This document shows positions 1 to 64,000 of a stretch of DNA of 64,000 bases, in pieces. The position numbers were made by a program, and so were the translations under genes. The stretch comes from Chiloscyllium plagiosum. Taxonomy: Eukaryota. The stretch spans positions 9,344,341-9,408,340 of the forward strand of contig NC_057753.1 in NCBI RefSeq assembly GCF_004010195.1. Direction: 5' to 3'. The notes beneath the pieces are model-generated. The model made no database searches. It was not told the origin of the DNA and saw only the letters and a list, made by a program, of their open reading frames with translations. Numbering within the stretch: the stretch's first letter is position 1; every line of letters starts with the position of its first letter.

Positions 1-74
1 TAATACGGAGGAGGGGGGGAGGGGGGGGAAGGGGGCATAGCTTTAAATCAAGCGGTGGTATTAATAGGACAGAT

Positions 75-292
75 GTTAGTGGTAGATTCTTTCCTCAGCG
101 AGTCGTGAGTTCATGGAATGCCCTGCCAGTAGCAGTGGTGGACTCTCCCTTTTTATGGACATTTAAACGGGCATTGGATAGGCATATGGAGGATAGTGGG
201 CTAGTGTAAGTTAGGTGGGCTTGGATCGGCGCAACATCGAGTGCCAAAGGGCCTGTACTGCGCTGTGTTTTTTCTATGTTCTATGTTCTATG
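75..292 (+). mobile_element. CR1 LINE 3' end with (TTCTATG)n tail
   Basis: RVVSSWNALP-type ORF2 end, 3' UTR 'aagggcctgtactgcgctgt' and a ttctatg microsatellite tail. Confidence 0.75.
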
Positions 293-870
293 TTGGGAGC
301 TCATGTTGCCACTGTACAGAATATTGGTCAGGCCACGTTTGGAATATTACATGTAATTTTGGTCTGCTTCCTATCGGAAAGATGTTGTGATACTAGAAAA
401 TGTTTACAAGGATGTTGCCATGATTTGAGGGTTGAGCTATAGGGCGAGGCTGAATAAAACTGTTTTCTCTGGGGCGTCGGAGGCTAAGGGGTGACCTTAT
501 AGAGGTTTATAAAATCATGAGGGATATGGAGAGGGCAAATAGACAAGTTCTTTTCCCTGGGATTGGTGAGTCCACAACTCGAGGGCATAGATTTAGGGAG
601 GGGAGGGGAAAGATATAGAAGGGACTTAAGGGGCATCCTTTACACGCAGAGGGTGATGCATGTACGGCATGAGCTGCTGGAGTAAGTGATGGAGGGTGTA
701 AAATTACAGCATTTAAAATGCATCGGGATGTGTATATGAATAGGAAGGTTTTATGTGGATTTGGGCCAAGTGCTGGCATATGGGACTAGATTAGGTTAGG
801 ATATCTGGGCTGCATGGACGAGTTGGACCGAAGGGCCTGTTTCCGTGCTGTATATCTGTGTCACTCTGTG
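293..870 (+). mobile_element. CR1/HER1 LINE 3' fragment
   Basis: Degenerate LYRILVRPRLEY and LRGDLIEVYKIMRG motifs plus 3' tail 'ggaccgaagggcctgtttccgtgctgta'. Confidence 0.8.
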
Positions 871-895
871 AGACTCCATGGGATTCTCTCGGAGT

Positions 896-1013
896 AAGTG
901 AGAACTGCTGGAGATCAGAGCTGAAAATGTGTTGCTGGAAAAGCGCAACAGGTCAGGCAGTATCCAAGGAGCAGGAGAATCGACGTTTCGGGCATGAGCC
1001 CTTCTTCAGGAAT
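896..1013 (-). mobile_element. Penelope-like terminal repeat with minimal hammerhead motif
   Basis: Minus strand ATTC-CTGAAGA-A-GGGC-TCAT-GCCC-GAAA-CG-TC-GA followed by the family tail seen at 5468, 58422 and 61072. Confidence 0.75.
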
Positions 1014-1462
1014 TTTTAGCTATAAACTATAAACATTCCCTTAGTTAAATATCGTGAAGTGTGAAGCCATTGTTTTAGTCCCCAACTTTGACCTGACCCC
1101 CGCCCATCCCCCCACCCCAGTAACTCTGTTGACATCCTTCATTTCACATTTAAAACTAGGATCGATAGATTCGTGATCAGTCGGGGATGAACAGTTACAG
1201 GAAAAGGGCAGGAAAGGGCATGTACGGAATGTCAGATCAGCCACAATCCTATTGAATGGAGAAGCAGGCTCAAGGGGTTGAATGGCATTTTCCTATTCCT
1301 ATTTCTTACAGTTCCCGAGCCCTTACGTCTGAAACAGGGTCCTGGCTTCAGTATGTACGATTACTGAGAGTGCTGATGTTCCCTTGTGTATTATCTACAA
1401 CTTAGAGCTGCTGAAACCTCTTGCTCCTTTGCGACCTCTAAACACAATAAGCCAATGTATCC

Positions 1463-1720
1463 AGGGGAGGTGATGGCCGACTTTATTGTCACCAGACTAT
1501 TCACCCAGGTAATGCTCTGGGGACCTGGGTTCAAAACCTACCTCGGAAGATGGTGGAATCTGAATTCAATATAAATCTGGAATGAAGAGTCTAATGATGA
1601 AACTGTTGTGGTTTGTTGTAAAGTCCTATCTGGTTTCCTGCTGTCCGAACCTGATCTGATCTGATCGACATGTGATTTCAGATCCACTGTCAGCTGGTTC
1701 AATCCTCACTGCCCTTTCAG
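1463..1720 (+). mobile_element. tRNA-headed SINE (non-HE1 family)
   Basis: B-box-like 'gggttcaaaacc' then 'gatggtggaatctgaattcaat'; related copies at ~46340-46620 (-) and ~55435-55725 (+). Confidence 0.55.
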
Positions 1721-2519
1721 TCAATTCTTAAAGCTCATCTTTTTTAACTATGATGTTGCCAGAATGATTTATAGACGGCATAGGCTGGGACTTTTTTTTC
1801 ACTGGAGTGTAAAAGGTTGAGGGTGGAGGTTATGGAGGTTTATGAAGTCATGAGGGACAAAGATAAGTTGAATAATCAGTGTCTTTTCCTGAAGGGGAGG
1901 GGAGTTCAAAGTTTGGGAGTATCTTTTTAAGATGAGAGGGAGAAGATTTAAAAATGATGGAGGGGGTTTTTTACATTGAAGGTGGTTCGTGTGTAGAATG
2001 AACTGTCAGAGGAAGTGGTGGATGCAGGGAATGTTACAATGTTTAATATTATTTGGATAAGTACATATGCAGGTGGGTCTAATTTCCCCCAGATATTCAA
2101 AGGGACAGCCAGTCGGCGGGGGGGGGGGGGGGGGCGAGGCAGGGCCACGTCTATCGTTGTTGTGTGGCATGTGTGACAGCTGCAACAAGACGTCCCAACT
2201 CCTGTGCTCAATGCTCTGACCAATGAAAGCAAGCATGCCAAAAGCCTTCTTCACCATCCTGTCTACACACGACTCCATTTTCTCGGAGCTAATAACCCGC
2301 AACCATAGATCTCCCTCAGTTTTGGTCCCCTTGGTGTTCTGACTTCTGACTTCTTCAACTCTGGATTTGTGTTGAACTTGATGGGATACTTTGTCCAACT
2401 CAGCATGTTTAAACAGTATCGCTCGGAGGGATTCATTTGAAACTTTTCAGGAGGTGAGCTCAACAAGATTGAACTATTCAAAGTTACTTAGATTCTATTT
2501 TAAACTTACATCAGGACCA

Positions 2520-2910
2520 GTAGTCAGAGACACGTACAGCATGGAAACAGACCGTTCGGTCCAACTTGTCCATGCTGACCTGATATCCTAAATTAATCTC
2601 GTCCCATTTGACAGCACCTGACCGATATCCTGTGGCAGCTCATTTCATATATATACCACCCACTGCATGAAGAAGTTGTCATTTAATATATTTTGCCTCT
2701 TACCCTAAACCTCTGCCCTCTAGTTCTGGACTCACCCATCCCAGGGAAAAGACATTGTCTATTACCCTAAGCATGCCCCTCATAATTTTGTAACATCTAT
2801 TAGGTCACTCCTCTGCCTCTGATGATCCAGTGAAAACAGTCCCAGCCTATTCAGCCTCTCCTGTAGCTCAAATCCTTCAAATCCCTGCAACATTCCCGTA
2901 AATCGTTTCT
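2520..2910 (-). mobile_element. CR1/HER1 LINE 3' fragment
   Basis: Reverse complement of the CR1 3' end motifs. Confidence 0.75.
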
Positions 2911-3034
2911 CATAGAGAAGTCAACGTTTCAGTCCTGAAGGAGGATTAATACCCAAAACGCTGACTACTCCACATTCTGGTGCTGCCTGGCTTGCTGTAT
3001 TCTCCCAATCTCCTGCTTGCCTGATTCGGCATGC

Positions 3035-3340
3035 AGTATGTAGTGGCTCAGTGGTTACCACTGCAGCCTCATAGTGCCAGGCGCCCAGGTTTGATTACAG
3101 CCTTGGGTGACTGTATGTGAGGAGTTTGCACTTTCTCCCAGCGTCTACGTTGGTTTTCTCTGGGTGATACTGTTTTCTTCCATAAACCAAAGATGTGCAG
3201 GTCTTGTGGATTGGCCATATTTTCTTGCCCGTAGAGTTATTTACATTAGTCAGAGGATAATTGGTCTGAATGGGATACTCTTCGGAGGGTCGGTGTGGAC
3301 TTGTTGGGACAAATTGCCTGTTTTCACACTAAAGCTAATC
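3035..3340 (+). mobile_element. HE1-like SINE
   Basis: tRNA head 'gtggctcagtggttaccactgcagcctca', core 'gagtttgcac', HER1-type tail. Confidence 0.75.
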
Positions 3341-3803
3341 TCGTCTACGCTACTTTTGTCACTAATGAATGGTAGAATAGACTCGACGGGCCGAATGGCC
3401 TAACTTCTGCTCCGATAGTCTTGCGGTCTCAGGTTTCTCTGGATCATTTCATTTGGCAATGAGCAGACCCGGGCTCATTGAGCAGCACTGTCCACTGAAA
3501 GCAAACCTCATAGGATGGTTCAACTCTGACAATGTGGAAACAGGTCCTTCAGCCCAATACATCCGGACTGATCTTCCGAAGAGTAACCCAGTCAGATCCA
3601 TTTTCCGACCATCCCTAAATTACACACAGACCCCGAAGGGTGGAATTATTACTTGGTTCTTGGTGCCATGAGGCAGAAGTGCAATCCCTGAGCCACCATA
3701 GGGTTGTGGTTGTGGGGTGTAGGGGAGTCATTTGCATTCCAGCAGAAAACAAAAACAGTCCACCTACTCTCCTACTGCACCACTGTCAGGACTGGCAGGT
3801 GGT

Positions 3804-4445
3804 TCAGTCCTGGGGGGTGACCGAAGGCAGCGCGTCACCGGTGGGATCTGATTGCTGGGAGCGTTGGTGCCCCTGCTGGTGCTTCCGCAAGTTGTAGGAA
3901 AGTATGAACCTCTTCCCACACTCGGCCGAGCTGAAGGGCCTTTCCCCGGTGTAGACACACTGGTGCTTCAGCAGGGCGGAGGAATTGCTGAAGGCCTTCC
4001 CGCACTCAGGGCAGCAGAATGGGCTCCTCCCCCCCTCCGCCACCGCCCTCCGCCCCAACCCCCGGGTGGATCAGCTGGTGCTTCAGCAGTGTGGAGGAGC
4101 GAGTAAAGCCCTTCCCACACTCGGGGCAGGAGAACGCTTCTCCCCAGTGTCGAGGGACTAGTGACTCAGCAGGGCTGATGAATTGCTGAAGGCCTTCCTG
4201 CACTTAGGGCAACTGAACGACATCTCCCCGATGTGGACCCACTAGTGGGCCAGCAGGTTGGAAGAAAGAGCAAAGCCCTCCCTGCACTCGGGGCAGAAGA
4301 ACGGCCACTCCTCAGTGTGGACCCACTGGTGTATCAGCAGGTGGGAAAAACTGGTGAAGGCCATCTCGCACTTGGGGCCGGCGAACGGCCTTCCCCGGTG
4401 TGGACCAACTGGTGCGTCAGCAGGGCAGAGGAATCACTGAAGGCT
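3804..4445 (-). pseudogene. C2H2 zinc-finger pseudogene (~6.5 fingers, 5' truncated)
   Basis: [18 protein letters not shown] repeats with in-frame stops, frameshifts and a GC-rich insertion; the 5' end abuts a Penelope fragment. Confidence 0.9.
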
Positions 4446-4760
4446 TAGAGGAAACCTACAACACCATCAACAATATCCTTACTGGCATAAAATTCACAAA
4501 ATAGGAGAACAACAACAAAGTGCCATTTCTAGATGTCACAGTAGAGCGAACAGTCAATGGTAAATTCAAAACAGCGTCTACAGGAAAACATCGCACGCGA
4601 ACCAAGCACTTAACGACAGAAGCAATCACCCCTACACATCCAAACTAACCTGAATCAGGACAGTATTTCAACGGGCCACTCCACACTGCAGCACCCAAGA
4701 ACGACGAAGATCAATAAATAACTGTACAGCGCATTTGAGGAGAACGGGCAACCTACAAAC
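4446..4760 (+). mobile_element. Penelope-like reverse transcriptase fragment
   Basis: Degenerate IKFT..PFLDVTVER..SVYRK..HP motif of PLE RT; same family as 25140-25860 and 25880-26165. Confidence 0.75.
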
Positions 4761-4774
4761 CCTCTGAAAATTGC

Positions 4775-4846
4775 TTCCCTGACCCGGAATCGAACCCGGG
4801 CCGCGGCGGTGAAAGCGCCAAACCCTAACCACTAGACCACCAGGGA
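4775..4846 (-). tRNA. tRNA-Glu(TTC), near-intact
   Basis: TCCCTGGTGGTCTAGTGGTTAGGGTTTGGCGCTTTCACCGCCGCGGCCCGGGTTCGATTCCGGGTCAGGGAA; 72 nt, A and B boxes, T4 terminator just downstream; one G:G mismatch in the T-stem. Confidence 0.8.
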
Positions 4847-4883
4847 GATGCGATTAAATGCTGACAGCTGAACTGAAAATTTC

Positions 4884-4915
4884 TTCCCTGCCCAGAAATC
4901 GAATTCTGGCCACAG
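4884..4915 (-). pseudogene. tRNA-Glu 3' half relic
   Basis: GGCCAGAATTCGATTTCTGGGCAGGGAA plus an AATTTTCAG trailer like the full gene; 5' half replaced by a Penelope sequence. Confidence 0.55.
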
Positions 4916-4927
4916 GGGTAAGAAGGC

Positions 4928-5552
4928 TTTCACCTGTGCATCCAACAATGTCATTTCTTGTATTCATTGCTCCCGATATGGTCCCCTCTACATTGGGGGG
5001 ACTGGAGACTCCTCGCAGAGTCAAGTCACAGCGCTTGAGGGAACATCTCCAGGACACCCGCAACAATCAACCCCATCGCCCTCTGGAACAACATTTCAAC
5101 CCCCCCTCCCACTCTGCCGAGGACATGCAGGTCCTGGGCCTCCTCCATCGCCGCTCTCTCCCCACCCGATGCCTGGAGGATGAACGCCTCATCTTCCGCC
5201 TCAGATAAATTCAACCCCAGGACATCAATGTGGACTTCACCAGTTTCCTCATTTCCCCTCCCCCACCTTACCTCAGTTCCAACCTTCCACCTCAGCGCTG
5301 TCCTCATGACCTGTCCTACCTGCCAATCTCCCTTCCCACCGATCCGCTCCACCCTCCTCTCTGATCTGTCACCTCCATCCCCACCCCCATTCACCTATTG
5401 TTCTCTTTGCTACTTTCGGCCCAGCAACCCCCAATTTATCTCTCTACCCTGGAGGCGTGCTGCCATTATTCCTGATGAAGGGCTTTTGCCCGAAACGTCG
5501 ATTTTCCTGCTTCTCGGAAGCTGTCTGACCTGCTGTGCTTTTCCAGCACCAA
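4928..5552 (+). mobile_element. Penelope-like element 3' part (GIY-YIG remnant + terminal repeat)
   Basis: CIHCSR..LYIG / EHL..TR..QHFN..SHS..DM.VLGL..RLIFRL motifs followed by a hammerhead-bearing terminus. Confidence 0.85.
5468..5501 (+). ncRNA. Minimal type-I hammerhead ribozyme motif
   Basis: CTGATGA (5472-5478), stem II GGGC/GCCC, GAAA (5492-5495), palindromic ACGT helix III, UC cleavage site, short helix I TC/GA. Confidence 0.65.
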
Positions 5553-5559
5553 TCAGTCT

Positions 5560-5790
5560 GCTGATTTCTCATCAACAAATTGACACAAGCAGACAAAACG
5601 TGTGCATAAACCCTAGCCACAATACATTACATTAAAGACATCTGTGAAATGATGTCCAGACAACTCAATCCTCTCAGCATCATGGTAGCCCACAAACCTA
5701 CCAACACACTTGAACAGCGGTTAATAAACCTGAAATACCCGATACAAACAACCAGCAAACGAATGTTAATTACAAAATACCACGCAAGGA
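5560..5790 (+). mobile_element. Penelope-like element fragment
   Basis: YIKDICEMMSRQL..I.VAHKPTNTL linker motif of PLE ORFs. Confidence 0.6.
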
Positions 5791-6722
5791 AATATATACA
5801 TGAACTCTGCCGCACAGTTCTCTGTGGCAAGAAATGTTGGAATGAGATAAAGAAGATTTTTTCAGCCAAAACGAATCGGCACTGACTGGACAGCCATTTA
5901 AAATCAACGCTGTCAGCCCAGGATGGAAGATCCGCAGGGATGAACAGTTTTCTTATTTCTTGAAGATTTACAAAGCTGAGACTGGGTTTTGGTGTTTGTT
6001 CCCTTTCCACTCCCAGCAGCCGCAGTGGTTGGGGCGGTGAGTTGGGGAAAGTGAAATGTGCTCACGAGCAGCGTGTGGGGCTATTTCAGCTTCCCCTCCT
6101 CTGACAGCGCTGTGACGGGACTCTGATGTTCTCAGGGACACTTACTGACGCGAGGCAGTGAAAAGAGTCTCGTCCCTGCAAATCAGGAATTCAAACTGAC
6201 TTCAGGACAATGAGAAAGAATAATTGGGGTGTGTGAAGAAGCTGCGAGCTGCATTTCAAACAGGTAGGTGGAGTCAGATGCGTCATCCATTGCGCCTCGG
6301 CACTCGGCGGACCTGACGCCGCCATGTTGCCGATTTCTGACGTTAACACGGACATGCACAGCAATGGGAATATTCACAAGGTGAACAGCCAAAGATAATC
6401 ACCGTCACTGCGTCCCTTCCATAGTCCCAACTTTGTGAAGCAGTATCTTTCACTGGCAAATAAAACACCTTTGTCCTCAGGTGCCTGCTTCATTTCGATC
6501 ACGACTTCACGCCCCTCACTGTTCAAGTCTCATTTCCAAACACTTGGCTCATCGCCTCAAAAGCAGCTCTGTGGGTATCTGCTTGTTCCGCCCTGACAGG
6601 CAGTGGGTGGCAGATTCCCGACCAGTCCCAATGTGATTGAAATATTTCAACCCCTCCACTGATTTGCATTTTTTAAAAAACCGTGGAGCAATCTCCCTTT
6701 CCTTTTGACGACAGTTCTCAAC

Positions 6723-6805
6723 TGCAGTCGGCAGGGTTCACACCTGCGTGGGGAAACCGCAATGGATTTCACGTCCATCGCATTAACCACTCGGCCCACC
6801 AATAC
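6723..6805 (-). pseudogene. tRNA-Ser(TGA) pseudogene
   Basis: Aligns to the vertebrate Ser-TGA sequence (GGCCGAGTGGTTAA..GATGGAC.TGAAATCCATT, long variable arm); T-loop mutated to GGTGTGAACC. Confidence 0.8.
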
Positions 6806-7299
6806 AGAACCACACTGACAGCTTCATTTCCCAGGTCTCTCTGCCTGTGGAGCTGAGAAAGAGTGAATCATTGCAGAGTTTGTTTGAATCAATCACTTCA
6901 TAGGTTTCGAAAGGGTTAAATATCTTCAAATGGCGAGTCTGCGTGTTTCATCCCGAAAGATGAAATGGGCGTGCAGTTAAAAACAAAAACAAAAATTGCA
7001 GGAGCAACTCAGCAGGTCAGGCAGCATCTGTGGAAAGATAATCAGAGACAACATTTCAGAACTCTTTTTTTTCCTCATCCAGGTACAGCCAAACCTGCTG
7101 AGTTTCTCCAGCAGTTTGTCTTTCTGTCTCGGATTCTCAGCATCCGCAGTCCTTTACGTTAGAAATTAAGTCAATTCAGAAACCCCACTGAGCTTCCTCA
7201 GTGGAGAAGAATTCCGTTTGGGAAACATTTTCCTGACACCATTAAAAACGCGCACCTTCGCAGCCAAGAAAGCAGTCGGAGCGAGAACAGCAAACACTC

Positions 7300-7373
7300 T
7301 GGCCCTGGGTGGTCTTGAACCACCAACCTCTCAATTAACAGCCGAATGCGTTGACCAATTGCGCTACAGAGAC
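7300..7373 (-). pseudogene. tRNA-Asn(GTT), degenerate
   Basis: GTCTCTGTAGCGCAATTGGTCAACGCATTCGGCTGTTAATTGAGAGGTTGGTGGTTCAAGACCACCCAGGGCCA; many CpG-type transitions. Confidence 0.8.
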
Positions 7374-8934
7374 AGGTCCACGTGACGCCCGCACAGTGTC
7401 TTTGAGGAAGCTACTATTCAATTCATAATTCAACCTGCCCCGCCCAAAATTACTTGGCTTCTATCAGTTTTACCTTTCCATAATTATGCCTTGGACATTC
7501 ATTGTGGAGACATGGGAACAGTCTGATCCCAAAACTTGCAGGCACATCCATGTCACGAGGACCTAGTCTTCCTACACCGGGGCCATCGCCCTCCGAGCCT
7601 TTCAGTGTTTTGCCTCTTACCGAATTTTCTCATTGTCTCCGAGCTGAGAAGGGGTTTGAATTCCTGATGCGCAGAGCATTCTTTCAATATCTCAGATCAG
7701 TTCATGTCCCGAGAATATCAGAGTCAAACTCCCGGCCTCTTAAACAAGGGGACAATGTCTGGACTGTCTCTGCTCAGTCGGACAGTTCATCCTTCATTGT
7801 CCTCTAATTCCACTTCCCAAAGAGTTTCTAAAGATTCACAAAGCTGGAGACTGGAATTTCTCTTTTACTTCTGAACATTTTTCCACCTGCTAACTGACAA
7901 TATTTTGCCAAAACCTCTTCCCAATGGTAACACTTGTATCATGTCCAGCGAGGAGGAATTTCCATTTTGTGGAGACATTCCCAAATTTGGGAATGTTCTC
8001 TTTGGAGCAAAGAAGGTTAACTGGAGATTTCCAGGGGCTGTTGGCAATGATGGGAGAAGTGGTGGGAATGGGCAGGTTAATGATCAGAAGTACCTATTGC
8101 CTCTGTTTAGGGTCAGTTACCAGAGGACAGGGATTGAAGTTCTTTAATGGAAAGCAGCATTTGTGTAGAACAAACACAGCGAATACTGCAGAAAGCCGAC
8201 GGGTCGAGCTGCATCTGTGGAAAGGTAAACAGAGCCGACGTTTTGAGTGTGCTACGGTTTTTGTTCAGAACTCAGTGTTTTGCCTCTTCCCGAAGTTGGT
8301 CCAGGTCTGTGTCTCAATTGGCAAACACATGGCAAGTGCAGTGCCGTAATGTGAAGTTATAGCCTTTGCTGTTTAAAAAAAAGCAGTGCATTGTTTAAAT
8401 GGTGATATATTGGAATGTGGAGAAAGTGAGGACTCGAGGTGAAGATCGAAAAATGTGGCACTGGAAAAGCACATCAGGTCAGGCAGCATCTGTGGAGCAG
8501 GACAGTGAACGTTTCGGGCACAAGCCCTTCAACAGGAATGATGTATGGATGTACAAAGGGGTCTCAGAGTGCCTCTACACCAGTCAATGCCAGTTGTCGG
8601 GCAGATGCAGCATGCAATGAGCGAGGCAAGTGGTATATTACGAAGAGGAATTGAGTTCAGAAGTGGGGTCATTGAACATATTCAAGGCGAAGTTCACCTG
8701 AGTTTTGAACAACAAAGAAGTGGATGGTTGTGGGGGGAGGTAAGAAAATGGTTTTAAGACCAGTACAGGTCAGTCACAGAGTCAGACAGCACTGAACAGA
8801 CCCTTCATCCAACTAGTCCATGCTGAGTATGTTCTCAAACTAAACTCGTCCCACCTACCAGTGTTTGGCCCATAAACCTTCGAACCTTTCGTATTCATGC
8901 ACTTATCCAAATGTCTTTTAAACATCGGAGCTGT

Positions 8935-9300
8935 GCATGTATAAAATCATGAGGGGCATGGATAGGATAACTAGACAAAGTCTTTTCCCTGGAGTGGGGG
9001 AGTCCAGAACGAGAGGGCGTGGGTTTAGAGTTAGAGGGGAAAGATACAAAAGAGATCTAAGGGGCAACTTTTTCATCCAGAGGATGGTACGTTTATTGAA
9101 TGAACTGCCAGAGGAAGTGGTGAAGGCTAGTACGATTGCAACATTTAAAAGGCATTTGGTTAGGTATATGAATAGGAAGGGTTTGGAGGGATATGGGGCC
9201 GTGTGCTGTCAGGTGGGACGAGATTGGTTTGGGATAGTTGGTCGGCATGGACAAGTTGGACCAAACAGTCTGTTTCTGTGCTGTACATCTCTATGACACT
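8935..9300 (+). mobile_element. CR1/HER1 LINE 3' end
   Basis: YKIMRGMDR..SRTRG..FKRHL..YMNRKG plus 3' tail. Confidence 0.85.
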
Positions 9301-9675
9301 ATGACCTCCTCTGGACATTCATTCTGCACTCAGACCACTCTCTTAAAAAAAATCCTTGTCCTGTCTTTATAAACTCTTTTTCTACTCACCTCAAAATATT
9401 TGTTCCCTGATCTTGAAACCTCCACCTGAGGGAAAGGACACCTGTTGTTCACCTCATCCGTATCCCTCATGATTTTATAATCCTCTATAAGGTCATCTCT
9501 CAATCTCCTATGTTCCAGTGAGAAAAGTTCCAGCCTATCCACCCGAGATGTAGGTATATTCATATCCAGTTACGAAGTGTTCAATGCTGGTGTAGGCTGG
9601 AAAGATCAAGTGGTCTACTCCTGTTCCCAATTTTTCCTGGCTGTTACGTTTCTCAGCACCATTCTCCCATTTTTT

Positions 9676-10544
9676 CCCCGCAACTCTCAACCCTTGATAC
9701 TCTATCTCAGTGATAAACATAGTCAGTGACCTGGCCTCCACAGCTTTCTGTGACAATGAATTCCATAGATTCACCACTCTCTGGCTTCAGAAATTTCTCC
9801 TAATCTCCATTCTCCCTTTATGCTGAGGCTATGCCCATGGGTATTAGTCTCTCCTCCCAATGAAAATATCTTCCCAATGTCCACTCTGTCCAGGCTGTTC
9901 AATATTCTGTACGTTTCAGTTAGATCCCCCTTGAATGTGGGTCTGTTAATCAGCATGAACCAAACCCTTCAGGATGAGGACAGCCGGGATTAGGTTCAAC
10001 AAAGTGATAATGGAGGGAGAGTGTGTGGGATGGAGATTTTCAGCTTTTAGGGAATAAGAGAGGAAAGAAAGTTTAATATAAATTATAATTGATCAGATGG
10101 GCCGATGGGTTCCCCGCAACTCTCAACCCTTGATACTCTATCTCAGTGATAAACATAGTCAGTGACCTGGCCTCCACAGCTTTCTGTGACAATGAATTCC
10201 ATAGATTCACCACTCTCTGGCTAAGAAATTTCTCCTAATCTCCATTCTCCTTTTATGCTGAGGCTATGCCCATGGGTATTAGTCTCTCCTCCCAATGAAA
10301 ATTTCTTCCCAATGTCCACTCTGTCCAGGCTGTTCAATATTCTGTACTTTTCAGTTAGATCCCCCTTGAATGTGGGTCTGTTAATCAGCATGAACCAAAC
10401 CCTTCAGGATGAGGACAGCAGGGATTAGGTTCAACAAAGTGAGAATGGAGGGAGAGTGTGTGGGATGGAGATTTTCAGCTTTCAGGGAATAAGAGAGGAA
10501 AGAAAGTTTAATATAAATTATAATTGATCAGATGGGCCGATGGG
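9676..10544. repeat. Direct tandem duplication, ~435-bp unit x2
   Basis: 'ccccgcaactctcaacc...gatgggccgatggg' repeated with few substitutions. Confidence 0.85.
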
Positions 10545-11345
10545 CCAAGGAGTGGTGGATGGAATTTAATTTAGACAAATATGAGCTGTTGCATTTTGAT
10601 GAGGCAAATCAGGGCAGGACCTATGTGGTTAATGGTAAATTCCTGGGGAGTGTTGCAGAACAAAGAAACCTCGGAAATCAAGTTCATAGTTCCTTGAAAG
10701 TGGAGTTGCAAGTCGATAGGATAGCAAGGAAGGCGTCTGGTACGCTCTCCTTTATTGGTCAGAACACTGAGTATAGGAGTTTAGAGGTAATGTTGTGGCT
10801 GCACAGGACATTGGAAAGGCCACTTTTGAAATACCGCACTCAGTTCTGGTTTCCTTGCTGTCGGAAAGGTGTTGTGAAACTTGAAAGGGTTCGGAAAAGA
10901 TTTAGGAGGTTGTTGCCAGAGTTAGAGGGTTTGAGCTACAGGGAGAGGCTGAATAGGCTGGGGCTGTATTCCCTGGAGCGTCTGTGACCATTCGAAGTTT
11001 ATAAGGGGCATTTATAAGAGGTGAATAACGGAGATATTTTCACCAGGATATGGGAGTCCTAAAGTAGAGAGTATAAGTTTGAGGTGAGGGGGGAAGACAT
11101 TAAAGGGACCTGAGGGGCAGCATTTCCATGCAGAGGGTGATGTGTATATGGAACGAGCTGCCAGAGGAAATGGTGGAGGTTGGTACAATTACAATATTTA
11201 AAGGCATCTGGATGGGTATATGAATAGGAAGGGTTGAGAGGGTTATGGGACAAATGCTGGCAAATGGGACGAGATTAATTTTGGATATCTGGTTGGCACG
11301 GACGAGTTGGACGAAGGGTCTGTTTCCGTGCTGCATGACTCTAAT
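10525..11345 (+). mobile_element. CR1/HER1 LINE ORF2 3' fragment
   Basis: WAKEW.MEFNLDK..LHF, RPLLKY..QFW motifs plus tail. Confidence 0.85.
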
Positions 11346-11819
11346 GATCTTTGGTGAAAGCTGAAGTGTCGTTGTGAAGAGTGGACTTTCAGAAGCAGCT
11401 TTCAAAGATGTTTTTCCCTGACGAGGATCAGAAATCTTCCATTTGTGAGATAGCAGCTGGGTGAGTGAGTACATCCAGGATTTTGTTAGAAAGTGGGAAT
11501 TCATTGCACTTTCATGAAGTGTTTTAAGTTTTCCCGGCAGTAAGTACAATGTGCTGAGCGGGGAGCCTAGTGAAGGGTTAGGTGGGTTTTTGTTTTAAAC
11601 TGCTCATTTCTGTCAGGCTCCAACATTGTAGTTCCAATGCTGTCAATCACTAGAAATGATTAAGCATTGAGATAACACACATACAAGAGGGCCGGGTGGG
11701 ATTTGTCTTTCCGTTTGTGGAAGATTTGACATTCTGGGTGCTGTGATCTGGACAAACATAGCTGCAGTATATCATTGAATCCCTACAGTGCGGAAGCAGG
11801 CCATTCAGGCCATCAAGCC

Positions 11820-12452
11820 CACACTGAGCCCTCCAAAAACATAACACCCAGACACACCTCCCAACCACTCCACCATCACCACCCCATCAGGTCTTTTCTT
11901 CTGGTGGGTGAGACTAGGCTGCAAGATTAGTGGGGAGTAGATTTCGGACAGAGATGAGGAGGAGCTGCTTGTACCAGAGGGCGGTGAATCTACGGAATTC
12001 TGTGCTCAAGGAAGCAGTAGAGGCAGCTTCATTAAGACACTGTTGGATAGGTTTTTGCGTAGTAGGGGAAGTAAGGGTAGTTGGGGTAATGCAAGTAGGA
12101 GGAGCTGAGATGATTGATAGATCAGCCATGATTTTACACACTGAGCCCTCCAAAAACATAACACCCAGACACACCTCCCAACCACTCCACCATCACCACC
12201 CCATCAGGTCTTTTCTGCTGGTGGGTGAGACTCGGCTGCAAGATTAGTGGGGAGTAGATTTCGGACAGAGATGAGGAGGAGCTGCTTGTACCAGAGGGCG
12301 GTGAATCTACGGAATTCTGTGCTCAAGGAAGCAGTAGAGGCAGCTTCATTAAGACACTGTTGGATAGGTTTTTTCGTAGTAGGGGAAGTAAGGGTAGTTG
12401 GGATAATACAAGTAGGAGGAGCTGAGATGATTGATAGATCAGCCATGATTTT
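11820..12452. repeat. Direct tandem duplication, ~317-bp unit x2
   Basis: 'acactgagccctcc...atcagccatgatttta' repeated; duplicated ORF translations at 11930 and 12247. Confidence 0.9.
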
Positions 12453-14104
12453 AATGAATGGCGGAGCAGGTCGATGGGTCAAATGGTCTACTTCTTTTAT
12501 TACTTTGAAACTATAACCCTGCGTTTCCCCTGGCTAACCCACCTAACCTGCACATCCCTGGACACTGGGCAATTTAGCATGGCCAATCCAAATCAAGGCC
12601 AGTGAGAAATGTAGTGATGTGGAAACCAAACACCAGAGAATGATAGTAAGGGACAAGGAGAATAAATGTACTAACAATCAAAACTGGATTCTAACCATCA
12701 TAAAAAAATAAAACTAAAAGCTCAGTATGTGAATGTGTGCTGCATTGTAACAAAAGCGAATTAATTGACTGCACACGTTGAAGAGAATAATTGTGATCTG
12801 AGACTCCTGACAGAGATATGGCTTCAGAATGACAAGGATTGGATCCGGAAGATCGAGGGGATACGTGGCATTCAAGTCGAGTGGGAAGCTCAGTAAAGGT
12901 GGCCACTGCTAATCAAAGCACTGATAACATGGTAGTCTGGTGTCAGCTCGGATTTCAGGTCCTGATTTCTCTGTCCTCTGATCTCCCTGTTCCCACAGAG
13001 CTAGATGTTGTCTGTCCTCAGCTCTGCTTTATTTCTGTTGAAGCTTTGACCCCCTTTTACATCTTCTGGAGCAATGTAATATTCTGAGCCTCCTGGAAAT
13101 GACACCTTAGCTATACACCTTCTGATTGTTAAAACCTGTATATGGTTATCTCTCAATCTGCTAGGCTCCGTTGGAAAAATAGCCCAGCTTCTTCTTAACT
13201 CAAACCCTCCATTACCAGCAACATTCTGGTAAAGTCTGGAATATCGAATTGTATCAAATCACATCAATGTACTGTCTGAAACAATCTGGCTGTGTTCTTG
13301 CCTGAGATATTGAGAGTCCCTGGTGTAAGTAATTACGAATGCAATAATTTTGGTCCCAGAATTGGACAATCATTTTGCAACAAAGGGGTCTACTCTGATA
13401 AGGAGATAGTTGTAATTTCTAGAGTAAGTGAACAGTTTGTAGATTACGGAGATGAAGTTCCAGACACTTGGGAACGGCAAGAAATGACTGCGATAAATAA
13501 GACAAAGAACTGTGGATGCTGGAAATCTGAAACAAAAACTGAGAACACTGGAAAAACTCAGCAGGACTGGAAGCATCTGTGCAGAGGAAGCAGCGTTAGC
13601 GTTTCGAGTCCAACAACTCCTCTTCAGGATTCTGAAATAGTTTGTGAGAACTCGTTAAGTCATTTGCCCAGCTTTAAGACCATAATACACAGGAGCAGGA
13701 TGAGGCCATTTGGCCCATCGAGTCTGCTCCACCAGTCGATCATGGCTGATATGTTTCTCCATCTCATTCTGCTGCCCTCTCCTCATAACCCTTGACCCCT
13801 TACTAATCAAGAACCTATCTCTGTCTTAAATGCCCTCAATGACTCGGCATCCTCAACCCTTCTCCGAGTGGAAACATCATCTCCATATCCACATTATCCA
13901 GTCTTAGAGTAGCACAGCGCTGCCTGACCCACTCTGATCTCCAGCATTTGTTGTTTTCAGGAAGAATTCCTACAACAATGCGCTTCTAAATTTTGTACCC
14001 AGTTGGTTAGCTCTCCCTGATTCCCGTGAGATTTAACCTTACTCAACAATCCACTATGTGGTACAATTAACAAAGTTCCCACTCCCCACCTATTTTGTAC
14101 GCTT

Positions 14105-14430
14105 AGGTAGCACGATGGATCAGTGGTGAGCACTGCTGCTTCACAGCACCAAGCACCCGCGTTCGATTCCAACTTTGGGGCGACTGTATGTGATGAGTTT
14201 GCACGTTCTCCCTGGCGTGTCTGCGTGGGTTTCCTCCGGGTGCTCTGGTTTTCTCCCAAACTTTAAAAATATTCTGGTGAATTGGCCGAACTAAACGAGC
14301 CCACAGTGTGCAGGTCAGGAGTAAATGTAGAATAAAGGTATAGGGCAATTCGTCTGGATGGGTTACACTTTGGACAGGCGGTGTGGACCTGTTGGGCTGA
14401 ATGGCGTGTTTCCACATTTTCGGAATTCTA
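14105..14430 (+). mobile_element. HE1-like SINE
   Basis: 'cagtggtgagcactgctgcttcacagc', 'gagtttgcacgttctccc', HER1 tail. Confidence 0.75.
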
Positions 14431-14687
14431 CGTGGCATTCCCCCATTTCCAGAGTCTCAGAACTCTTGGCTTTTCCCATGGACAATTTGGGGGAGGGAAA
14501 CAATGTTTCGGTGAGTGTGAAGCTAAAAGTAAACGCAGTGCAGTACTTTAACTGTTTACCCCGGTATACCAGAAGCTCAGGGGTGACCTTACAGACGTTT
14601 ATAGAATCATGAGAGGCATGGGTAGGGTAAATAGACAAGGTCATTCCCTGGGATGGGAGAAGTCCAGAACAGGAGGGGAGTATTTTT

Positions 14688-14715
14688 NNNNNNNNNNNNN
14701 NNNNNNNNNNNNNNN
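14688..14715. other. Assembly gap (28 N)
   Basis: N run. Confidence 0.99.
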
Positions 14716-15629
14716 ATTTCTCTGTCCTCTGATCTCCCTGTTCCCACAGAGCTAGATGTTGTCTGTCCTCAGCTCTGCTTTATTTCTGTTGAAGCTTTGA
14801 CCCCCTTTTACATCTTCTGGAGCAATGTAATATTCTGAGCCTCCTGGAAATGACACCTTAGCTATACACCTTCTGATTGTTAATACCTGTATATGGTTAT
14901 CTCTCAATCTGCTAGGCTCCGTTGGAAACATATCCCAGCTTCTTCTTAACTCAAACCCTCCATTACCAGCAACATTCTGGTAAAGTCTGGAATATGGAAT
15001 TGTATCAAATCACATCAATGTACTGTCTGAAACAATCTGGCTGTGTTCTTGCCTGAGATATTGAGAGTCCCTGGTGTAAGTAACTGTTTACCCCGGTATA
15101 TCAGAAGCTCAGGGGTGACCTTACAGACGTTTATAGAATCATGAGAGGCATGGGTATGGTAAATAGACAAGGTCATTCCCTGGGATGAGAGAAGTCCAGA
15201 ACAGGAGGGAAGTATTTTTGGGGTGAGGGAGGCAAGTGTAAGGAATGATCTGCCGGAGGAAGTAGTGGATGGAGGTCCAATTGTAACATTTAAAAGGCAT
15301 CTGCATGGGTGTATGAATCGGAAGAGTTCAGAGGGATATGGGCCAAGTGCTGGTAATAGAGACGAGATTAATTTAGACTATCTGGTCGCCACGGATGAGT
15401 TAGACCGAAGGACCGGTTTTTGTGCTGTGTATCTCTATGACTCTGGGTTGCCCGTAATGTTTGCCATACCTGTATGTTCAGTTTCTGTCTGGTGTCGGCG
15501 CCAATGCCTTGATATCTCATTTCCTCCAACTCCTCACTTCCACCTCCCCAGATGTTAACCATTTCGTGTCTGGTTGTTTCTCAAGAGGCTGCATTGAAGG
15601 TTCATCCTGAATTGACACTTTTGATTTTG

Positions 15630-16129
15630 NNNNNNNNNNNNNNNNNNNNNNNNNNNNNNNNNNNNNNNNNNNNNNNNNNNNNNNNNNNNNNNNNNNNNNN
15701 NNNNNNNNNNNNNNNNNNNNNNNNNNNNNNNNNNNNNNNNNNNNNNNNNNNNNNNNNNNNNNNNNNNNNNNNNNNNNNNNNNNNNNNNNNNNNNNNNNNN
15801 NNNNNNNNNNNNNNNNNNNNNNNNNNNNNNNNNNNNNNNNNNNNNNNNNNNNNNNNNNNNNNNNNNNNNNNNNNNNNNNNNNNNNNNNNNNNNNNNNNNN
15901 NNNNNNNNNNNNNNNNNNNNNNNNNNNNNNNNNNNNNNNNNNNNNNNNNNNNNNNNNNNNNNNNNNNNNNNNNNNNNNNNNNNNNNNNNNNNNNNNNNNN
16001 NNNNNNNNNNNNNNNNNNNNNNNNNNNNNNNNNNNNNNNNNNNNNNNNNNNNNNNNNNNNNNNNNNNNNNNNNNNNNNNNNNNNNNNNNNNNNNNNNNNN
16101 NNNNNNNNNNNNNNNNNNNNNNNNNNNNN
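15630..16129. other. Assembly gap (500 N)
   Basis: N run. Confidence 0.99.
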
Positions 16130-17300
16130 AACGGTGAGCTTGAATTTTATAAACGGTGTCAGTAAAATCCAGTAGTGGACACTGATTTGGTTCAGTCGAT
16201 TTTTTTGCCAAGCGCAATTCACCGAGAGGATGCTGCTGTGTGAAACAGCGTGGGGAATTACTGCAGGGCCTCCTGCACATGGGACACACCGCAACTGATG
16301 TATTTCACCTTCACCAGTTTATTCTTATCTCGGAGAAGAGAGGTTTGATGATTCGGATCATAGCAGCCAGACAGAGAACAGGAGAAGAGCACTCAGACTT
16401 TCAAAAGCTTGTCACCACAGCTGGGTCATCGTGGCCCGTGTATCAGTATGGGATAGTAATCTGCATCTACCATTGCTGTGATGGAGTATCCTGTTGGGCA
16501 GAATATATCCGTTGTTAGATTTTCCACGTTCTGTTAGTCCAACTCCGATTTCACTCAGAATCACAAAATGTGTGACAGCGCAGACTGAGGCCATGCAGCC
16601 CACCTTAGCTCTGCTGGCTCAACACAATATGTAAATAAGTGTCTCATTCTGTCGCCTTCTCCCTCTAAGTCTGCACATTGTTACATTGAACATGCCCACC
16701 CGAATTCCCTTTTGTGTCCATTGAATCTGTCTCTTTGTCACTGTCAGGCAGTGACTTACTGATCCCACTCCCTGTGCGATAACGGTCTTCCTAATGTCAC
16801 TTTTACTTATTTTCGTGATGACTTTCAATCTCTGCCAAATCGTTCTCGATCCTTTCAGGCCTGGGAGCATTTTCACAGCATTATTTCCTCTGTTTAAAAC
16901 CCTCCTGACGTGGAAAACTTCAATCAGGTCAGCTCTCAGCCTTCTGTTCACCAAAGACAACTGCCCCAACTTTCCAATCTACCTTCATGACTGACATTCC
17001 TCATACACGGTACCATTCTCTTCAACCTGTTCAGCGCTGTCTGCAATCACTTCACTTCCCCACTTCTTGAAGTGTCACACTCAGAGTGCAATACAGGTGG
17101 AGGATTCATTCAGACTCGGATTGCGCGGGCGAAAAATCTGCAATACTTGTTTTCACTTTGAGCAAGTGTTTTCCTTCGCCGTGTTCTCTGAAATGACACC
17201 TCTGTCCCATTCCTAATTCAGGCAGTCCGATCTGATTTAACGAAGCGTCTTTTTGAGAAAACTGACCCGGCATTTTTGCTCAGGTCAATTTAAGAAATGA

Positions 17301-17390
17301 GGGTTCGCCTGGGATTGAAACCCGGCACCTCCCACACGTCTGTATAAGCTAGAAAACCCAAAGCTAGCATCATACTCAGACCAACGAGCC
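17301..17390 (-). pseudogene. tRNA-Pro(TGG) pseudogene with 20-nt intron-like insert at 37/38
   Basis: GGCTCGTTGGTCT..GTATGATGCTAGCTTTGGG[TTTTCTAGCTTATACAGACG]TGTGGGAGGTGCCGGGTTTCAATCCCAGGCGAACCC; insert at 17337-17356. Confidence 0.8.
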
Positions 17391-18198
17391 AAAAACCACG
17401 TGTGCGCCCAGCTCCTGAAGCAACTGGGAGTTGTTCAGTACGAAATACATTGTACATTGCTCCCAGAATTACAAGCAGCAAAGACTTTCAAGAACATCTG
17501 CTTCTCATTCTGTCTCCCTGCTCCCAGGACGCTGCTGTTTGTCCCGTCCCCAGGAACCGGGCTTTCTTCACTTGTGGATAACTGAAACATTTCGTTTCTA
17601 CTTACAAGCTGTGCTGGTGGAAGGCAGAGCCCAATCGCTCTTCTGCTCTCTCTCTCACTATTACGTGAGGCAGGAGAAGTCAGTTACAGTCATGCGTAGG
17701 AAATGGACAACTTTGAACTTGTTCCAAAGGTCCTGTTAATGGAGAGATCGAACGATGCTGTGCTGCCGGGACAGAGAGAAATGGACACCGAGACTCTTCC
17801 CTCAGGTAAATTGATATGAGTGCATTTTTGTGCACCCTTCTTGGTGTTCAGAATTTGTCTTGACACAGCAATCCTGCAGAGAGTCTTTTCTTACACGGGC
17901 ATTGATTTCTTTACTGCAGGAATGGACCAAACCAGCAAATCAGGTGTTACAACTTCACCGGTTCATTGCCATCTGAGAGAAGAGGTTTAAAACTTGAGAT
18001 CAGAACACACCGACAGAAAACTGGACCAGACAACTCAGAGCTCCACAAGTGTGCCTGCGCAACTGTATAAATTTGACTTGTGTATCGATGTGACATATTT
18101 AACTCAGAAACCCGAAGTTTTGGGAAGCAGATGACAAGGCAAGGAACAGAACAGAGCGCCGTTAGACGGGAAAGCTGTTATAGACGACATTGAGTGAA

Positions 18199-18261
18199 TA
18201 GGAGAAAATGGTTTCACTTCTGGGTTATGATCCCAACATGCACCCGTTGTGCCATTCTCCT
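18199..18261 (-). pseudogene. tRNA-iMet(CAT) relic
   Basis: AGGAGAATGGCACAACGG..GGGATCATAACCCAGAAGT-GAAACCATTTTCTCCTA; T-arm deletion. Confidence 0.65.
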
Positions 18262-19605
18262 GCATTGCACAGCAGGTTTTCCAGAGAAGTATTCAGCTTT
18301 TCATCTGGCGTGTGACTTGCATGTTGGAGAATGGCGTCAAAAGATCTTCACTGCTGTAGTGTCATGTGCTGTTGTGCAGACATATCCGCAAATATAAACT
18401 CAGAGAGTAATGTACATTGGAGACTCTGAGCCAGCTGAACTTGATCAGTGTGAAATACATTCCACATTGCTCCAAGAATTGCAAGCAGCAGTTTCCAGAA
18501 CATCTGCTTGTCATTCTGTCCCCGGGGCGCTGATGTTTGCCTCATCCCCAGGAACTGGACTCTCTCCACTGGCGGATAATTAAACCAATTTGTTCCTACT
18601 TAGAAGCAGTTCATGGGGTTGAGGGCGCGGGGTGAGTTCATTCGCTCTTCTGCTCTCTCTCTCAATCCCTTGGGGTGAGAGGTATCAGTTACACTAATGC
18701 GTGGGAAGTGAGCAACTTTGATTGTGAACTTTCTCCAAAGGTCTGTTATCGGAGAGATAGAAAGATGCTGTGCTGGCGGATCAGAGAGAAATGGACACCG
18801 AAGACTCTTCCCTCAGGTAAATTCATATGAATACATTGTTGTACAGCCTGCTTGGTGTTCAGAATTCCTCACATGCAGCAATCTTACAGAAATCTATTGC
18901 AAAGTGGGCATCGGTTTCCTTGCTGCGACCGCGCAGCAGTTAACATCTGAGCTCCAAGTGTCCCAGATGAAGAGAATCCGAGTGAAACCTTCACTCACTG
19001 AGAGTCATCCCCACGGCCCTGAGCTGTGGGACTGCAGGCAGTCCAACACAGAAGGGACGGTTAAAAATGAACGTTGTTTCTCCCTCAGTCTGTCTGCCCC
19101 AGAGACAGGCAGTGGGACGGCATAAACGCGTAGCATCATTCTCCCGCCGACAGAGGCGGTTCAGCCCATCGAGTCACGGCGACTGTCTGTCACTTGTCTC
19201 TCTCTCTCTGAGGTTATTCACAATCGGTGATATCTGTCTTAATAGTAAGGGACTGTATCTGAATGGTGATACAGTTTCTGACATGCTGATCGTCTTGTCA
19301 TTCACATCCGAACCGGCGTGACGAATTACTGCAGGGAATGGATGAAACCGCAAGGCATGTGTTTCAACGTTATCAGCTCATTGGCATCTCAGAGAAGTGG
19401 TTTTGCGAATCAGTTCATAGGAAACCGACGAAGAACAGGAGAAGACCACTCAGACCTCCAAAAAGCATGTTACTTGAACCGTGTAAGGTTCACGAGTGTA
19501 TCGGTATGATACAGGGCATTCAGACACTCAGGAAGTAGGTGCAAAGGCAAGATACAGAACAGAGAACAGCTACAAAAGGAGGCTGTTCAAGGAGACATCG
19601 AGCAA

Positions 19606-19662
19606 CAGCAGAGGATGGCTTCGATCCATCGACCTCGGCGTTATGGGCCCAGCACGCTCCCG
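19606..19662 (-). pseudogene. tRNA-iMet(CAT), 5' truncated
   Basis: CGGGAGCGTGCTGGGCCCATAACGCCGAGGTCGATGGATCGAAGCCATCCTCTGCTG, with the initiator-diagnostic GATCG T-loop. Confidence 0.85.
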
Positions 19663-20422
19663 TTATCCACAGGTCCCTTCAGCCGTTCGTCTGGCATGTG
19701 GCATGCACGTTCGAGACTGATGTCAAAGATCTCCACTGATGTCGTGTAATATGCTGTTGCGCAGACATATGGAGGCTGTGTAAATATAAACTTTTTTCTC
19801 ACTTCCCACATTCTGTTGGTCGAACTGTGATTTCATTCTGAGTCACAGCATGTGTCACATCACAGACGGAAGCCATGCGGCCCACCTTTGCTCTGCTGGT
19901 TCGACACAGGAAGGAAACGTGTTTCTCTATTCATATCATTCGCTTGTCTTCTCCGTGTATTTCTGCATATTGTTACTTTAAACATGACCACCGAATTCCC
20001 CGATGCGTCTATTGAATCTGCCTCTTTGTCAATGTCAGATAGGGATTTGCTGACCCTAACATACCCTTCCTCATGTCACTTTTAGATCTGTTCCTCATGA
20101 CTTTAAAACTCTGCCGAATCATTGCCGATCCTTTCAGGCGTGGGAGCATTTTAACTGCATTACTTTCTCTGTCTGGACCCCGCATGACTCAGAAAGCTTC
20201 AGTCAGGCCAGATTTCGAACTTCTGTTCTCCGAGGAGAGCTGTCCTAATTTTTCAATCTACCCTCATCGCTGACATTCCTTAAATACGGCACCACTGGCG
20301 TCAACTCAATATTCCATCATTTCACTTCCTTGCTTTCTGCTCAATTTGTACTCCAAGCCTGGTTTAGCGAAGGTGCTTTTTGAGAAAACTAACCGGGCAC
20401 TCCTGCACAAACCAGGAAACGC

Positions 20423-20505
20423 GGGCTCGCGCCGAGATTCGAGCTCTTGCAAGCCTGCGCAGTCGAAGACCCAAAGCGAGAATCATACCCAGAGACCAAC
20501 ACCGA
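20423..20505 (-). pseudogene. tRNA-Pro(TGG) pseudogene with 18-nt intron-like insert at 37/38
   Basis: GTTGGTCTCTGGGTATGATTCTCGCTTTGGG[TCTTCGACTGCGCAGGCT]TGCAAGAG..CTCGAATCTCGGCGCGAGCCC; insert at 20452-20469; T-stem deletion. Confidence 0.8.
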
Positions 20506-20933
20506 CACCACGCACGGGCACCCACTCTACCTCTTCAACCAGCTGAGTCTTGCTCAGTGTGAAATACATTTGACATTGCTGTGAGAATTCCAAGCGGCAA
20601 AGAGTTTCCAAAACAGCTGCTTCTTATTCTGTCTCCCTGCTGCTGTTTGTCCCGGGACGTCTCTACTGGCAGAGAGTTGAACCATTTTGTTTCTAAACGT
20701 TTCTCTAACACCGGAGTGACCAGTGATAAGCATTGCCCTCCTCAACACAGGATTCAGAGAACAACAGAAGACCACTCAGACCTCCACTAGGGTGTTATCT
20801 CAACTGTGCACATTGGGCCAGTAAATCAATGTGAAATATTTATGTCGAAGATATTTGGGAAAGAGATGAGAAGGCGAGGTGCAGAACAGTGCGCTGTTAT
20901 ACGGGAAAGCTGCTAAAGACGACATTGACTGAA

Positions 20934-20981
20934 TAGGAGAGATGGTTTCCCTCCTGGGTGATGCTCCCATCACGCACCTGC
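20934..20981 (-). pseudogene. tRNA-iMet relic
   Basis: Paralog of 18199-18261 in the same repeat context. Confidence 0.5.
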
Positions 20982-21146
20982 AGACATATCGCCGTCGTGC
21001 AAGTATAAACTCTGTCTAAATTTCCACATTTTTTTTTTCGAACTGTGATTTCGCTCAAAAACAAAAGATTTCAACACTCGCAACATGCAAACTTTACAAA
21101 GTTCTCATAGATATATTTAGCGAACACCTGCAAGAAATTCTTCCAA

Positions 21147-21452
21147 ACTTACCTGGGGAATTTCGGTTTGAGTGGTCTAGAACTTTAAGTGGAAGGACGG
21201 GAAGTTTGCCTCGAGGCTGCGTAATGTGGAGATGTGTTCCCCATGTTAACTGATAGTGGTTCGCCATCCCAGTGCTTCCCGATGCAGGGTTGCCCTGACC
21301 CACAGGGAGGTTTATTTGATAAACTGTCCCGGGGGCTTCCAGTCTCACCATGACGTCATAGTGCGCGCCCCCGATGATGGCCCGCAGCTGCTATGACACA
21401 ATAATGATGCTGGCCCCGGAACATGAATACGAATTAGTTCATGAGTCACGTG
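21147..21452 (-). promoter_or_regulatory. Candidate promoter and first exon
   Basis: CRE TGACGTCA 21351-21358, AP-1/E-box TGAGTCACGTG 21442-21452, consensus donor CAG|GTAAGT at 21153/21152. Confidence 0.35.
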
Positions 21453-21519
21453 GTACTGAATCATTCGATGGAATGTTCTTTCAACTTCACGGATTTAAAT
21501 ATGAGAGGAGGCAAATGGG

Positions 21520-22160
21520 CAGGGTTACATCTCGGGGCCAATCTTCCTTCACTCGCAACACCCCACACCCACCTCCCATTGTCACAAGGCACTTTCCCCT
21601 GCAACTGCCGAATGTGTAACACCTGCCCATTTACCTGCTCCCTCCTGAATATCCAAGGGCTAGAGCATACCTTCCAGGTCAAGCAGCTCTTTGCCACAAC
21701 CTCGTACACTGCATTCGTTGCTCACAGTGTGGTTTCCCCAACGTAGCATGTAGCATAAACTGGGTGACTGCTTCGCAGAACATCTCGGTTCTGCCCGCAA
21801 GAAAAAGCTTCTGGTTGCCTGTCACTTTAACACGCCACCCTGTTCCCTGGCCAACATCTCTGTCTCAGGCATGCAGCAGTGTTCCAGCGAAGCTCAGCTC
21901 CTGATGGAAGACCAAAGCCTCATTTTCCACTTGGAGATCCTATAGCCCACCAGTCTTCAACATCGAGTTCAATATTGTTTGGACCCGAACTCCCCCATGT
22001 CCTTAACCCCTACCACACCCACATGAGGCCTTGTTATCACATCGTCTGCTGTTACACACGACTTATTGTTAGCCAGGAACAGTCTCCATTAATAGTTAGT
22101 CACCCTCCTACACAGATCGTTATTCACTCCTTTGGCCCTCCAATGTTCTCCCTCTGAACT
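21520..22160 (+). mobile_element. Penelope-like element (GIY-YIG region remnant)
   Basis: GTFPCNCRMCNTC zinc-knuckle-like linker, CIRCSQCG, EHL..VACHFN motifs. Confidence 0.7.
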
Positions 22161-23043
22161 GGCAGCAAAGACAGCAATGTGGACTGGTATCCCTGAGCCA
22201 ACTGTTTGTCCCATCTACAGGAACCGGGTTCTCTCCATTGGCGGATAATTAAACCATTTTGCTGTTGCGCTGACATGAGGAGATTGTGTAAATATAAACT
22301 TTTCTGAATTCCCACCTTCCATTGGTCGAACTGTGAGTTCACTCTGAATCACAACACGTGTCACAGCGCATTTGGAGGCCCATCTCAGCTCTGTTGGTTC
22401 TACACAGCAAGTAAATGAGAGTCTCTATGCATATCATTCTCTTGCCTTCTCCCTGTAAATCTCCACATTGTTATTTTGAACATGACCACCGAATTCCCTT
22501 TTGTGTTCGTGAATCTGCCTCTTTGTCACGGTCAGACAGGGATTTACGTATCCGAACCACTCCCTGTGCGAAAATGTTCTTCCTAATGTCAGTTTTACTT
22601 TCTTTCCAAATGCCTTGAAATCTCTGCCATTTTTGGGGAAATTGAAAGGATTATCATTCCTGCACATGAGGCTGAATTGATTTAATTTCTAACGTAAAGG
22701 ACTGCGGATGCTGAGAATCCGAGACAGAAAGAGGAACTGCTGGAGAAACTCAGCAGGTTTGGCAGTACCTGTGGGAGAAAACAGAGTTCTGATATATTGT
22801 CTCTGATTCTCTTTCCACAGATGCTGCCTGACCTGCTGAGTTGCTCCTGCAATTTCTGTTTTTGCTTTTAACTGAAAGTTCATTTCATCTTTCGGAATGA
22901 ACCACCCAGACTCTCCACTTGCAGATATTTAACCCTTTCGAAACCTGTGAAGTGATTGGATTCAAACAAACCCAGCAATAATTCACTCTTTCTCAGCTCC
23001 ACAGGCAGAGAGACCTGGGAAATGAAGCTGTCAATGTGGTTCT

Positions 23044-23126
23044 TTATTCGTGGGCCGAGTGGTTAATGCCACAAACTTGAAATCCATTGCAGTTTCCCCA
23101 TGCAGGTGTGAACCCTGCTGACTACA
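23044..23126 (+). pseudogene. tRNA-Ser(TGA) pseudogene
   Basis: Paralog of 6723-6805; same GGTGTGAACC T-loop lesion; anticodon loop CTTGAAA. Confidence 0.75.
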
Positions 23127-24289
23127 AAATGAGACATGTCGTCAAAAAGAAAGGGAGACTGTTCCCCGGTTTCGTCTTTAAGATTCAAATCAGTGGAGGG
23201 TGAAAGATATTTCACTCACATTGGGACTGGTCGGGAATCTGAAACTCACTGCCTGTCAGGGTGGTACAAGCAGATACCCACAGAGCTGCTTTTGAGGCAA
23301 TCAGTCAAATATTTGGAAATGAGACTAGAACAGTGAGGGGCGTGAAGTCGTGATCGAAATGAAGCAGGCACCTGAGGATTAATTTTATTTGCCAGTGAAA
23401 GATACTGCTTCACAAAGTCGGAACTATGGAAGGGAAGCAGTGACGATGATTATCTTTGGCTGTTCACCTTGTGAATGTTCCCATTGTTGCGCATGTCCGT
23501 GTTAACGTCAGAATTCTGCAGCATGGCGGCGTCAGGTACGCACAGGGCCGGGGCACAATGGCTGACGCATCTGACTCCAGCTATCTGTTTGAAATGCAGC
23601 TCACAGCTTCTTCAAACAGCCCAATTAATCTGTCTCAATGTCCTGAAGCCGGTTTGAATTCTTGATCTGCAGGAACGAGTCTCTTTTCACTGTTTCGGAT
23701 CAGTAAATGTCCCTGAGAACATCAGAGACAAGTCACGGCGCTGTCAGAGGAGGGGAAGCTGAAATAGCCCCACATGCTGGGCACATTTCACTTTCCCCAA
23801 CTCACCGCCCCAACCACTGCGGCTCCTGGGAGTGGAAAGGGAACAAACACCAAAACCCAATCTCATATTTGTGAATCTTCCGAAAATAAGAAAACTGCTC
23901 ATCCTGGGCTGACAGGGGTGATTGTAAATGGCTGTCCAGTCAGTGTCGATTCTTTTTGGCTGAAAATATCTTCCTTATCTCATCCCAGCATTTCTTCCCA
24001 CAGAGAACTGTGCGGCAGAGTTCATGTATATATTTCCTTGGATGGTATTTTGTAAATAATATTCTTTTCTGCTTGTTTTATATCGGGATTTCAGGTTCAT
24101 TAGCGGCTGTTCAAGTGCGTTGGTAGGTTTGTGGGCCACCATGATGCTGAGAGGTTTGAGTTGAGTGGACATCATTTACCAGATGTATTTAATATAATGT
24201 AATGTGGCTACGGTTTCTCCACACGTTGTTTCTGCTTGTGTCAATTTGTTGATGAGAAATCGGCAGATTGGTTTATTGAGTCGGCAAAA

Positions 24290-24933
24290 GTGAGGACTGG
24301 AGATGCTGGAAGCCAGAGTTTAGATCAGAGTGGTGCTGGAAAAGCACAACAGGTCATGCAGCTTCCGAGGAGCAGGAAAATCGACGTTTCGGGCAAAAGC
24401 CCTTCATCAGGAATAGAGGGAGGACGCCTCCAGAGTGGAGAGATAAATTCGGGGTGGGGGGTGTGCTGGGGCGAAGGTAGCAAAGAGTAAAATAGGTGAA
24501 TGGTGGTGGGGATGGAGGCGACAGGTCAGAGAGGAGGGTTTACTGGATAGGTGGGAAGGGAGATTGGCAAGTAGGACAGGTCATGAGGTCAGTGCTGAGC
24601 TAGAAGGTTGGAACTGAGGTAAGGTGGGGGGAGGGGAAATGAGGAAACTGGTGAAGTCCACATTGATGCCCTGGGGTTGATGTGTTCCGAGGTGGAAGAT
24701 GAGGTGTTCTTCCTTCAGGCGTCTGGTGGGGAGGGAGTGGCGGTGAAGGATCCCCACGACCGACATGTCCTCGGCAGAGTGGGAGGTGGGGTTGAAATGT
24801 TGGGGCATAGGGCGATGGGGTTGATTGGTGCGGGTGTCCAGGAGATGTGACTTGACTCTCCAGTCTCCCCAATGTTGTAGAGATCGCATCGGGAGCAATA
24901 GATACAAAAAAATTACATTGGTGGATGTACAGG
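24290..24933 (-). mobile_element. Penelope-like element 3' part with hammerhead terminus
   Basis: Paralog of 4928-5552. Confidence 0.85.
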
Positions 24934-24941
24934 TCTAACGA

Positions 24942-24973
24942 CCGCGGCCTGGATTCGATTCCCGGGCAGCGAA
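24942..24973 (+). pseudogene. tRNA-Glu 3' half relic
   Basis: CCGCGGCCTGGATTCGATTCCCGGGCAGCGAA + GCAATTTTCAG. Confidence 0.6.
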
Positions 24974-25010
24974 GCAATTTTCAGTAGAGCTACGTAGCTG
25001 CATCCATATC

Positions 25011-25082
25011 TCCCTGGTTGTGTAGTGGTTAAGATTCGGCGCTCTCATTGCCGCGGCCCGGCTTCGATTCCCGGTCAGGGAA
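25011..25082 (+). tRNA. tRNA-Glu(CTC), probably pseudogene
   Basis: TCCCTGGTTGTGTAGTGGTTAAGATTCGGCGCTCTCATTGCCGCGGCCCGGCTTCGATTCCCGGTCAGGGAA; G53>C in the B box and D-stem changes. Confidence 0.75.
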
Positions 25083-25099
25083 GCAATTTTCAGCGCGTC

Positions 25100-25870
25100 T
25101 ATTGGCTAACCATTCTTCTTAAATGCGCTGTACATCTATTTATTGATCTTCATAGTTCCTGGGTGCTCCAGCGTGCAGTGGATCGTTGAAATAGTGTCCT
25201 GATTCAGAGTTGTTTGTATGTGGAGGGATGATTGCTTCTGTAGTGAAGTTCTTGGTTCGCGTGCGTTGTTTTCCTGAAGAGGCTGTTTTGAATTTACCAT
25301 TGACTGTTCGCTCTACTGTGACATCGAGAAATGGCACTTTGTTGTTGTTCTCCTCTTTAGTGAATTTTATGCCAGTAAGGATATTGTTGATGGTGTTATA
25401 GGTTTCCTCTAATTTGTTTCATTTTGTGGAAGAGTTGTTGTTCGAGTCTCAGCATTATTGCTTCTGCTAGGATTTCTGAAACTGGTGGTTTCATGGGTGT
25501 TCCTTTGATTTGTTTGTTAGTCTTGATACTGAATATGAAGTGGCTGGTAAAGCACAGCTCCACGAGCTTGACAGTATTATCTTTGCTGATGAAGTTGCTG
25601 CTGTTTGGTGTTTGTGTCTTTGGTTCTTCTAGTAGTGTCTTCAGTTTTCTTTGGCCACGTTGATGTTAATGGATGTGAACAGGGCTGTATGTCAAAGGAC
25701 AGCATTATTCCATCCTCTTCTACCTTGGTGTCTTTGGTGTTCAAGGATTCTTGGATGAAGTAACTGGAGTGGCATGAATCTTCGATTTGGTGTTTTAGTC
25801 TTCAGTAGAGGCCTTTGACTAGTCTGTATTTGGTGTTCCAAGTAGTGAGACTATGGCCTGAGGGGGGCTC
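25100..25870 (-). mobile_element. Penelope-like RT fragment
   Basis: SFDI..LFTSIN, GTPM.PP.S..LAEA.M, PFLDV motifs. Confidence 0.8.
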
Positions 25871-25879
25871 CTGGTTTGA

Positions 25880-26165
25880 AGAAGAGGAGAACAGCAGCAA
25901 AATGCCATTCCTTGATGTCACAGTAGAGCGAACAGTCAATGGGAGAACTTCAAACTAGCATCTACAGAAAAACAACACACACAAACCAAATACTTAACCA
26001 CAGAAGCAATCATTCCAAAACCCACAAACGAAGCTGCATCAGGACATTACTTCAACGAGCCACTACACACTGCAGCACAGAGAAACTACGAAGAACAGAA
26101 GAGAAAGACGTATATAGTGTATTTAAGGAGAACGGGTACCCAATAAACCCAGTCCGCCGATTTCA
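25880..26165 (+). mobile_element. Penelope-like RT thumb fragment
   Basis: PFLDVTVER..TSIYRKTTHT..NH..THKRSCIRTL..NGYP. Confidence 0.8.
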
Positions 26166-26395
26166 AATTGATGCTTCCAAGCTGACTCTCACAAATTCGG
26201 TTTGACCTTCCATTCTTTCCTATTTTATTTTGTTGGTTTTGAAAACTTTCCCAATCCTCTGAGTGAGTGTTGGAGTTGGGAAGTTATGTTGTGGCTGTAC
26301 AGGACATTAGAATATTGTGTAATACTGTTGGAATATTGTGTGCAATTCTGGTCTCCCTCCTATCAGAAGGATATTGTGAAATTTGAAAGGGTTCT

Positions 26396-26893
26396 GAAGC
26401 ACCAATGGGTCCACAGAGGGGAGAGGCCCTTCTGCTGCCCTGAGTGCGGGAAGGCCTTTAGTGATTCCTCTGCCCTGCTGACGCACCAGTTGGTCGACAC
26501 TGGGGAGAAGCCGTTCTTCTGCCCCGAGTGCAGGAAGGGATTTGCTCTTTCCTCTGACCCGCTGGCCCACTGGTGGGTCCACATGGGGGAGAGGTCGATC
26601 AGTTGCCCTACGTGAAGGAAGGCTTTCAGCAATTCCTCAGACCTGCTGAGCCACAAATCCGTCCACACTGGGGAGAAGCCATTTTCCTGCCCCGAGTGCG
26701 GGAAGGGCTTTACTCGCTCCTCCGCCCTGCTGAAGCACCAGTGTGTCCACAGCGGGGAGAGGCCCTTCAGCAGGCCCGAGTGTGTGAAGAGGTTCATGTT
26801 TTCCTGCAACTTGTGGAAGCACCAGCGGGGGCACCAACGCTCCCAGCAATCAGATCCCACCGGTGTTCTGCCTTGGGTCACCCCATGGACTGA
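26396..26893 (+). pseudogene. C2H2 zinc-finger pseudogene (~5.5 fingers)
   Basis: Paralog of 3804-4445; Cys>stop, frameshift, 5' end replaced by CR1. Confidence 0.9.
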
Positions 26894-28262
26894 ACCTCCT
26901 GCCAGTTCTGACAGTGGGTGCAGTGGGAGAGTAATTGGGCTGTTTTTGTTTTCTGCTGGACTGCAATTGCCTCCACCCCCCTCCCCCCCCCCACAACCAC
27001 AACCTCATGGTGGCTCAGGGGCGTCATGGTGACTCAGTGCTTAGCACTGTTGCCTCATGTCATCAGGAACCCAGGATCAATTCCACCCTTGGGGATCTGT
27101 GTGCAATTTGTGGAGGGTAGGAAAATGGATGTGACTGGGTTACTCTTCGGAGGATAAGTACAGATGTGTTGGGCTGAAGGACCCGTTTACACACTGTAGG
27201 AGTTCTACGATCCTATGAGCTTTGCTTTGAGTGGACACTGCTGCTCATTGAGCCCGGGACTGCACATTGGCAATGAAATGATCTAGAGAAACCTAAGACC
27301 GCAAGACCGTCGGAGCAGAAGTTATGCCATTCGGCCTGTCGAGTCTACTCTTCCATTCGTTCGAGTCAAAAAAATTGCAGATGAGATTAGCTACAGTGTG
27401 GAAACAGGCCATTTGTCCCAATAAGTCCACACCGACCCTTTGAAGAGTAACACACCCAGACCCATTTCCCTCTGACTAATGCACCTAACTCTATGGGCAA
27501 TTAAGCATGGCTAATCCACATGACTTTCACATCTTTGGACAGGACCACCCAGAGAAAACCCACGCAGACACTGGGAGAATGTGCAAACTCCTCACAGACA
27601 GTCACCCAAGGCTGGAATCAAACCTGGGTCCCTGGTACTGTGAGGCTGCAGGGGTAACCACTGATCCACTACATATTGCAACCCGAAGTAGGCAAGCAAG
27701 AGGTTGGGAGAATACAGCAAGCCAGGCAGCACCAGAATGTTGAGTAGTCAACGTTTTGGGTATTTACCGTTCTTCAGGACTGAAACGTTGACTTCTCTAT
27801 GAGAAACGATTTACAGAATGTTGCTGGGGGTTGGAGGGTTTGCGCTACAGGGAGAGGCTGAATAGGCTGGGGCTGTTTTCACTGGAGCATCGGAGGCAGA
27901 GGAGTGACCTAATAGAGGTTAAAAATTCATGAGAGGTATGGACAGGGTAATAGACAAGGTCTTTTCCCTGGGATGGGGGAGTCCAGAACTAGAGGGCATA
28001 GGTTTAGGATGAGAGGCGAAATATATTAAAGGGACAACTTCTTCATACCGAGGGTGGTACATATATGAAATGGGCTGCCACAGGATATGGGTCAGGTGGT
28101 GTCAAATGGGACGAGATTAATTTAGGATTTCAGGTCAGCATGGAAAAGTTGGACAGAAGGGTCTGTTTCCGTGCTGTATGTTTCTCTGACTACTGGTCCT
28201 GATGTCAGTTTAAAATAGAGTCCAAGTAAATTTGAAGAGTTCAATCTTGTTGAGCTCACCTC

Positions 28263-28509
28263 ATAGAACATAGAACATAGAACAATACAGCACATTACAG
28301 GCCCTTCGGCCCACAATGTTGCACCGAACATTTGTCCTAGCTTAAGCACCTATCCATGTACCTATCCAATTGCCGCTTAAAGGTCACCAATGATGCTTAC
28401 TCTGCCACTCCCACAGGCAGCGCATTCCATGCACCCACCGCTCTCTGGGTAAAGAATCTACCCCGACATCCCCCCAATACCTTCCACCCTTCATCTTAAA
28501 TTTATGTCC
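28263..28509 (-). mobile_element. Young CR1 3' end insertion, arm-specific
   Basis: (CATAGAA)n tail; absent from the left arm at ~2450; CCTC repeated at both junctions. Confidence 0.8.
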
Positions 28510-28843
28510 CCTCCTCAAATGTTTCAAATGAATCCGTCCGAGTGATACTGTTTAAACATGCTGAGTTGGACAAAACATCCTATCAAGTTCAACACAAACC
28601 CAGAGTTGATGAAGTCAGAAGTCACACGATACCAAGGGGACCAAAACTGATCACAATATTCCAGGTGCAACCACATCAACGTCCAGTATAACTACACTAT
28701 AACTTCCCAACATCTATATTCAATTCCCTAACTGATGAAGGTTAGTGTGCCTAAACCTTTCTTCACTGCCTTGTGTAGCGATGTTAATAGAGAAATAGGA
28801 TCTACTTTAAACTGATCCACAATGCAGCTGCTGGGAACCCAGA

Positions 28844-28915
28844 AGCAGATGAGTGCTGCGTGAGTGTGCTGGGCACATAACACAGAGGTCGATGGGTCAA
28901 AACCATGTGATGCTA
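28844..28915 (+). pseudogene. tRNA-iMet(CAT) pseudogene
   Basis: AGCAGA..GTGCTGGGCACATAACACAGAGGTCGATGGGTCAAAACCAT....GCTA, 72 nt, degenerate acceptor stem. Confidence 0.75.
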
Positions 28916-29679
28916 TTGCTCAATGTCTCTGTCAGCTGCTTTCCTTGGCAAAGGTGCTCTGCTCTGTATCTTGCCTTTGCATTTGCTTCCCAACGCTTCT
29001 ACAGTGGAGGAATGGCAGCTGGAGCACAGGCGCTCAACGACCCCCCGGTGCTGGAGGAAGGTCCAAGCTCCAAGAAGCGGGGTGTAAGGCTGGAGGCTTG
29101 ATTTGCTCAAGGCTTGTATCTATTAACTTATTTAAATGGTACCTACTGTATGGGGCTATGGTTTACATTAAAACCGGAGGATTATGTCAGAGTGCTTGTT
29201 GATATTTAGCAGTTGTAGTTCGTAAAATACACTCCCTGGAGGAGCACCTTCTATGATGCTGCATTTCTTGCCTTCTGCCCATCCCCCATTTGTAATCTCC
29301 CATCTTGATTTTATTTTTTTTTGGTCAAATTTGATTTCATATTAATCAGACTTGGTATTCACTGTGTGCTATTAATTTGTTTCTTCGAATATTGTAAGTC
29401 AAAATTAATGCTGTAATTTCATTTCTGATGTCAGAGTTTGACATTGAATGTGTAGGTGTGAATGCCAGTAAGTTGTGAAAATAAATCAATAACTTGTGAT
29501 TTTATAGCTAAAAGAGCAGTTCACCGCTATCAATGGCATTGTCTCATTTGAAGGTGATGAGTTGAGCCTGACCAACATACCTTTTCATGCAGTCACCCAA
29601 TTTAATTAAAATTTTCTTTCACTTAATTGAAGATAATAACTCTGGCATGCTAAAATTTATACAATTTGTTTATGAGATT

Positions 29680-30085
29680 TATTTATATGTCCATTGCTCT
29701 GCCACATTGGGGAGACTGAATGCCAACTTGCAGAACATTTCAGGGAACAGCTCTCGGACTCCAAAACTAAACGACCCCACCGCCCTGTGGCTGAATACTT
29801 TAACTCCCCCTCCCAATCCGTCAAGGGCATGCAAGTCCTGGGCCGCCTCCACTGCCAAACTCAAAAGCTGTCCTACCTTTACATCTTGCATCCCACCTAT
29901 TCGCTTCACCCTCCATCGTCTTACCTCTCACGATCTCTCCCCACCTCCATCGACCTATTTCATTCACAGCTATCTCCCCTCCAGCCCCATACCCTTCCCA
30001 ATTATCTCTCAGCCCCTTTGACCAACCTTCATTCCTGATGAAGAAGTTATGCTCTAAACCAGGACTGTGATGAAGGAGCATCCTT
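29680..30085 (+). mobile_element. Penelope-like GIY-YIG remnant
   Basis: HIGETECQLAEHFREQL..RPVAEYFNSPS..MQVLG, ending in cctgatgaag. Confidence 0.7.
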
Positions 30086-30220
30086 AATAAGAAAGAGCTC
30101 CTAATTCAGATGTGTTCCCCGTTTGTTTCCCTGTTCTTCTAGAAATAAGAAATGTCCTTTTCTTCCACTAGAAAGTGGTCTTACACTTTGCGGTGTCTGA
30201 AGTGTTATACCACTCCACTC

Positions 30221-30793
30221 CGATTCTTAGGATGATTTTTCACACCTGAGTGCAACATAAATACAGATCATTGATTTCAGCTTTGGTGGAACAAAAAACA
30301 GCAAATTGGTGGATAATTACAGTTAGTGCAAACAAAGCTAGGGATCGATAAAGATTAACTCAGTTCACTTCAATGGCCAAATTACATTTTGAAAACCAAG
30401 TACACTCAGACGACATGTGAAAGTGGTTCATAGGAGGAGAAATGGGGCATTGAAGAGGAGTGAAATGATTGCTTTTGGTCACCGCCACCTTTTAAGAATC
30501 CTTTCAACCTGTTTTTCGGACAATGGTGGCGGTGACCAAAAGCAATCATTTCACTCCTCTTCAATGCCCCATTTCTCCTCCTATGCACCACTTTGACATG
30601 TTGTCTGAGTGTACTTGGTTTTCAAAATGTCATTTGGCCATTGAAGTGAACAGGGTTAATCTTTATCGATCACTAGCTTTGTTTGCACTAACTGTAATTA
30701 TCCACCAATTTGCTGTTTTTTGTTCCACCAAAGCTGGAAACAATGATCTGTATTTATGTTGCACTCAGGTGTGAAAAATCATCCTAAGAATCG
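30221..30793. repeat. Long inverted repeat (foldback), 269-bp arms, 35-nt loop
   Basis: 30221-30489 is the reverse complement of 30525-30793; about 9 mismatches counted by eye, no indels. Confidence 0.95.
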
Positions 30794-31204
30794 TCATATT
30801 ATTATAGTTGACTGAAGCTATAACAGGAGGCATTGTGTGGCAGTTTCAGACTAAAACCTTGGCTGGAAAGAATGTAGATTGATGAGGAAAGTCAAAAAGC
30901 AGAAGCTCTGGCCACAATCTATCAGTCTGGTTTGATTAAGTGGTCGCTCTTCAAAAGCACCTTCCAAGCCATCATCTCAACCACCAAGAGCAGGTAAGTG
31001 TGAACACAGCATTCCAACAGTGAAATATATCGCATTGCTTCTTTGTTATTGATCAAAATCCTGGAATTCGCTCCTGAACATTATTGCAGACCACATCATA
31101 TTTGTGAAGCAAGTTAAGAGGCAGCTCAGCACCACTTTTTCAAGGACAATTTGGGAAGGGTTGTTGGCAGAGCCAATGATATTCACATCTCATGAAATAA
31201 TAAG

Positions 31205-32128
31205 CAAAGAGGTATGGATAGAGGATTGGCTAACCAATGATACAATTGGGATAAGGGGAATGTTCAGGATAGCAAATTGTAACTAGTAGTGTGCTACAGG
31301 GATCAGAGCTGGGTCCAAAATTATTTACAAAATGTATATGAATTCCTTGGATAAGTAAAGTGAATATACTATTGCCAAGATTGCAGAAAAGATGGTTGAT
31401 GGGAAGGCAGGTGGTAAGAATGACATGAAATATCTGGAGAGGGAGAAAGACAGGTTAAGCAAATGAGCAAACCCTTGGCAGATGGAATAGAATTTGGGGA
31501 AATGAGGTTGTGTACTTTGCCAGGAGGAAAAGTGCTGAAAGTTAAATGGAGAAAGCTGTTGAATAGAGGGATTTGGAAGCCCATATACATACATCTCTTC
31601 AGCCAAGTTCAGTGAGTAATAGGAAAGGCAAATGGGAGGTTGACCTTTAAAGAGAGTACAAAAGTAGGGAGGTTATCGTGAACCTATGTCAGGCACCAGT
31701 CAGGCCACAACTGAACACTGGGAGGGTCCTTTGCCTAAGGAAAGATATACTGGCTTTGGAGGCAGTCCAGAGAAGGTTCACCAGGATGAAAAGTATATCG
31801 TATGAAGTGAAGTGAAGAGGTTGGGCCCGTACTTATTAGCAGTTAGAAGATTTAGAGGTAACCTTATTTTTACATAAAAGATTCTGAGGAGACTTGACAG
31901 GGTTGATGTGGAAAAGTTTACCTGTGTGGGTGAGTCTAGCACCAGAGGGAATAACCTGCAAATGAGGGATTGCATGTTGAAGACAGATAGGAATTGTTAC
32001 TGAGGGCAGTAAATCTGTGCAACATGTTACTACAGAATGTTGTTAAGTGCATTCAAAGCTGTCAGATTTTTTTTAACCAGTGAGGGAATTGAGGATTATG
32101 GGGAAATGGCAGGGAATTGGAGTTGATC
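31205..32128 (+). mobile_element. Old CR1 LINE ORF2 fragment
   Basis: WIEDWLT, VLQGSELGP, degenerate KFAD motif. Confidence 0.7.
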
Positions 32129-32129
32129 C

Positions 32130-32629
32130 NNNNNNNNNNNNNNNNNNNNNNNNNNNNNNNNNNNNNNNNNNNNNNNNNNNNNNNNNNNNNNNNNNNNNNN
32201 NNNNNNNNNNNNNNNNNNNNNNNNNNNNNNNNNNNNNNNNNNNNNNNNNNNNNNNNNNNNNNNNNNNNNNNNNNNNNNNNNNNNNNNNNNNNNNNNNNNN
32301 NNNNNNNNNNNNNNNNNNNNNNNNNNNNNNNNNNNNNNNNNNNNNNNNNNNNNNNNNNNNNNNNNNNNNNNNNNNNNNNNNNNNNNNNNNNNNNNNNNNN
32401 NNNNNNNNNNNNNNNNNNNNNNNNNNNNNNNNNNNNNNNNNNNNNNNNNNNNNNNNNNNNNNNNNNNNNNNNNNNNNNNNNNNNNNNNNNNNNNNNNNNN
32501 NNNNNNNNNNNNNNNNNNNNNNNNNNNNNNNNNNNNNNNNNNNNNNNNNNNNNNNNNNNNNNNNNNNNNNNNNNNNNNNNNNNNNNNNNNNNNNNNNNNN
32601 NNNNNNNNNNNNNNNNNNNNNNNNNNNNN
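32130..32629. other. Assembly gap (500 N)
   Basis: N run. Confidence 0.99.
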
Positions 32630-32756
32630 TTCTGAAAAGATTTACAAAGATGCTGCCAGGGTTGAGAGTTTGAGCTGCTGCAAGAGGCTGAAATAGACGG
32701 GGGCTATTTTCCCTGGAGGGTCAGAGGCTGAGGGGTGACCTTACAGACGGTTTTGC

Positions 32757-33599
32757 TGTAGAAGTGTTTTAGAAAAAAAAACTCAAACCTTTTTCCGATT
32801 GTTGCCTTTGCCAATATCCATTGGACATCAGTGAAGTCCCTAAGCCCAGACGAATCGGACCCTCTGTCTTTTCTATCAAAATGCCGTAAAAAGTTAGCAG
32901 GCCATGATAATGACTTTTCAATTTAGTCAATCAATTAAATCAGGTCCTTTGCCTACCAAACCTATTAAATTTAAATCTGATGGCCTTGACAACACAGGAC
33001 CAATCCTATCGTAAAAAATTGATATGGCATCAAGAGTATAAAAGAAGAGGGCAGTTGGACAGAGCCCCAGAGCTAACTCCCCATTGCTGGAGCTAAGAGT
33101 CCTCAGCACTAGAGAGAAATCAGCTCTGACAGTCATCTGTGACTGAAAGAAAGCATCATTTCCAAAAAAAAAACAGAACAGCAGGAATTAGAGGAGGCAT
33201 TCCTGACAAAAGATTTGATGGAAGGAGGCATAAAATATTCTGGAAGATAAGTAACCTGGCTGTATTCTGAGAGACTAAATTCTATTTTTTGTTATATTAG
33301 TGGGTCTTGTATTTATTGGAATAGCATATGACAAGAATCCTGTTTTATTACAGAATAGTCAGTAGTTTGAAGGGGTTTATTCAGTTAATAGTTGAGTTCA
33401 GTTGTTCACAATTCAAGTTGGATACATGAATTGCTTTTTGTTGATTTTAACGTGTCAGGGATTTATTTTATTTTTACGACTAGAGCAGATTACACCAATT
33501 TTCACACTAATTTTATAGATTATAGGGCAACGTGCTCCTCTTTTGACATATTGGATTCAGATCTGAGAGAGGAGGGGGGTCAGCATTCGCTTTATAACA
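32757..33599 (+). mobile_element. Possible solo LTR
   Basis: TG...ACA ends, internal TATAAAAG, AT-rich U5-like segment; no TSD found. Confidence 0.25.
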
Positions 33600-34469
33600 G
33601 TATCGACGTGACATTCTGCTGCATGCAATGGAGTCATTATTAATCCCAGCCTCTCACTCTGGTTGAGGGTGAATCGCCTTAATTTGACTACTGACTCAGA
33701 AACTGCAGAGACAATTAACTGTTGAAACAATGATTTACACATTATTGCAGGTAGCAACCAAAAATAAAACCTCTCAAGTAAGCAAGTTTAGCCTCACCGC
33801 CCCCGCCCCCATCTTGGATATCACCCAATTGATGGCAGAATATAACAGGGTTTCCACTGACACTTCTGGAAGTTTACAGGGGTTTGATGCAGTGGAACAA
33901 GTTCTGTACTTTAATCATTCTGGAGTTGAATTCTGGAGGAGTTCCCTCACTTTCAAATTTGTGTGACGTTTCTTTAGATTCTAACATGCTTCCCTACACT
34001 TCTGGAGATCTCAGGTCTGAGCTTACCTTCATTCCTTGAGGGTTTGCTGCCTGTTTGAAACAGCCTGTCCTGCAATTAAACCCCTTTAAGTCAGGGTCTT
34101 CCTTCTGCAGGCAGAATTAATTGTCCTTTTGTCACACAGTTATTAAACACCATTATCTTATCTGTCCAAAGAAACAGCTCATTGTGCTGCCTCCTCTTTC
34201 CCAGCAATGGTTAATGTATGTTATTTGTGAACTCCCTTGTAGCAGTTTCTCGTTGGACCTAATGTTTCTTGGTTCAGGAAGAGTTATTGCTAACTCATGA
34301 AGTTATCAAAGTTCTGGAGTTTACAGGACCACACCACATTCCTCTCTACCTCCTCCAGGAATAACAATTGCTCCTTAGATACTGGCAGTTCCTGACATCC
34401 CTTGGTATCCCCATGTCAGGAAATCATTAGTGCTGCCCTGACACCAGACCGTCACCGATGGAACAGGAT

Positions 34470-35200
34470 TATGGGGAGAAAATGCAGAAATCCGAAGGGT
34501 AAAGAGACTTGGGAGTTTGAGTCCAGGATTTTCTCAAGATAAACTTGCAGGTTGAGTCAGTAGTTAGGAAGGAAAATGCTATGATGGCATTTATTTTGGC
34601 AGGACTTGAATACAAAAGTAGGGATGTACTTCTGAGACTCTATAAAGCTCTGATCAGGCCACATTTGGAGCATTGTGCGCAGTTTTGGGCCTCATATTTA
34701 GTAAGGATGTATTGGCCCAGGAGAGTGTTCAGAGGAGATTCACGAGAATGGTCCCTGGAATGAAATATTTAACATATGAGGAACCTATGAGTACTCTGGT
34801 ATAATTGATGGAGTTTAGAAGGATATGGGGGGTTCCAGTTGAAACCTACAGGACACTGAACGGCCTGGACAGAGTGGATGTTGGGAAGGTGTTTCCATTG
34901 ATAGGTGAGACTGGGACCCAAGGGCACAGCCTTAGAGTAAAGGGAAGACCCTTTAGTTGCGAGATAAGGAGAAACTTCTCCAGCAAGAGGGTGGTGTATC
35001 TAGGGACTTTGCTGCCACAGAAGGCTGTGGAGGCTAGGTCATTGAGCATATTTAAGATGGAGATAGAAATGTTCTTGAGTATCAAGGGGATCAAGGGTTA
35101 TGGTGAGAATGGGCTTGAGAAACTTAACAGCCACGATTGAATGGTGGAGTAGACTCAATGGGCTGAATGGCCTAATTTCAGCTCCTATTGTCTTATGCTA
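34470..35200 (+). mobile_element. CR1 LINE 3' fragment
   Basis: LYKALIRPHLEHCAQFW, GHSLRV, RRNFSS.RVV plus tail. Confidence 0.8.
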
Positions 35201-37049
35201 ATGTGTGGAGGGGTGAGGAGGGGGCAGAGGGATGAAGAATGGAGTAGAATTAAGGGGAAGCTGGATACAGACACGAGGGGGAAAGGAAGAGAAGGAAATA
35301 TAAGAATTGTACAATAAGTGACAATAAATGACTTGCATGCAGAGGGATCTGTGCATATAGATCCCTGAAAAAGTGACAACAGAAGTCGGTATGGTGGTCA
35401 AGAAGGCACATAGTACGCTTGCCTTCCCTGAGTGTAAGAGTTGGCAAGATGTGTTACAGCTACTTATTCCAGCCACATTCAGAATATTGCATGCAGTTCT
35501 GATCAGCACCCTACCAGAAGGACGTGGACACTCTGGGAGAGGGTGCTTTAGTCAAGGGTTAATGTCGAGTAATAGGAGTAAGGGAATGAGTCTTGTCGGT
35601 TACTCTTCAGAGGGTCAGTGTGCACATGATGCGCCAAATGGTCTTTTCCACACTGTAGGGATTCTATGATACCCAGAGGCTTTTTTATTTGCCAGGGTGA
35701 AAAGGTCAACTACAAGAGGGGACAGGTTCAAGGCGAGAGGAGCACAGTCTAGGGGAGAAGTTGAGGGGGGGGGGCGGGGAGGCTTTTCGCAGAGGACTGA
35801 TGGTTGGTGGAAGCAGGCACCTTAACAATGCTTAAGGTGTATCTTGACAGACATGAAGGGGAGGCGAACAGAGGGATAAATACCGCACATGGGCAATAAA
35901 TAGCAGGTCCAAGTGAGGATTTAGAATTGGCACAGGCTTGACGGAGTGCCTAAGCCAAATAAGGGCTTGTGACTGTGCTGTATTGTACTGATGCAGGTTT
36001 TCCCCACTACCTTTCATAAGGCAAAATAGCGTAAAGCGAAGAAGCAATTAATTCATTTATATCGTAGTCAAATGTTTTGACTACTTTTTAAGGTTAAATT
36101 TAGGGGGTCAACTGTTACATGGATACTATTTCTGAGGGGCTGAAATTCATGCCTGTCAAGATTCATACCGCATCATAAGCAGAAGCTCAACTGATGAATA
36201 AAGCAAAAAAAAAACCTAATTATGATAATTCTGAAAACTGAGTGAAATGTACAGATAACGGACTAGAAGACGGGAGCAGAGCCGAACAACCGACAGGCTG
36301 CAAAGCTGGAGTGGAACATGACGGCCAGCACACTGACTCACAAACATTCGTCTGTTGTCTTATGAAGAACTAGGGTCAACGTTTACATGATCAGACTACT
36401 TTTCACAACACTTGCAAAAAAAATCAAACACGCCCAATTTGCCATGCATGGAGAACAGGAAATATACTAAAGCTTTCCAGCATTCAGGCACAACTATACA
36501 TATGCACATGTCCATATAAATACTGGGTAGGTTGATCCTTTGGAAGATAACAATCGCAAAGAAGTGAAACTCTTCAACAAGATGCTGGATTTGGTAGAAT
36601 GATTAATTAGTATGCTCACTCTCCTCCCTCCATCACATCACTGGGCAAGACATAACCCTAGGATCTAAATAACACACACACACACACACAATCCTACCCA
36701 ATGACTGCATGTGACCACATTTTACGTGCAATTACTTCAAATCACATTTATAAAACATAACCAGAGAGGTTTACACAGGCTCTCGTACACAATATTGCCT
36801 GTGACCTTCTACAGCGCTGTGAAGTGCTGCAAATCCCATGATGACAGTATTTCATATCCAATGTGTTAAATAACATTGTATATCTTATAAAAAGAGGTAT
36901 ATATACACACATTATACATAATTGAATATCGGAACAGTTCAGTCAGATGGTACAGCCTGCCCTCCTACATGGATTATAGAAGGTGTATGGAGGATTAGAT
37001 GGTGATTCTAATAGAAATTATGTTTGTTTTAGGAATGGGAGTGATTGTG

Positions 37050-37440
37050 GCTCCAGGCTAATGGCGATCCGCCTTATCCCCCGGGTTCCCCCTCAGCCCA
37101 GCCCGGTACCTGGTAGAGTGAAGCCGCGGGTAGCTCCAGGCTCACGGTCCAGCACAGCACCGAGTGCAGCCTCTCCTCCCTGTCTGCCCCCCCTCCCTCC
37201 GTCAGAAACCGCCCGCTGAGTCGATGAGAAAACCGCAGCCTCGCGCCGCCATCTTTGTTTTTCTTCTTCTTTCTGTCTCCTCCTTCAGTGACACGCGTCA
37301 TCCACGCCCCGCCCAATCAGAGCGCACCTTACTCCACCTGACCAATGGCGTCAGGTTTTGCGGTCAGCGCTGGTTGTTACTGACAGATCTTGTGTCCAAT
37401 TGCCAATTTGGGATAAAAATGGCGGGAGCCACAATTTCTT
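37050..37440 (-). promoter_or_regulatory. CpG-island promoter with non-coding first exon (possibly bidirectional)
   Basis: YY1 GCCGCCATCTT 37245-37255, GC box 37307-37314, CCAAT 37313 and 37342, opposite YY1-like AAAATGGCG 37416-37424, donor CAG|GTACCG at 37110/37109. Confidence 0.65.
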
Positions 37441-37639
37441 TTCCCTGGGGTTGCACATCTCATTCCCTTTGCTTTTTCTCCTCCCCAGGGGAGGGGAATC
37501 CCAAACTAGAGGGCACAGGTTTAGGGTGAGAGGGGAAAAATATAAGAGGGTCCCAAGGATTAGAAAAAAAATGTGAAAGTTAATTCACCTCAAGAAAAGC
37601 CCTCTCTCACGACCTGAACAAAATAGATTGTTCACTAAA

Positions 37640-38140
37640 CAAGAAGGATGTTGTGAAACTTAAAAGAATTCAGAAATTATTTATAAGAATGTTGCTGGGG
37701 TTGGAGGGTTTGAGCTACAGGGAGAGGCTGTATTGGCTGGGGCTGTTTTCCCTGGAGCACTGGAGGCTGAGGGGTGACCTTATGGAGGTTTATAAGATCA
37801 TGACAGGCATGGATAGGACAAAAAGATAAGGTTTTTTTCCCTGGGGCAGAAGAGTCCAGTACAAGAGGGCATTAGTTTTTGGGTGAGAGGGGCAAGACTT
37901 TAAAGGGCCCCAAGGGGCAACTTTTTCATGTATAGGTTGGTGTGTGAACTGAATGAGCTGCCAGAGAAAACGGTGAAGGCTGGTACAAATACAACATTTA
38001 AAAGGCATCTGGATAGGTACATGAATAGGAAGGTTTAGAGGGATATGGACAAAGTGCTGGCAAATGGGACGAGATTAATTTAGGCTATCTGGTTGGCACA
38101 TACTGAAAGATTGTTTTTTGTGCTCTACAACTCAATGGTT
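37640..38140 (+). mobile_element. CR1/HER1 LINE 3' fragment
   Basis: Standard CR1 3' motifs. Confidence 0.8.
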
Positions 38141-38299
38141 CTATTTCCACAGAGCCAGAACCAATTTCAAAAGGCTGGGAAGAGGCCATTTGCCCCTTAC
38201 ACACTGTCCTCAACTGTGGCCTAACTGAGCATATTTCAATTCTTAGTGCTATGTAATGAGCCAGACTTTATAAAAAAAAACATCTTAAAGCAAAGGAAC

Positions 38300-40228
38300 A
38301 CTTAGGAGGCAACAATTATAATATGGTAGAGTTCAGTGTGCAGTTTGAAAGAGAGAAGGCAAAATTGGTGTTACAGTTAAATAAAGGTAATTGCAAGGGC
38401 AATGAGAGAGGAACAGAAAAAGATTTATTGGAAGTAGAGCCTAGTGGGGAAGACAGAGTAACAACAGCAGGAATTTCTGGGTGTAATTGAGGACACAGTA
38501 TAGAGGTTCATCCCAAAAAAAAGAAAGATTACCTGGGTGGGGGGAGGGTGGGGAGGGGGCAAATTAGACAACCATGGCTGACAAAGGAAATATATTGAAG
38601 GCAAAGAGACAGCCTATGAAGTGGCCAAGAGTACTGGGAAATCAGAAGATTGGGATGACTACAAAAACAAACAGAGGATGACAAAGAGAGAAAGAAGGAA
38701 AGAGAGGATCAAATATGAAGGTAAGTGAGCCAGTAATATTAGAAATGATAGTAAAAGTTTCTTTCAATACATAAGAAACAAACGAGAGGTAGAAGTAGAA
38801 ATTGGGCTGCTCCAAATTGATGCTGGAAGGCTAGTGATGGGAGATAAGGAAATAGCTGAAGAACTTAATAAGTACTTTGTGTCAGTCTTCACAGTGGAAG
38901 ACATGAGTAATATCCCAACAATTAAGGAGAGTCAGGGGGTAGCTATTACAAAGGCGCAAGTGTGAGAAAAGCTAAAAAATCTAAAAATTGATAAATCTCC
39001 TGGCCCTGATGAGCTACATCCTAGAGTTCTGAGGGAGGTGACTGAGGAAATAGCGGAAGCATTGATTGTGATCTTTAAAAAATCACTGGAGTCAGGGAAA
39101 GTTCCAAATGATTGGAAGATCGCTGTTGTAACCCTCTTGTTTGAGAAAGGATCAAGACAAAAGATGGAAAATTATAGGCCGATTAGCCTAACCAGAAGGC
39201 AGAGAGTTGGGATAAAAGGTTCTTTTTCAGAATGGCAGCTGGTGACAAGTGGTGTCCCGCAGGGCTCAGTGTTGGGGCCGCAGCTGTTCACTTTAGATGT
39301 TCATGATCTGGATAAAGGGACTGGGGGCATTCCCGCGAAGTTCGCTGATGATACAAAGTTAGGTGGACAGGCAGGTAGTTCTGAGGAGGTGGGGAGGCTG
39401 CAAAAAGATTGGGACAGTTTAGGAGAGTGGTCCAGGAAATAGCTGATGAAATTCAATGTAAGCAAGTGCAAGGTCTTGCACTTTGGAAAAAAGAATACAG
39501 GCATGGACTATTTTCTAAACAGTGAGAAAATTCATAAAGCCAAAGTACAAAGGGATCTGGGAAACTAGTCTAAAGGTTGACTTGCAGGTTGAGTCAGTGG
39601 TTAAGAAAGCAATGTAATGTTGTCATTTATGTCAAGAGGGTTGGAATGTAAAAGCAGCGATGTGCTACTGAGACTTTATAAAGCTCTGGTTAGGCCCCAT
39701 TTAGAATACTGTGTCCAATTTTGGACTCCACACCTGAGGAAGGACATAGTGGCACTGGAGCGTGTCCAGCGGAGATTCACACGATGATTTCTGGTATCGT
39801 AGGCCTAACATACAATGAACGGCTGAGGATCCTGGAATTATATTCATTAGAGTTTAGAAGGTTGAGGGGAGATCTATTAGAAACTTACATGATAGTGCAT
39901 GACTTAGAAAGGGTGGACGCTGGTAAGTTTTTCCATTAGGCAGGGAGACTAGGACCCAAAGGCACAGCCTGTTAATTAGGGGGGTCAATTTAGAATGCAA
40001 GTGACGAGACATTTCTTCAGACAGAGAGTGGTGGGCCTGTGGAATTCATTGCCATGTAGTGCAGTGGAGACCGGGACATTAAATGTCTTCAAGGCAGAGA
40101 TTGATAAATTCTTGGTATTGCAAGGAATTAAGAGCTATGGGGAGAGTATAGGTAAGCGGCGTTGAAATGATTAAATGGCGGAATGGACTTATGGCCTTAC
40201 TTCCACTCCTATGTCTTATGGTCTTATG
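38300..40228 (+). mobile_element. CR1 LINE ORF2 (internally deleted)
   Basis: KSPGPD.LHPRVL, NYRPISLT fused directly to RRQRV, VPQGSVLGP, KFADDTK, and tail tatgtcttatggtcttatg. Confidence 0.9.
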
Positions 40229-42223
40229 CTATTCGCCTTACCTCCACTCTCCATGATTTTATAAATCTTAATAAGGACACCCCTCAACCCCCTACACTCC
40301 AATGAAGACAGTCCCAGTCTCTTCTTATAACTCAAACCCTCCAGTCCTGGCAACATCCTGGTAAATCTTTACAGAACCCTCTCTAATAGTATTCTTCCTA
40401 TAACAGAGCCACCAGAACTATATTCAGTACCCAGAAAGTGGCCTCACCAACATCCTGTACAACATGATGTCCGAACTCAATGATGTGAATAGTGAAGGCA
40501 ATGGTGCTAAATGCCTTCTTTACCATCCATGGGGGTGAGGGAAGGAAGCAGAGTGTGCTGGAGCCAAGGTGGAGGAGGAACAGAAGATGCAAATCCGGGT
40601 TGGAGCTGCAATGAGGAGTATTGCATGTGCTGTACTTGTACTGGTTGCATTTATTTGTGGGACTCAGGAGCATTTTACAAATAAAAACAGAAAAGATTTC
40701 AACCCCTGCCCCATCCCAATCTATCCTTCTGTCCCTCCTCACTTGGGTAACTCAGACACAAACCTGAGTTTGCAGAGTCTGCTCCCTCCTTGGATCCACT
40801 CCAGTCGCTATCTCTCTCTTGCTGTCTTCCCCCTACCCTCTCCACCTCTGCCAGTCCTTCTTCCCACCCTCTGCCTCCCCATGCATTTTCTCTCTCCCCC
40901 TACCTATTGCTCCACATTTACCCCTGATTAATTCACCGTAATCTGAACATCCCTGAGCACTATGGGTAATTTAGCATGGCCAATCCACCCTAACCTACAC
41001 ATCCCTCAACGATATGGGTAACTGAAACACAGCCAGTCCACCCACACCAGTCCAAAACTGAACACTATGGGTAATTTAACATGGTGAATACACCCTAACC
41101 TGGACAAAGTTACAAATCACACAATGCCAGGTTACAGTCCAACAGGTTTATTTCAAAGCACCGGCTTTCGCAGTGCTGCGCCTTATTCAGTTGGTTGTGG
41201 AGTACAAGATCATAAGACACAGAATTTATGGAAAAACATTACAAGTGTCCTGCCACTGAGATATATACTGAACAAATCCACAGTCCAAAGATGTACAGGT
41301 CAGGTGAATTGGCCATGCTAAATTGCCCATAGTGTTAGGTAAGGGGTAAATGTAGGGGTATAGGTGGGTTACGCTTCAGCGGGTCAGTGTGGACTTGTTG
41401 GGCCAAAGGGCCTGTTTTCACACTGTAATGTAATCTAAAAAAATCTTTAAAAAATCTGGATCGTTAAGTCTTTCATCTTTTACAATGGGTTGCAGGTATC
41501 ATCCCAGAACTTCCTGTGAGGCTCCTTCTCAAGATAACTTAAGGTTTTATAAGAAAAGGGAACATCTCAGCTCAAACAATGCATGAAAGGTGTGAGGTCA
41601 GAGTCTGTCTGTATCCCATTCTTGAGTCAGCCCGCTTCAATTTGCAAAGTGGAATTTACAAAATATTACATGTATTGGCTACCTGCATTGACTGCCAGCA
41701 TGTTCTGCATTTAGAGTCATAGCATGGAAACAGACCCTTTGGTCCAACCCTCCATGCCGACCAGATATCCCAACCCAATCTAGTCCCACCTGCCAACACC
41801 CAGCCCATATCCCTCCAAACTCTTCCTATTCATATACCCATCCAGATGCCTCTTAAATGTTGCAATTGTACCAGCCTCCACCATTTCCTCTGGCAGCTCA
41901 TTCCATACACATACCACCCGCTGAGTGAAAATGTTGCCTCTTAGGTCTCTTTTATATTTTCCTCTCTCACCCTATACCGATGCCCTCTAGTTCTGGACTC
42001 CCCTACCCCAGTGGAAAGACTTGGTCCATTTATTCTATCCATGCCCCTCATGATTTTATAAGCCTCTGACGTGATTCAACCTCAGCCTTGGCCTCATCCA
42101 CCAGCAGAAATGACTGGATAGGGTAGGGTTTCACCCCAACAGTGCAATGAATTACCACTTTCCACCAAATCCTAGATGTACTCACTCACTCAGTTGCTGT
42201 CTCACAAATGAAGAACTTCATTG

Positions 42224-42676
42224 TTTTTTTTTAATAGATATTTTTATTAGAAATTTAACATTTTTACAAGTTTACAAAAATAAACAAAACTCTCAAGTAC
42301 AAACATTGATATACAATTAAATCTTAAATATATAATAACCAAAATTTAACAAAAGAAAAATACCGAGAAAAAAAACAAAACTCAACTAACTACTAATCTA
42401 ACCTACAACTAACCAGAGTGTATATTTAAGTCTCTTACATTATTCAAATAAGAGAAAGAGAAAAAAAAACAGCGGATAACATAGAAATTGGGTAGTGAGA
42501 TACATGCTCGGAATGTGTTAACATCAAATGTAACAAAACCCGTATTCGTGCGGGATTCCTCCCAAGGGCCAGCCAGGTTTGTAATCTCAATTAAATAAAA
42601 TCCTTTGTTAGGATAGCCGAAATATCTGTATTCATATAATTCAAGAAGGGTTGCCATATTTAATAAAATAATAAGG
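42224..42676 (-). mobile_element. L1/Tx1-type LINE 3' end with 9-bp TSD
   Basis: Poly(A) tail, ORF2 C-terminus IWQPFLNYMNTDISAILTKDFI*, TSD ACTTCATTG at 42215-42223 and 42677-42685. Confidence 0.8.
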
Positions 42677-43594
42677 ACTTCATTGTAATGTCTTCTGCTC
42701 TGAGTAAGGGCAAAACATCTTTGAAAGCTGCTCTGAAACTCCAGTTTTCACAACCACAATTCTGCTTTCACTTAAGTCGATTGAAGTCATATAGCACTGA
42801 AACAGACCCTTTGGCCCAACTCGTCCATGTCAACCAGATATCATAAATTCATCTAGTCCCATTTGCCAACATTTGACTCGTATCCCTCTAAACCTTTCCT
42901 ATTCAAATACCCATCCAGATGGCTTTTAAATGTTGTCATTGTACCAGTCTCCACCTCTTCCTCTGGCAGTTTGGTCCACACATACACTACCCTTTGCGTG
43001 AAAAATCTTTGTTCAAAAATCAGATGAACTCAGCCTTCAATATATTCAATGACCCCCTAACTGCAGGAAGACATCACCACTTCTGAACTCAATTCCTCTT
43101 GCTCATATACCACTTGCCTTGCTGATTGCTTGCTGCACCTGTCTGACAACTGGCAGCGACTGAGGCTCCTTTGTCCATCCACACATTATTCCTGATAAAG
43201 GGCTCATGCCCGAAACATCGACTCTCCTGCTCCTTGGAAGCTGCCTGACCTAATGTGCTTTCCCGGTGCCACACTTACTCTGATCTCCAGCATCTGCAGT
43301 TCTCACTTTCGCCACATCCCGAATACATCACCATTTAAACAATACACCTGCTTTCTGCTTTTTATTAGCAAAGGCTGTAACTTCATATTGTGGTACTGCA
43401 TTTGCCATGTGTATGCCAACTGCGGTCTTCTCTACATCAGGGAGACTGAGCGTAAGCTTGGGGAACAGTTCGCCAAGCATCGCAGCCGGGTCACCATCCA
43501 TTTTAATTCCCCTTCCCACTCCCTTTCTGACATGACCATCTTAGGCCTCCTCCATTGCCACAATGAACCAAACCGCAAATTGGAGGAACAACAC

Positions 43595-43882
43595 TTAGTG
43601 GGAGGTACGGTGGCACAGTGGTTAGCACTGCTGCCTCACAGCACCAGAGACCCGGATTCAATTCCCGCCTCAGGCGACTGTGTGGAGTTTGCACATTGTT
43701 TGCGTGGGTGTGCTCCGGTTTCCTCCGACAATCCAAAAATGTACAGGTTAGGTGAATTGGCCATGCTAAATTGCCCGTAGTGTTAGGTGAAGGGGTAAAT
43801 GTGGTCAGGGTGGTATAAGCTTCGGTGGGTCGGTGTGGACTTGTTGGGCCGAAGGGCCTGTTTCCACACTGTAAGTAATCTA
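43595..43882 (+). mobile_element. HE1 SINE
   Basis: Well-preserved head GGTGGCACAGTGGTTAGCACTGCTGCCTCACAGC and tail AAGGGCCTGTTTCCACACTGTAAGTAATCTAA; AACAC repeated at both flanks. Confidence 0.9.
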
Positions 43883-44334
43883 AACACCTCATCTGCCTGG
43901 GCAGCCTTCAGCTTGGAGGACTCAACACGGAGTTCTCCAATTTCAAATACCTCACTTCCTTCTCCCAACCACTCATTTTCACGTCTCCCTGCCACCAACC
44001 AGATTCCTTCCTGATCAACTAGGTCATACCCTCTACGTGCCTTCACCTATCCCCAACTTTACCACCCTGCCTCCAGCACTCCCCCTCCACCCATCCCTGA
44101 AGAAGGGTTACACCCAAAATGTCGACTTCTCCATCTCCTGATGTTGCCTGGCTTGCTGTGTTCTTCCAGCCTCCTGCCTGTCTATTTTGCCAATTGCGAC
44201 ACAGACCTGGGCTAACCTATCCAGAGTCTGTCCGCTCCCGGATTCACTCCCTTTCCTTTCAGTTGCTGCAAGTCAACAATTGAACCCCAAAAAGAAAAGG
44301 AAATGGAAAAGGGGTCGAGAAAAGAGACTGTCGT

Positions 44335-44640
44335 ACTCACAGATCTTCGATAGAAGAAAGAATTTGCAGTCTGGCTGAAGCGCAATCTTCTTTCAGAAAG
44401 AGGAGCAAGAGCAGCTTCAGCAGCTCATGGTCCAACTTCCGCATTCAGACAATTAGGTGGCTCTGACTGGCAGGAAGACCTGTCTCCTTCCGGTCCTCCA
44501 GTGCTTTCTATTGATCTATCAAGAGAAAGCCACGCACCCTTTATTTGCGGACAGCGAAGAGGATGCACAGTGTTTTGCTGACACCGGTGGGCATGCGCTC
44601 TGCGTTGCTGACACCGGCAAACATGTGTAGTATGCTTTGT
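44335..44640 (-). promoter_or_regulatory. Decayed ZF-type promoter and exon 1 (orphan)
   Basis: Homologous to 52095-52400; donor GTGAGT at 44340-44335; NRF1-like motifs partly decayed. Confidence 0.5.
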
Positions 44641-44887
44641 AAATACTGCTGGTGTTACTGACAAAGTTTAAGTGACCAAATGCCAACAGGGGAAAAATGG
44701 TGATCACCATAATATTTTTCCCTGAGCCTCGACATTTTATTGCTTTTCCATTTTGTCTGGCTGCTCAACTTTTGGAGATCTTTTCCCCTTGTTTAGAGAG
44801 AGTATGTCTCTTAATTACATGGGTGAGGAGATGGAAGAATAGCGTGGGACTGTTTTCCCTTGCACGCCAGAGTCTGAGGGGTGACTT

Positions 44888-45190
44888 TTTTTTAGATTAG
44901 ATTACTTACAGTGTGGAAACAGGCCCTTCGGCCCAACAAGTCCACACCGCCCCGCTGAAGCGCAACCCACCCATACCCCTACATGTACCCCTTACCTAAT
45001 ACTACAGGCAATTTAGCATGGCCAATTCACCTGACCTGCACATCTTTGGACTGTGGGAGGAAACCGGAGCATCCGGAGGAAACCCACGCAGACACAGGGA
45101 GAATGTGCAAACTCCACACAGTCAGTCACCTGAGGCGGGAATCGAACCCGGGTCTCTGGCGCTGTGAGGCAACAGTGCTAACCACCTTGT
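44888..45190 (-). mobile_element. HE1 SINE, young
   Basis: Near-consensus, intact B box GGTTCGATTCC, (TAATC)n/poly(A) tail. Confidence 0.9.
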
Positions 45191-45304
45191 AGACTTACAT
45201 AAGATTAATTTATAAGACTAATCAGCAATCTAGTTTTGACCAATACACCGTATCAGTTGCATGACACTATGATCTTTTGCTATAAATTCTGTGTCTTATG
45301 ATCC

Positions 45305-46035
45305 TGCTCCACAGCTACTTGATGAAGGAGCAGCTCTTCAAAAACTAGTGCTTCCAAATAAACCTGTTGGACTTTAACCTAGTGTTGTGTGATTTTTAAC
45401 TTTATCCAACCCAGTCCAACACCGGCTCCTCCACATCATTTCTAGTGAACACAGCCCAGACTTCTTGGTGCTGCCAGTAAACGTTACAATGGCATGATGC
45501 AGTGCCTACACTCTTGAAAGATTTACCATTTCTAACGATACCAGCTACTCATTCACTGCTCCTTCTGATACGCGACATTGGAAACTTAGTGCAGGAGGCT
45601 GAAGGAAATGAGCAGCTTTAAAACAAAAACCTCTTGGAGCTCAAAGCTTTCAATGAGAGTCTGAGCCCCTGCTCCGCAGCTACTTGATGAAGGAGCAGCG
45701 CTTCAAAAGCTAGTGCTTCCAAATAAACCTGTTGGACTTTCACCTGGTGTTGTGTGATTTTTAACTTTATCCAACCCAGTCCAATACCGGCTCCTCCACA
45801 TCATTTCTAGTGAACACAGCCCAGACTTCTTGGTGCTGCCAGTAAACGTTACAACGGCATGATGCAGTGCCTACACTCTTGAAAGATTTACCATTTCTAA
45901 CGATACTAGCTACTCATTCACTGCCCCTTCTGATACATGACATTGGAAACTTAGTGCAGGAGGCTGAAAGAAATGAGCAGCTTTAAAACAAAAACCTCTT
46001 GGAGCTCAAAGCTTTCAATGAGAGCCTGAGCCCAG
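45305..46035. repeat. Direct tandem duplication, ~365-bp unit x2, each starting with a degenerate hammerhead-type Penelope end
   Basis: 'cagctacttgatgaaggagcagc...gctttcaatgagag' repeated. Confidence 0.85.
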
Positions 46036-46718
46036 CTGTAAGTTCAAGTAACCTTTATTGTGACCCAACTTTGTTACAGCTTCAGATCCCCCCCCCCCCC
46101 CAGGAAAAAGGCGTACAAAAAGTAGCTTTTTTAAAAACAGCTCAAGGTCAAAGCGCACACACTCCACTACGTACTCCCCCCACCTTTCCTTAATATTGCT
46201 CACCACCGAGTTGTCCCTTTGTAATTGGATCTTTGGTACAGCCTCAACCCATAGGAAGTATTTCCTCACAGCAATTTTAACCCATATCCTGTATCCAAGT
46301 AAGTTCCTCCCTGCTCATTTGCCAGGATGGGGCAGTGTAGAGTCAACCACATTACTTTGGGTCTGGAGTCACGTGTAGGCCAGATGGGTAAAGGATGCAG
46401 CTGGGACAACTAAGTGAATCCTTTCCCACAACAATAGTGTCCTTCCCTAAAAATGATGTAAGTGAATCAGATGGGGGTTTCTCCAGGCACATACCCCTGA
46501 AAATTGTTTCATCGTTAGATTCGGAACTCCAGATTTCTAACTGAATTCTGATTCTGCCATCTGCAGCGACGGGATTTGAACCCGGGAATCCCCGGAACTC
46601 AGTTAACAGTGCAGACGATAATTACACTCAGCTGTCGCTCCTTCAATCACCCTGCGACAGCATGTGAACTCGCTGGTGCCTCCGCAGGTGGGAGGAGCGG
46701 GTGAAGCCCTTCCTGCAC

Positions 46719-47438
46719 TCAGGGCAAGGGCGTCTCCCTGGTGTGGACCTGCTGGTGCCTCTGCAAGTTGCCCACCTGAATGAATTCCTTCCCACACTCA
46801 GGGCAGCTGAAGGGCCTCTCCGCCTCGTGGACCCACTCGTGCTTCAGCAGGTCAGAGGAAGTGCTGAAGGCCTTCCCGCACTTGGGGCAGGTGAATGGCC
46901 TCTCCCCCGTGTGGACCCGCAGGTGGGTCTGGAGGTTGGAGGAATCACTGAAGGCCTTCCCACACTCTGGGCAGCTGAATGGCCTCTCCCCCGTGTGGAC
47001 CCGCCGGTGGGTCTGGAGGTTGGAAGAATAGCTGAAGGCCTTCCCGCACTCGGGGCAGCTGAAGGGTCTCTCCCCCGTGTGGACCCGCCGGTGCCTCAGC
47101 AGAGAGGAGGAATTGCTGAAGGCTTTCCGACATACAGGGCAGCTGAAGGGCTTCTCCCCTGTGTGGACCCGCCGGTGGGTCAGCAAGTGGGAGGTATTGC
47201 TGAAGGCCTTTCCGCACTCAGGGCAGCTGCAGGGCCTCTCCCCCGTGTGGACCCGCTGGTGCCTCAGCAGGTCGGAGTAATGGCTGAAGGCTTTCCTGCA
47301 CTCACTGCAGGGGAACGGCCTCTCCCCAGTGTGACTGCGCCGATGCGTCTCCAGGGCAGATGGGAAACGGAAACCTTTCCCGCAGTCATCACACTTCCAT
47401 CGTTTGTCCAATGGGCAGGATTCCTCGGGTTTTTCCAT
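46719..47438 (-). CDS. KRAB-less C2H2 zinc-finger protein (XlCGF/gastrula-type), 239 aa, 8 tandem fingers
   Basis: [23 protein letters not shown]... open frame with TGERPF linkers; ATG at 47438; acceptor TTTTTACAG| at 47804/47803; 9th finger out of frame at 46643-46725. Confidence 0.85.
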
Positions 47439-50400
47439 AGCCAAAGCTCCTACCGCACACAAACATGTGTGGAGCCTCTCCCCACCGTGAATTCCTCTAT
47501 CTAGGCCGTTTAATTGTTTCAGGCTCCACACAATGTGCTGCAACAGTAGGGTCTCTCATCCAGTCCTAGTGATGCTGAAAACATACTCCCAACAGGAACC
47601 AAAAAGCTTCTCACAAAATCACAGTCAAAAATCATTGCAGTCCTGATGGATTGAATGAATGTCAGGCGTTGATGTCAAAGTGAGGACTGCAGACACTGGA
47701 GAGTCAATAAGTGTGGCGCTGGAAAAGCACAGCAGATCAGGCAGTCAACGCTTCAGGCATAAGCCCTTCATTGCTCATTTTGAATATTGTATCTTCAGAT
47801 GCTCTGTAAAAAGAGATTACAAAAGTCATCACTGTCAGTCCAGGGTAGAAATTCAGAACAAGCAATTCTACTTTCTGCAGAACATTCTTTTCTTTTGTTT
47901 TTCCACAAAAAGCTCCATCCCACTATCTCACTCTCTCCCCTTCTGTTCTCACTCCACTCTAACTAATTCTCCTGAAGGTACTGATCCAGGATCTTCCAGA
48001 AAAGCAAAAACATCAAGACTGACATCTCTCTGAATTTTGGATAACTCCACTTGAAAATTAATATCTTTCATGACATTGGGATACTGCTGAGACTGAGCAG
48101 GTCTAATTTTGGGAAGCAAAAAAAAAATGAGTTTGCCAAAATCCCTTCCCTTCAGAGAACCCCCATGAGTTCTCACTGGCCCTGCGAAGGGTAACCCACC
48201 CACACCCATTCCTCCCCCCCTTCCCAGTTGCTCTACATTTACCCCTGACTCATGCACCTAACCTGCACATCTCTGGGCACTATAGCTAATTTAGCATGGC
48301 CAATCCACCCTAACTTGGACAAAGTTAAAAATCACACAACACCAGGTTAGAGTCCAATAGGATTTTTTGGAAGGACTAGCATTTGGAGCGCTGCTCCTTC
48401 AGCAGGTGGTTGTGGAGAATAAGATCATAAGACACAGAATTTATGGAAAATCATTACAGTGATCTGCCACTGAAATTATATATTGAACAAACCTGAATTG
48501 TTAAGTCTTTCACTTTTTAGAATGGGTTGTAGATATCATTACTATGCAAATCCCATAACTTCTTGTGTGTCACCTTCTCGAGAGCACTTAAGGTTTTATA
48601 GCAAAAGGTGACGAAATAGTACATGGATCGACTGTACATTTTTTTGAGCATAATACCATTCTGCAAGTTCAAATTCACCCCCATGGACGTGTGTATGTGC
48701 ATGATAGAGAAAAAAAGTCTATTTCTGTGCTGTATATTTCTATGTCTGCTTGATAACAGATGCCTTATTTCTGTGGGTGTCAATATTGTTGTAAATCACA
48801 GCTGGGTACAAATAGTTAGATGTAAGGGAGACAAAATTCCTCAAGTCGGGCACCAGAAGAATCCTGAGAGCGCCCTATTTCTGGTTTACTTCCTCATGAA
48901 CAAAACATTAAGCATGATCACCTATTTATTCCTAATTTTGTTTCATTTTTCTTGTTTTATTCCCTGCTATGACTACACTCTGTGTCTGGATGGTTGACAG
49001 GCTGGGAGATTGTGGGTTGGGTCTTGATTGACTGAATGTTCTACTGTTCCAAAAGGTGTAAAAGAGGGGGCAAAGCTTGAGCAGAAATCTAGCAGAGCTG
49101 AGAACAGATAGACATCCAGATGCCTTTAAATGTTGTAATTGTACCAGTCTCCACACTTCCTCTGGCAGTTCGTTCCATACATGCAACACCCTCTGTGTGA
49201 AAAGGTTGCCCCTCAGGTCCCTTTTAAATTATTGCCCTCTTACCTCAAACATATGCCTTCTAGTTTTGGGCTCCTCTACCCTGGGGAAAACATCTTGGGT
49301 ATTCACCCTATTCATGCCTCTGACAAACATCTGTGAGATCACCCCTCAGCCTCTGATGCTCCAGGGAAAATATCCCTGGCCTATTCAGCCTTTCCCAATA
49401 GTTCAAACTCTCCAAATCTGGCAAAAGCCTTGTAAATCTTTTCTGACGCCATTCAAAGTTTCACAACATCTTTCCTGTAGCAGGGAGACCAGAACAGAAT
49501 GCAGTATTCCAAAAGTGGCCTAACCAATGTCCTGTACAGCCACAACATGACCTCCCAACTTCTTTACTCAATGCTGTGATACAAAATGCCTTCTTCACTA
49601 TCCTGTCTACCTGAGACTCCACTTTCAAGGAAATATGAACCTGCACTCCACAGTCTCTTTGTTCTACAACACTCCCCTTAACTGTGTCAGTCCTGCCTGG
49701 ATTGACTCACATTTCTCTAAATTAAACGACATCTGCCAATCCATGACCCATCGATCAATTATAATTCATAGTGAACTCTTTTTCCTCTCTTATTCCCTCG
49801 AAGCTGAAAATCTCCATCCCACACACACTCCCTCCATTCTCACTTTACTAAACCTAATCCCTGCTGCACCTCATCCTGAAGAGCCTGGTTCATGCTGATT
49901 AACAGGCCTACACTCAGGGGAGATCTAATTGAAACATAAAGAATACTGAATGGCATGGACAGAGTGGATGTTGGAAAGATGTTTCCATTGGGAGGACAGA
50001 CTAGGACCTGAGGGCATAGCTTTAGAGTAAAGGGAAGATCTTTGAGAATGGAGAGAAGAAGAAACTCCTTCAGCCAGAGAGCAGTGAATCTATGGAATTC
50101 TTTGCCACAGAAGGCTGTGGAGGCCAGGTCACTGAGGATATTTAAGACTGAAATAGATCGGTTCTTGAGTATCAAGGGGACTGAGGGTTACGGGGAGAAA
50201 GTGGGAGAATGGGGTTGAGAAACCCATCAGTCATGGTTGAATGATATGCGCAGACCTAATGGGCTAAGTGGCCTAATTTCTGCCCCTATGTCTTATGGTC
50301 TATTGCTGTCCTGGACACAGTGAGAGAATTGGGAGCAGTTGTCGGCCATTTGGTCTTTGAAGCCTGCACCAGCATTGAACAGATCATAACTGGATATGAA

Positions 50401-52094
50401 TATCCCTACATCTAGTTGAATAGGCTGGAACTTTTTCACTGGTGCACAGGAGGTTGAGAGGTGACCTTACAGAGGTTTATAAAATCATGAGGGTGGTAGA
50501 TGAGGTGAACAGCAGGTGTCCTTTCCGATAGGTGGGGGCTTCAAGATTCATGAGCAAATTATGAAGGTGAGATGAGAAAAATTTTTAAAAGACTTGAGTC
50601 GCACCTTTTTTCTTTTAAGAGAGTAGTTTGTGTGTGGGATAAATGTCCAGAGGAAGTGGTAGATGCAGGTACAGTTACAACGTTTAAAAGACATTTGGAT
50701 AGGTACATGAATAGGAAAGGTTCAGAGGGATATGGGGCAAACACTAAAGATGGGATTCCTTTAGTTTGAGAACCACAGTCAGCATGGTCTATTTGGACTG
50801 AAGGATCTATTTCTGTGCTGTATGACTCTGTAACTGTTCTGTATTGATCTTAAAAGGATTTTCTTGCCTTCCCCTATAAACATCCCCTTCTTTCTTGTTC
50901 AAAAATCAAATTAACTCAGCCTTGAATATATTCAATGACATCACAACTGCAGGAAGACATCCCCACTTCTGAACTCAATTCCTCTTGGTAATATACCACT
51001 TGCCTTGCTGATTGTTTGCTACACCTGACTGACAACTGGCATTGACTGGTGTAGAAGGACGCTGAGGCCCCTTTGTAAATCCACACATCATTCCTGATGA
51101 AGGACTCTTGTTCCTCAGATTCTGCCTGACCTGCTGTGCTTTTCCAGTGCCACACTTTCTGACTCTGATCTCCAGCATCTGCAGTTCTCACTTTCTCCAC
51201 ATCCCAATAGATCACTACTTAAACACTACACCTCTTTTCTACTTTTTTCACAGCAAAGGCTATAACTTCACATTGTGGTACTGTATTTGCCATGTGTTTG
51301 CCAATTGTGGCCTTCTCTACAATTAGGGAGACCAAGTGTAAACTTGGGGAACACTTCACAGAGTACTGCAGCTGAGTCCGCAGAGGCCGACCGGACTTCC
51401 CAGTCACCACCCATTTTAATTCACCTTCCCGTTTCCTTTCTGACATGATCATCTTTGGCCTCCTCCATTGCCATAACAAACCAAACTGCAAAATGGAGGA
51501 ACATCACCCCAACATTGGAGTTCTCCAATTTCAACTAACCACCTTTCCCATCCCCATCCCCTCTCCCCCCTGCCACCAACCAGATTCCTTCCTCCCATTG
51601 ACCAACCAGGTGTTCACCTATCCCAACTTCACCACCCTGCCCCCAGCACCCACTTGTTCTGCAGCTCCCCCTGCACCCGAAACATCGACTTGTCCACCTC
51701 CTGACGCTGCCTGTCTATTTTGCCAATTCAGACACAGATCTAGACCAATATTTCTCGAGTCTGTCCCCTCCTTTCCTGTCAGTTGCTACAAGTCAACAAT
51801 TTATAGAATCCCTGCAGTGTGGAAAGAGGCCTTTCGGCCCAACAAGTCCACACCAACCCTCCAAAGAGCAACCCATCCAGATCCATTGCCTTACTCTATT
51901 ACTCTCCATTTACCCTGACTAGTGCACCTAACCTACACATCCCTGATTACTATGGGCAATTTAGCATGGCCAATTCACCTAATCTCTCCGTCTTTGATTG
52001 TGGGAGGACACCGGAGCACTTGGAGGAAACCCACGCCCCTTAATTTAAGAATGAAAAATAAATGGAAAAACGGAGTCGGAAAAGAGAATGAATT

Positions 52095-52400
52095 ACTCAC
52101 GGAAGTTGCAGTCCGAAGTGAAGCGCGATCTTCATTGAGAGAAACAGAAACAGAAGAAGCAGCAACATCAGCTTCAGAAGCTCATGGTCCAACTTCCGCA
52201 TTTAGACAATGGGGTCGCTCTGATTGACGGGAAGGACCAGTCATCTTCCGGTCCCCTTGGCTTCCTATTGGTTCATCAAAAGTAGGTCGCGCGTCTTTTC
52301 CGCGGACAGCGAGGAGCATGCGTAGTGCGTTACTGATACAGTAAAGCATGCGCAGTGCGTTCCTGATACCGTAAAGCATGCGCAGTATGATCCGTGGAGA
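52095..52400 (-). promoter_or_regulatory. CpG-rich promoter and non-coding exon 1 of the ZF gene
   Basis: Three NRF1-like GCATGCG(C/T)A at 30-bp period (52315-52385), ETS CCGGAAG, ATTGG, donor GTGAGT at 52100-52095; orientation fits the acceptor at 47803. Confidence 0.65.
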
Positions 52401-52733
52401 TGACGCTGTTACTGACAGTTTTTAAGTGTCCAAAAGGAGAAAAAGAGAGTCGAGCCACAAATTTTTTTCCTTTTGCATTCTGTCTGGCTGCTCAACGTTT
52501 TTTATGCCTTTTCCTCAGGGTAGTGGGGCGAGTTCAGAACTAGAAGGCAGAGGTTTAGGGTGAGAGGGAAAAGATTTATGAGGGACCGAAGGGGCGACTT
52601 TTCACACAGAGGGTGGTGTGTGTTTGGAATGAGCTGCCGGAGGAAGTCGTGGTAGCTGGTACAATTACAATATTTAAAATTACAATATTTAAATTACAAT
52701 ATTTAAAAGGCATCTGGATAGAAGGGTCAAAGT

Positions 52734-52830
52734 TTAGATTAGAGTGGAGCTGGAAAAGCACAGCAGTTCAGGCAGCATCCGAGGAGCAGTAAAATCGACG
52801 TTTCGGGCAAAAGCACTTCATCAGGAATAC
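52734..52830 (-). mobile_element. Penelope terminal repeat with hammerhead motif
   Basis: ATTC-CTGATGA-AGTGCTTTTGCCC-GAAA-CGTCGA. Confidence 0.7.
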
Positions 52831-52879
52831 AGGCAGGCTGGACAGGGGATGCTGTGGATTGTGGGGGTGAATGGACAGA

Positions 52880-52995
52880 GAGTGCTGAGGTGGCTGGGGA
52901 AATAGACAGGGGGTGCTGAGGTGGCTGGGGAAATAGACAAGGGGTGCTGTGGTGGCTGGGGAAATAGACAAGGGGTGCTGTGGTGGCTGGGGAAA
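52880..52995. repeat. G-rich 31-bp minisatellite (~3.7 copies)
   Basis: gtgctg(a/t)ggtggctggggaaatagacaaggg repeated. Confidence 0.85.
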
Positions 52996-53559
52996 GGATG
53001 GGGTTAGAGTGGGTGCCAGAGGGAATGGCCAGGGAGCGCTGTGGATGGCATTGTGGAATGGACAGGGGGCGCTGTGTGTGGCGGGGGGGAAGAGACGGGG
53101 GCAGTGCGGGTGACAGGCTTGAATGGACAGGTGGTGCTGTCACAAGGTGGCAGGGTGTGGATTAAGGGCAACCTTTTAATGCAGACAGTTGTGTAGGTGT
53201 AGAACAAGCTGCCAGAGGAAGTTGTGGAATTGGGTATAATTACCACATTTAAAAGGTGCCTAGATGAATAATTTGGATTGAGAGGGATCTGGGCCAAATG
53301 CTGGAAATTAGGATTGGGTCAGATTTGGACAATTGGTCAGTGTGGATGTGTTGAACCGAAGGGTCTGTTTCCATGTAGTGTCACTCTATAAGTTGATGAT
53401 TTTTATTATCAAAACCAGATCTTTTTACTGAAAATCATCCTGCTGGAATTTTTCTTAGTGCACCCAGTTTCAGGAGATTTGTGGTGGGTAAAAGTGGTGC
53501 AAGTCCCCAATCCTGAAAATTCTGGAAAATATAAAGGGATTATTAAAAATACTTTAACT

Positions 53560-54050
53560 TTGGGAACACTAGGTCTTGTGGAAGCAGTGTATTTGTCAAA
53601 TATTTTCATCTGTCCATCTTCTACAAGGCACAAGTCAGCAATGTAGTGCAATACTCTCCCATCAGCTTTAATGGATGCAGCTTCAACAGTTTTCAAGAAA
53701 AGACTTGATATGATCTAGGACAAAATAACCTGCTCGATTGGCGCGATGTCCACTCCCTCCGCCCCACTGTTCAGAAGCAGAAGTGTGTACTATCTGCAAG
53801 ATGCACTGCAGAAATTCACCAAAGATCCTTAGAAAATAGCTTCCAAACCAACAATTATTTCCACCTAGAAAGACCAGGACAACAGATACTTGGGAACACA
53901 ATCTCTTGCAAGTACCGCTCCAAGCTTGACTATTCTTTCAGTGTTGCTGGGTGTAAATCCTGGAATTCCCTTCGTAAGGGCATTGTGGGTCATCATACAA
54001 CATGTGGACCACAATGGTTCAAGAAGGCAGCCCATCCAGCAACTCCCATC
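53560..54050 (+). mobile_element. Old L2/CR1-clade LINE 3' fragment
   Basis: YKAQV..EYSP-like motif and 'ggttcaagaaggcagc' 3' motif; related to 30940-31200. Confidence 0.5.
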
Positions 54051-54333
54051 TACCACGAGTAACTTTTAATAAATTGTTGAAACAGAGCATTGAATTGTGC
54101 AAACTAAAACAAATTAATATTAAGGATGGAGGGCATTTATTTGAGGAGAGATAATGAGCAATATACTGGCACTGAATTGGAAATAGAGTTTAGAGTTAAA
54201 CACCTGTAGTGTTTCATTCAGTGTATACATTTAAAATCGATTAAAGCTTGGATCCTAATGTGTACTTCAATACCACGTGAATTGTACGATTAAGACGGCA
54301 TGTGGGACACTTCATTTCACCTCATTACTGACG

Positions 54334-54400
54334 ACTATATCTCCCACAATCCCATGCACTGCAGAAACCGCTCTATCGGTCACGGGCAGTGCGCATGTGT
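54334..54400 (+). promoter_or_regulatory. ZNF143/Staf-like and NRF1-like promoter motifs
   Basis: ACTATATCTCCCACAATCCC (54334-54353) and TGCGCATG (54390-54397). Confidence 0.45.
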
Positions 54401-54474
54401 GAGATCGGAATGGGGCCCACCCCACATCATTCTGATGGACAGCAGACCAACCTTTGGTCCTGATGAAGGGCTTC

Positions 54475-54974
54475 NNNNNNNNNNNNNNNNNNNNNNNNNN
54501 NNNNNNNNNNNNNNNNNNNNNNNNNNNNNNNNNNNNNNNNNNNNNNNNNNNNNNNNNNNNNNNNNNNNNNNNNNNNNNNNNNNNNNNNNNNNNNNNNNNN
54601 NNNNNNNNNNNNNNNNNNNNNNNNNNNNNNNNNNNNNNNNNNNNNNNNNNNNNNNNNNNNNNNNNNNNNNNNNNNNNNNNNNNNNNNNNNNNNNNNNNNN
54701 NNNNNNNNNNNNNNNNNNNNNNNNNNNNNNNNNNNNNNNNNNNNNNNNNNNNNNNNNNNNNNNNNNNNNNNNNNNNNNNNNNNNNNNNNNNNNNNNNNNN
54801 NNNNNNNNNNNNNNNNNNNNNNNNNNNNNNNNNNNNNNNNNNNNNNNNNNNNNNNNNNNNNNNNNNNNNNNNNNNNNNNNNNNNNNNNNNNNNNNNNNNN
54901 NNNNNNNNNNNNNNNNNNNNNNNNNNNNNNNNNNNNNNNNNNNNNNNNNNNNNNNNNNNNNNNNNNNNNNNNNN
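54475..54974. other. Assembly gap (500 N)
   Basis: N run. Confidence 0.99.
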
Positions 54975-54988
54975 TTGTCAATTCCTCC

Positions 54989-55434
54989 CACATGGGGGAG
55001 AAGCCGTTCACCTGCCCTGAGTGCAGAAAGGGCTTTACCCTAGCCTCTGCCCTGCTGAGGCACAAGAAGGTCCACACAGGAGACAGGCCCTTCAGCTGCC
55101 CCAAGTGTAGGAAGAGCTTTACCTGGGCTTCCAACCTACTGACCCATCAGCGGGTCCATGCAGGGGAGAGGCCCTTCCCCTGAACCAAGTGCAAGAAGGC
55201 CTTCAGCCATTCCTCAGACAGGCTGAAACAGAAGCGGGTCCACACTGGGGAGAGGGCCTTCAGTTGCCCCGAGTGCAGGAAGGCTTTCAGCGATTCCTCC
55301 AACCTGCTGAGACACCAGTGGGTTCACACCAGGGAGAGACCGTTTATCTGCTCTCACTGTGGGAAGGGCTTCACCTGCTCTTCCCAACTGCGGAGGCACC
55401 AGCGAGTTCACGTGCCATCGCAGGGGGGGGTTGA
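54989..55434 (+). pseudogene. C2H2 zinc-finger gene 3' part (5 fingers visible), premature stop
   Basis: Cys>TGA at 55181-55183 in finger 3; C-terminus HVPSQG resembles the out-of-frame end of the 46.7-kb gene; 5' end lies in the gap. Confidence 0.8.
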
Positions 55435-55994
55435 AGGAATGATGACTAAGTGCTATTATTGACTGGACTATCAACCCAGTTCCGCGGACTCCCAGGTTCA
55501 AATCCTGCGGCAGCAGATGGTGGAATTAGAATTCAGTCAGAAATCTGGAGTTCAGAATCTAATGATAAAGCCATTTTAATGGGGGGCTGGAGAAAACTCC
55601 CATCTGATTCACTTACATCCATTTTAGGGAAGGAAACTGCCGTTGTGGGAAAGGATTCACTCAGTCGTCCCAGCTGCATCCTTTACCCGGTCTGGCCTTT
55701 GCGTGATTCCAGACCCACAGCAGTGGCACAGGTTTTCTGTGAGATCTGAGGGCAACTTTTCCATGCAGAGTATGGTGCATATATGGAATAAGCTGCCAGA
55801 TGAAGTGGTGAACGCTTGTACAATTGCAACATTTAATAGGCATCTGGATAGGTTTATGAATAGGAAGGGTTTGGAGGGATGTGGGCCAGGTGCTGGTAGG
55901 TGGGACTAGATTGGGTTGGGATATCTGCTCGGTGTGGACAAGTTTGAGTGAAGGGTCTGTTTCTGAGCTGTACATCTATGACTCTGTCTATTTG

Positions 55995-56690
55995 GTTACA
56001 GATGCTGCTCCTCTCCCTCAATGAAGATTGAGCTTCACCCCAGACTGCAACTTTTTTCCTCTGTCCAACATCTGTGAGTACAACACACTCTTTTCTCACC
56101 CACTTTTTCAATTTATTTGTCATTCTGGGGTTCAATTGTTGACTTACAGCAACTGAAAGGAAAGGAAGTGACCCCATGGAGGGGACAAGACTCTGGAAAA
56201 GTTGGTCCAGGTTGTGTCGCAATTGGCAATATAGACAGACAGGACACCAAGCCAGACAACATCAGGTGGTGGAGAAGTCGACATTTCAGGCATAACCCTT
56301 CTTCAAGACAGGGGATGGGTGTAGGGGAAGATGCAGATAAAAGGGTGCCGGGGGCAGGGTGTTGAAGTGGGGACTGGTGAAGACAGAGGGTACAACCTAG
56401 TTGGTCAATGGGAGGAAGGAATCTAGTTGATGGCAGGGAAGAGTAGATGGGAGGGGCAGAGGCTGCAAAGGGAGTCAGGGGGTGGGAAGAGAGAAATTAG
56501 AGAACTCAATGTTGAGTTCTCAGTGCTGTACTGTGCCCAGGTGGAAGATGAGGTGGTGTTCCTGCAATTTGCGGATTGGTTCATTGTGGCAATGAAGGAG
56601 GCCAAAGCTGGTCATATCAGAAAGGGAGAGGGAAGGGGAATTAAAATGGGTGGTCACTGGGACATCCAGTCAGCCTCTGCAGACCCTCTT
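55995..56690 (+). repeat. Partial inverted duplicon copy (exon 1 + start of intron 1)
   Basis: Donor GTGAGT at 56074-56079; reverse complement of ~43480-44420. Confidence 0.65.
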
Positions 56691-58421
56691 GCCCTTCCTT
56701 GTTTTAGCAAAATGCAACCCCTGGCTTTTATCCACACCTCTCTTATGCACATGCGCTCTCTCAGACACACACACATTCCTAATACTTACCCTCGCACAGA
56801 CTGATACTCCATGATACTCACTTCACCAAGCAAGCATGCATGCAAAAATGCTCTTATGCGCATTCTCACGCACAAACTCACATGGAGACACCTGTGCTGC
56901 CCTGCATAGTTTGCAGAAATCTCTTCCCTTCAGAGAATCCCCAGTGTGGAAGCAGGTCACTCGACCCAACTAGTCCACCGACCCTGCAGAGGGTAACTCT
57001 CCTTACCCCTATTTCTCTATATTCACCCCTGACTAATGCACCTAACCTGGACATGCCTGGGCACTATGGGTAATTGAGCTTGGCCAATCCACTCTAACCT
57101 GGACAAAGTTAAAAATCACATACCAAGTTATTTGGAAGCACTGGCTTTCGACATGCTGCTCTTTCATCAGGTGGTTGTGGAGAATAAAATCATAAGGCAC
57201 AGAACTTATGGAAAAACATTAGTGTCCTGCCACTGAAATGATATATTGAACAAACCTGGATTGTTAAGTCTTTCATCTTTTCAAATGGGTTGCAGGCATC
57301 ATTAATATGTAAATCTCCAACTTCCTGCAAGGCACCTTCTTGACATAACTTAAGATTTTGTAACAAAAGATGACATCTCAGCTCAGACAATGCATTAAAT
57401 GTGTGAGGTGAGAGTCTGTCAGTATCCAAACCTTGAATCGAACTGGTTCTATTTCCAAAGTCGAATTTACAAAATATTATTGACTGCCTGCAAATTGTGC
57501 ACTTTTGAGCAAAATAGAATGTATCTGCAAATAAAAATTCACCCCATGGACTAGTGTATGTGCACGCGCATGAGAGAAAGGCTACTTCCATGCTGTACGT
57601 GTCTATCTCTGTCTGATAACAGATGCTTTACTTCTGGGGTAAGTATTGTAAATCATAGCTGGGTACTAATAGTTAGATGTAATGGAGAGTTCTTCAAGTT
57701 GGGCACAATCAGAATCCCGGGAGACCCCTGTTTCTGGTTTGCTTCCTAATGAACAGACATTAAGCATGAGCACATATTTATTTCTCATGTTGTTATTTCA
57801 TTTTTCTTGTTTGATTCTCTGCTATGACTGCAATCTTGTCTGGTTGGTTGGGAGACTGGAGATTGTGCATTGGGCTTTGATTGACTGAATATTTTATTGT
57901 GCCAGAAGGTGTAACGGTGTTGGGGGGGGGGTCAGTCAGTCAAAGCTTCAGCAGAAATCCAGTAGAGCGGAGAACAGACTGACATCTTATGCTGTAGGAA
58001 CAGGGAGATCAGAGGACAAGGAAATGAGGACCTGAAATCAGAGCAGACGCCAGACTATCCTGTGGTCAGTGCTTTGATTAGCAGCGCCAACCCTTTACCT
58101 AGCTTCCCACTTGACTACCCCCTCAATATTCAGGATCCAAGCCTTGTCATCCCGAAGCCATGTCTCTGTAAGGAGTCTCAGATCATAATTCATCTCTTCA
58201 GTGTGAGCAGTCAACTGTGTATGCATATGTGCTACTTTTGTTACACAGTGTAGCACATATGCATACACAATTGTTTTTTTCCATTTTTGTGATCTTTAGA
58301 ATTCAGTTTTGCTTGCTGGTACATTTACTCTCCTTGTTCCTTTCTATCATTCTCTGATGCTCATTTTCCACATCACTGCATTGCTCACCTGCCTTGATTT
58401 GGATTGGCCTGGCTAAATTAC

Positions 58422-58513
58422 CCTGAAGAAGGGCTTATGCCCGAAACGTCGATTCTCCTGTTCCCTGGATGCTGCCTGACCTGCTGCGCTTTTCCAGCAA
58501 CACATTTTCAGCT
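58422..58513 (+). mobile_element. 92-bp hammerhead-headed mini-element with TSD
   Basis: TSD CTAAATTAC at 58413-58421 and 58514-58522; empty site in the paralog near 12570. Confidence 0.85.
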
Positions 58514-61071
58514 CTAAATTACCCATGTCTAGGGATGTGCAGGTTAGGTGGGTTAACTATGGGAAATGCAGGGTTATAGTTTCATAGTAATAGAAGCAGG
58601 GGTAGGCCTTATGGCCCGTCCAGCCTGCTCCGCCATTCATAAGACCATAGCTGAACTATCCATCATCTCAGCTCCTCCTCCCTGCATTATCCCAACTACC
58701 CTTAAGTAATCTACCATGCAAAAACCCAACCAACTGTGTCTTCAACATACTTAATGAAGTGGCCTCTACTGCTTCCTTGGGCAGAGAATTCCATAGATTG
58801 GCTACTTTCCAGGAAAAGTAGTTCCTCCTCATCTCTGTCCGAAATCTTCTCCCCCAAATTATGTGGCCTAGTCTAATCCACCAACAGAAATGACTGGATA
58901 GGGTAGGGCTTCATCCCTACAGTGCAATGAATTCCCACTTTCCACCAAAGTCCCAGATGTACTCACTCACTCATTTGCTGTCTCACAAAAGAAAGATTTC
59001 ATTGTAACTACTTCTCCTCCCAGTAAGGGCAAGACATCTTTGAAAGTCCAGTCTTCACAACCACACTTCTGCTTTCACTGAAGACTATTAGAATCGTACA
59101 GCACAAAAACAGACCCTTTGGCCCAACTTGTCCTTACCAGGCAAACATCCTGAATTAATCTATTCCCATTTGGCCCATGTCCCTTTCAAACCTTCCAATG
59201 TGTGTACCCACCCACATGCCTTTTAAACGTTGTAATTGTACCAGCCTCCACCACTCCCTCTGGCAACTCATTCCATACATGCACCACCCTCTGCGTGAAA
59301 AAATTGCCCCTTAGATCCCTATTAAATCATTCCTCTCTCACCTCAAACATATGCCCCTTCATTTTGGACTCCAGCATCCTGGGCAAATGACCTTGGGTAT
59401 TCACTGTATTCATACCCCTTGTAAACTTCTGTAAGGTTACCTCAGCCTCCAATGCTTTAGGGAAAATATCCATGGCCCAATCAACCTCTTCCTGTAGTTC
59501 AAACCCTCCACCTCTGGCAACAGCTTTGTAAATCTCATCCGACCCCTTTCAAAGTTTCACAAGTTCTTTCCAATATCAGGGAGACCAGAACTGAACGCAG
59601 TATTTCAAAAATGCCCTAACCAATGTACAGCACAACAAGACCTCGCAACTCCTTTACTCAATGCTCTGACCAATAAAGGAAAGATTACCAAACGCTTTCT
59701 TCACTATCCTATCTACCCACAACTCCACTTTCAAGGAACTATGAACCTGCACTCCAAGTTCCCTTGCTTCTGCAACACTCCCCTTAGCTATGTCAGTCTT
59801 GCCTGGATTGCTTGACCAAAACGCTACACCTCACATTTCTATAAATTAAACTCCATCTTCCACTCTTCAGCCCATTGCCTGTCCCATAAATACTAATTTA
59901 CAGCAAACTCTCATTCCTCTTATTCCTGAGAAGCTGAACGTTTCCATCCCACACACTCCCCCTCAGTTTTCACTTTTCTGAACCTAATCCCTGCTGTACC
60001 TCATCCTGAAGCGGCAAAATACTGACCGGCCTGGACAGAGCGGACGTTGGGAAGATGTTTCCATTGGTAGGAGAGACAAGGACATGAGGGCACTGCCTTA
60101 GAGTAAAAGGGAAAACCTTTTAGAATGAAGATAAGGAGAAACTCCTTTAGCCAGAGAGCGGTGAACTTATGGAATTCATGGTCATAGAAGGCTGTGGAGG
60201 CCAGGACACTGAGGATATTTAAGAGATAGATAGGTTCTTGAGTATCAACAGAATTGGGGGTTATGGGGAGCAAGTGGAAAAATGGGATTGAGAAACTTAT
60301 CAGCCACGATTATGTGGTACGAGCAGACCTGGCGGGCTGAATGGCTGCTTCTATGTCTGATTGTCTCTTGCTGTCCTGGACACACAGGGCGAGAATTGGC
60401 AGGAGTAGGCCATCTGATCTTTCGAGTCTGGACCAGCATTGAACCAATCATTACTGATGACCCCTTAACTGCAAGAAGACATCCCATTTCTGAACTCAAT
60501 TCCTCTTGCTAATACACCACTTGTCTTGCTGATTGCTTCCTGCATCTGTCTGACAATTGGCATTGACTGGTGTAGAAGGACACTGAGCCCCCTTTCTACA
60601 TCCACACATCATTCCTGATGAAGGGCTCGTGCCGGAAACATCAACTCTCCTGCTCCTTGGATGTTGCCTGACCTGTTGTCCTTTTCCAGTGCCACACTTT
60701 GATTCTGATCTCCAAAATCTGCAGTCCTCACTTTCTTCACATCTGCTTATATATCACCATTTAAACAATGCACATTCCTTCTGCTTTTTTCCACAGCAAA
60801 AGCTATAACTTCACATTATGGTACTGTATTTGCCACGTGTTTGCCAATTGTGGTCTTCTCGACATCATGGAAACTGAGTGTAAACTTAGGGAACAATTCG
60901 CCGAGCATCGCAGCCGAGTCTGCAGAGGCTGACTGGAGCTCCCCATCACCATCCATTTTAATTCCCCTTCCCACTCTCTTTCTGACCTGACCATCTTTGG
61001 CCTCCTCCATTGCCACAACGAACCAAACTACAAATTGGAGGAACAACACCTCATCTTTGGCCTAGACAGTC

Positions 61072-61163
61072 ATTCCTGAAGAAAGGCTTATGCCCGAAAC
61101 GTCGATTCTCCTGTTCCTTGGATGCTGCCGGACCTGCTGCGCTTTTCCAGCAACACATTTTCA
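61072..61163 (+). mobile_element. 92-bp hammerhead-headed mini-element with TSD
   Basis: TSD GCCTAGACAGTC at 61060-61071 and 61164-61175. Confidence 0.85.
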
Positions 61164-62717
61164 GCCTAGACAGTCTACAGCCTGGAGGACTCAACATTGA
61201 GTTCTCCAATTTCAAATAACCTGCCTTTCCATCCCTTGATTCCCTTCCCAGCTCCCCCCTCCCTTCCACACCTCCTTGCAACCAAACAGATTCCTTTCTC
61301 CCATTGACCAACCAGGTTGTACCCTCTACCTGTCTTCACCTATCCCCATTTTACCACCGTGCCCCTAGCACACCCTTGATCTGCAGCTCCCCCTACACCC
61401 ACGTCCAGTCTTGAGCAGAGATTACACACGAAATGTTGACTTCTCCACCTCCTGTTGATGCTTGGCTTGCTGCATTCTTCCAGCCTCCTGCCTCTATTTT
61501 GCCAATTGAGATAGACCTGGACCAACTTTTCCCAAGGCTGTCCCCTCCCTGGACTCACTCTCTTTCCTTTCAGGTGCTGCAAGTCAACAATTGAACCACA
61601 GAATGAGAAAATAAACGGAAAAGGGGGTGTGAAATAAAAGGGTGTCATACTCAGATGTTGGACAGAGGAAGGAAGTTGCAGTCTGGAGTGAAGTTCAATC
61701 TTCATTCAGAGAGAGGAGCAAGAGCAGCAGCAGCTTCGGAAGCTCATGGTCCACCTTCTGCATTCAGATAATAGGTGAGCTCTGTTTGGCAGGAGGACAA
61801 TTCTCCTTCCAGTCCTCCAGTGCTCCCTGTTGGTCCATTAAAAGAAGGTCTTGCACCTTTTCTGCCTACAGCAAGGAACATGGCCAATGTTAAGGTTATA
61901 CCAGTGAACATGCACCCTGCTTGCTGACACCAAGGAGTCTACACAATATGCTCTGTGGCAATGTTGATATTATTGACAGATTCCAAGTGTCCAAATGCCA
62001 GTGAGAAAAAAAGGGTAGAGCCTTTTTTATCCCCACGTGGCTTGACATTTTATTGCTTTTGCATTTTGTCTGGCTGCTCAACTTTTTATGTCTTTTCCCC
62101 AGTGTAGGAATGAAGTTCAGAACTAGAGGGCATAGGGTGAGAGTGGCAAGATATAAAAGTGGCAACTTTTCCATGTAGAAGGTGGTGCGTGTATCGAATG
62201 AGTTGCCAGAGGAAGTGGTGGAGGCTGGTACAATTACAGAATTTAAAAGGCATCTGGATGGGTATATGAATAGGAAGGGTTTAGTGGGATATGAACCAAG
62301 TGCTGGCAATTGGGATTAGATTAATTTGGATATCTGTTCGGCTTGGATGGGGAGGATGAAAAGGTCTGTTTCCATGCCGTACGTCTGCAACTCTAAATAA
62401 TAGAGTACACTTTCACAAATAACAAACTATATCCATGTTAACAAGGATTAGTACACCATGTACTTTACTAACCATCCTCAATAGGTCCTGCCCCTTCGAT
62501 GACTGAACAACATATGCTGGTGCATAATCTCCTTCACACACACTAGGCTGAACAATTGCACTAGTAACTGCAACAATAAACAGCATAAGGATAAAAAGAA
62601 AGCGAGGGTAAAAATCACAAGCGCCAGTAAAAGCAGATGGAAAGTGAGTGTAAAATGTCACTATGACAGGACAGGCCCCACATTCCTTCCCCTCCGTCCC
62701 CCCACAACCTGCCTCAC

Positions 62718-62969
62718 CTTTCACCTCCCGGGCCCAGTACCTTCCAGGTGGCCCCATAGTTGACACAGGGGCCGCCCCACGACCAGTAGAACTCCACCAC
62801 CCAGGCGGCCGACGAGTTCCCAAGCAGGCCCTTAACCCCATCCGCCTCCAGAATGCTCACCGGCTCCTGCCTGCTGTACAGCCGGCCGGTGTGGCCGTGA
62901 CACAGCAGCTGCGCCAGGAAGGCGGCGGTGCCCAGTGACGGGTGTCTGCCCCGGGCCGCACGGCGCCAT
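62718..62969 (-). pseudogene. QSOX: QSOX (quiescin sulfhydryl oxidase, QSOX1/QSOX2) coding exon 1, disrupted
   Basis: Signal-peptide-like segment then RLYSRQEPVSILEADGVKGLLGNSSAAWVVEFYWSWGGPCVNYGATWKVL(A)REVK and phase-1 donor G|GTGAGG; two +1 insertions; WCGHC reads WGGPC. Confidence 0.8.
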
Positions 62970-63120
62970 CTTCCTAACGGCCGCCCTCCCGCCGCTTCCC
63001 CGCTCGAGCGACTTCTCCTCCCAACCGCCTTCGCCCCCGCGTGACGTCTGCACGGGGGGATGGGCGGGGCCGGGGAGCCTCACCGTCACCAAGCAACAGC
63101 CACCTCGCGCTACAACTGCT
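62960..63120 (-). promoter_or_regulatory. CpG-island promoter of the QSOX exon
   Basis: AAGATGGCG (YY1/Kozak), CRE-like GTGACGTC 63041-63048, GC box GGGCGGGG 63062-63069. Confidence 0.65.
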
Positions 63121-64000
63121 CATTCACAAAAACAAACTCTCCTGTCTCGCTCTGCAGCTGCAGGGGGGACACTGCCTGTTTCCAGGAGCCCTGTCCACAT
63201 TACATTGAGCCGTGAGCTTTCACAAAGAGATATTCTTTTAAATTGTCATCTCTAAATGGGGAAATTAGCATTTTAAGGGGGCATGGACATTGTAAAGATA
63301 TTTAAATGAACAAGATTATATTTCAAAGGAATGTGGGCACATTCAAAGGTGTATCTTGTTATCTAAAGTGACGCCGTCAAATCGAAATGAAACTTCATTT
63401 CAAAGAGATGTTGCCCTATTTATAAACAGAAATATCCCTTTGAGACAATAGGTGTGAATTCTGTCTGTGTCCCAACGTTGAGTCAGACTGACATTTTTCT
63501 TAGAAAAGCTCTGCATTTCAATTACATTCTTGAGAAGTTAATTGATAGATTAGCGTGGATTGGCTGTGCTAAATAACCCATAGTGTCCAGGGATGTGCAG
63601 GTAAGGGTGGATTGGCCATAGGAAATATGGAATAAGGGGTTGAGTATGGGTGGGATGCTCTTTGGAGGGCCAGTGTGGAACAGATGGGCTGAATAGCCTG
63701 GTTCCACATTGGCGGGATTTCCACACAAAGGTGCATTTTATCTGCATCTATCCTGTCAAGCCCCTTTCAGAATTCTGCTGGTTTCAATAAGATCAGTTCT
63801 GGTTCATAGAGACATACAGCACAGAAACAGACTCTTCTGTCCAACTCGTCCATGCCGACTAAACTAGTCACACTTGCCTGCATTTGGCCCATATCCCTCT
63901 AAACCTTTCTATTCATGCACCTATTCAAATGTCTTTAAATGTTGTAACTGTCCCTGTATCTACCACTTCCTCAGCAAGTTCATTCCACATGCAAACTTCT

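Follow-up and report, generated by a model that had tools for sequence, protein, structure and literature searches.

A decayed tRNA-Pro(TGG) copy and the probable family of canonical-site introns in proline tRNA genes to which it belongs

The window analyzed here, a single stretch of 64,000 nucleotides, holds a decayed tRNA-Pro(TGG) copy interrupted by a short insert close to its anticodon. This locus raises the question of whether the insert is an accident that befell one pseudogene, or the remains of an intron of the kind removed by TSEN, in an isotype that is not among the four intron-bearing tRNA families of humans. To answer it, we examined the flagged copy and its neighborhood, the related genes elsewhere in the same genome, and the features expected of a spliced precursor.

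The flagged copy and its surroundings

Alignment of the flagged element to an intact gene fixed the boundaries of its insert one base past the TGG anticodon, exactly where the first-pass annotation had put them (Table 1). The insert is a longer version of an 18-nt form found in related genes, and both ends are common to the two forms. It carries A at intron position -3, and its bases -3 to -6 are still able to pair with U32-G35. The gene around it is in poorer condition, with 11 substitutions in the exons in addition to the 2-nt D-loop deletion, and with one mismatched pair in each of the acceptor, anticodon and T stems; it does not have the intact boxes (A and B) and stems of a functional tRNA-Pro gene. 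The first 9 nt of its trailer are those of two solo copies, one intron-bearing (L081) and one intronless (L130), discussed below.

Table 1. Positions of the features discussed in the text; coordinates are those of the window unless a locus is named.
Feature	Position	Strand	Remarks
Decayed tRNA-Pro(TGG) pseudogene with 20-nt insert	17301-17390	minus	By alignment to intact gene
5' exon (exon 1), tRNA positions 1-37	17357-17390	minus	2-nt D-loop (A-box) deletion
Intron-type insert, 20 nt, at 37/38	17337-17356	minus	The family's 18-nt intron plus 2 nt
3' exon (exon 2)	17301-17336	minus	T-loop (B-box) and stem changes
3' trailer	17290-17300	minus	T-rich
Second decayed tRNA-Pro(TGG)	20423-20505	minus	T-arm deletion; 18-nt intron at 20452-20469
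Duplicated cassette	19201-20578	minus	Intron-bearing Pro gene, spacer, Met-CAT-like gene
Met-CAT-like tRNA remnant	19607-19662	minus	3' of the Pro gene in the cassette
Solo Pro-AGG pair (L084, L085)	C23:37324570-37327830; L117:3043-3132 and 6270-6359		3.1 kb apart around an N run

The paralog in the same window can be aligned with the flagged copy, flanks included, and this alignment bears out the earlier report of a homologous 18-nt insert at the same position. The paralog's insert has 5 differences from the intron of an intact gene (L032), and its exons carry 9 substitutions and 11 gap positions, which include most of one T-arm strand. Neither copy was called by ARAGORN (default) or by Rfam RF00005, whose calls within the window were a Glu, an Asn and a second Glu gene only; a low-threshold ARAGORN run returned 91 calls, mostly spurious, which we disregarded. 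Given the substitutions, deletions and broken stem pairs in both copies, the first-pass annotation was right to class them as pseudogenes, and we conclude that the flagged element is a dead member of a family of proline tRNA genes with a genuine intron at the canonical site.

The cassette that contains the paralog is 77% identical over 1.4 kb to two loci (L031 and L035) that hold intact intron-bearing Pro-TGG genes, which indicates that the array copies multiply by duplication of DNA and fall into decay later. The window belongs to a tRNA cluster in decay. Its upstream and spacer blocks show ∼75% identity between neighboring tRNA cassettes (17431-17917 with 18441-18926; 16521-17026 with 19803-20305). 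The Glu-TTC, Asn-GTT and Glu-CTC tRNAs (4775-4846, 7299-7374 and 25011-25082) have stem mismatches, and the two Glu genes sit in inverted duplicated blocks (2451-7179 and 22672-28262) that are 81-88% identical. The window also contains GIY-YIG-like (possibly Penelope-type) and weak reverse-transcriptase (RVT_1) remnants, at 43199-43777 and 38966-39439, with 1 of 8 ORF frames matched.

Intron-bearing proline tRNA genes elsewhere in the genome

Searching the genome with exact patterns that span the anticodon arm identified 66 proline tRNA genes with an insert (30 TGG, 21 CGG and 15 AGG) and 7 without (3 TGG, 3 AGG and 1 CGG). These numbers are minimum values, because exact patterns miss decayed copies like the flagged one, and they may include redundant small unplaced contigs. 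The insert was 18 nt long in 64 of the 66 matches, and 11 and 13 nt in the remaining two, while reversed-pattern controls gave no match anywhere in the genome. DNA searches returned at least 40 matches to the flagged copy (40 scored of 62 candidates) and at least 41 to a better copy (40 scored of 211 candidates). Parsing of the retrieved loci gave 105 distinct copies, with introns of 18 nt in 67 and 20 nt in 20, no intron in 11, and other arrangements in 7.

When the 65 parsed 18-nt copies with a Pro anticodon were compared with the intronless C18 gene, 27 had no more than 2 exon changes and 38 had more than 2, although ungapped mismatch counts inflate the decay of copies with indels. In five of the 65, all TGG (L030, L032, L034, L035 and L039), the exons were identical at 72 of 72 positions, so that an intact body is present at the level of the family, and cutting out the insert at 37/38 restores the 72-nt intronless gene exactly. 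L039 lies on the 58-Mb contig C23. The five copies contain 3 distinct introns; three of them have one intron in common, and may be recent or lie on redundant contigs. Four of the five are followed directly by only three Ts, and their first T4 comes at +35. The first-pass annotation had proposed that this lineage has or had an intron-containing Pro-TGG family, and had staked the proposal on the existence of an intact intron-bearing Pro-TGG gene. The five places, where intact exons are combined with an 18-nt insert at 37/38, uphold it for TGG, but its restriction to this anticodon was too narrow, as AGG and CGG genes have the same kind of insert.

ARAGORN, when allowed introns, reported L032, L034, L035 and L118 as Pro(tgg) i(37,18). 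In many other copies (L031, L036, L037, L040 and others) it placed the intron at 34 rather than 37 and assigned the labels Val, Leu or Ile, and such placements and labels can hide the family from annotation.

We also asked whether these loci belong to the genome. At least half of the sampled words of L032:380-700 were present in 10 of 24 listed runs, all from one organism and from 3 studies, and the locus is probably native. With its 3.56 Gb, at least 44 large contigs, dense tRNA clusters and type of SINE, this animal genome is consistent with a cartilaginous fish. Runs of two other organisms held 0.13-0.17 of the words, which we did not count as evidence. Six RNA rows with unrelated labels held 0.07-0.10 of the words, and 2 raw single-cell polyA runs of the organism with the positive runs were also listed; neither is taken as evidence of expression. 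Contamination was ruled out for the family, since its copies lie on many chromosome-scale contigs. An anticodon switch from another intron-bearing isotype was rejected as well, because the body is that of the intronless Pro genes of the same genome and the anticodons are TGG, AGG and CGG; by body and anticodon, the copies do not belong to the Tyr-GUA, Ile-UAU, Arg-UCU or Leu-CAA families.

Two variants were seen among the retrieved loci. An intronless Pro-TGG gene (L070:2550-2621) has a compensatory base-pair swap in its anticodon stem, and the subfamily nearest the flagged copy (L004-L006, L008, L009 and L023) carries a 15-nt slippage duplication in the anticodon arm, which gives rise to apparent inserts of 35-37 nt.

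Intron divergence, splice-site geometry and possible fossil transcripts

In nine representative copies, exons differed at 0-4 of 71 sites overall and at 1-4 between lineages, whereas introns of different lineages differed at 9-17 of 18. Over the 63 copies with 12 or fewer changes, the mean pairwise difference was 0.097 for exons and 0.443 for introns, and there are at least seven intron lineages of equal length, with up to 17 differences in 18 sites. One TGG copy (L030) and one AGG copy (L085) differ at 1 of 71 exon sites and 14 of 18 intron sites, and their flanks are 44-46% alike (random, 52 ± 6). The solo AGG pair, L084 and L085, lacks the array flank and combines unrelated 18-nt introns (13 of 18 sites differ) with near-perfect exons (1 of 71). 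Its flanks are 28-64% alike to those of other copies, compared to 52 ± 6% for random 50-mers, and a T-run starts no more than 4 nt from the gene end, as in intronless genes. These two genes are the best candidates for old functional orthologs. Exons that stay unchanged while introns become saturated suggest that mature tRNA was being made from intron-bearing genes, which needs splicing; a less simple alternative would be that intronless genes converted both exons.

The AGG lineage found in arrays (L097-L100, L104 and L083) has strong T-runs and exons that are near-perfect apart from position 18. This position is normally an invariant G in tRNA, and every retrieved member of the lineage has C there; although this is just one change, the lineage could be defective. 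The strongest candidates for functional genes are L030, L032, L034, L035, L039, L085 and L084.

The geometry expected of a TSEN substrate is known from human work. The sole feature conserved among introns of human tRNAs is a pair between pyrimidine 32 and a purine at intron position -3 (the A-I pair), required for 3' cleavage (PMC8479045), a 3-nt bulge accompanies an anticodon-intron helix of 4 bp in human pre-tRNA-Arg on TSEN, and eukaryotic tRNA introns are 6-133 nt long (PMC10539383). The proline inserts, at 18 nt in the family and 20 nt in the window copy, fall within this range and lie exactly between nucleotides 37 and 38. A purine was present at -3 in all 21 distinct introns of near-intact copies and at -4 in all 21 as well; by comparison, position -2 had a purine in 10 of them and position -1 in 7. 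Because more decayed copies mostly keep the purine (28 of 32 at -3; 30 of 32 at -4), part of this signal reflects shared ancestry. The intron base at -5, which faces the wobble base, was A in 53 of 59 TGG copies and G in 8 of 13 CGG copies, related copies being non-independent. Of 11 AGG copies, 2 had T at this position and 7 had C, which does not pair.

Of 10 near-intact TGG arms, 9 had a minimum free energy (MFE) fold with the 4-bp helix and a 3-nt 3' bulge. The same was true of only 1 of 9 AGG arms (one more had a 4-nt bulge) and 2 of 6 CGG arms, and the U32 pair was absent from the MFE fold in 7 of 9 AGG arms. Shuffle tests on six lineage representatives, which are of shared ancestry, gave individual P values from 0.014 to 0.295. 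As modeled, then, the anticodon-intron helix with its 3-nt bulge appears to be present in TGG precursors and is weak in those of AGG and CGG. A search for TSEN genes with Pfam PF01974 found no match among 5 genome candidates, an uninformative result, as genes are matched exon by exon.

Several solo copies may be fossils of transcripts. One (L047) starts at +1, keeps its intron, continues into a trailer of ∼18 nt, and is enclosed by a target-site duplication of 12-14 bp. It was the only 1 of 23 copies tested with such a duplication directly flanking the gene, and a wider search among tRNA-SINE-type copies found 0 of 9. The array upstream sequence is absent from 12 of 15 copies on chromosome-scale contigs. 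In five copies (L061, L081, L082, L120 and L121), the T-rich trailer runs into a common repeat of ∼300 nt with a tRNA-like head. We read these as putative precursor-SINE chimeras, by a mechanism like that of U6-L1 chimeras, or, alternatively, as products of tRNA-targeted insertion of the repeat behind existing Pro genes. These five and L130 (C4, C14, C12, C19 and C2) vary in anticodon, intron and junction, with the same SINE-like repeat after the trailer.

A search for the intronless junction with A45 gave 12 matches, comprising 8 intronless copies with G45, 2 intron-bearing copies, and 2 intronless copies with A45; overall, A45 is found in 35 of 56 18-nt copies and in 0 of 8 intronless genes. 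In L130 the intron is precisely absent, yet the copy carries A45, shares its 4-nt leader with L081, and has a 9-nt trailer also present unchanged in 7 intron-bearing copies, the window copy among them. After this trailer comes what reads as the SINE-like repeat of the five copies above. Each of the 10 other intronless copies is 3 or more changes away from L130. The simplest reading is that L130 is a candidate for a spliced precursor that was copied into DNA. A second copy (L129) is intronless with A45 and has a canonical-type trailer, which makes A45 a weaker marker of the intron lineage. L047 and L130 suggest that the family was transcribed and spliced in the past, with the evidence for splicing coming from one copy, L130, and bearing on the past only rather than on present activity.

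These observations can be set against three other explanations. The insert could be a chance insertion or a local duplication in a single pseudogene, and slippage duplications by the anticodon did occur in the related L004-L009 subfamily, creating apparent 35-nt inserts; however, intact genes carry a homologous insert, as do 66 matches to exact patterns across the genome, which refutes this explanation, and we give it practically no weight. The copies could instead belong to a tRNA-derived repeat, SINE-like or a satellite unit, in which an insert fixed in the founder was amplified but never spliced. Their high number in duplicated cassettes, and the fusion of several solo copies to a SINE-like repeat, are what such a repeat would produce. 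It would not be expected to yield seven or more intron lineages of one length that differ at up to 17 of 18 sites between conserved exons, nor pairing with the anticodon that tracks the wobble base, nor a copy (L130) that is precisely intronless with the flanks of the intron lineage, and we consider it very improbable.

The third explanation, improbable but the strongest of the three, accepts the introns as genuine and regards the whole family as a relic, once spliced and now silent or unspliced, with proline decoded by intronless genes alone. Decay of most copies, loss of G18 in the AGG array lineage, weak terminators on 4 of the 5 perfect TGG copies, the presence of 7 intact intronless genes, and retrocopies that record only the past are all consistent with it. 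It has more difficulty with the five TGG places whose exons match at 72 of 72 positions, and with L084 and L085, which keep near-perfect exons and T-run terminators between saturated introns and flanks, a state that is hard to explain without recent selection.

We therefore favor a canonical-site intron family in proline tRNA genes that is likely spliced by TSEN, a reading that the genomic sequence makes highly probable; the intact intron-bearing Pro copies elsewhere in the genome are likely to be spliced. Such copies would be transcribed by Pol III from internal A and B boxes. In the precursor, the 4-bp anticodon-intron helix would arise from pairing of U32-U33-N34-G35 with bases -3 to -6 of the intron, and a 3-nt bulge would remain at the 3' splice site, whereupon TSEN would cut both sites and RTCB would join the exons. 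The TGG product would be letter for letter the tRNA of three intronless genes. The arrays would turn over by birth and death, and this turnover would account for the decay of most copies, including both in the window. All three anticodons are represented among the seven intact intronless genes, so that splicing would not be needed for viability.

Comparison with known systems

A broader proposal, which we advance tentatively and hold somewhat short of even confidence, is that a fifth, undescribed family of spliced tRNAs exists in one lineage of vertebrates, probably sharks. It would cover all three Pro anticodons, its 18-nt intron would be old enough for saturation and co-vary with the wobble base, and it would stand beside intronless genes of identical mature sequence; a spliced retrocopy with precursor flanks would mark an RNA route of intron loss. 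If true, a vertebrate would have been found midway through gaining or losing a tRNA intron. The family bears on the open question of how introns are gained and lost by eukaryotic tRNA genes, and it would allow gain in cartilaginous fish to be tested phylogenetically against loss in mammals. Intron-bearing and intronless Pro-TGG genes with identical exons also form a matched pair for intron function, including intron-dependent modification, stage-specific supply and circular intron RNAs, and the family adds natural candidate TSEN substrates with a U:A anticodon-intron pair. Its significance is tempered by the textbook nature of the mechanism and by the fact that the flagged copy is dead.

The splicing mechanism is thus familiar, and it is the isotype that is new for vertebrates, as far as the literature was searched: no vertebrate intron-bearing tRNA-Pro family was described in the titles and abstract beginnings searched, and the portions consulted of PMC10485636, PMC8450103 and PMC4033280 added no vertebrate list of intron-bearing tRNAs. 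These genes may already be among existing raw tRNAscan predictions. The Squalomix preprint (10.1101/2025.06.08.657570) reports, in its main text, abundant clustered tRNA loci in sharks with many intron-containing predictions, a signal of which the Pro family is probably part, but that main text names no isotype ("proline" occurs 0 times) and contains no analysis of intron structure or splicing. According to section 18 of PMC4090602, the genes of one isodecoder usually either all carry an intron or all lack one, and where they are mixed, their origins differ; the identical exons of intron-bearing and intronless Pro-TGG genes contradict the latter statement as it is given in that section.

[quoted passage not shown] The Pro family resembles these four in its short intron at 37/38, its pyrimidine 32 opposite a purine at -3, introns that vary within the family, and, as predicted chiefly for TGG, an anticodon-intron helix with a 3-nt 3' bulge. 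It differs from them in isotype, which is proline with all three anticodons, in that intron-bearing and intronless TGG genes give an identical mature sequence, and in the ratio of intron-bearing to intronless copies, 66 to 7, with most of the former decayed. The A-I pair is U:A or U:G here, in contrast to C:G in the solved human Arg substrate. The nearest counterpart by isoacceptor is the tRNA-Pro(UGG) family of budding yeast, where such introns had been called typical, correctly according to PMC13079951, which gives 10 genes with introns of 30-33 nt; the intron is present in every family member (PMC10275265). The Pro genes described here and those of yeast have in common the isoacceptor and a canonical-site intron, but the introns described here are 18 nt long, occur in a mixture with intronless genes, and extend to AGG and CGG.

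Follow-up and report, generated by a model that had tools for sequence, protein, structure and literature searches.

Fold-back of a broken DNA end can write an inverted copy of neighbouring sequence into a genome. At induced double-strand breaks in yeast, local fold-back produces templated inverted insertions (Yu et al. 2024, PMC11724301). In the main text of that study, priming involved an imperfect 10-bp inverted microhomology around a 41-nt loop with 2 nt trimmed from the 3' end. The copied length was mostly <14 and ranged from 10 to over 150 bp, the far junction showed 0-5 bp of microhomology, and the process depended on Pol delta and end joining. Template-switch events have also been collected in apes, where the main text reports a median of 12 and a maximum of 128 copied bases for the gold-standard set (Walker et al. 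2021, PMC7954356). Strand switching at natural short inverted repeats is likewise the basis of the PDSM model of library chimeras, which are read-level, low-frequency products (PMC10908179). Long inverted repeats can have a function: at Drosophila hairpin RNA (hpRNA) loci, Dicer-dependent 21-22-nt siRNAs from such repeats repress a homologous target (PMC10317233). Chen et al. 2017 (PMC5398296), under a loose definition, counted hundreds of thousands to millions of inverted duplicates per vertebrate genome, with 6-8% of them expressed in mouse and human.

Here we describe a hairpin in a stretch of shark DNA, all 64 kb of which we call the window. Its arms (30221-30492 and 30522-30793) are 272 bp each, are 96% complementary with 10 mismatched pairs and no indels, and stand 29 nt apart (30493-30521). 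The initial annotation gave a 269-bp stem, a 35-nt loop and 9 mismatches, the values obtained when the identical hairpin is cut off at the T:T pair that adjoins the loop. No other short-spacer inverted repeat of the window comes close in strength: this one has 165 shared 14-mers on one diagonal (the runner-up has 40), and its stem contains perfect duplex runs of 53, 64 and 61 bp. Folded as RNA, 30200-30820 has a predicted energy of -479.4 kcal/mol (z = -68), which 0/20 shuffles equalled. Only 3 of the 10 mismatches are G-U on the plus strand, and no second copy of the arm was found within the window. The coordinates of the hairpin and its surroundings are collected in the table.

Table. Parts of the hairpin and neighbouring features, in order along the window
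Feature	Position	Strand	Remarks
Decayed exon, homologous to first part of P0001/P0002	29015..29111	+	tblastn 82-88% over 33-34 aa, E ~1e-14
Degenerate fragment of the window's presumed Penelope-like repeat	29780..30060	+	69-79% matches to 5077-5399 and 24438-24814
Outer junction, left flank to inverted copy	30219..30221		<=1 base microhomology, or a single untemplated base; loss of 5-7 ancestral bases
Left arm, new inverted copy of 30530-30793	30221..30484		264 bp, 9 substitutions, no indels; skipped by contigs of relatives
Left half of older short inverted repeat (putative fold-back primer)	30485..30492	+	pairs 7/8 with 30522-30529, one T:T
29-nt loop, TAAGAATC at its start	30493..30521	+	ancestral, from relatives' contigs
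Right half of older short inverted repeat	30522..30529	+	found in relatives
Right arm, ancestral template	30530..30793	+	continues into right flank in relatives; TAAGAATC again at 30785-30792
Following exon of P0001, decayed	30818..30937	+	frameshift and stop; tblastn aa 48-62 and 52-88, two frames
500-N scaffolding gap	32130..32629		between hairpin contig and 37.2-kb promoter-like region

Pfam searches in 6/6 frames of 30060-30961 returned no family at cut-off, and at the hairpin no Rfam family attained its gathering score. An snoRNA or miRNA origin was rejected: all 10 Rfam matches up to E = 5 were under the gathering score, and the miRNA matches sit on the stem and are most likely driven by structure. 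The best of these, a sub-threshold mir-577 match at 30443-30572 (61 of 100 bits), shows some letter resemblance besides structure and is probably due to chance. A coding origin of the arm was also rejected, with no Pfam match at cut-off in 12/12 frames, and the zinc-finger-like look of one arm frame was without Pfam support. A 22-letter arm pattern matched 0 stretches in metagenome contigs, and a narrow literature search turned up nothing published on this locus or on hairpin RNAs of sharks.

Contigs of relatives revealed the site as it was prior to the event. Three contig runs (X4, X18 and X19, from related organisms A, B and C) and one RNA run (X21) were aligned to 30090-30545; the right arm beyond 30545 and the right flank were visible solely via the mirror alignment and loose ends. 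Part of 30060-30955 was present in 20 of the 24 runs listed, from three organisms, and none of them contained half or more. The best run contained a 0.40 share of the words, where a single-arm locus of identical sequence would be expected to give ~0.75; this share implies ~98% identity and indicates that the source material is not among the runs. We found that 8 contigs, spread over all three contig runs, join 30205-30221 straight to 30484-30490 and skip the left arm. The closest contigs have 7 other letters between 30219 and 30485, where the left arm would be. In X4, X18 and X19 the loose ends before 30221 are the reverse complement of the right flank, and the loose ends listed (15 of 22) are homologous to the window's own flanks. 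The outer junction was bridged by none of the 24 pieces listed of 137, and read depth dipped there in all three contig runs. Joints on opposite strands were discarded as evidence of a hairpin, since single-arm contigs give them when the reference consists of the left arm and the start of the right arm. The ancestral order was left flank, ~7 bases, loop unit, right arm and right flank. Because the relatives have one arm, continuous with the right flank, the left arm (30221-30484) is the new copy. Conservation in related sharks, which the initial annotation had raised, was not observed: the hairpin was not seen in the contig runs of organisms A, B and C, where a relative's hairpin copy could be missed, the locus being repeated and rare variants being lost from contigs. 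At such a multi-copy locus the contigs used may represent a copy other than the exact orthologue.

The repeated nature of the locus is apparent in the contigs themselves. Each contig run carried at least 2 sequence classes over identical positions. An example of the close class had 1 difference in 105 letters at a depth of 49 in X4; a diverged class had 23 differences in ~184 letters plus a 15-bp insertion, at a depth of 277 in the same run. Both classes reach into the left and right flanks. When the sites left of the 15-bp insertion were counted, arm-mismatch sites excluded, 20 diverged-class differences fell in codon phases as 8/6/6 (p = 0.82). By these patterns the hairpin DNA belongs to an unrecognised repeated unit that appears non-coding. 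The runs look shallow (mean record 75-82 letters), and on that footing the family would have tens to over a hundred copies, a figure that is a guess, as depth does not measure copy number. The description of this stretch as non-TE DNA thus needs qualifying: no recognised transposable element is present, but the stretch is multi-copy in relatives and hence not unique DNA.

In our view, the hairpin is probably a young, real and likely neutral local inverted duplication, created when a DNA break or a stalled fork gave rise to fold-back synthesis. Most likely the duplication hit one copy of a multi-copy non-coding locus and is a scar of DNA repair. The event would have started from the site found in relatives, which consists of left flank, ~7 bases, a 45-nt unit with the halves of an imperfect 8-bp inverted repeat at its ends, and right arm. 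A break just left of the 45-nt unit would expose a bottom-strand 3' end. This end would fold back by pairing at the 8-bp repeat, with the 29 nt in between as its loop, and its unpaired 5-7-base tail would be trimmed. A polymerase would then copy 264 bases of adjacent DNA backwards, giving an arm of the present length. Finally, the new strand would be displaced, and end joining with 0-1 base of microhomology would attach it to the left flank. The 9 substitutions now found between the arms, most of them on the new arm, may reflect error-prone synthesis followed by drift. The resulting hairpin could extrude a cruciform or fold as RNA, which would be a by-product. A switch at a fork and the repair of a break are indistinguishable from sequence alone.

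The putative primer repeat, including its T:T mismatch, is already in relatives without the left arm and pairs at 7/8 positions, and such a repeat starts at only 50/4859 random window positions. As a DNA hairpin on the bottom strand it is weak (-2.4 kcal/mol), so its annealing would be transient. The initial annotation had pointed out that TAAGAATC occurs both in the loop and at the outer arm end, and it is indeed present at 30493 and 30785, with its complement at 30222. The template switching deduced from it holds as far as a fold-back or template-switch origin goes; the primer, though, would be 30485-30492 / 30522-30529 and not TAAGAATC. Both copies of TAAGAATC lie on one strand, already in the relatives' single-arm state, and therefore cannot pair mutually to guide either switch. 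We also rejected TAAGAATC as switch homology: with both copies on one strand and no repeat of the loop past the right arm, we found no four-point arrangement in which it is used. The copy stops 1 base past the second TAAGAATC, with an empirical chance of 328/61817 that was judged post hoc, and the fold-back model leaves this end point without explanation.

The substitutions between the arms allowed the new copy to be compared with its template. Over the 264-bp copied stretch there are 9 substitutions and no indels, with a transition:transversion ratio of 3:6. We rejected the transversion excess as a sign of sequencing error, as the local background is near 1:1 (77:76, 137:149 and 64:74 in three older duplicated blocks of the window). 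At 30274, 30277 and 30412 the right-arm letter was found at all depth in all three contig runs. It was also found at 30362 in X4 and X19 and in 242/408 in X18, and at 30419 in X4 and X18 and in 56/92 in X19. Relatives thus carry the right-arm letter wholly or mostly at 5/5 mismatch sites with rows shown (p = 0.06); at 30342 the row shown has a third letter. Counts of change types suggest that three X4 changes are of the types expected if 30342, 30360 and either 30383 or 30428 had the right-arm letter. T>G places numbered none in X18 or X19 and one in X4, and these counts suggest that at 30383 and/or 30428 it is the left arm that keeps the relatives' letter and the right arm that differs. Together, shown and count-based sites would assign 6 to 8 of the 9 changes to the new arm (two-sided p between 0.51 and 0.04). 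The new arm also seems to exceed clock expectation, with ~10/264 differences from organism A, part of them deduced from counts, vs ~3/264 (Fisher p = 0.09). The mismatch density was not significantly different from that of the window's near-identical duplicates (p = 0.08 for four, 0.17 with a fifth). The initial annotation had held that the mismatches argue against a library chimera. That argument is weak, with changes mainly on the new arm, as error-prone copying gives in vivo or in vitro; the one or two probable old-arm changes speak for a genuine locus in which both arms have aged.

Confirmation of the hairpin is limited to this assembly, and we consider it distinctly likely, even more so than the mechanism proposed for it, that it is real in the genome. 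It is rather unlikely to be a library or assembly artefact, in which a chimera folded back at the naturally occurring 8-bp repeat, or a segment of another allele or paralogue in reverse orientation, was incorporated into the assembly. Multi-copy DNA is difficult to assemble. Within the window there are 4 N-gaps, and several duplicates on the same strand are 96-99% alike, perhaps as by-products of assembly. Among the pieces listed, the hairpin junctions are in none of the runs (three contig runs, organisms A-C), although contigs drop rare variants, so that one family copy may be missing there. The skew of changes to the new arm (5/5 shown sites) would also suit an artefact, but the arms differ by substitutions only, the left arm appears to keep the outgroup letter at one or two sites, though another allele could do likewise, and the 3:6 ratio sits in a window with a near-1:1 background. 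An artefact would moreover need a second, independent join at 30220 without assembly-scale overlap. Chimeras, too, start at natural inverted repeats (PMC10908179). This likeness is shared with the in vivo model and does not discriminate; unlike the chimeras described there, the shark hairpin has a new arm of 264 bp and a second junction, and it sits in assembled sequence.

The surroundings of the hairpin suggest a decayed gene-like host. A 40-residue frame at 28979-29098 matches two uncharacterized Chiloscyllium punctatum proteins (P0001 and P0002), which together comprise six RefSeq accessions (XP_072410994/5 and XP_072411193-6) and are spliced models in that species; the match marks the window as DNA of a bamboo shark or of a close relative. 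With tblastn, residues 17-50 of P0001 align to 29015-29116 and residues 48-88 to 30814-30937. The first exon shows decay, with an in-frame stop, GC at the donor position (29112-29113) and no match for the first 16 residues; CpG observed/expected is 0.35 over 28840-29120. An acceptor AG may lie at 30816-30817, 24 nt past the end of the right arm, which would place the hairpin in a plus-strand intron at 29112-30817; the host is a copy, now decayed, of a transcript that is spliced in a bamboo shark. Among 1.84 billion representatives no convincing relatives of P0001 or P0002 were found, and a parent protein for P0001 was not found (2/22 candidates; 3 matches, one weak at E = 6.5e-4). The P0001-type transcript is probably non-coding and its open reading frame incidental. 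The transcript family, represented at 28995-31000 on the plus strand, is multi-copy and apparently specific to bamboo sharks. Directly upstream of the decayed exon lies one of three related stretches (28859-28990, 19531-19662 and 18114-18214) that are ~75% alike; ARAGORN and Rfam made no call there, and we take them to be decayed tRNA-Met copies.

The same intron is central to whether the hairpin is a functional RNA, which would yield siRNAs against family copies, undergo ADAR editing or control the acceptor 24 nt downstream. We hold this to be very improbable. In theory the predicted 272-bp duplex would suit Dicer or ADAR well, the intron around it belongs to a locus with C. punctatum homologues that have spliced RefSeq models, and homologous copies would be potential targets. 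By analogy, new hpRNAs of Drosophila are born beside their targets (PMC10317233). The host copy, however, looks decayed (stop, frameshift, GC donor and low CpG ratio), the arm is intronic, so that a target would be missing from mature transcripts, and the hairpin, not seen in three relatives, is unconserved. The low share of G-U pairs among its mismatches and the Rfam miRNA matches far under gathering scores also count against a function, and in vertebrate genomes inverted duplicates abound, for the most part without expression (PMC5398296). In X21 (single-cell polyA RNA of organism A, ~2/100 of the run read) 1 read aligned among 12,955,460 records, in part and at 90-95% alike; it counts neither way for expression, as the contigs of organism A show the single-arm state only. 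Transcription from a minus-strand CpG promoter at ~37.2 kb, as initially suggested, is not established: a 500-N gap intervenes, and the homologous spliced transcript is on the plus strand. The stretch at 37000-37500 on the minus strand is CpG-rich and promoter-like (observed/expected 0.66) with a likely first-exon donor near 37110, and no exon was found downstream of that donor. That the locus is a vertebrate hairpin-RNA gene at birth, formed by fold-back in an intron with a ~270 bp duplex 24 nt upstream of an acceptor, is equally improbable; if it were true and the copy were transcribed, RNA matching other family copies would feed Dicer or ADAR, or the acceptor would be switched off.

Mobile elements offer two further explanations. 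The intron also contains, 160 bp from the hairpin and outside its arms, a fragment of a repeat that we take to be Penelope-like, and the hairpin could be a by-product of the activity of such an element. Proximity speaks for this, but 0/18 hammerhead-core matches of the window, a motif that we assume to mark Penelope-like terminal repeats, fall within 30221-30793, the arms match no Penelope-like piece in the window and the DNA copied is the local intron, which makes such an origin most doubtful. Target-site duplications are among the typical features of MITEs and foldback transposons. That a palindromic non-autonomous DNA transposon of this kind was inserted is scarcely credible: its size, long arms and short spacer are MITE-like and the arm sequence is multi-copy, but the 'empty site' of relatives still has the loop and an entire arm, unbroken towards either flank, the repeated unit reaches into both flanks, none of the contigs listed has a palindromic copy or foreign flanks, and, as already noted in the initial annotation, there is no target-site duplication, only a 2-letter TC match.

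The wider window contains C2H2 zinc-finger gene pieces (named from their translations), three tRNA genes, many retroelement fragments and four N-gaps, three of them of 500. A 5-6 kb inverted segmental duplication (2316-7179 / 22672-28650) is 81-88% alike, and both copies contain a tRNA-Glu gene along with a C2H2 zinc-finger gene that is broken. Among open C2H2 zinc-finger frames, the longest of the window lies at 46719-47555 on the minus strand (278 aa stop to stop). Repeated units of ~500 bp, 74-79% alike (17431-17917 / 18441-18926 and 16521-17026 / 19803-20305) and with tRNA-like remnants, lie within 16130-22700 and represent a decaying tRNA-cluster repeat. Another open frame, at 62714-63079 on the minus strand, adjoins a CpG-rich stretch and, in our assessment, presumably resembles exon 1 of a QSOX sulfhydryl oxidase, apart from an altered CxxC region. 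The same-strand 96-99% duplicates are at 9674-10544, 11820-12453, 45303-46033, 12965-13332 / 14716-15083 and 14549-14687 / 15081-15219, and may be uncollapsed haplotype or gap-filling by-products of assembly. A second inverted pair, with a long spacer, spans 43661-45185 (centre near 44390, 83% alike over 290 bp) and is built of a repeat present elsewhere in the window. The hairpin is most likely one more inverted-duplication scar, of little consequence. Its value is that the pre-event state is legible in three relatives, and hence the putative primer, the trimmed tail and the far junction are all visible. Were the skew of substitutions to the new arm real, it would hint at strongly error-prone fold-back copying in the germline; were the copy transcribed and diced, a long hairpin RNA against a repeated locus could arise in one step in a vertebrate.

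The locus can be set beside the known systems as follows. Like the Drosophila hpRNAs of PMC10317233, it is a long foldable inverted repeat that is young, is restricted to a lineage and derives from part of a multi-copy locus next to it; unlike them, its arm is intronic and non-coding, its host copy looks decayed and it is known only as sequence. With the vertebrate inverted duplicates of PMC5398296 it shares arms with a short spacer, but that set takes arms from 10 nt and includes no shark, whereas the shark hairpin is long and near-perfect and its origin has been reconstructed. The ape events of Walker et al. resemble it in switch order (1-4-3-2 / 3-2-1-4, giving one inverted repeat; the shark order was read by hand), in the use of a nearby template polarised by an outgroup and in the lengthening of a quasi-palindrome into a long palindrome, and differ in length, with 264 bases copied in the shark vs their maximum of 128 (a main-text range; supplements may hold longer events). 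The likeness to the yeast insertions of Yu et al. extends to several steps: the shark insert is the reverse complement of adjoining DNA and is lacking in the ancestral arrangement, an imperfect short inverted repeat would serve as primer around a loop of tens of bases, few bases are lost, far microhomology falls within 0-5 bp, and a longer inverted repeat is left behind. The differences are that 264 bp were copied vs up to about 150 in their main-text ranges, to which the supplements may add longer events, and that a natural vertebrate locus with 9 substitutions between its arms is compared with an induced yeast break. On these main-text ranges, the hairpin would be a natural example of break-associated fold-back copying that is longer than those of the yeast and ape sets.

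Follow-up and report, generated by a model that had tools for sequence, protein, structure and literature searches.

The window analysed here, a stretch of 64,000 nucleotides from the shark Chiloscyllium plagiosum (NC_057753.1, positions 9,344,341 to 9,408,340), carries on its forward strand a 92-nt insert at 58422-58513, which corresponds to positions +1 to +92 of the pseudo-LTR end, and of the mRNA leader, of a Penelope element that we assign to the Neptune type (see below). On this scale +1 is the first C of CCTGAAGA, at window position 58422, and the preceding ATT occupies -3 to -1. The insert is flanked on both sides by CTAAATTAC (58413-58421 and 58514-58522), a target-site duplication of 9 bp, or of 11 bp if the shared CC at 58422-58423 is counted; the length is ambiguous because the CC at the 5' junction matches the element as well as the target. 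The right junction lies at the inner of the two 3' end sites described below. A paralogous segment on the reverse strand (12208-13050) contains the empty site at ~12567-12577: the flanks 57939-58423 and 58514-58894 align to 13050-12567 and 12577-12208, respectively, and the site is present there once. Since the paralog is 77-79% identical on both sides and has a single copy of the site, 58422-58513 is a true insertion, and both the 9-11 bp duplication and the empty site near 12570, as given in a preliminary description of this DNA, stand. It is a real insertion of a known class of element, and not the undescribed system for which it had been considered a candidate. The copy lacks the ATT at -3 to -1, has microhomology at both junctions and carries no extra G at its 5' junction. 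The target (58388-58412 and 58523-58560) is a short fragment resembling what we take to be the central domain of a shark V-SINE.

Within the insert, a scan with a descriptor taken from PMC4209133 places a minimal type I hammerhead core on the forward strand at 58423-58450, with a predicted cut after 58450 (+29). It is composed of CUGAAGA, a bulged A, a 4-bp helix II, GAAA and the palindromic ACGU, and matches the descriptor in the core, the bulge after A9, helix II, the palindromic helix III and the NUH triplet. Helix I is weak, with 3 of 4 pairs, and is clipped in the copy at 58422-58513. An Rfam scan of the window gave no hammerhead match at E<=1, and the fold stability of six stretches is ordinary (z -0.85 to +0.86 against shuffles). 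A terminal pairing of the two ends of the unit was considered and dropped, its energy being no better than that of shuffles and both ends being variable. Other minimal-hammerhead families, with a different helix II (12 and 5 loci in G000), lack the CTCATT context.

BLAST within the window gave 16 matches, of which 3 belong to the subfamily of the insert and the others are diverged relatives. The second stub (61060-61175, forward strand) is, as described before, a unit of 92 nt; the insert at 61072-61163 starts at ATT, three bases earlier than the copy at 58422, is bounded by a 12-bp duplication (61060-61071 and 61164-61175) and sits inside the GIY-YIG end of a different Penelope copy. The third copy, on the reverse strand at 1013-891, also starts at ATT. 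It had been listed as a near-identical unit at ~920-1013, but is not one of 92 nt: it is 94.6% identical, extends ~27 nt further into the tail, belongs to the outer 3' end class and shows no duplication at its ends. The suggested youth of the subfamily agrees with the 94.6-96.7% identity among its copies in the window. A pseudo-LTR end of a sister Penelope subfamily, with the upstream 3' UTR present, lies on the reverse strand at 24330-24414 (85-87% identical), and the more diverged relatives found by window BLAST are at 5468-5551, 52749-52828, 8450-8541, 60609-60700 and 43188-43264. The window further contains arrays of 84-bp repeats in both orientations, in duplicated segments (3860-4460, 26327-26880, 46657-47470 and 54988-55455), which resemble C2H2 zinc-finger exons. 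There are three tRNA genes or pseudogenes, two of them in an inverted duplication (tRNA-Glu(TTC) 4775-4846, tRNA-Asn(GTT) 7299-7374 and tRNA-Glu(CTC) 25011-25082), and a fold-back at 30221-30793 with 272-nt arms, 96% complementary, a 29-nt loop and a sub-threshold mir-577 score. Tandem 300-bp pairs of 96-99% identity (9789-10523, 11820-12436, 12965-15015 and 45303-45967), some beside N gaps, are possibly assembly artefacts.

Genome-wide, a 34-mer of the 5' part of the unit has 27,910 exact matches and a 32-mer of the 3' part has 78,054. In two copies (L095 and L083) the 92 nt of the insert stand behind more than 500 nt encoding a GIY-YIG end, and longer copies (L237 and L236) contain Penelope RT motifs together with, in L236, a CX4CXXC linker. 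The Pfam match to GIY-YIG is weak (E 1.8e-4; 22.1 bits, just under the cut-off of 22.6); relatives of the parent ORF carry RVT_1 and GIY-YIG, and among named proteins those of sharks and rays come closest. A CX2-5CxxC linker before the endonuclease is a mark of Neptune elements (PMC8557442). Judged from its sequence, the parent is an EN+ Penelope-like element of the Neptune type, an assignment made from the linker. The Penelope origin of the insert and its mobilisation by Penelope RT/GIY-YIG, both proposed before, fit its place as the pseudo-LTR end of a GIY-YIG-encoding parent.

The arrangement of this parent can be read from partial tandems. In the sister subfamily (L292 and L294) the endonuclease end is followed by the 3' UTR, the hammerhead, the tail and the ORF, and leader-to-ORF partial tandems of the insert's own family occur at L302, L310 and L323. 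With a gapped pattern 881 places were found where the tail continues, and most of the 30 loci read enter the ORF start; an earlier pattern, ending in CAAAGATA, had fixed a wrong last base and gave no common continuation among the 100 of 204 matches listed. The ORF ATG lies at +164/165 in 6 of 6 copies checked. The order in the partial tandem is GIY-YIG end, 3' UTR, an initiator-like CTCATT, hammerhead, inner 3' site at ~+92, tail to ~+127 and ATG at ~+164, and therefore the unit is the 3' end of the element as well as the front of its leader. An upstream walk from the RT motifs in the gapped assembly yielded only truncated or gapped copies, and none that was intact and full-length. One copy like the stub, with a 13-bp duplication, is inserted into an ORF of its own element family (L271, oriented 1336-1459).

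The ends of the copies were mapped in an unbiased set formed by the first 100 exact matches of the 3' anchor on contig C1, from which all end statistics derive. The 3' ends (n=100) form two groups ~35 nt apart, 56 at +86 to +98 and 43 at +121 to +140, with 1 at +108. These two groups are the known 30-40 bp Penelope tail, the two ends of which correspond to two RT start sites seen in vitro (PMC11167929). After removal of 7 copies that end at assembly gaps, 93 were scorable for the 5' end: 21 reach upstream of -40, 2 end at -40 to -6, 39 at -5 to +1, 19 at +2 to +12, 6 at +13 to +28, 1 at +29 to +31 and 5 beyond. With these 39 ends, the recurrence of the 5' end at the front edge of the hammerhead, first noted in the window, holds in the larger sample. 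Duplications of 7-17 bp were found in 50 of the 93 copies. Solo units with both ends like those of 58422-58513 number 9; what had been called a discrete 92-nt insert is thus a real insertion, but not a discrete unit.

An inverted arm is present in 51 of the 93 copies, and a direct upstream copy in 1, which is a long partial tandem. Where insertions are inverted, one arm is short and the other tailed in 46 of 49 arms scored, a count in which pairs are partly double-counted. At seven inverted loci (L015, L025, L133, L144, L359, L382 and L402) the tailed arm stops at ~+93 to +97, where the other arm begins, and such non-overlapping arms resemble those of twin priming on a single RNA; in the majority of the other inverted pairs the arms overlap, for which two RNAs or strand displacement would be needed. 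At L041, L086, L089, L125 and L126 the 5' junction carries the first 6-10 bases of the element in short repeats, which suggests that the cDNA end annealed more than once.

The CTCATT around the A at -3 conforms to the initiator consensus BBCA+1BW (PMC5287114); in the sister subfamily the sequence is TTTATT, without the C of BBCABW. Among matches that stop at this A, the letter before it is a G in 3,561 of 5,508 cases genome-wide (64.7%), against a background of 28.7%; the patterns behind the 3,561 and the 5,508 also require a non-C letter 11 bases further up. As a control, ends at -2 have G in 18 among 100 listed (hand count). When 100 listed junctions at -3 were parsed, 60 proved to be inverted, 19 solo with a duplication and 21 solo without a resolvable one. 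Fillers of a single letter number 5 in solo junctions, all of them a G that is absent from both target and element (L105, L118, L128, L363 and L383), and 6 in inverted junctions, 3 G and 3 T. Over all fillers of 1-12 nt, the last letter is G in 29 of 43, as compared to 23 of 88 non-C inner letters (p 9e-6). In the solo G junctions with a duplication, the G falls inside target microhomology in 7 of 13, which fits an origin from the cap or from the target. An untemplated G before the A would be as expected for a copied mRNA cap, and at full-length L1 insertions the cap leaves its mark as an additional G (PMC11702581). At two loci (L316 and L329) G-ATT is fused to DNA from the ORF start, which must thus have been part of the template; this points to a jump from the RNA 5' end back into ORF-bearing mRNA. 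A splice acceptor at -3 was rejected, since the sequence there is CTC in the long copies and the G is preceded by various letters. The RNA alignments (X19 and the contig runs; X20 gave 0 reads) have no start peak, with reads mostly from scattered genomic copies, and among the matches listed there was no RNA record carrying the stretch. A fixed, G-marked 5' boundary was not found in print, in a search that had most subscription papers, and Fig. S2 of PMC11167929 (genomic ends), which may bear on novelty, outside its scope; the text of the PMC11167929 supplement has no matching words.

According to the preliminary description, the unit would be an independent retrozyme-like mini-element, non-autonomous but self-propagating, that has an RNA of its own. 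Its very high copy number (the 78,054 matches of the 32-mer), the larger number of short than of long forms and the existence of non-autonomous Penelope derivatives (PMC8557442; bioRxiv 10.64898/2026.07.22.740005) speak for this view. In a clade test with 57 hotspot and 29 long copies (86 rows, 90 columns), drawn from 132 copies partly chosen for an intact 5' part, the short/long label required 18 changes as compared to 20.9 after shuffling, 3 identical haplotypes were common to both groups, and at this low resolution no site over the 90 columns was diagnostic for hotspot versus long copies at p<0.2. Lengths in the 132-copy set run from -526 to +55, with short copies intermingled with long ones, which is the outcome that had been named in advance as counting against a separate family. 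The 92-base unit is, by these sequence comparisons, no family of its own: unlike a SINE it has variable ends and no lineage with diagnostic variants, at least in a low-resolution tree of 90 columns in which a minor self-copying lineage may be hidden. Two features of a retrozyme are missing as well. Instead of head-to-tail arrays with a hammerhead in each unit there is, among the 93 copies, the single long partial tandem, and the tandems read include ORF-start DNA; instead of a monomer between ribozyme cut sites there are 5' ends at -5 to +1, away from the cut at +29/+30. The RNA alignments have no start or end peaks of a monomer, in poly(A) libraries and contigs that are blind to small circles. 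With the two 3' ends and the frequent inverted arms added to the clade test and to the array and cut-site results, we regard a self-propagating mini-element as very improbable.

What the copies show is the layout, the 5' peak, the excess of G, the two classes of 3' end and the combination of short and tailed arms. The insert is the initial 92 bases of a Neptune-type element's leader, the part that bears the hammerhead, and as to its origin we think it quite probable that RT started inside this leader and ran off the capped mRNA end. Pol II would start at the A at -3, and one mRNA would carry the leader region twice. The RT/GIY-YIG protein would cut the target with a stagger of 7-17 nt and prime at +92 or +127. 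Priming in the 3' copy of the leader region would give long inserts with random 5' truncation, and priming in the cap-proximal copy would give run-off products of 92-97 or 126-131 nt, like strong-stop DNA. In retroviruses, minus-strand strong-stop DNA is formed when RT runs to the capped 5' end. The enzyme would often copy the cap, which gives the extra G, and joining by microhomology would often trim 1-5 bases; for the copy at 58422-58513, the inner site would have been used and 3-5 bases lost. Priming from both cut ends, with each end using a different one of the two sites, would yield a head-to-head insert. The stubs are probably dead on arrival, and it is likely that thousands of look-alike stubs were copied from the capped front end of the element's mRNA. 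That Penelope elements regularly make such cap-proximal strong-stop DNA, and that the stub either integrates or jumps elsewhere on the RNA, we hold to be only somewhat better supported than its opposite.

Several observations do not favour cap run-off. The RNA alignments have no place where many molecules begin, the copy at 58422-58513 itself has no extra G, and the inverted single-letter fillers are T in 3 of 6. The G may come from target microhomology in the 7 of 13 solo G junctions mentioned above, and 21 of the 40 solo junctions have no resolvable duplication. Even without a cap, a C could be added by an RT wherever an RNA ends blunt, and the sister subfamily misses the C of BBCABW. Furthermore, the end statistics all come from contig C1, in a gapped assembly from which no intact full-length copy was recovered.

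The boundary might instead be set at the DNA level, by an endonuclease that re-cuts its own pseudo-LTR at ATT or by targets ending in (G)ATT that capture the cDNA by microhomology. The anole Penelope enzyme does prefer 5'-ATT-3' (PMC11167929), and microhomology extends into ATT in 9 of 19 solo junctions with a duplication. Yet the GATT at +30 to +33, which RT would meet first, is no hotspot (1 of 93 ends at +29 to +31), and neither the G absent from target and element at L105, L118, L128, L363 and L383 nor the identical boundary in arm-to-arm junctions is explained, which makes this origin unlikely. We give slightly less weight still to a cut of the RNA at -3, whether by a host nuclease or by the ribozyme in a different register, followed by addition of an untemplated C at the blunt end. 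The boundary does coincide with the first base of hammerhead helix I, and in D. virilis an intron end maps to the 5' end of helix I (PMC4209133). The descriptor, however, puts the cut 32 nt further downstream, at +29/+30; neither helix I nor helix III could form around a cut at -4/-3, and in the long copies the A follows CTC rather than AG, at a site that fits an initiator. With 5' ends starting at the hammerhead cut site in 1 of the 93 scorable copies, and with a 3' end that is a known Penelope RT start site (PMC11167929), the earlier idea that the fold of the ribozyme sets the ends is not supported, and the predicted ribozyme is probably a passenger rather than the setter of the stub ends. 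A search for U6 joined at the cut site in this subfamily gave 13 matches and no U6 chimera among them; the 6 that were scanned with Rfam had no match. Least probable of all is ordinary 5' truncation by stalling of RT at a stable hairpin, the alternative offered at the outset. Truncation at the 5' side is the rule in Penelope elements (PMC8557442), and 19 of 93 ends do lie at +2 to +12, but the fold energy is no better than that of shuffles, the stretch in which a stall would leave the ends (+21 to +33, the 3' foot of helix I or helix II) has few of them, the ends heaping at the far 5' side, and the G is left unexplained.

If cap run-off is indeed the origin of the stubs, tens of thousands of shark insertions would form a fossil map of the start of Penelope transcription, and the same insertions would record two-ended priming at the tail sites together with template jumps that are able to rebuild the pseudo-LTR. 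How Penelope elements insert, and how the pseudo-LTR and inverted ends are regenerated, is an open question (PMC2377424; PMC11167929). The stubs provide predictions at the level of single bases, for the start site, for cap copying and for the two priming sites, of which each cut strand would use one, and they would explain why minimal hammerheads in such genomes are mostly solitary, with no need for a new ribozyme-driven element. The likely cap run-off origin is a modest, testable addition. The class of element was already described, and so were its minimal hammerhead, its tail and its inverted arm.

The shark element shares with EN+ Neptune-clade elements (PMC8557442) and with Pen2a_Av of Adineta (PMC3846280) an RT with C-terminal GIY-YIG, a pseudo-LTR partial tandem, an inverted 5' arm, a 30-40 bp tail at one end only and a long target duplication. 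Truncation is described as variable in those systems, whereas the 5' ends in the shark heap at one initiator-like base with an extra G. The minimal hammerheads of metazoan Penelope pseudo-LTRs (PMC4209133) are alike in the core, in the bulged base after A9 and in the palindromic 15.2-16.2, and they also are mostly single motifs scattered through the genome. They differ in that the single motifs were called probably truncated elements, with ends that the available account does not map, and in helix I, which has 3 of 4 pairs here. Metazoan non-LTR retrozymes (PMC7229834; bioRxiv 10.64898/2026.07.22.740005) are likewise non-coding, Penelope-related and equipped with a type I hammerhead, but are described as head-to-tail arrays that are cut at each ribozyme and form circles, whereas the shark unit occurs dispersed or in head-to-head arrangement, and its start precedes the cut site by 32 nt. 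In the anole Poseidon element PAc (PMC11167929), the tail is likewise flanked by two RT start sites, which lie ~110-130 nt downstream from the hammerhead; both strands of the DNA are extended, and hammerhead cleavage is not needed. The PAc ORF starts in hammerhead stem II, while the shark ATG is at +164, after the tail, and the available parts of that report describe neither cap run-off products nor a start site for PAc. Full-length L1 insertions are alike in that RT reaches the capped 5' end and copies the cap (PMC11702581). In contrast to L1 and to retroviral strong-stop DNA, the run-off product in the shark would be only ~95 or 130 nt long and would itself be integrated.
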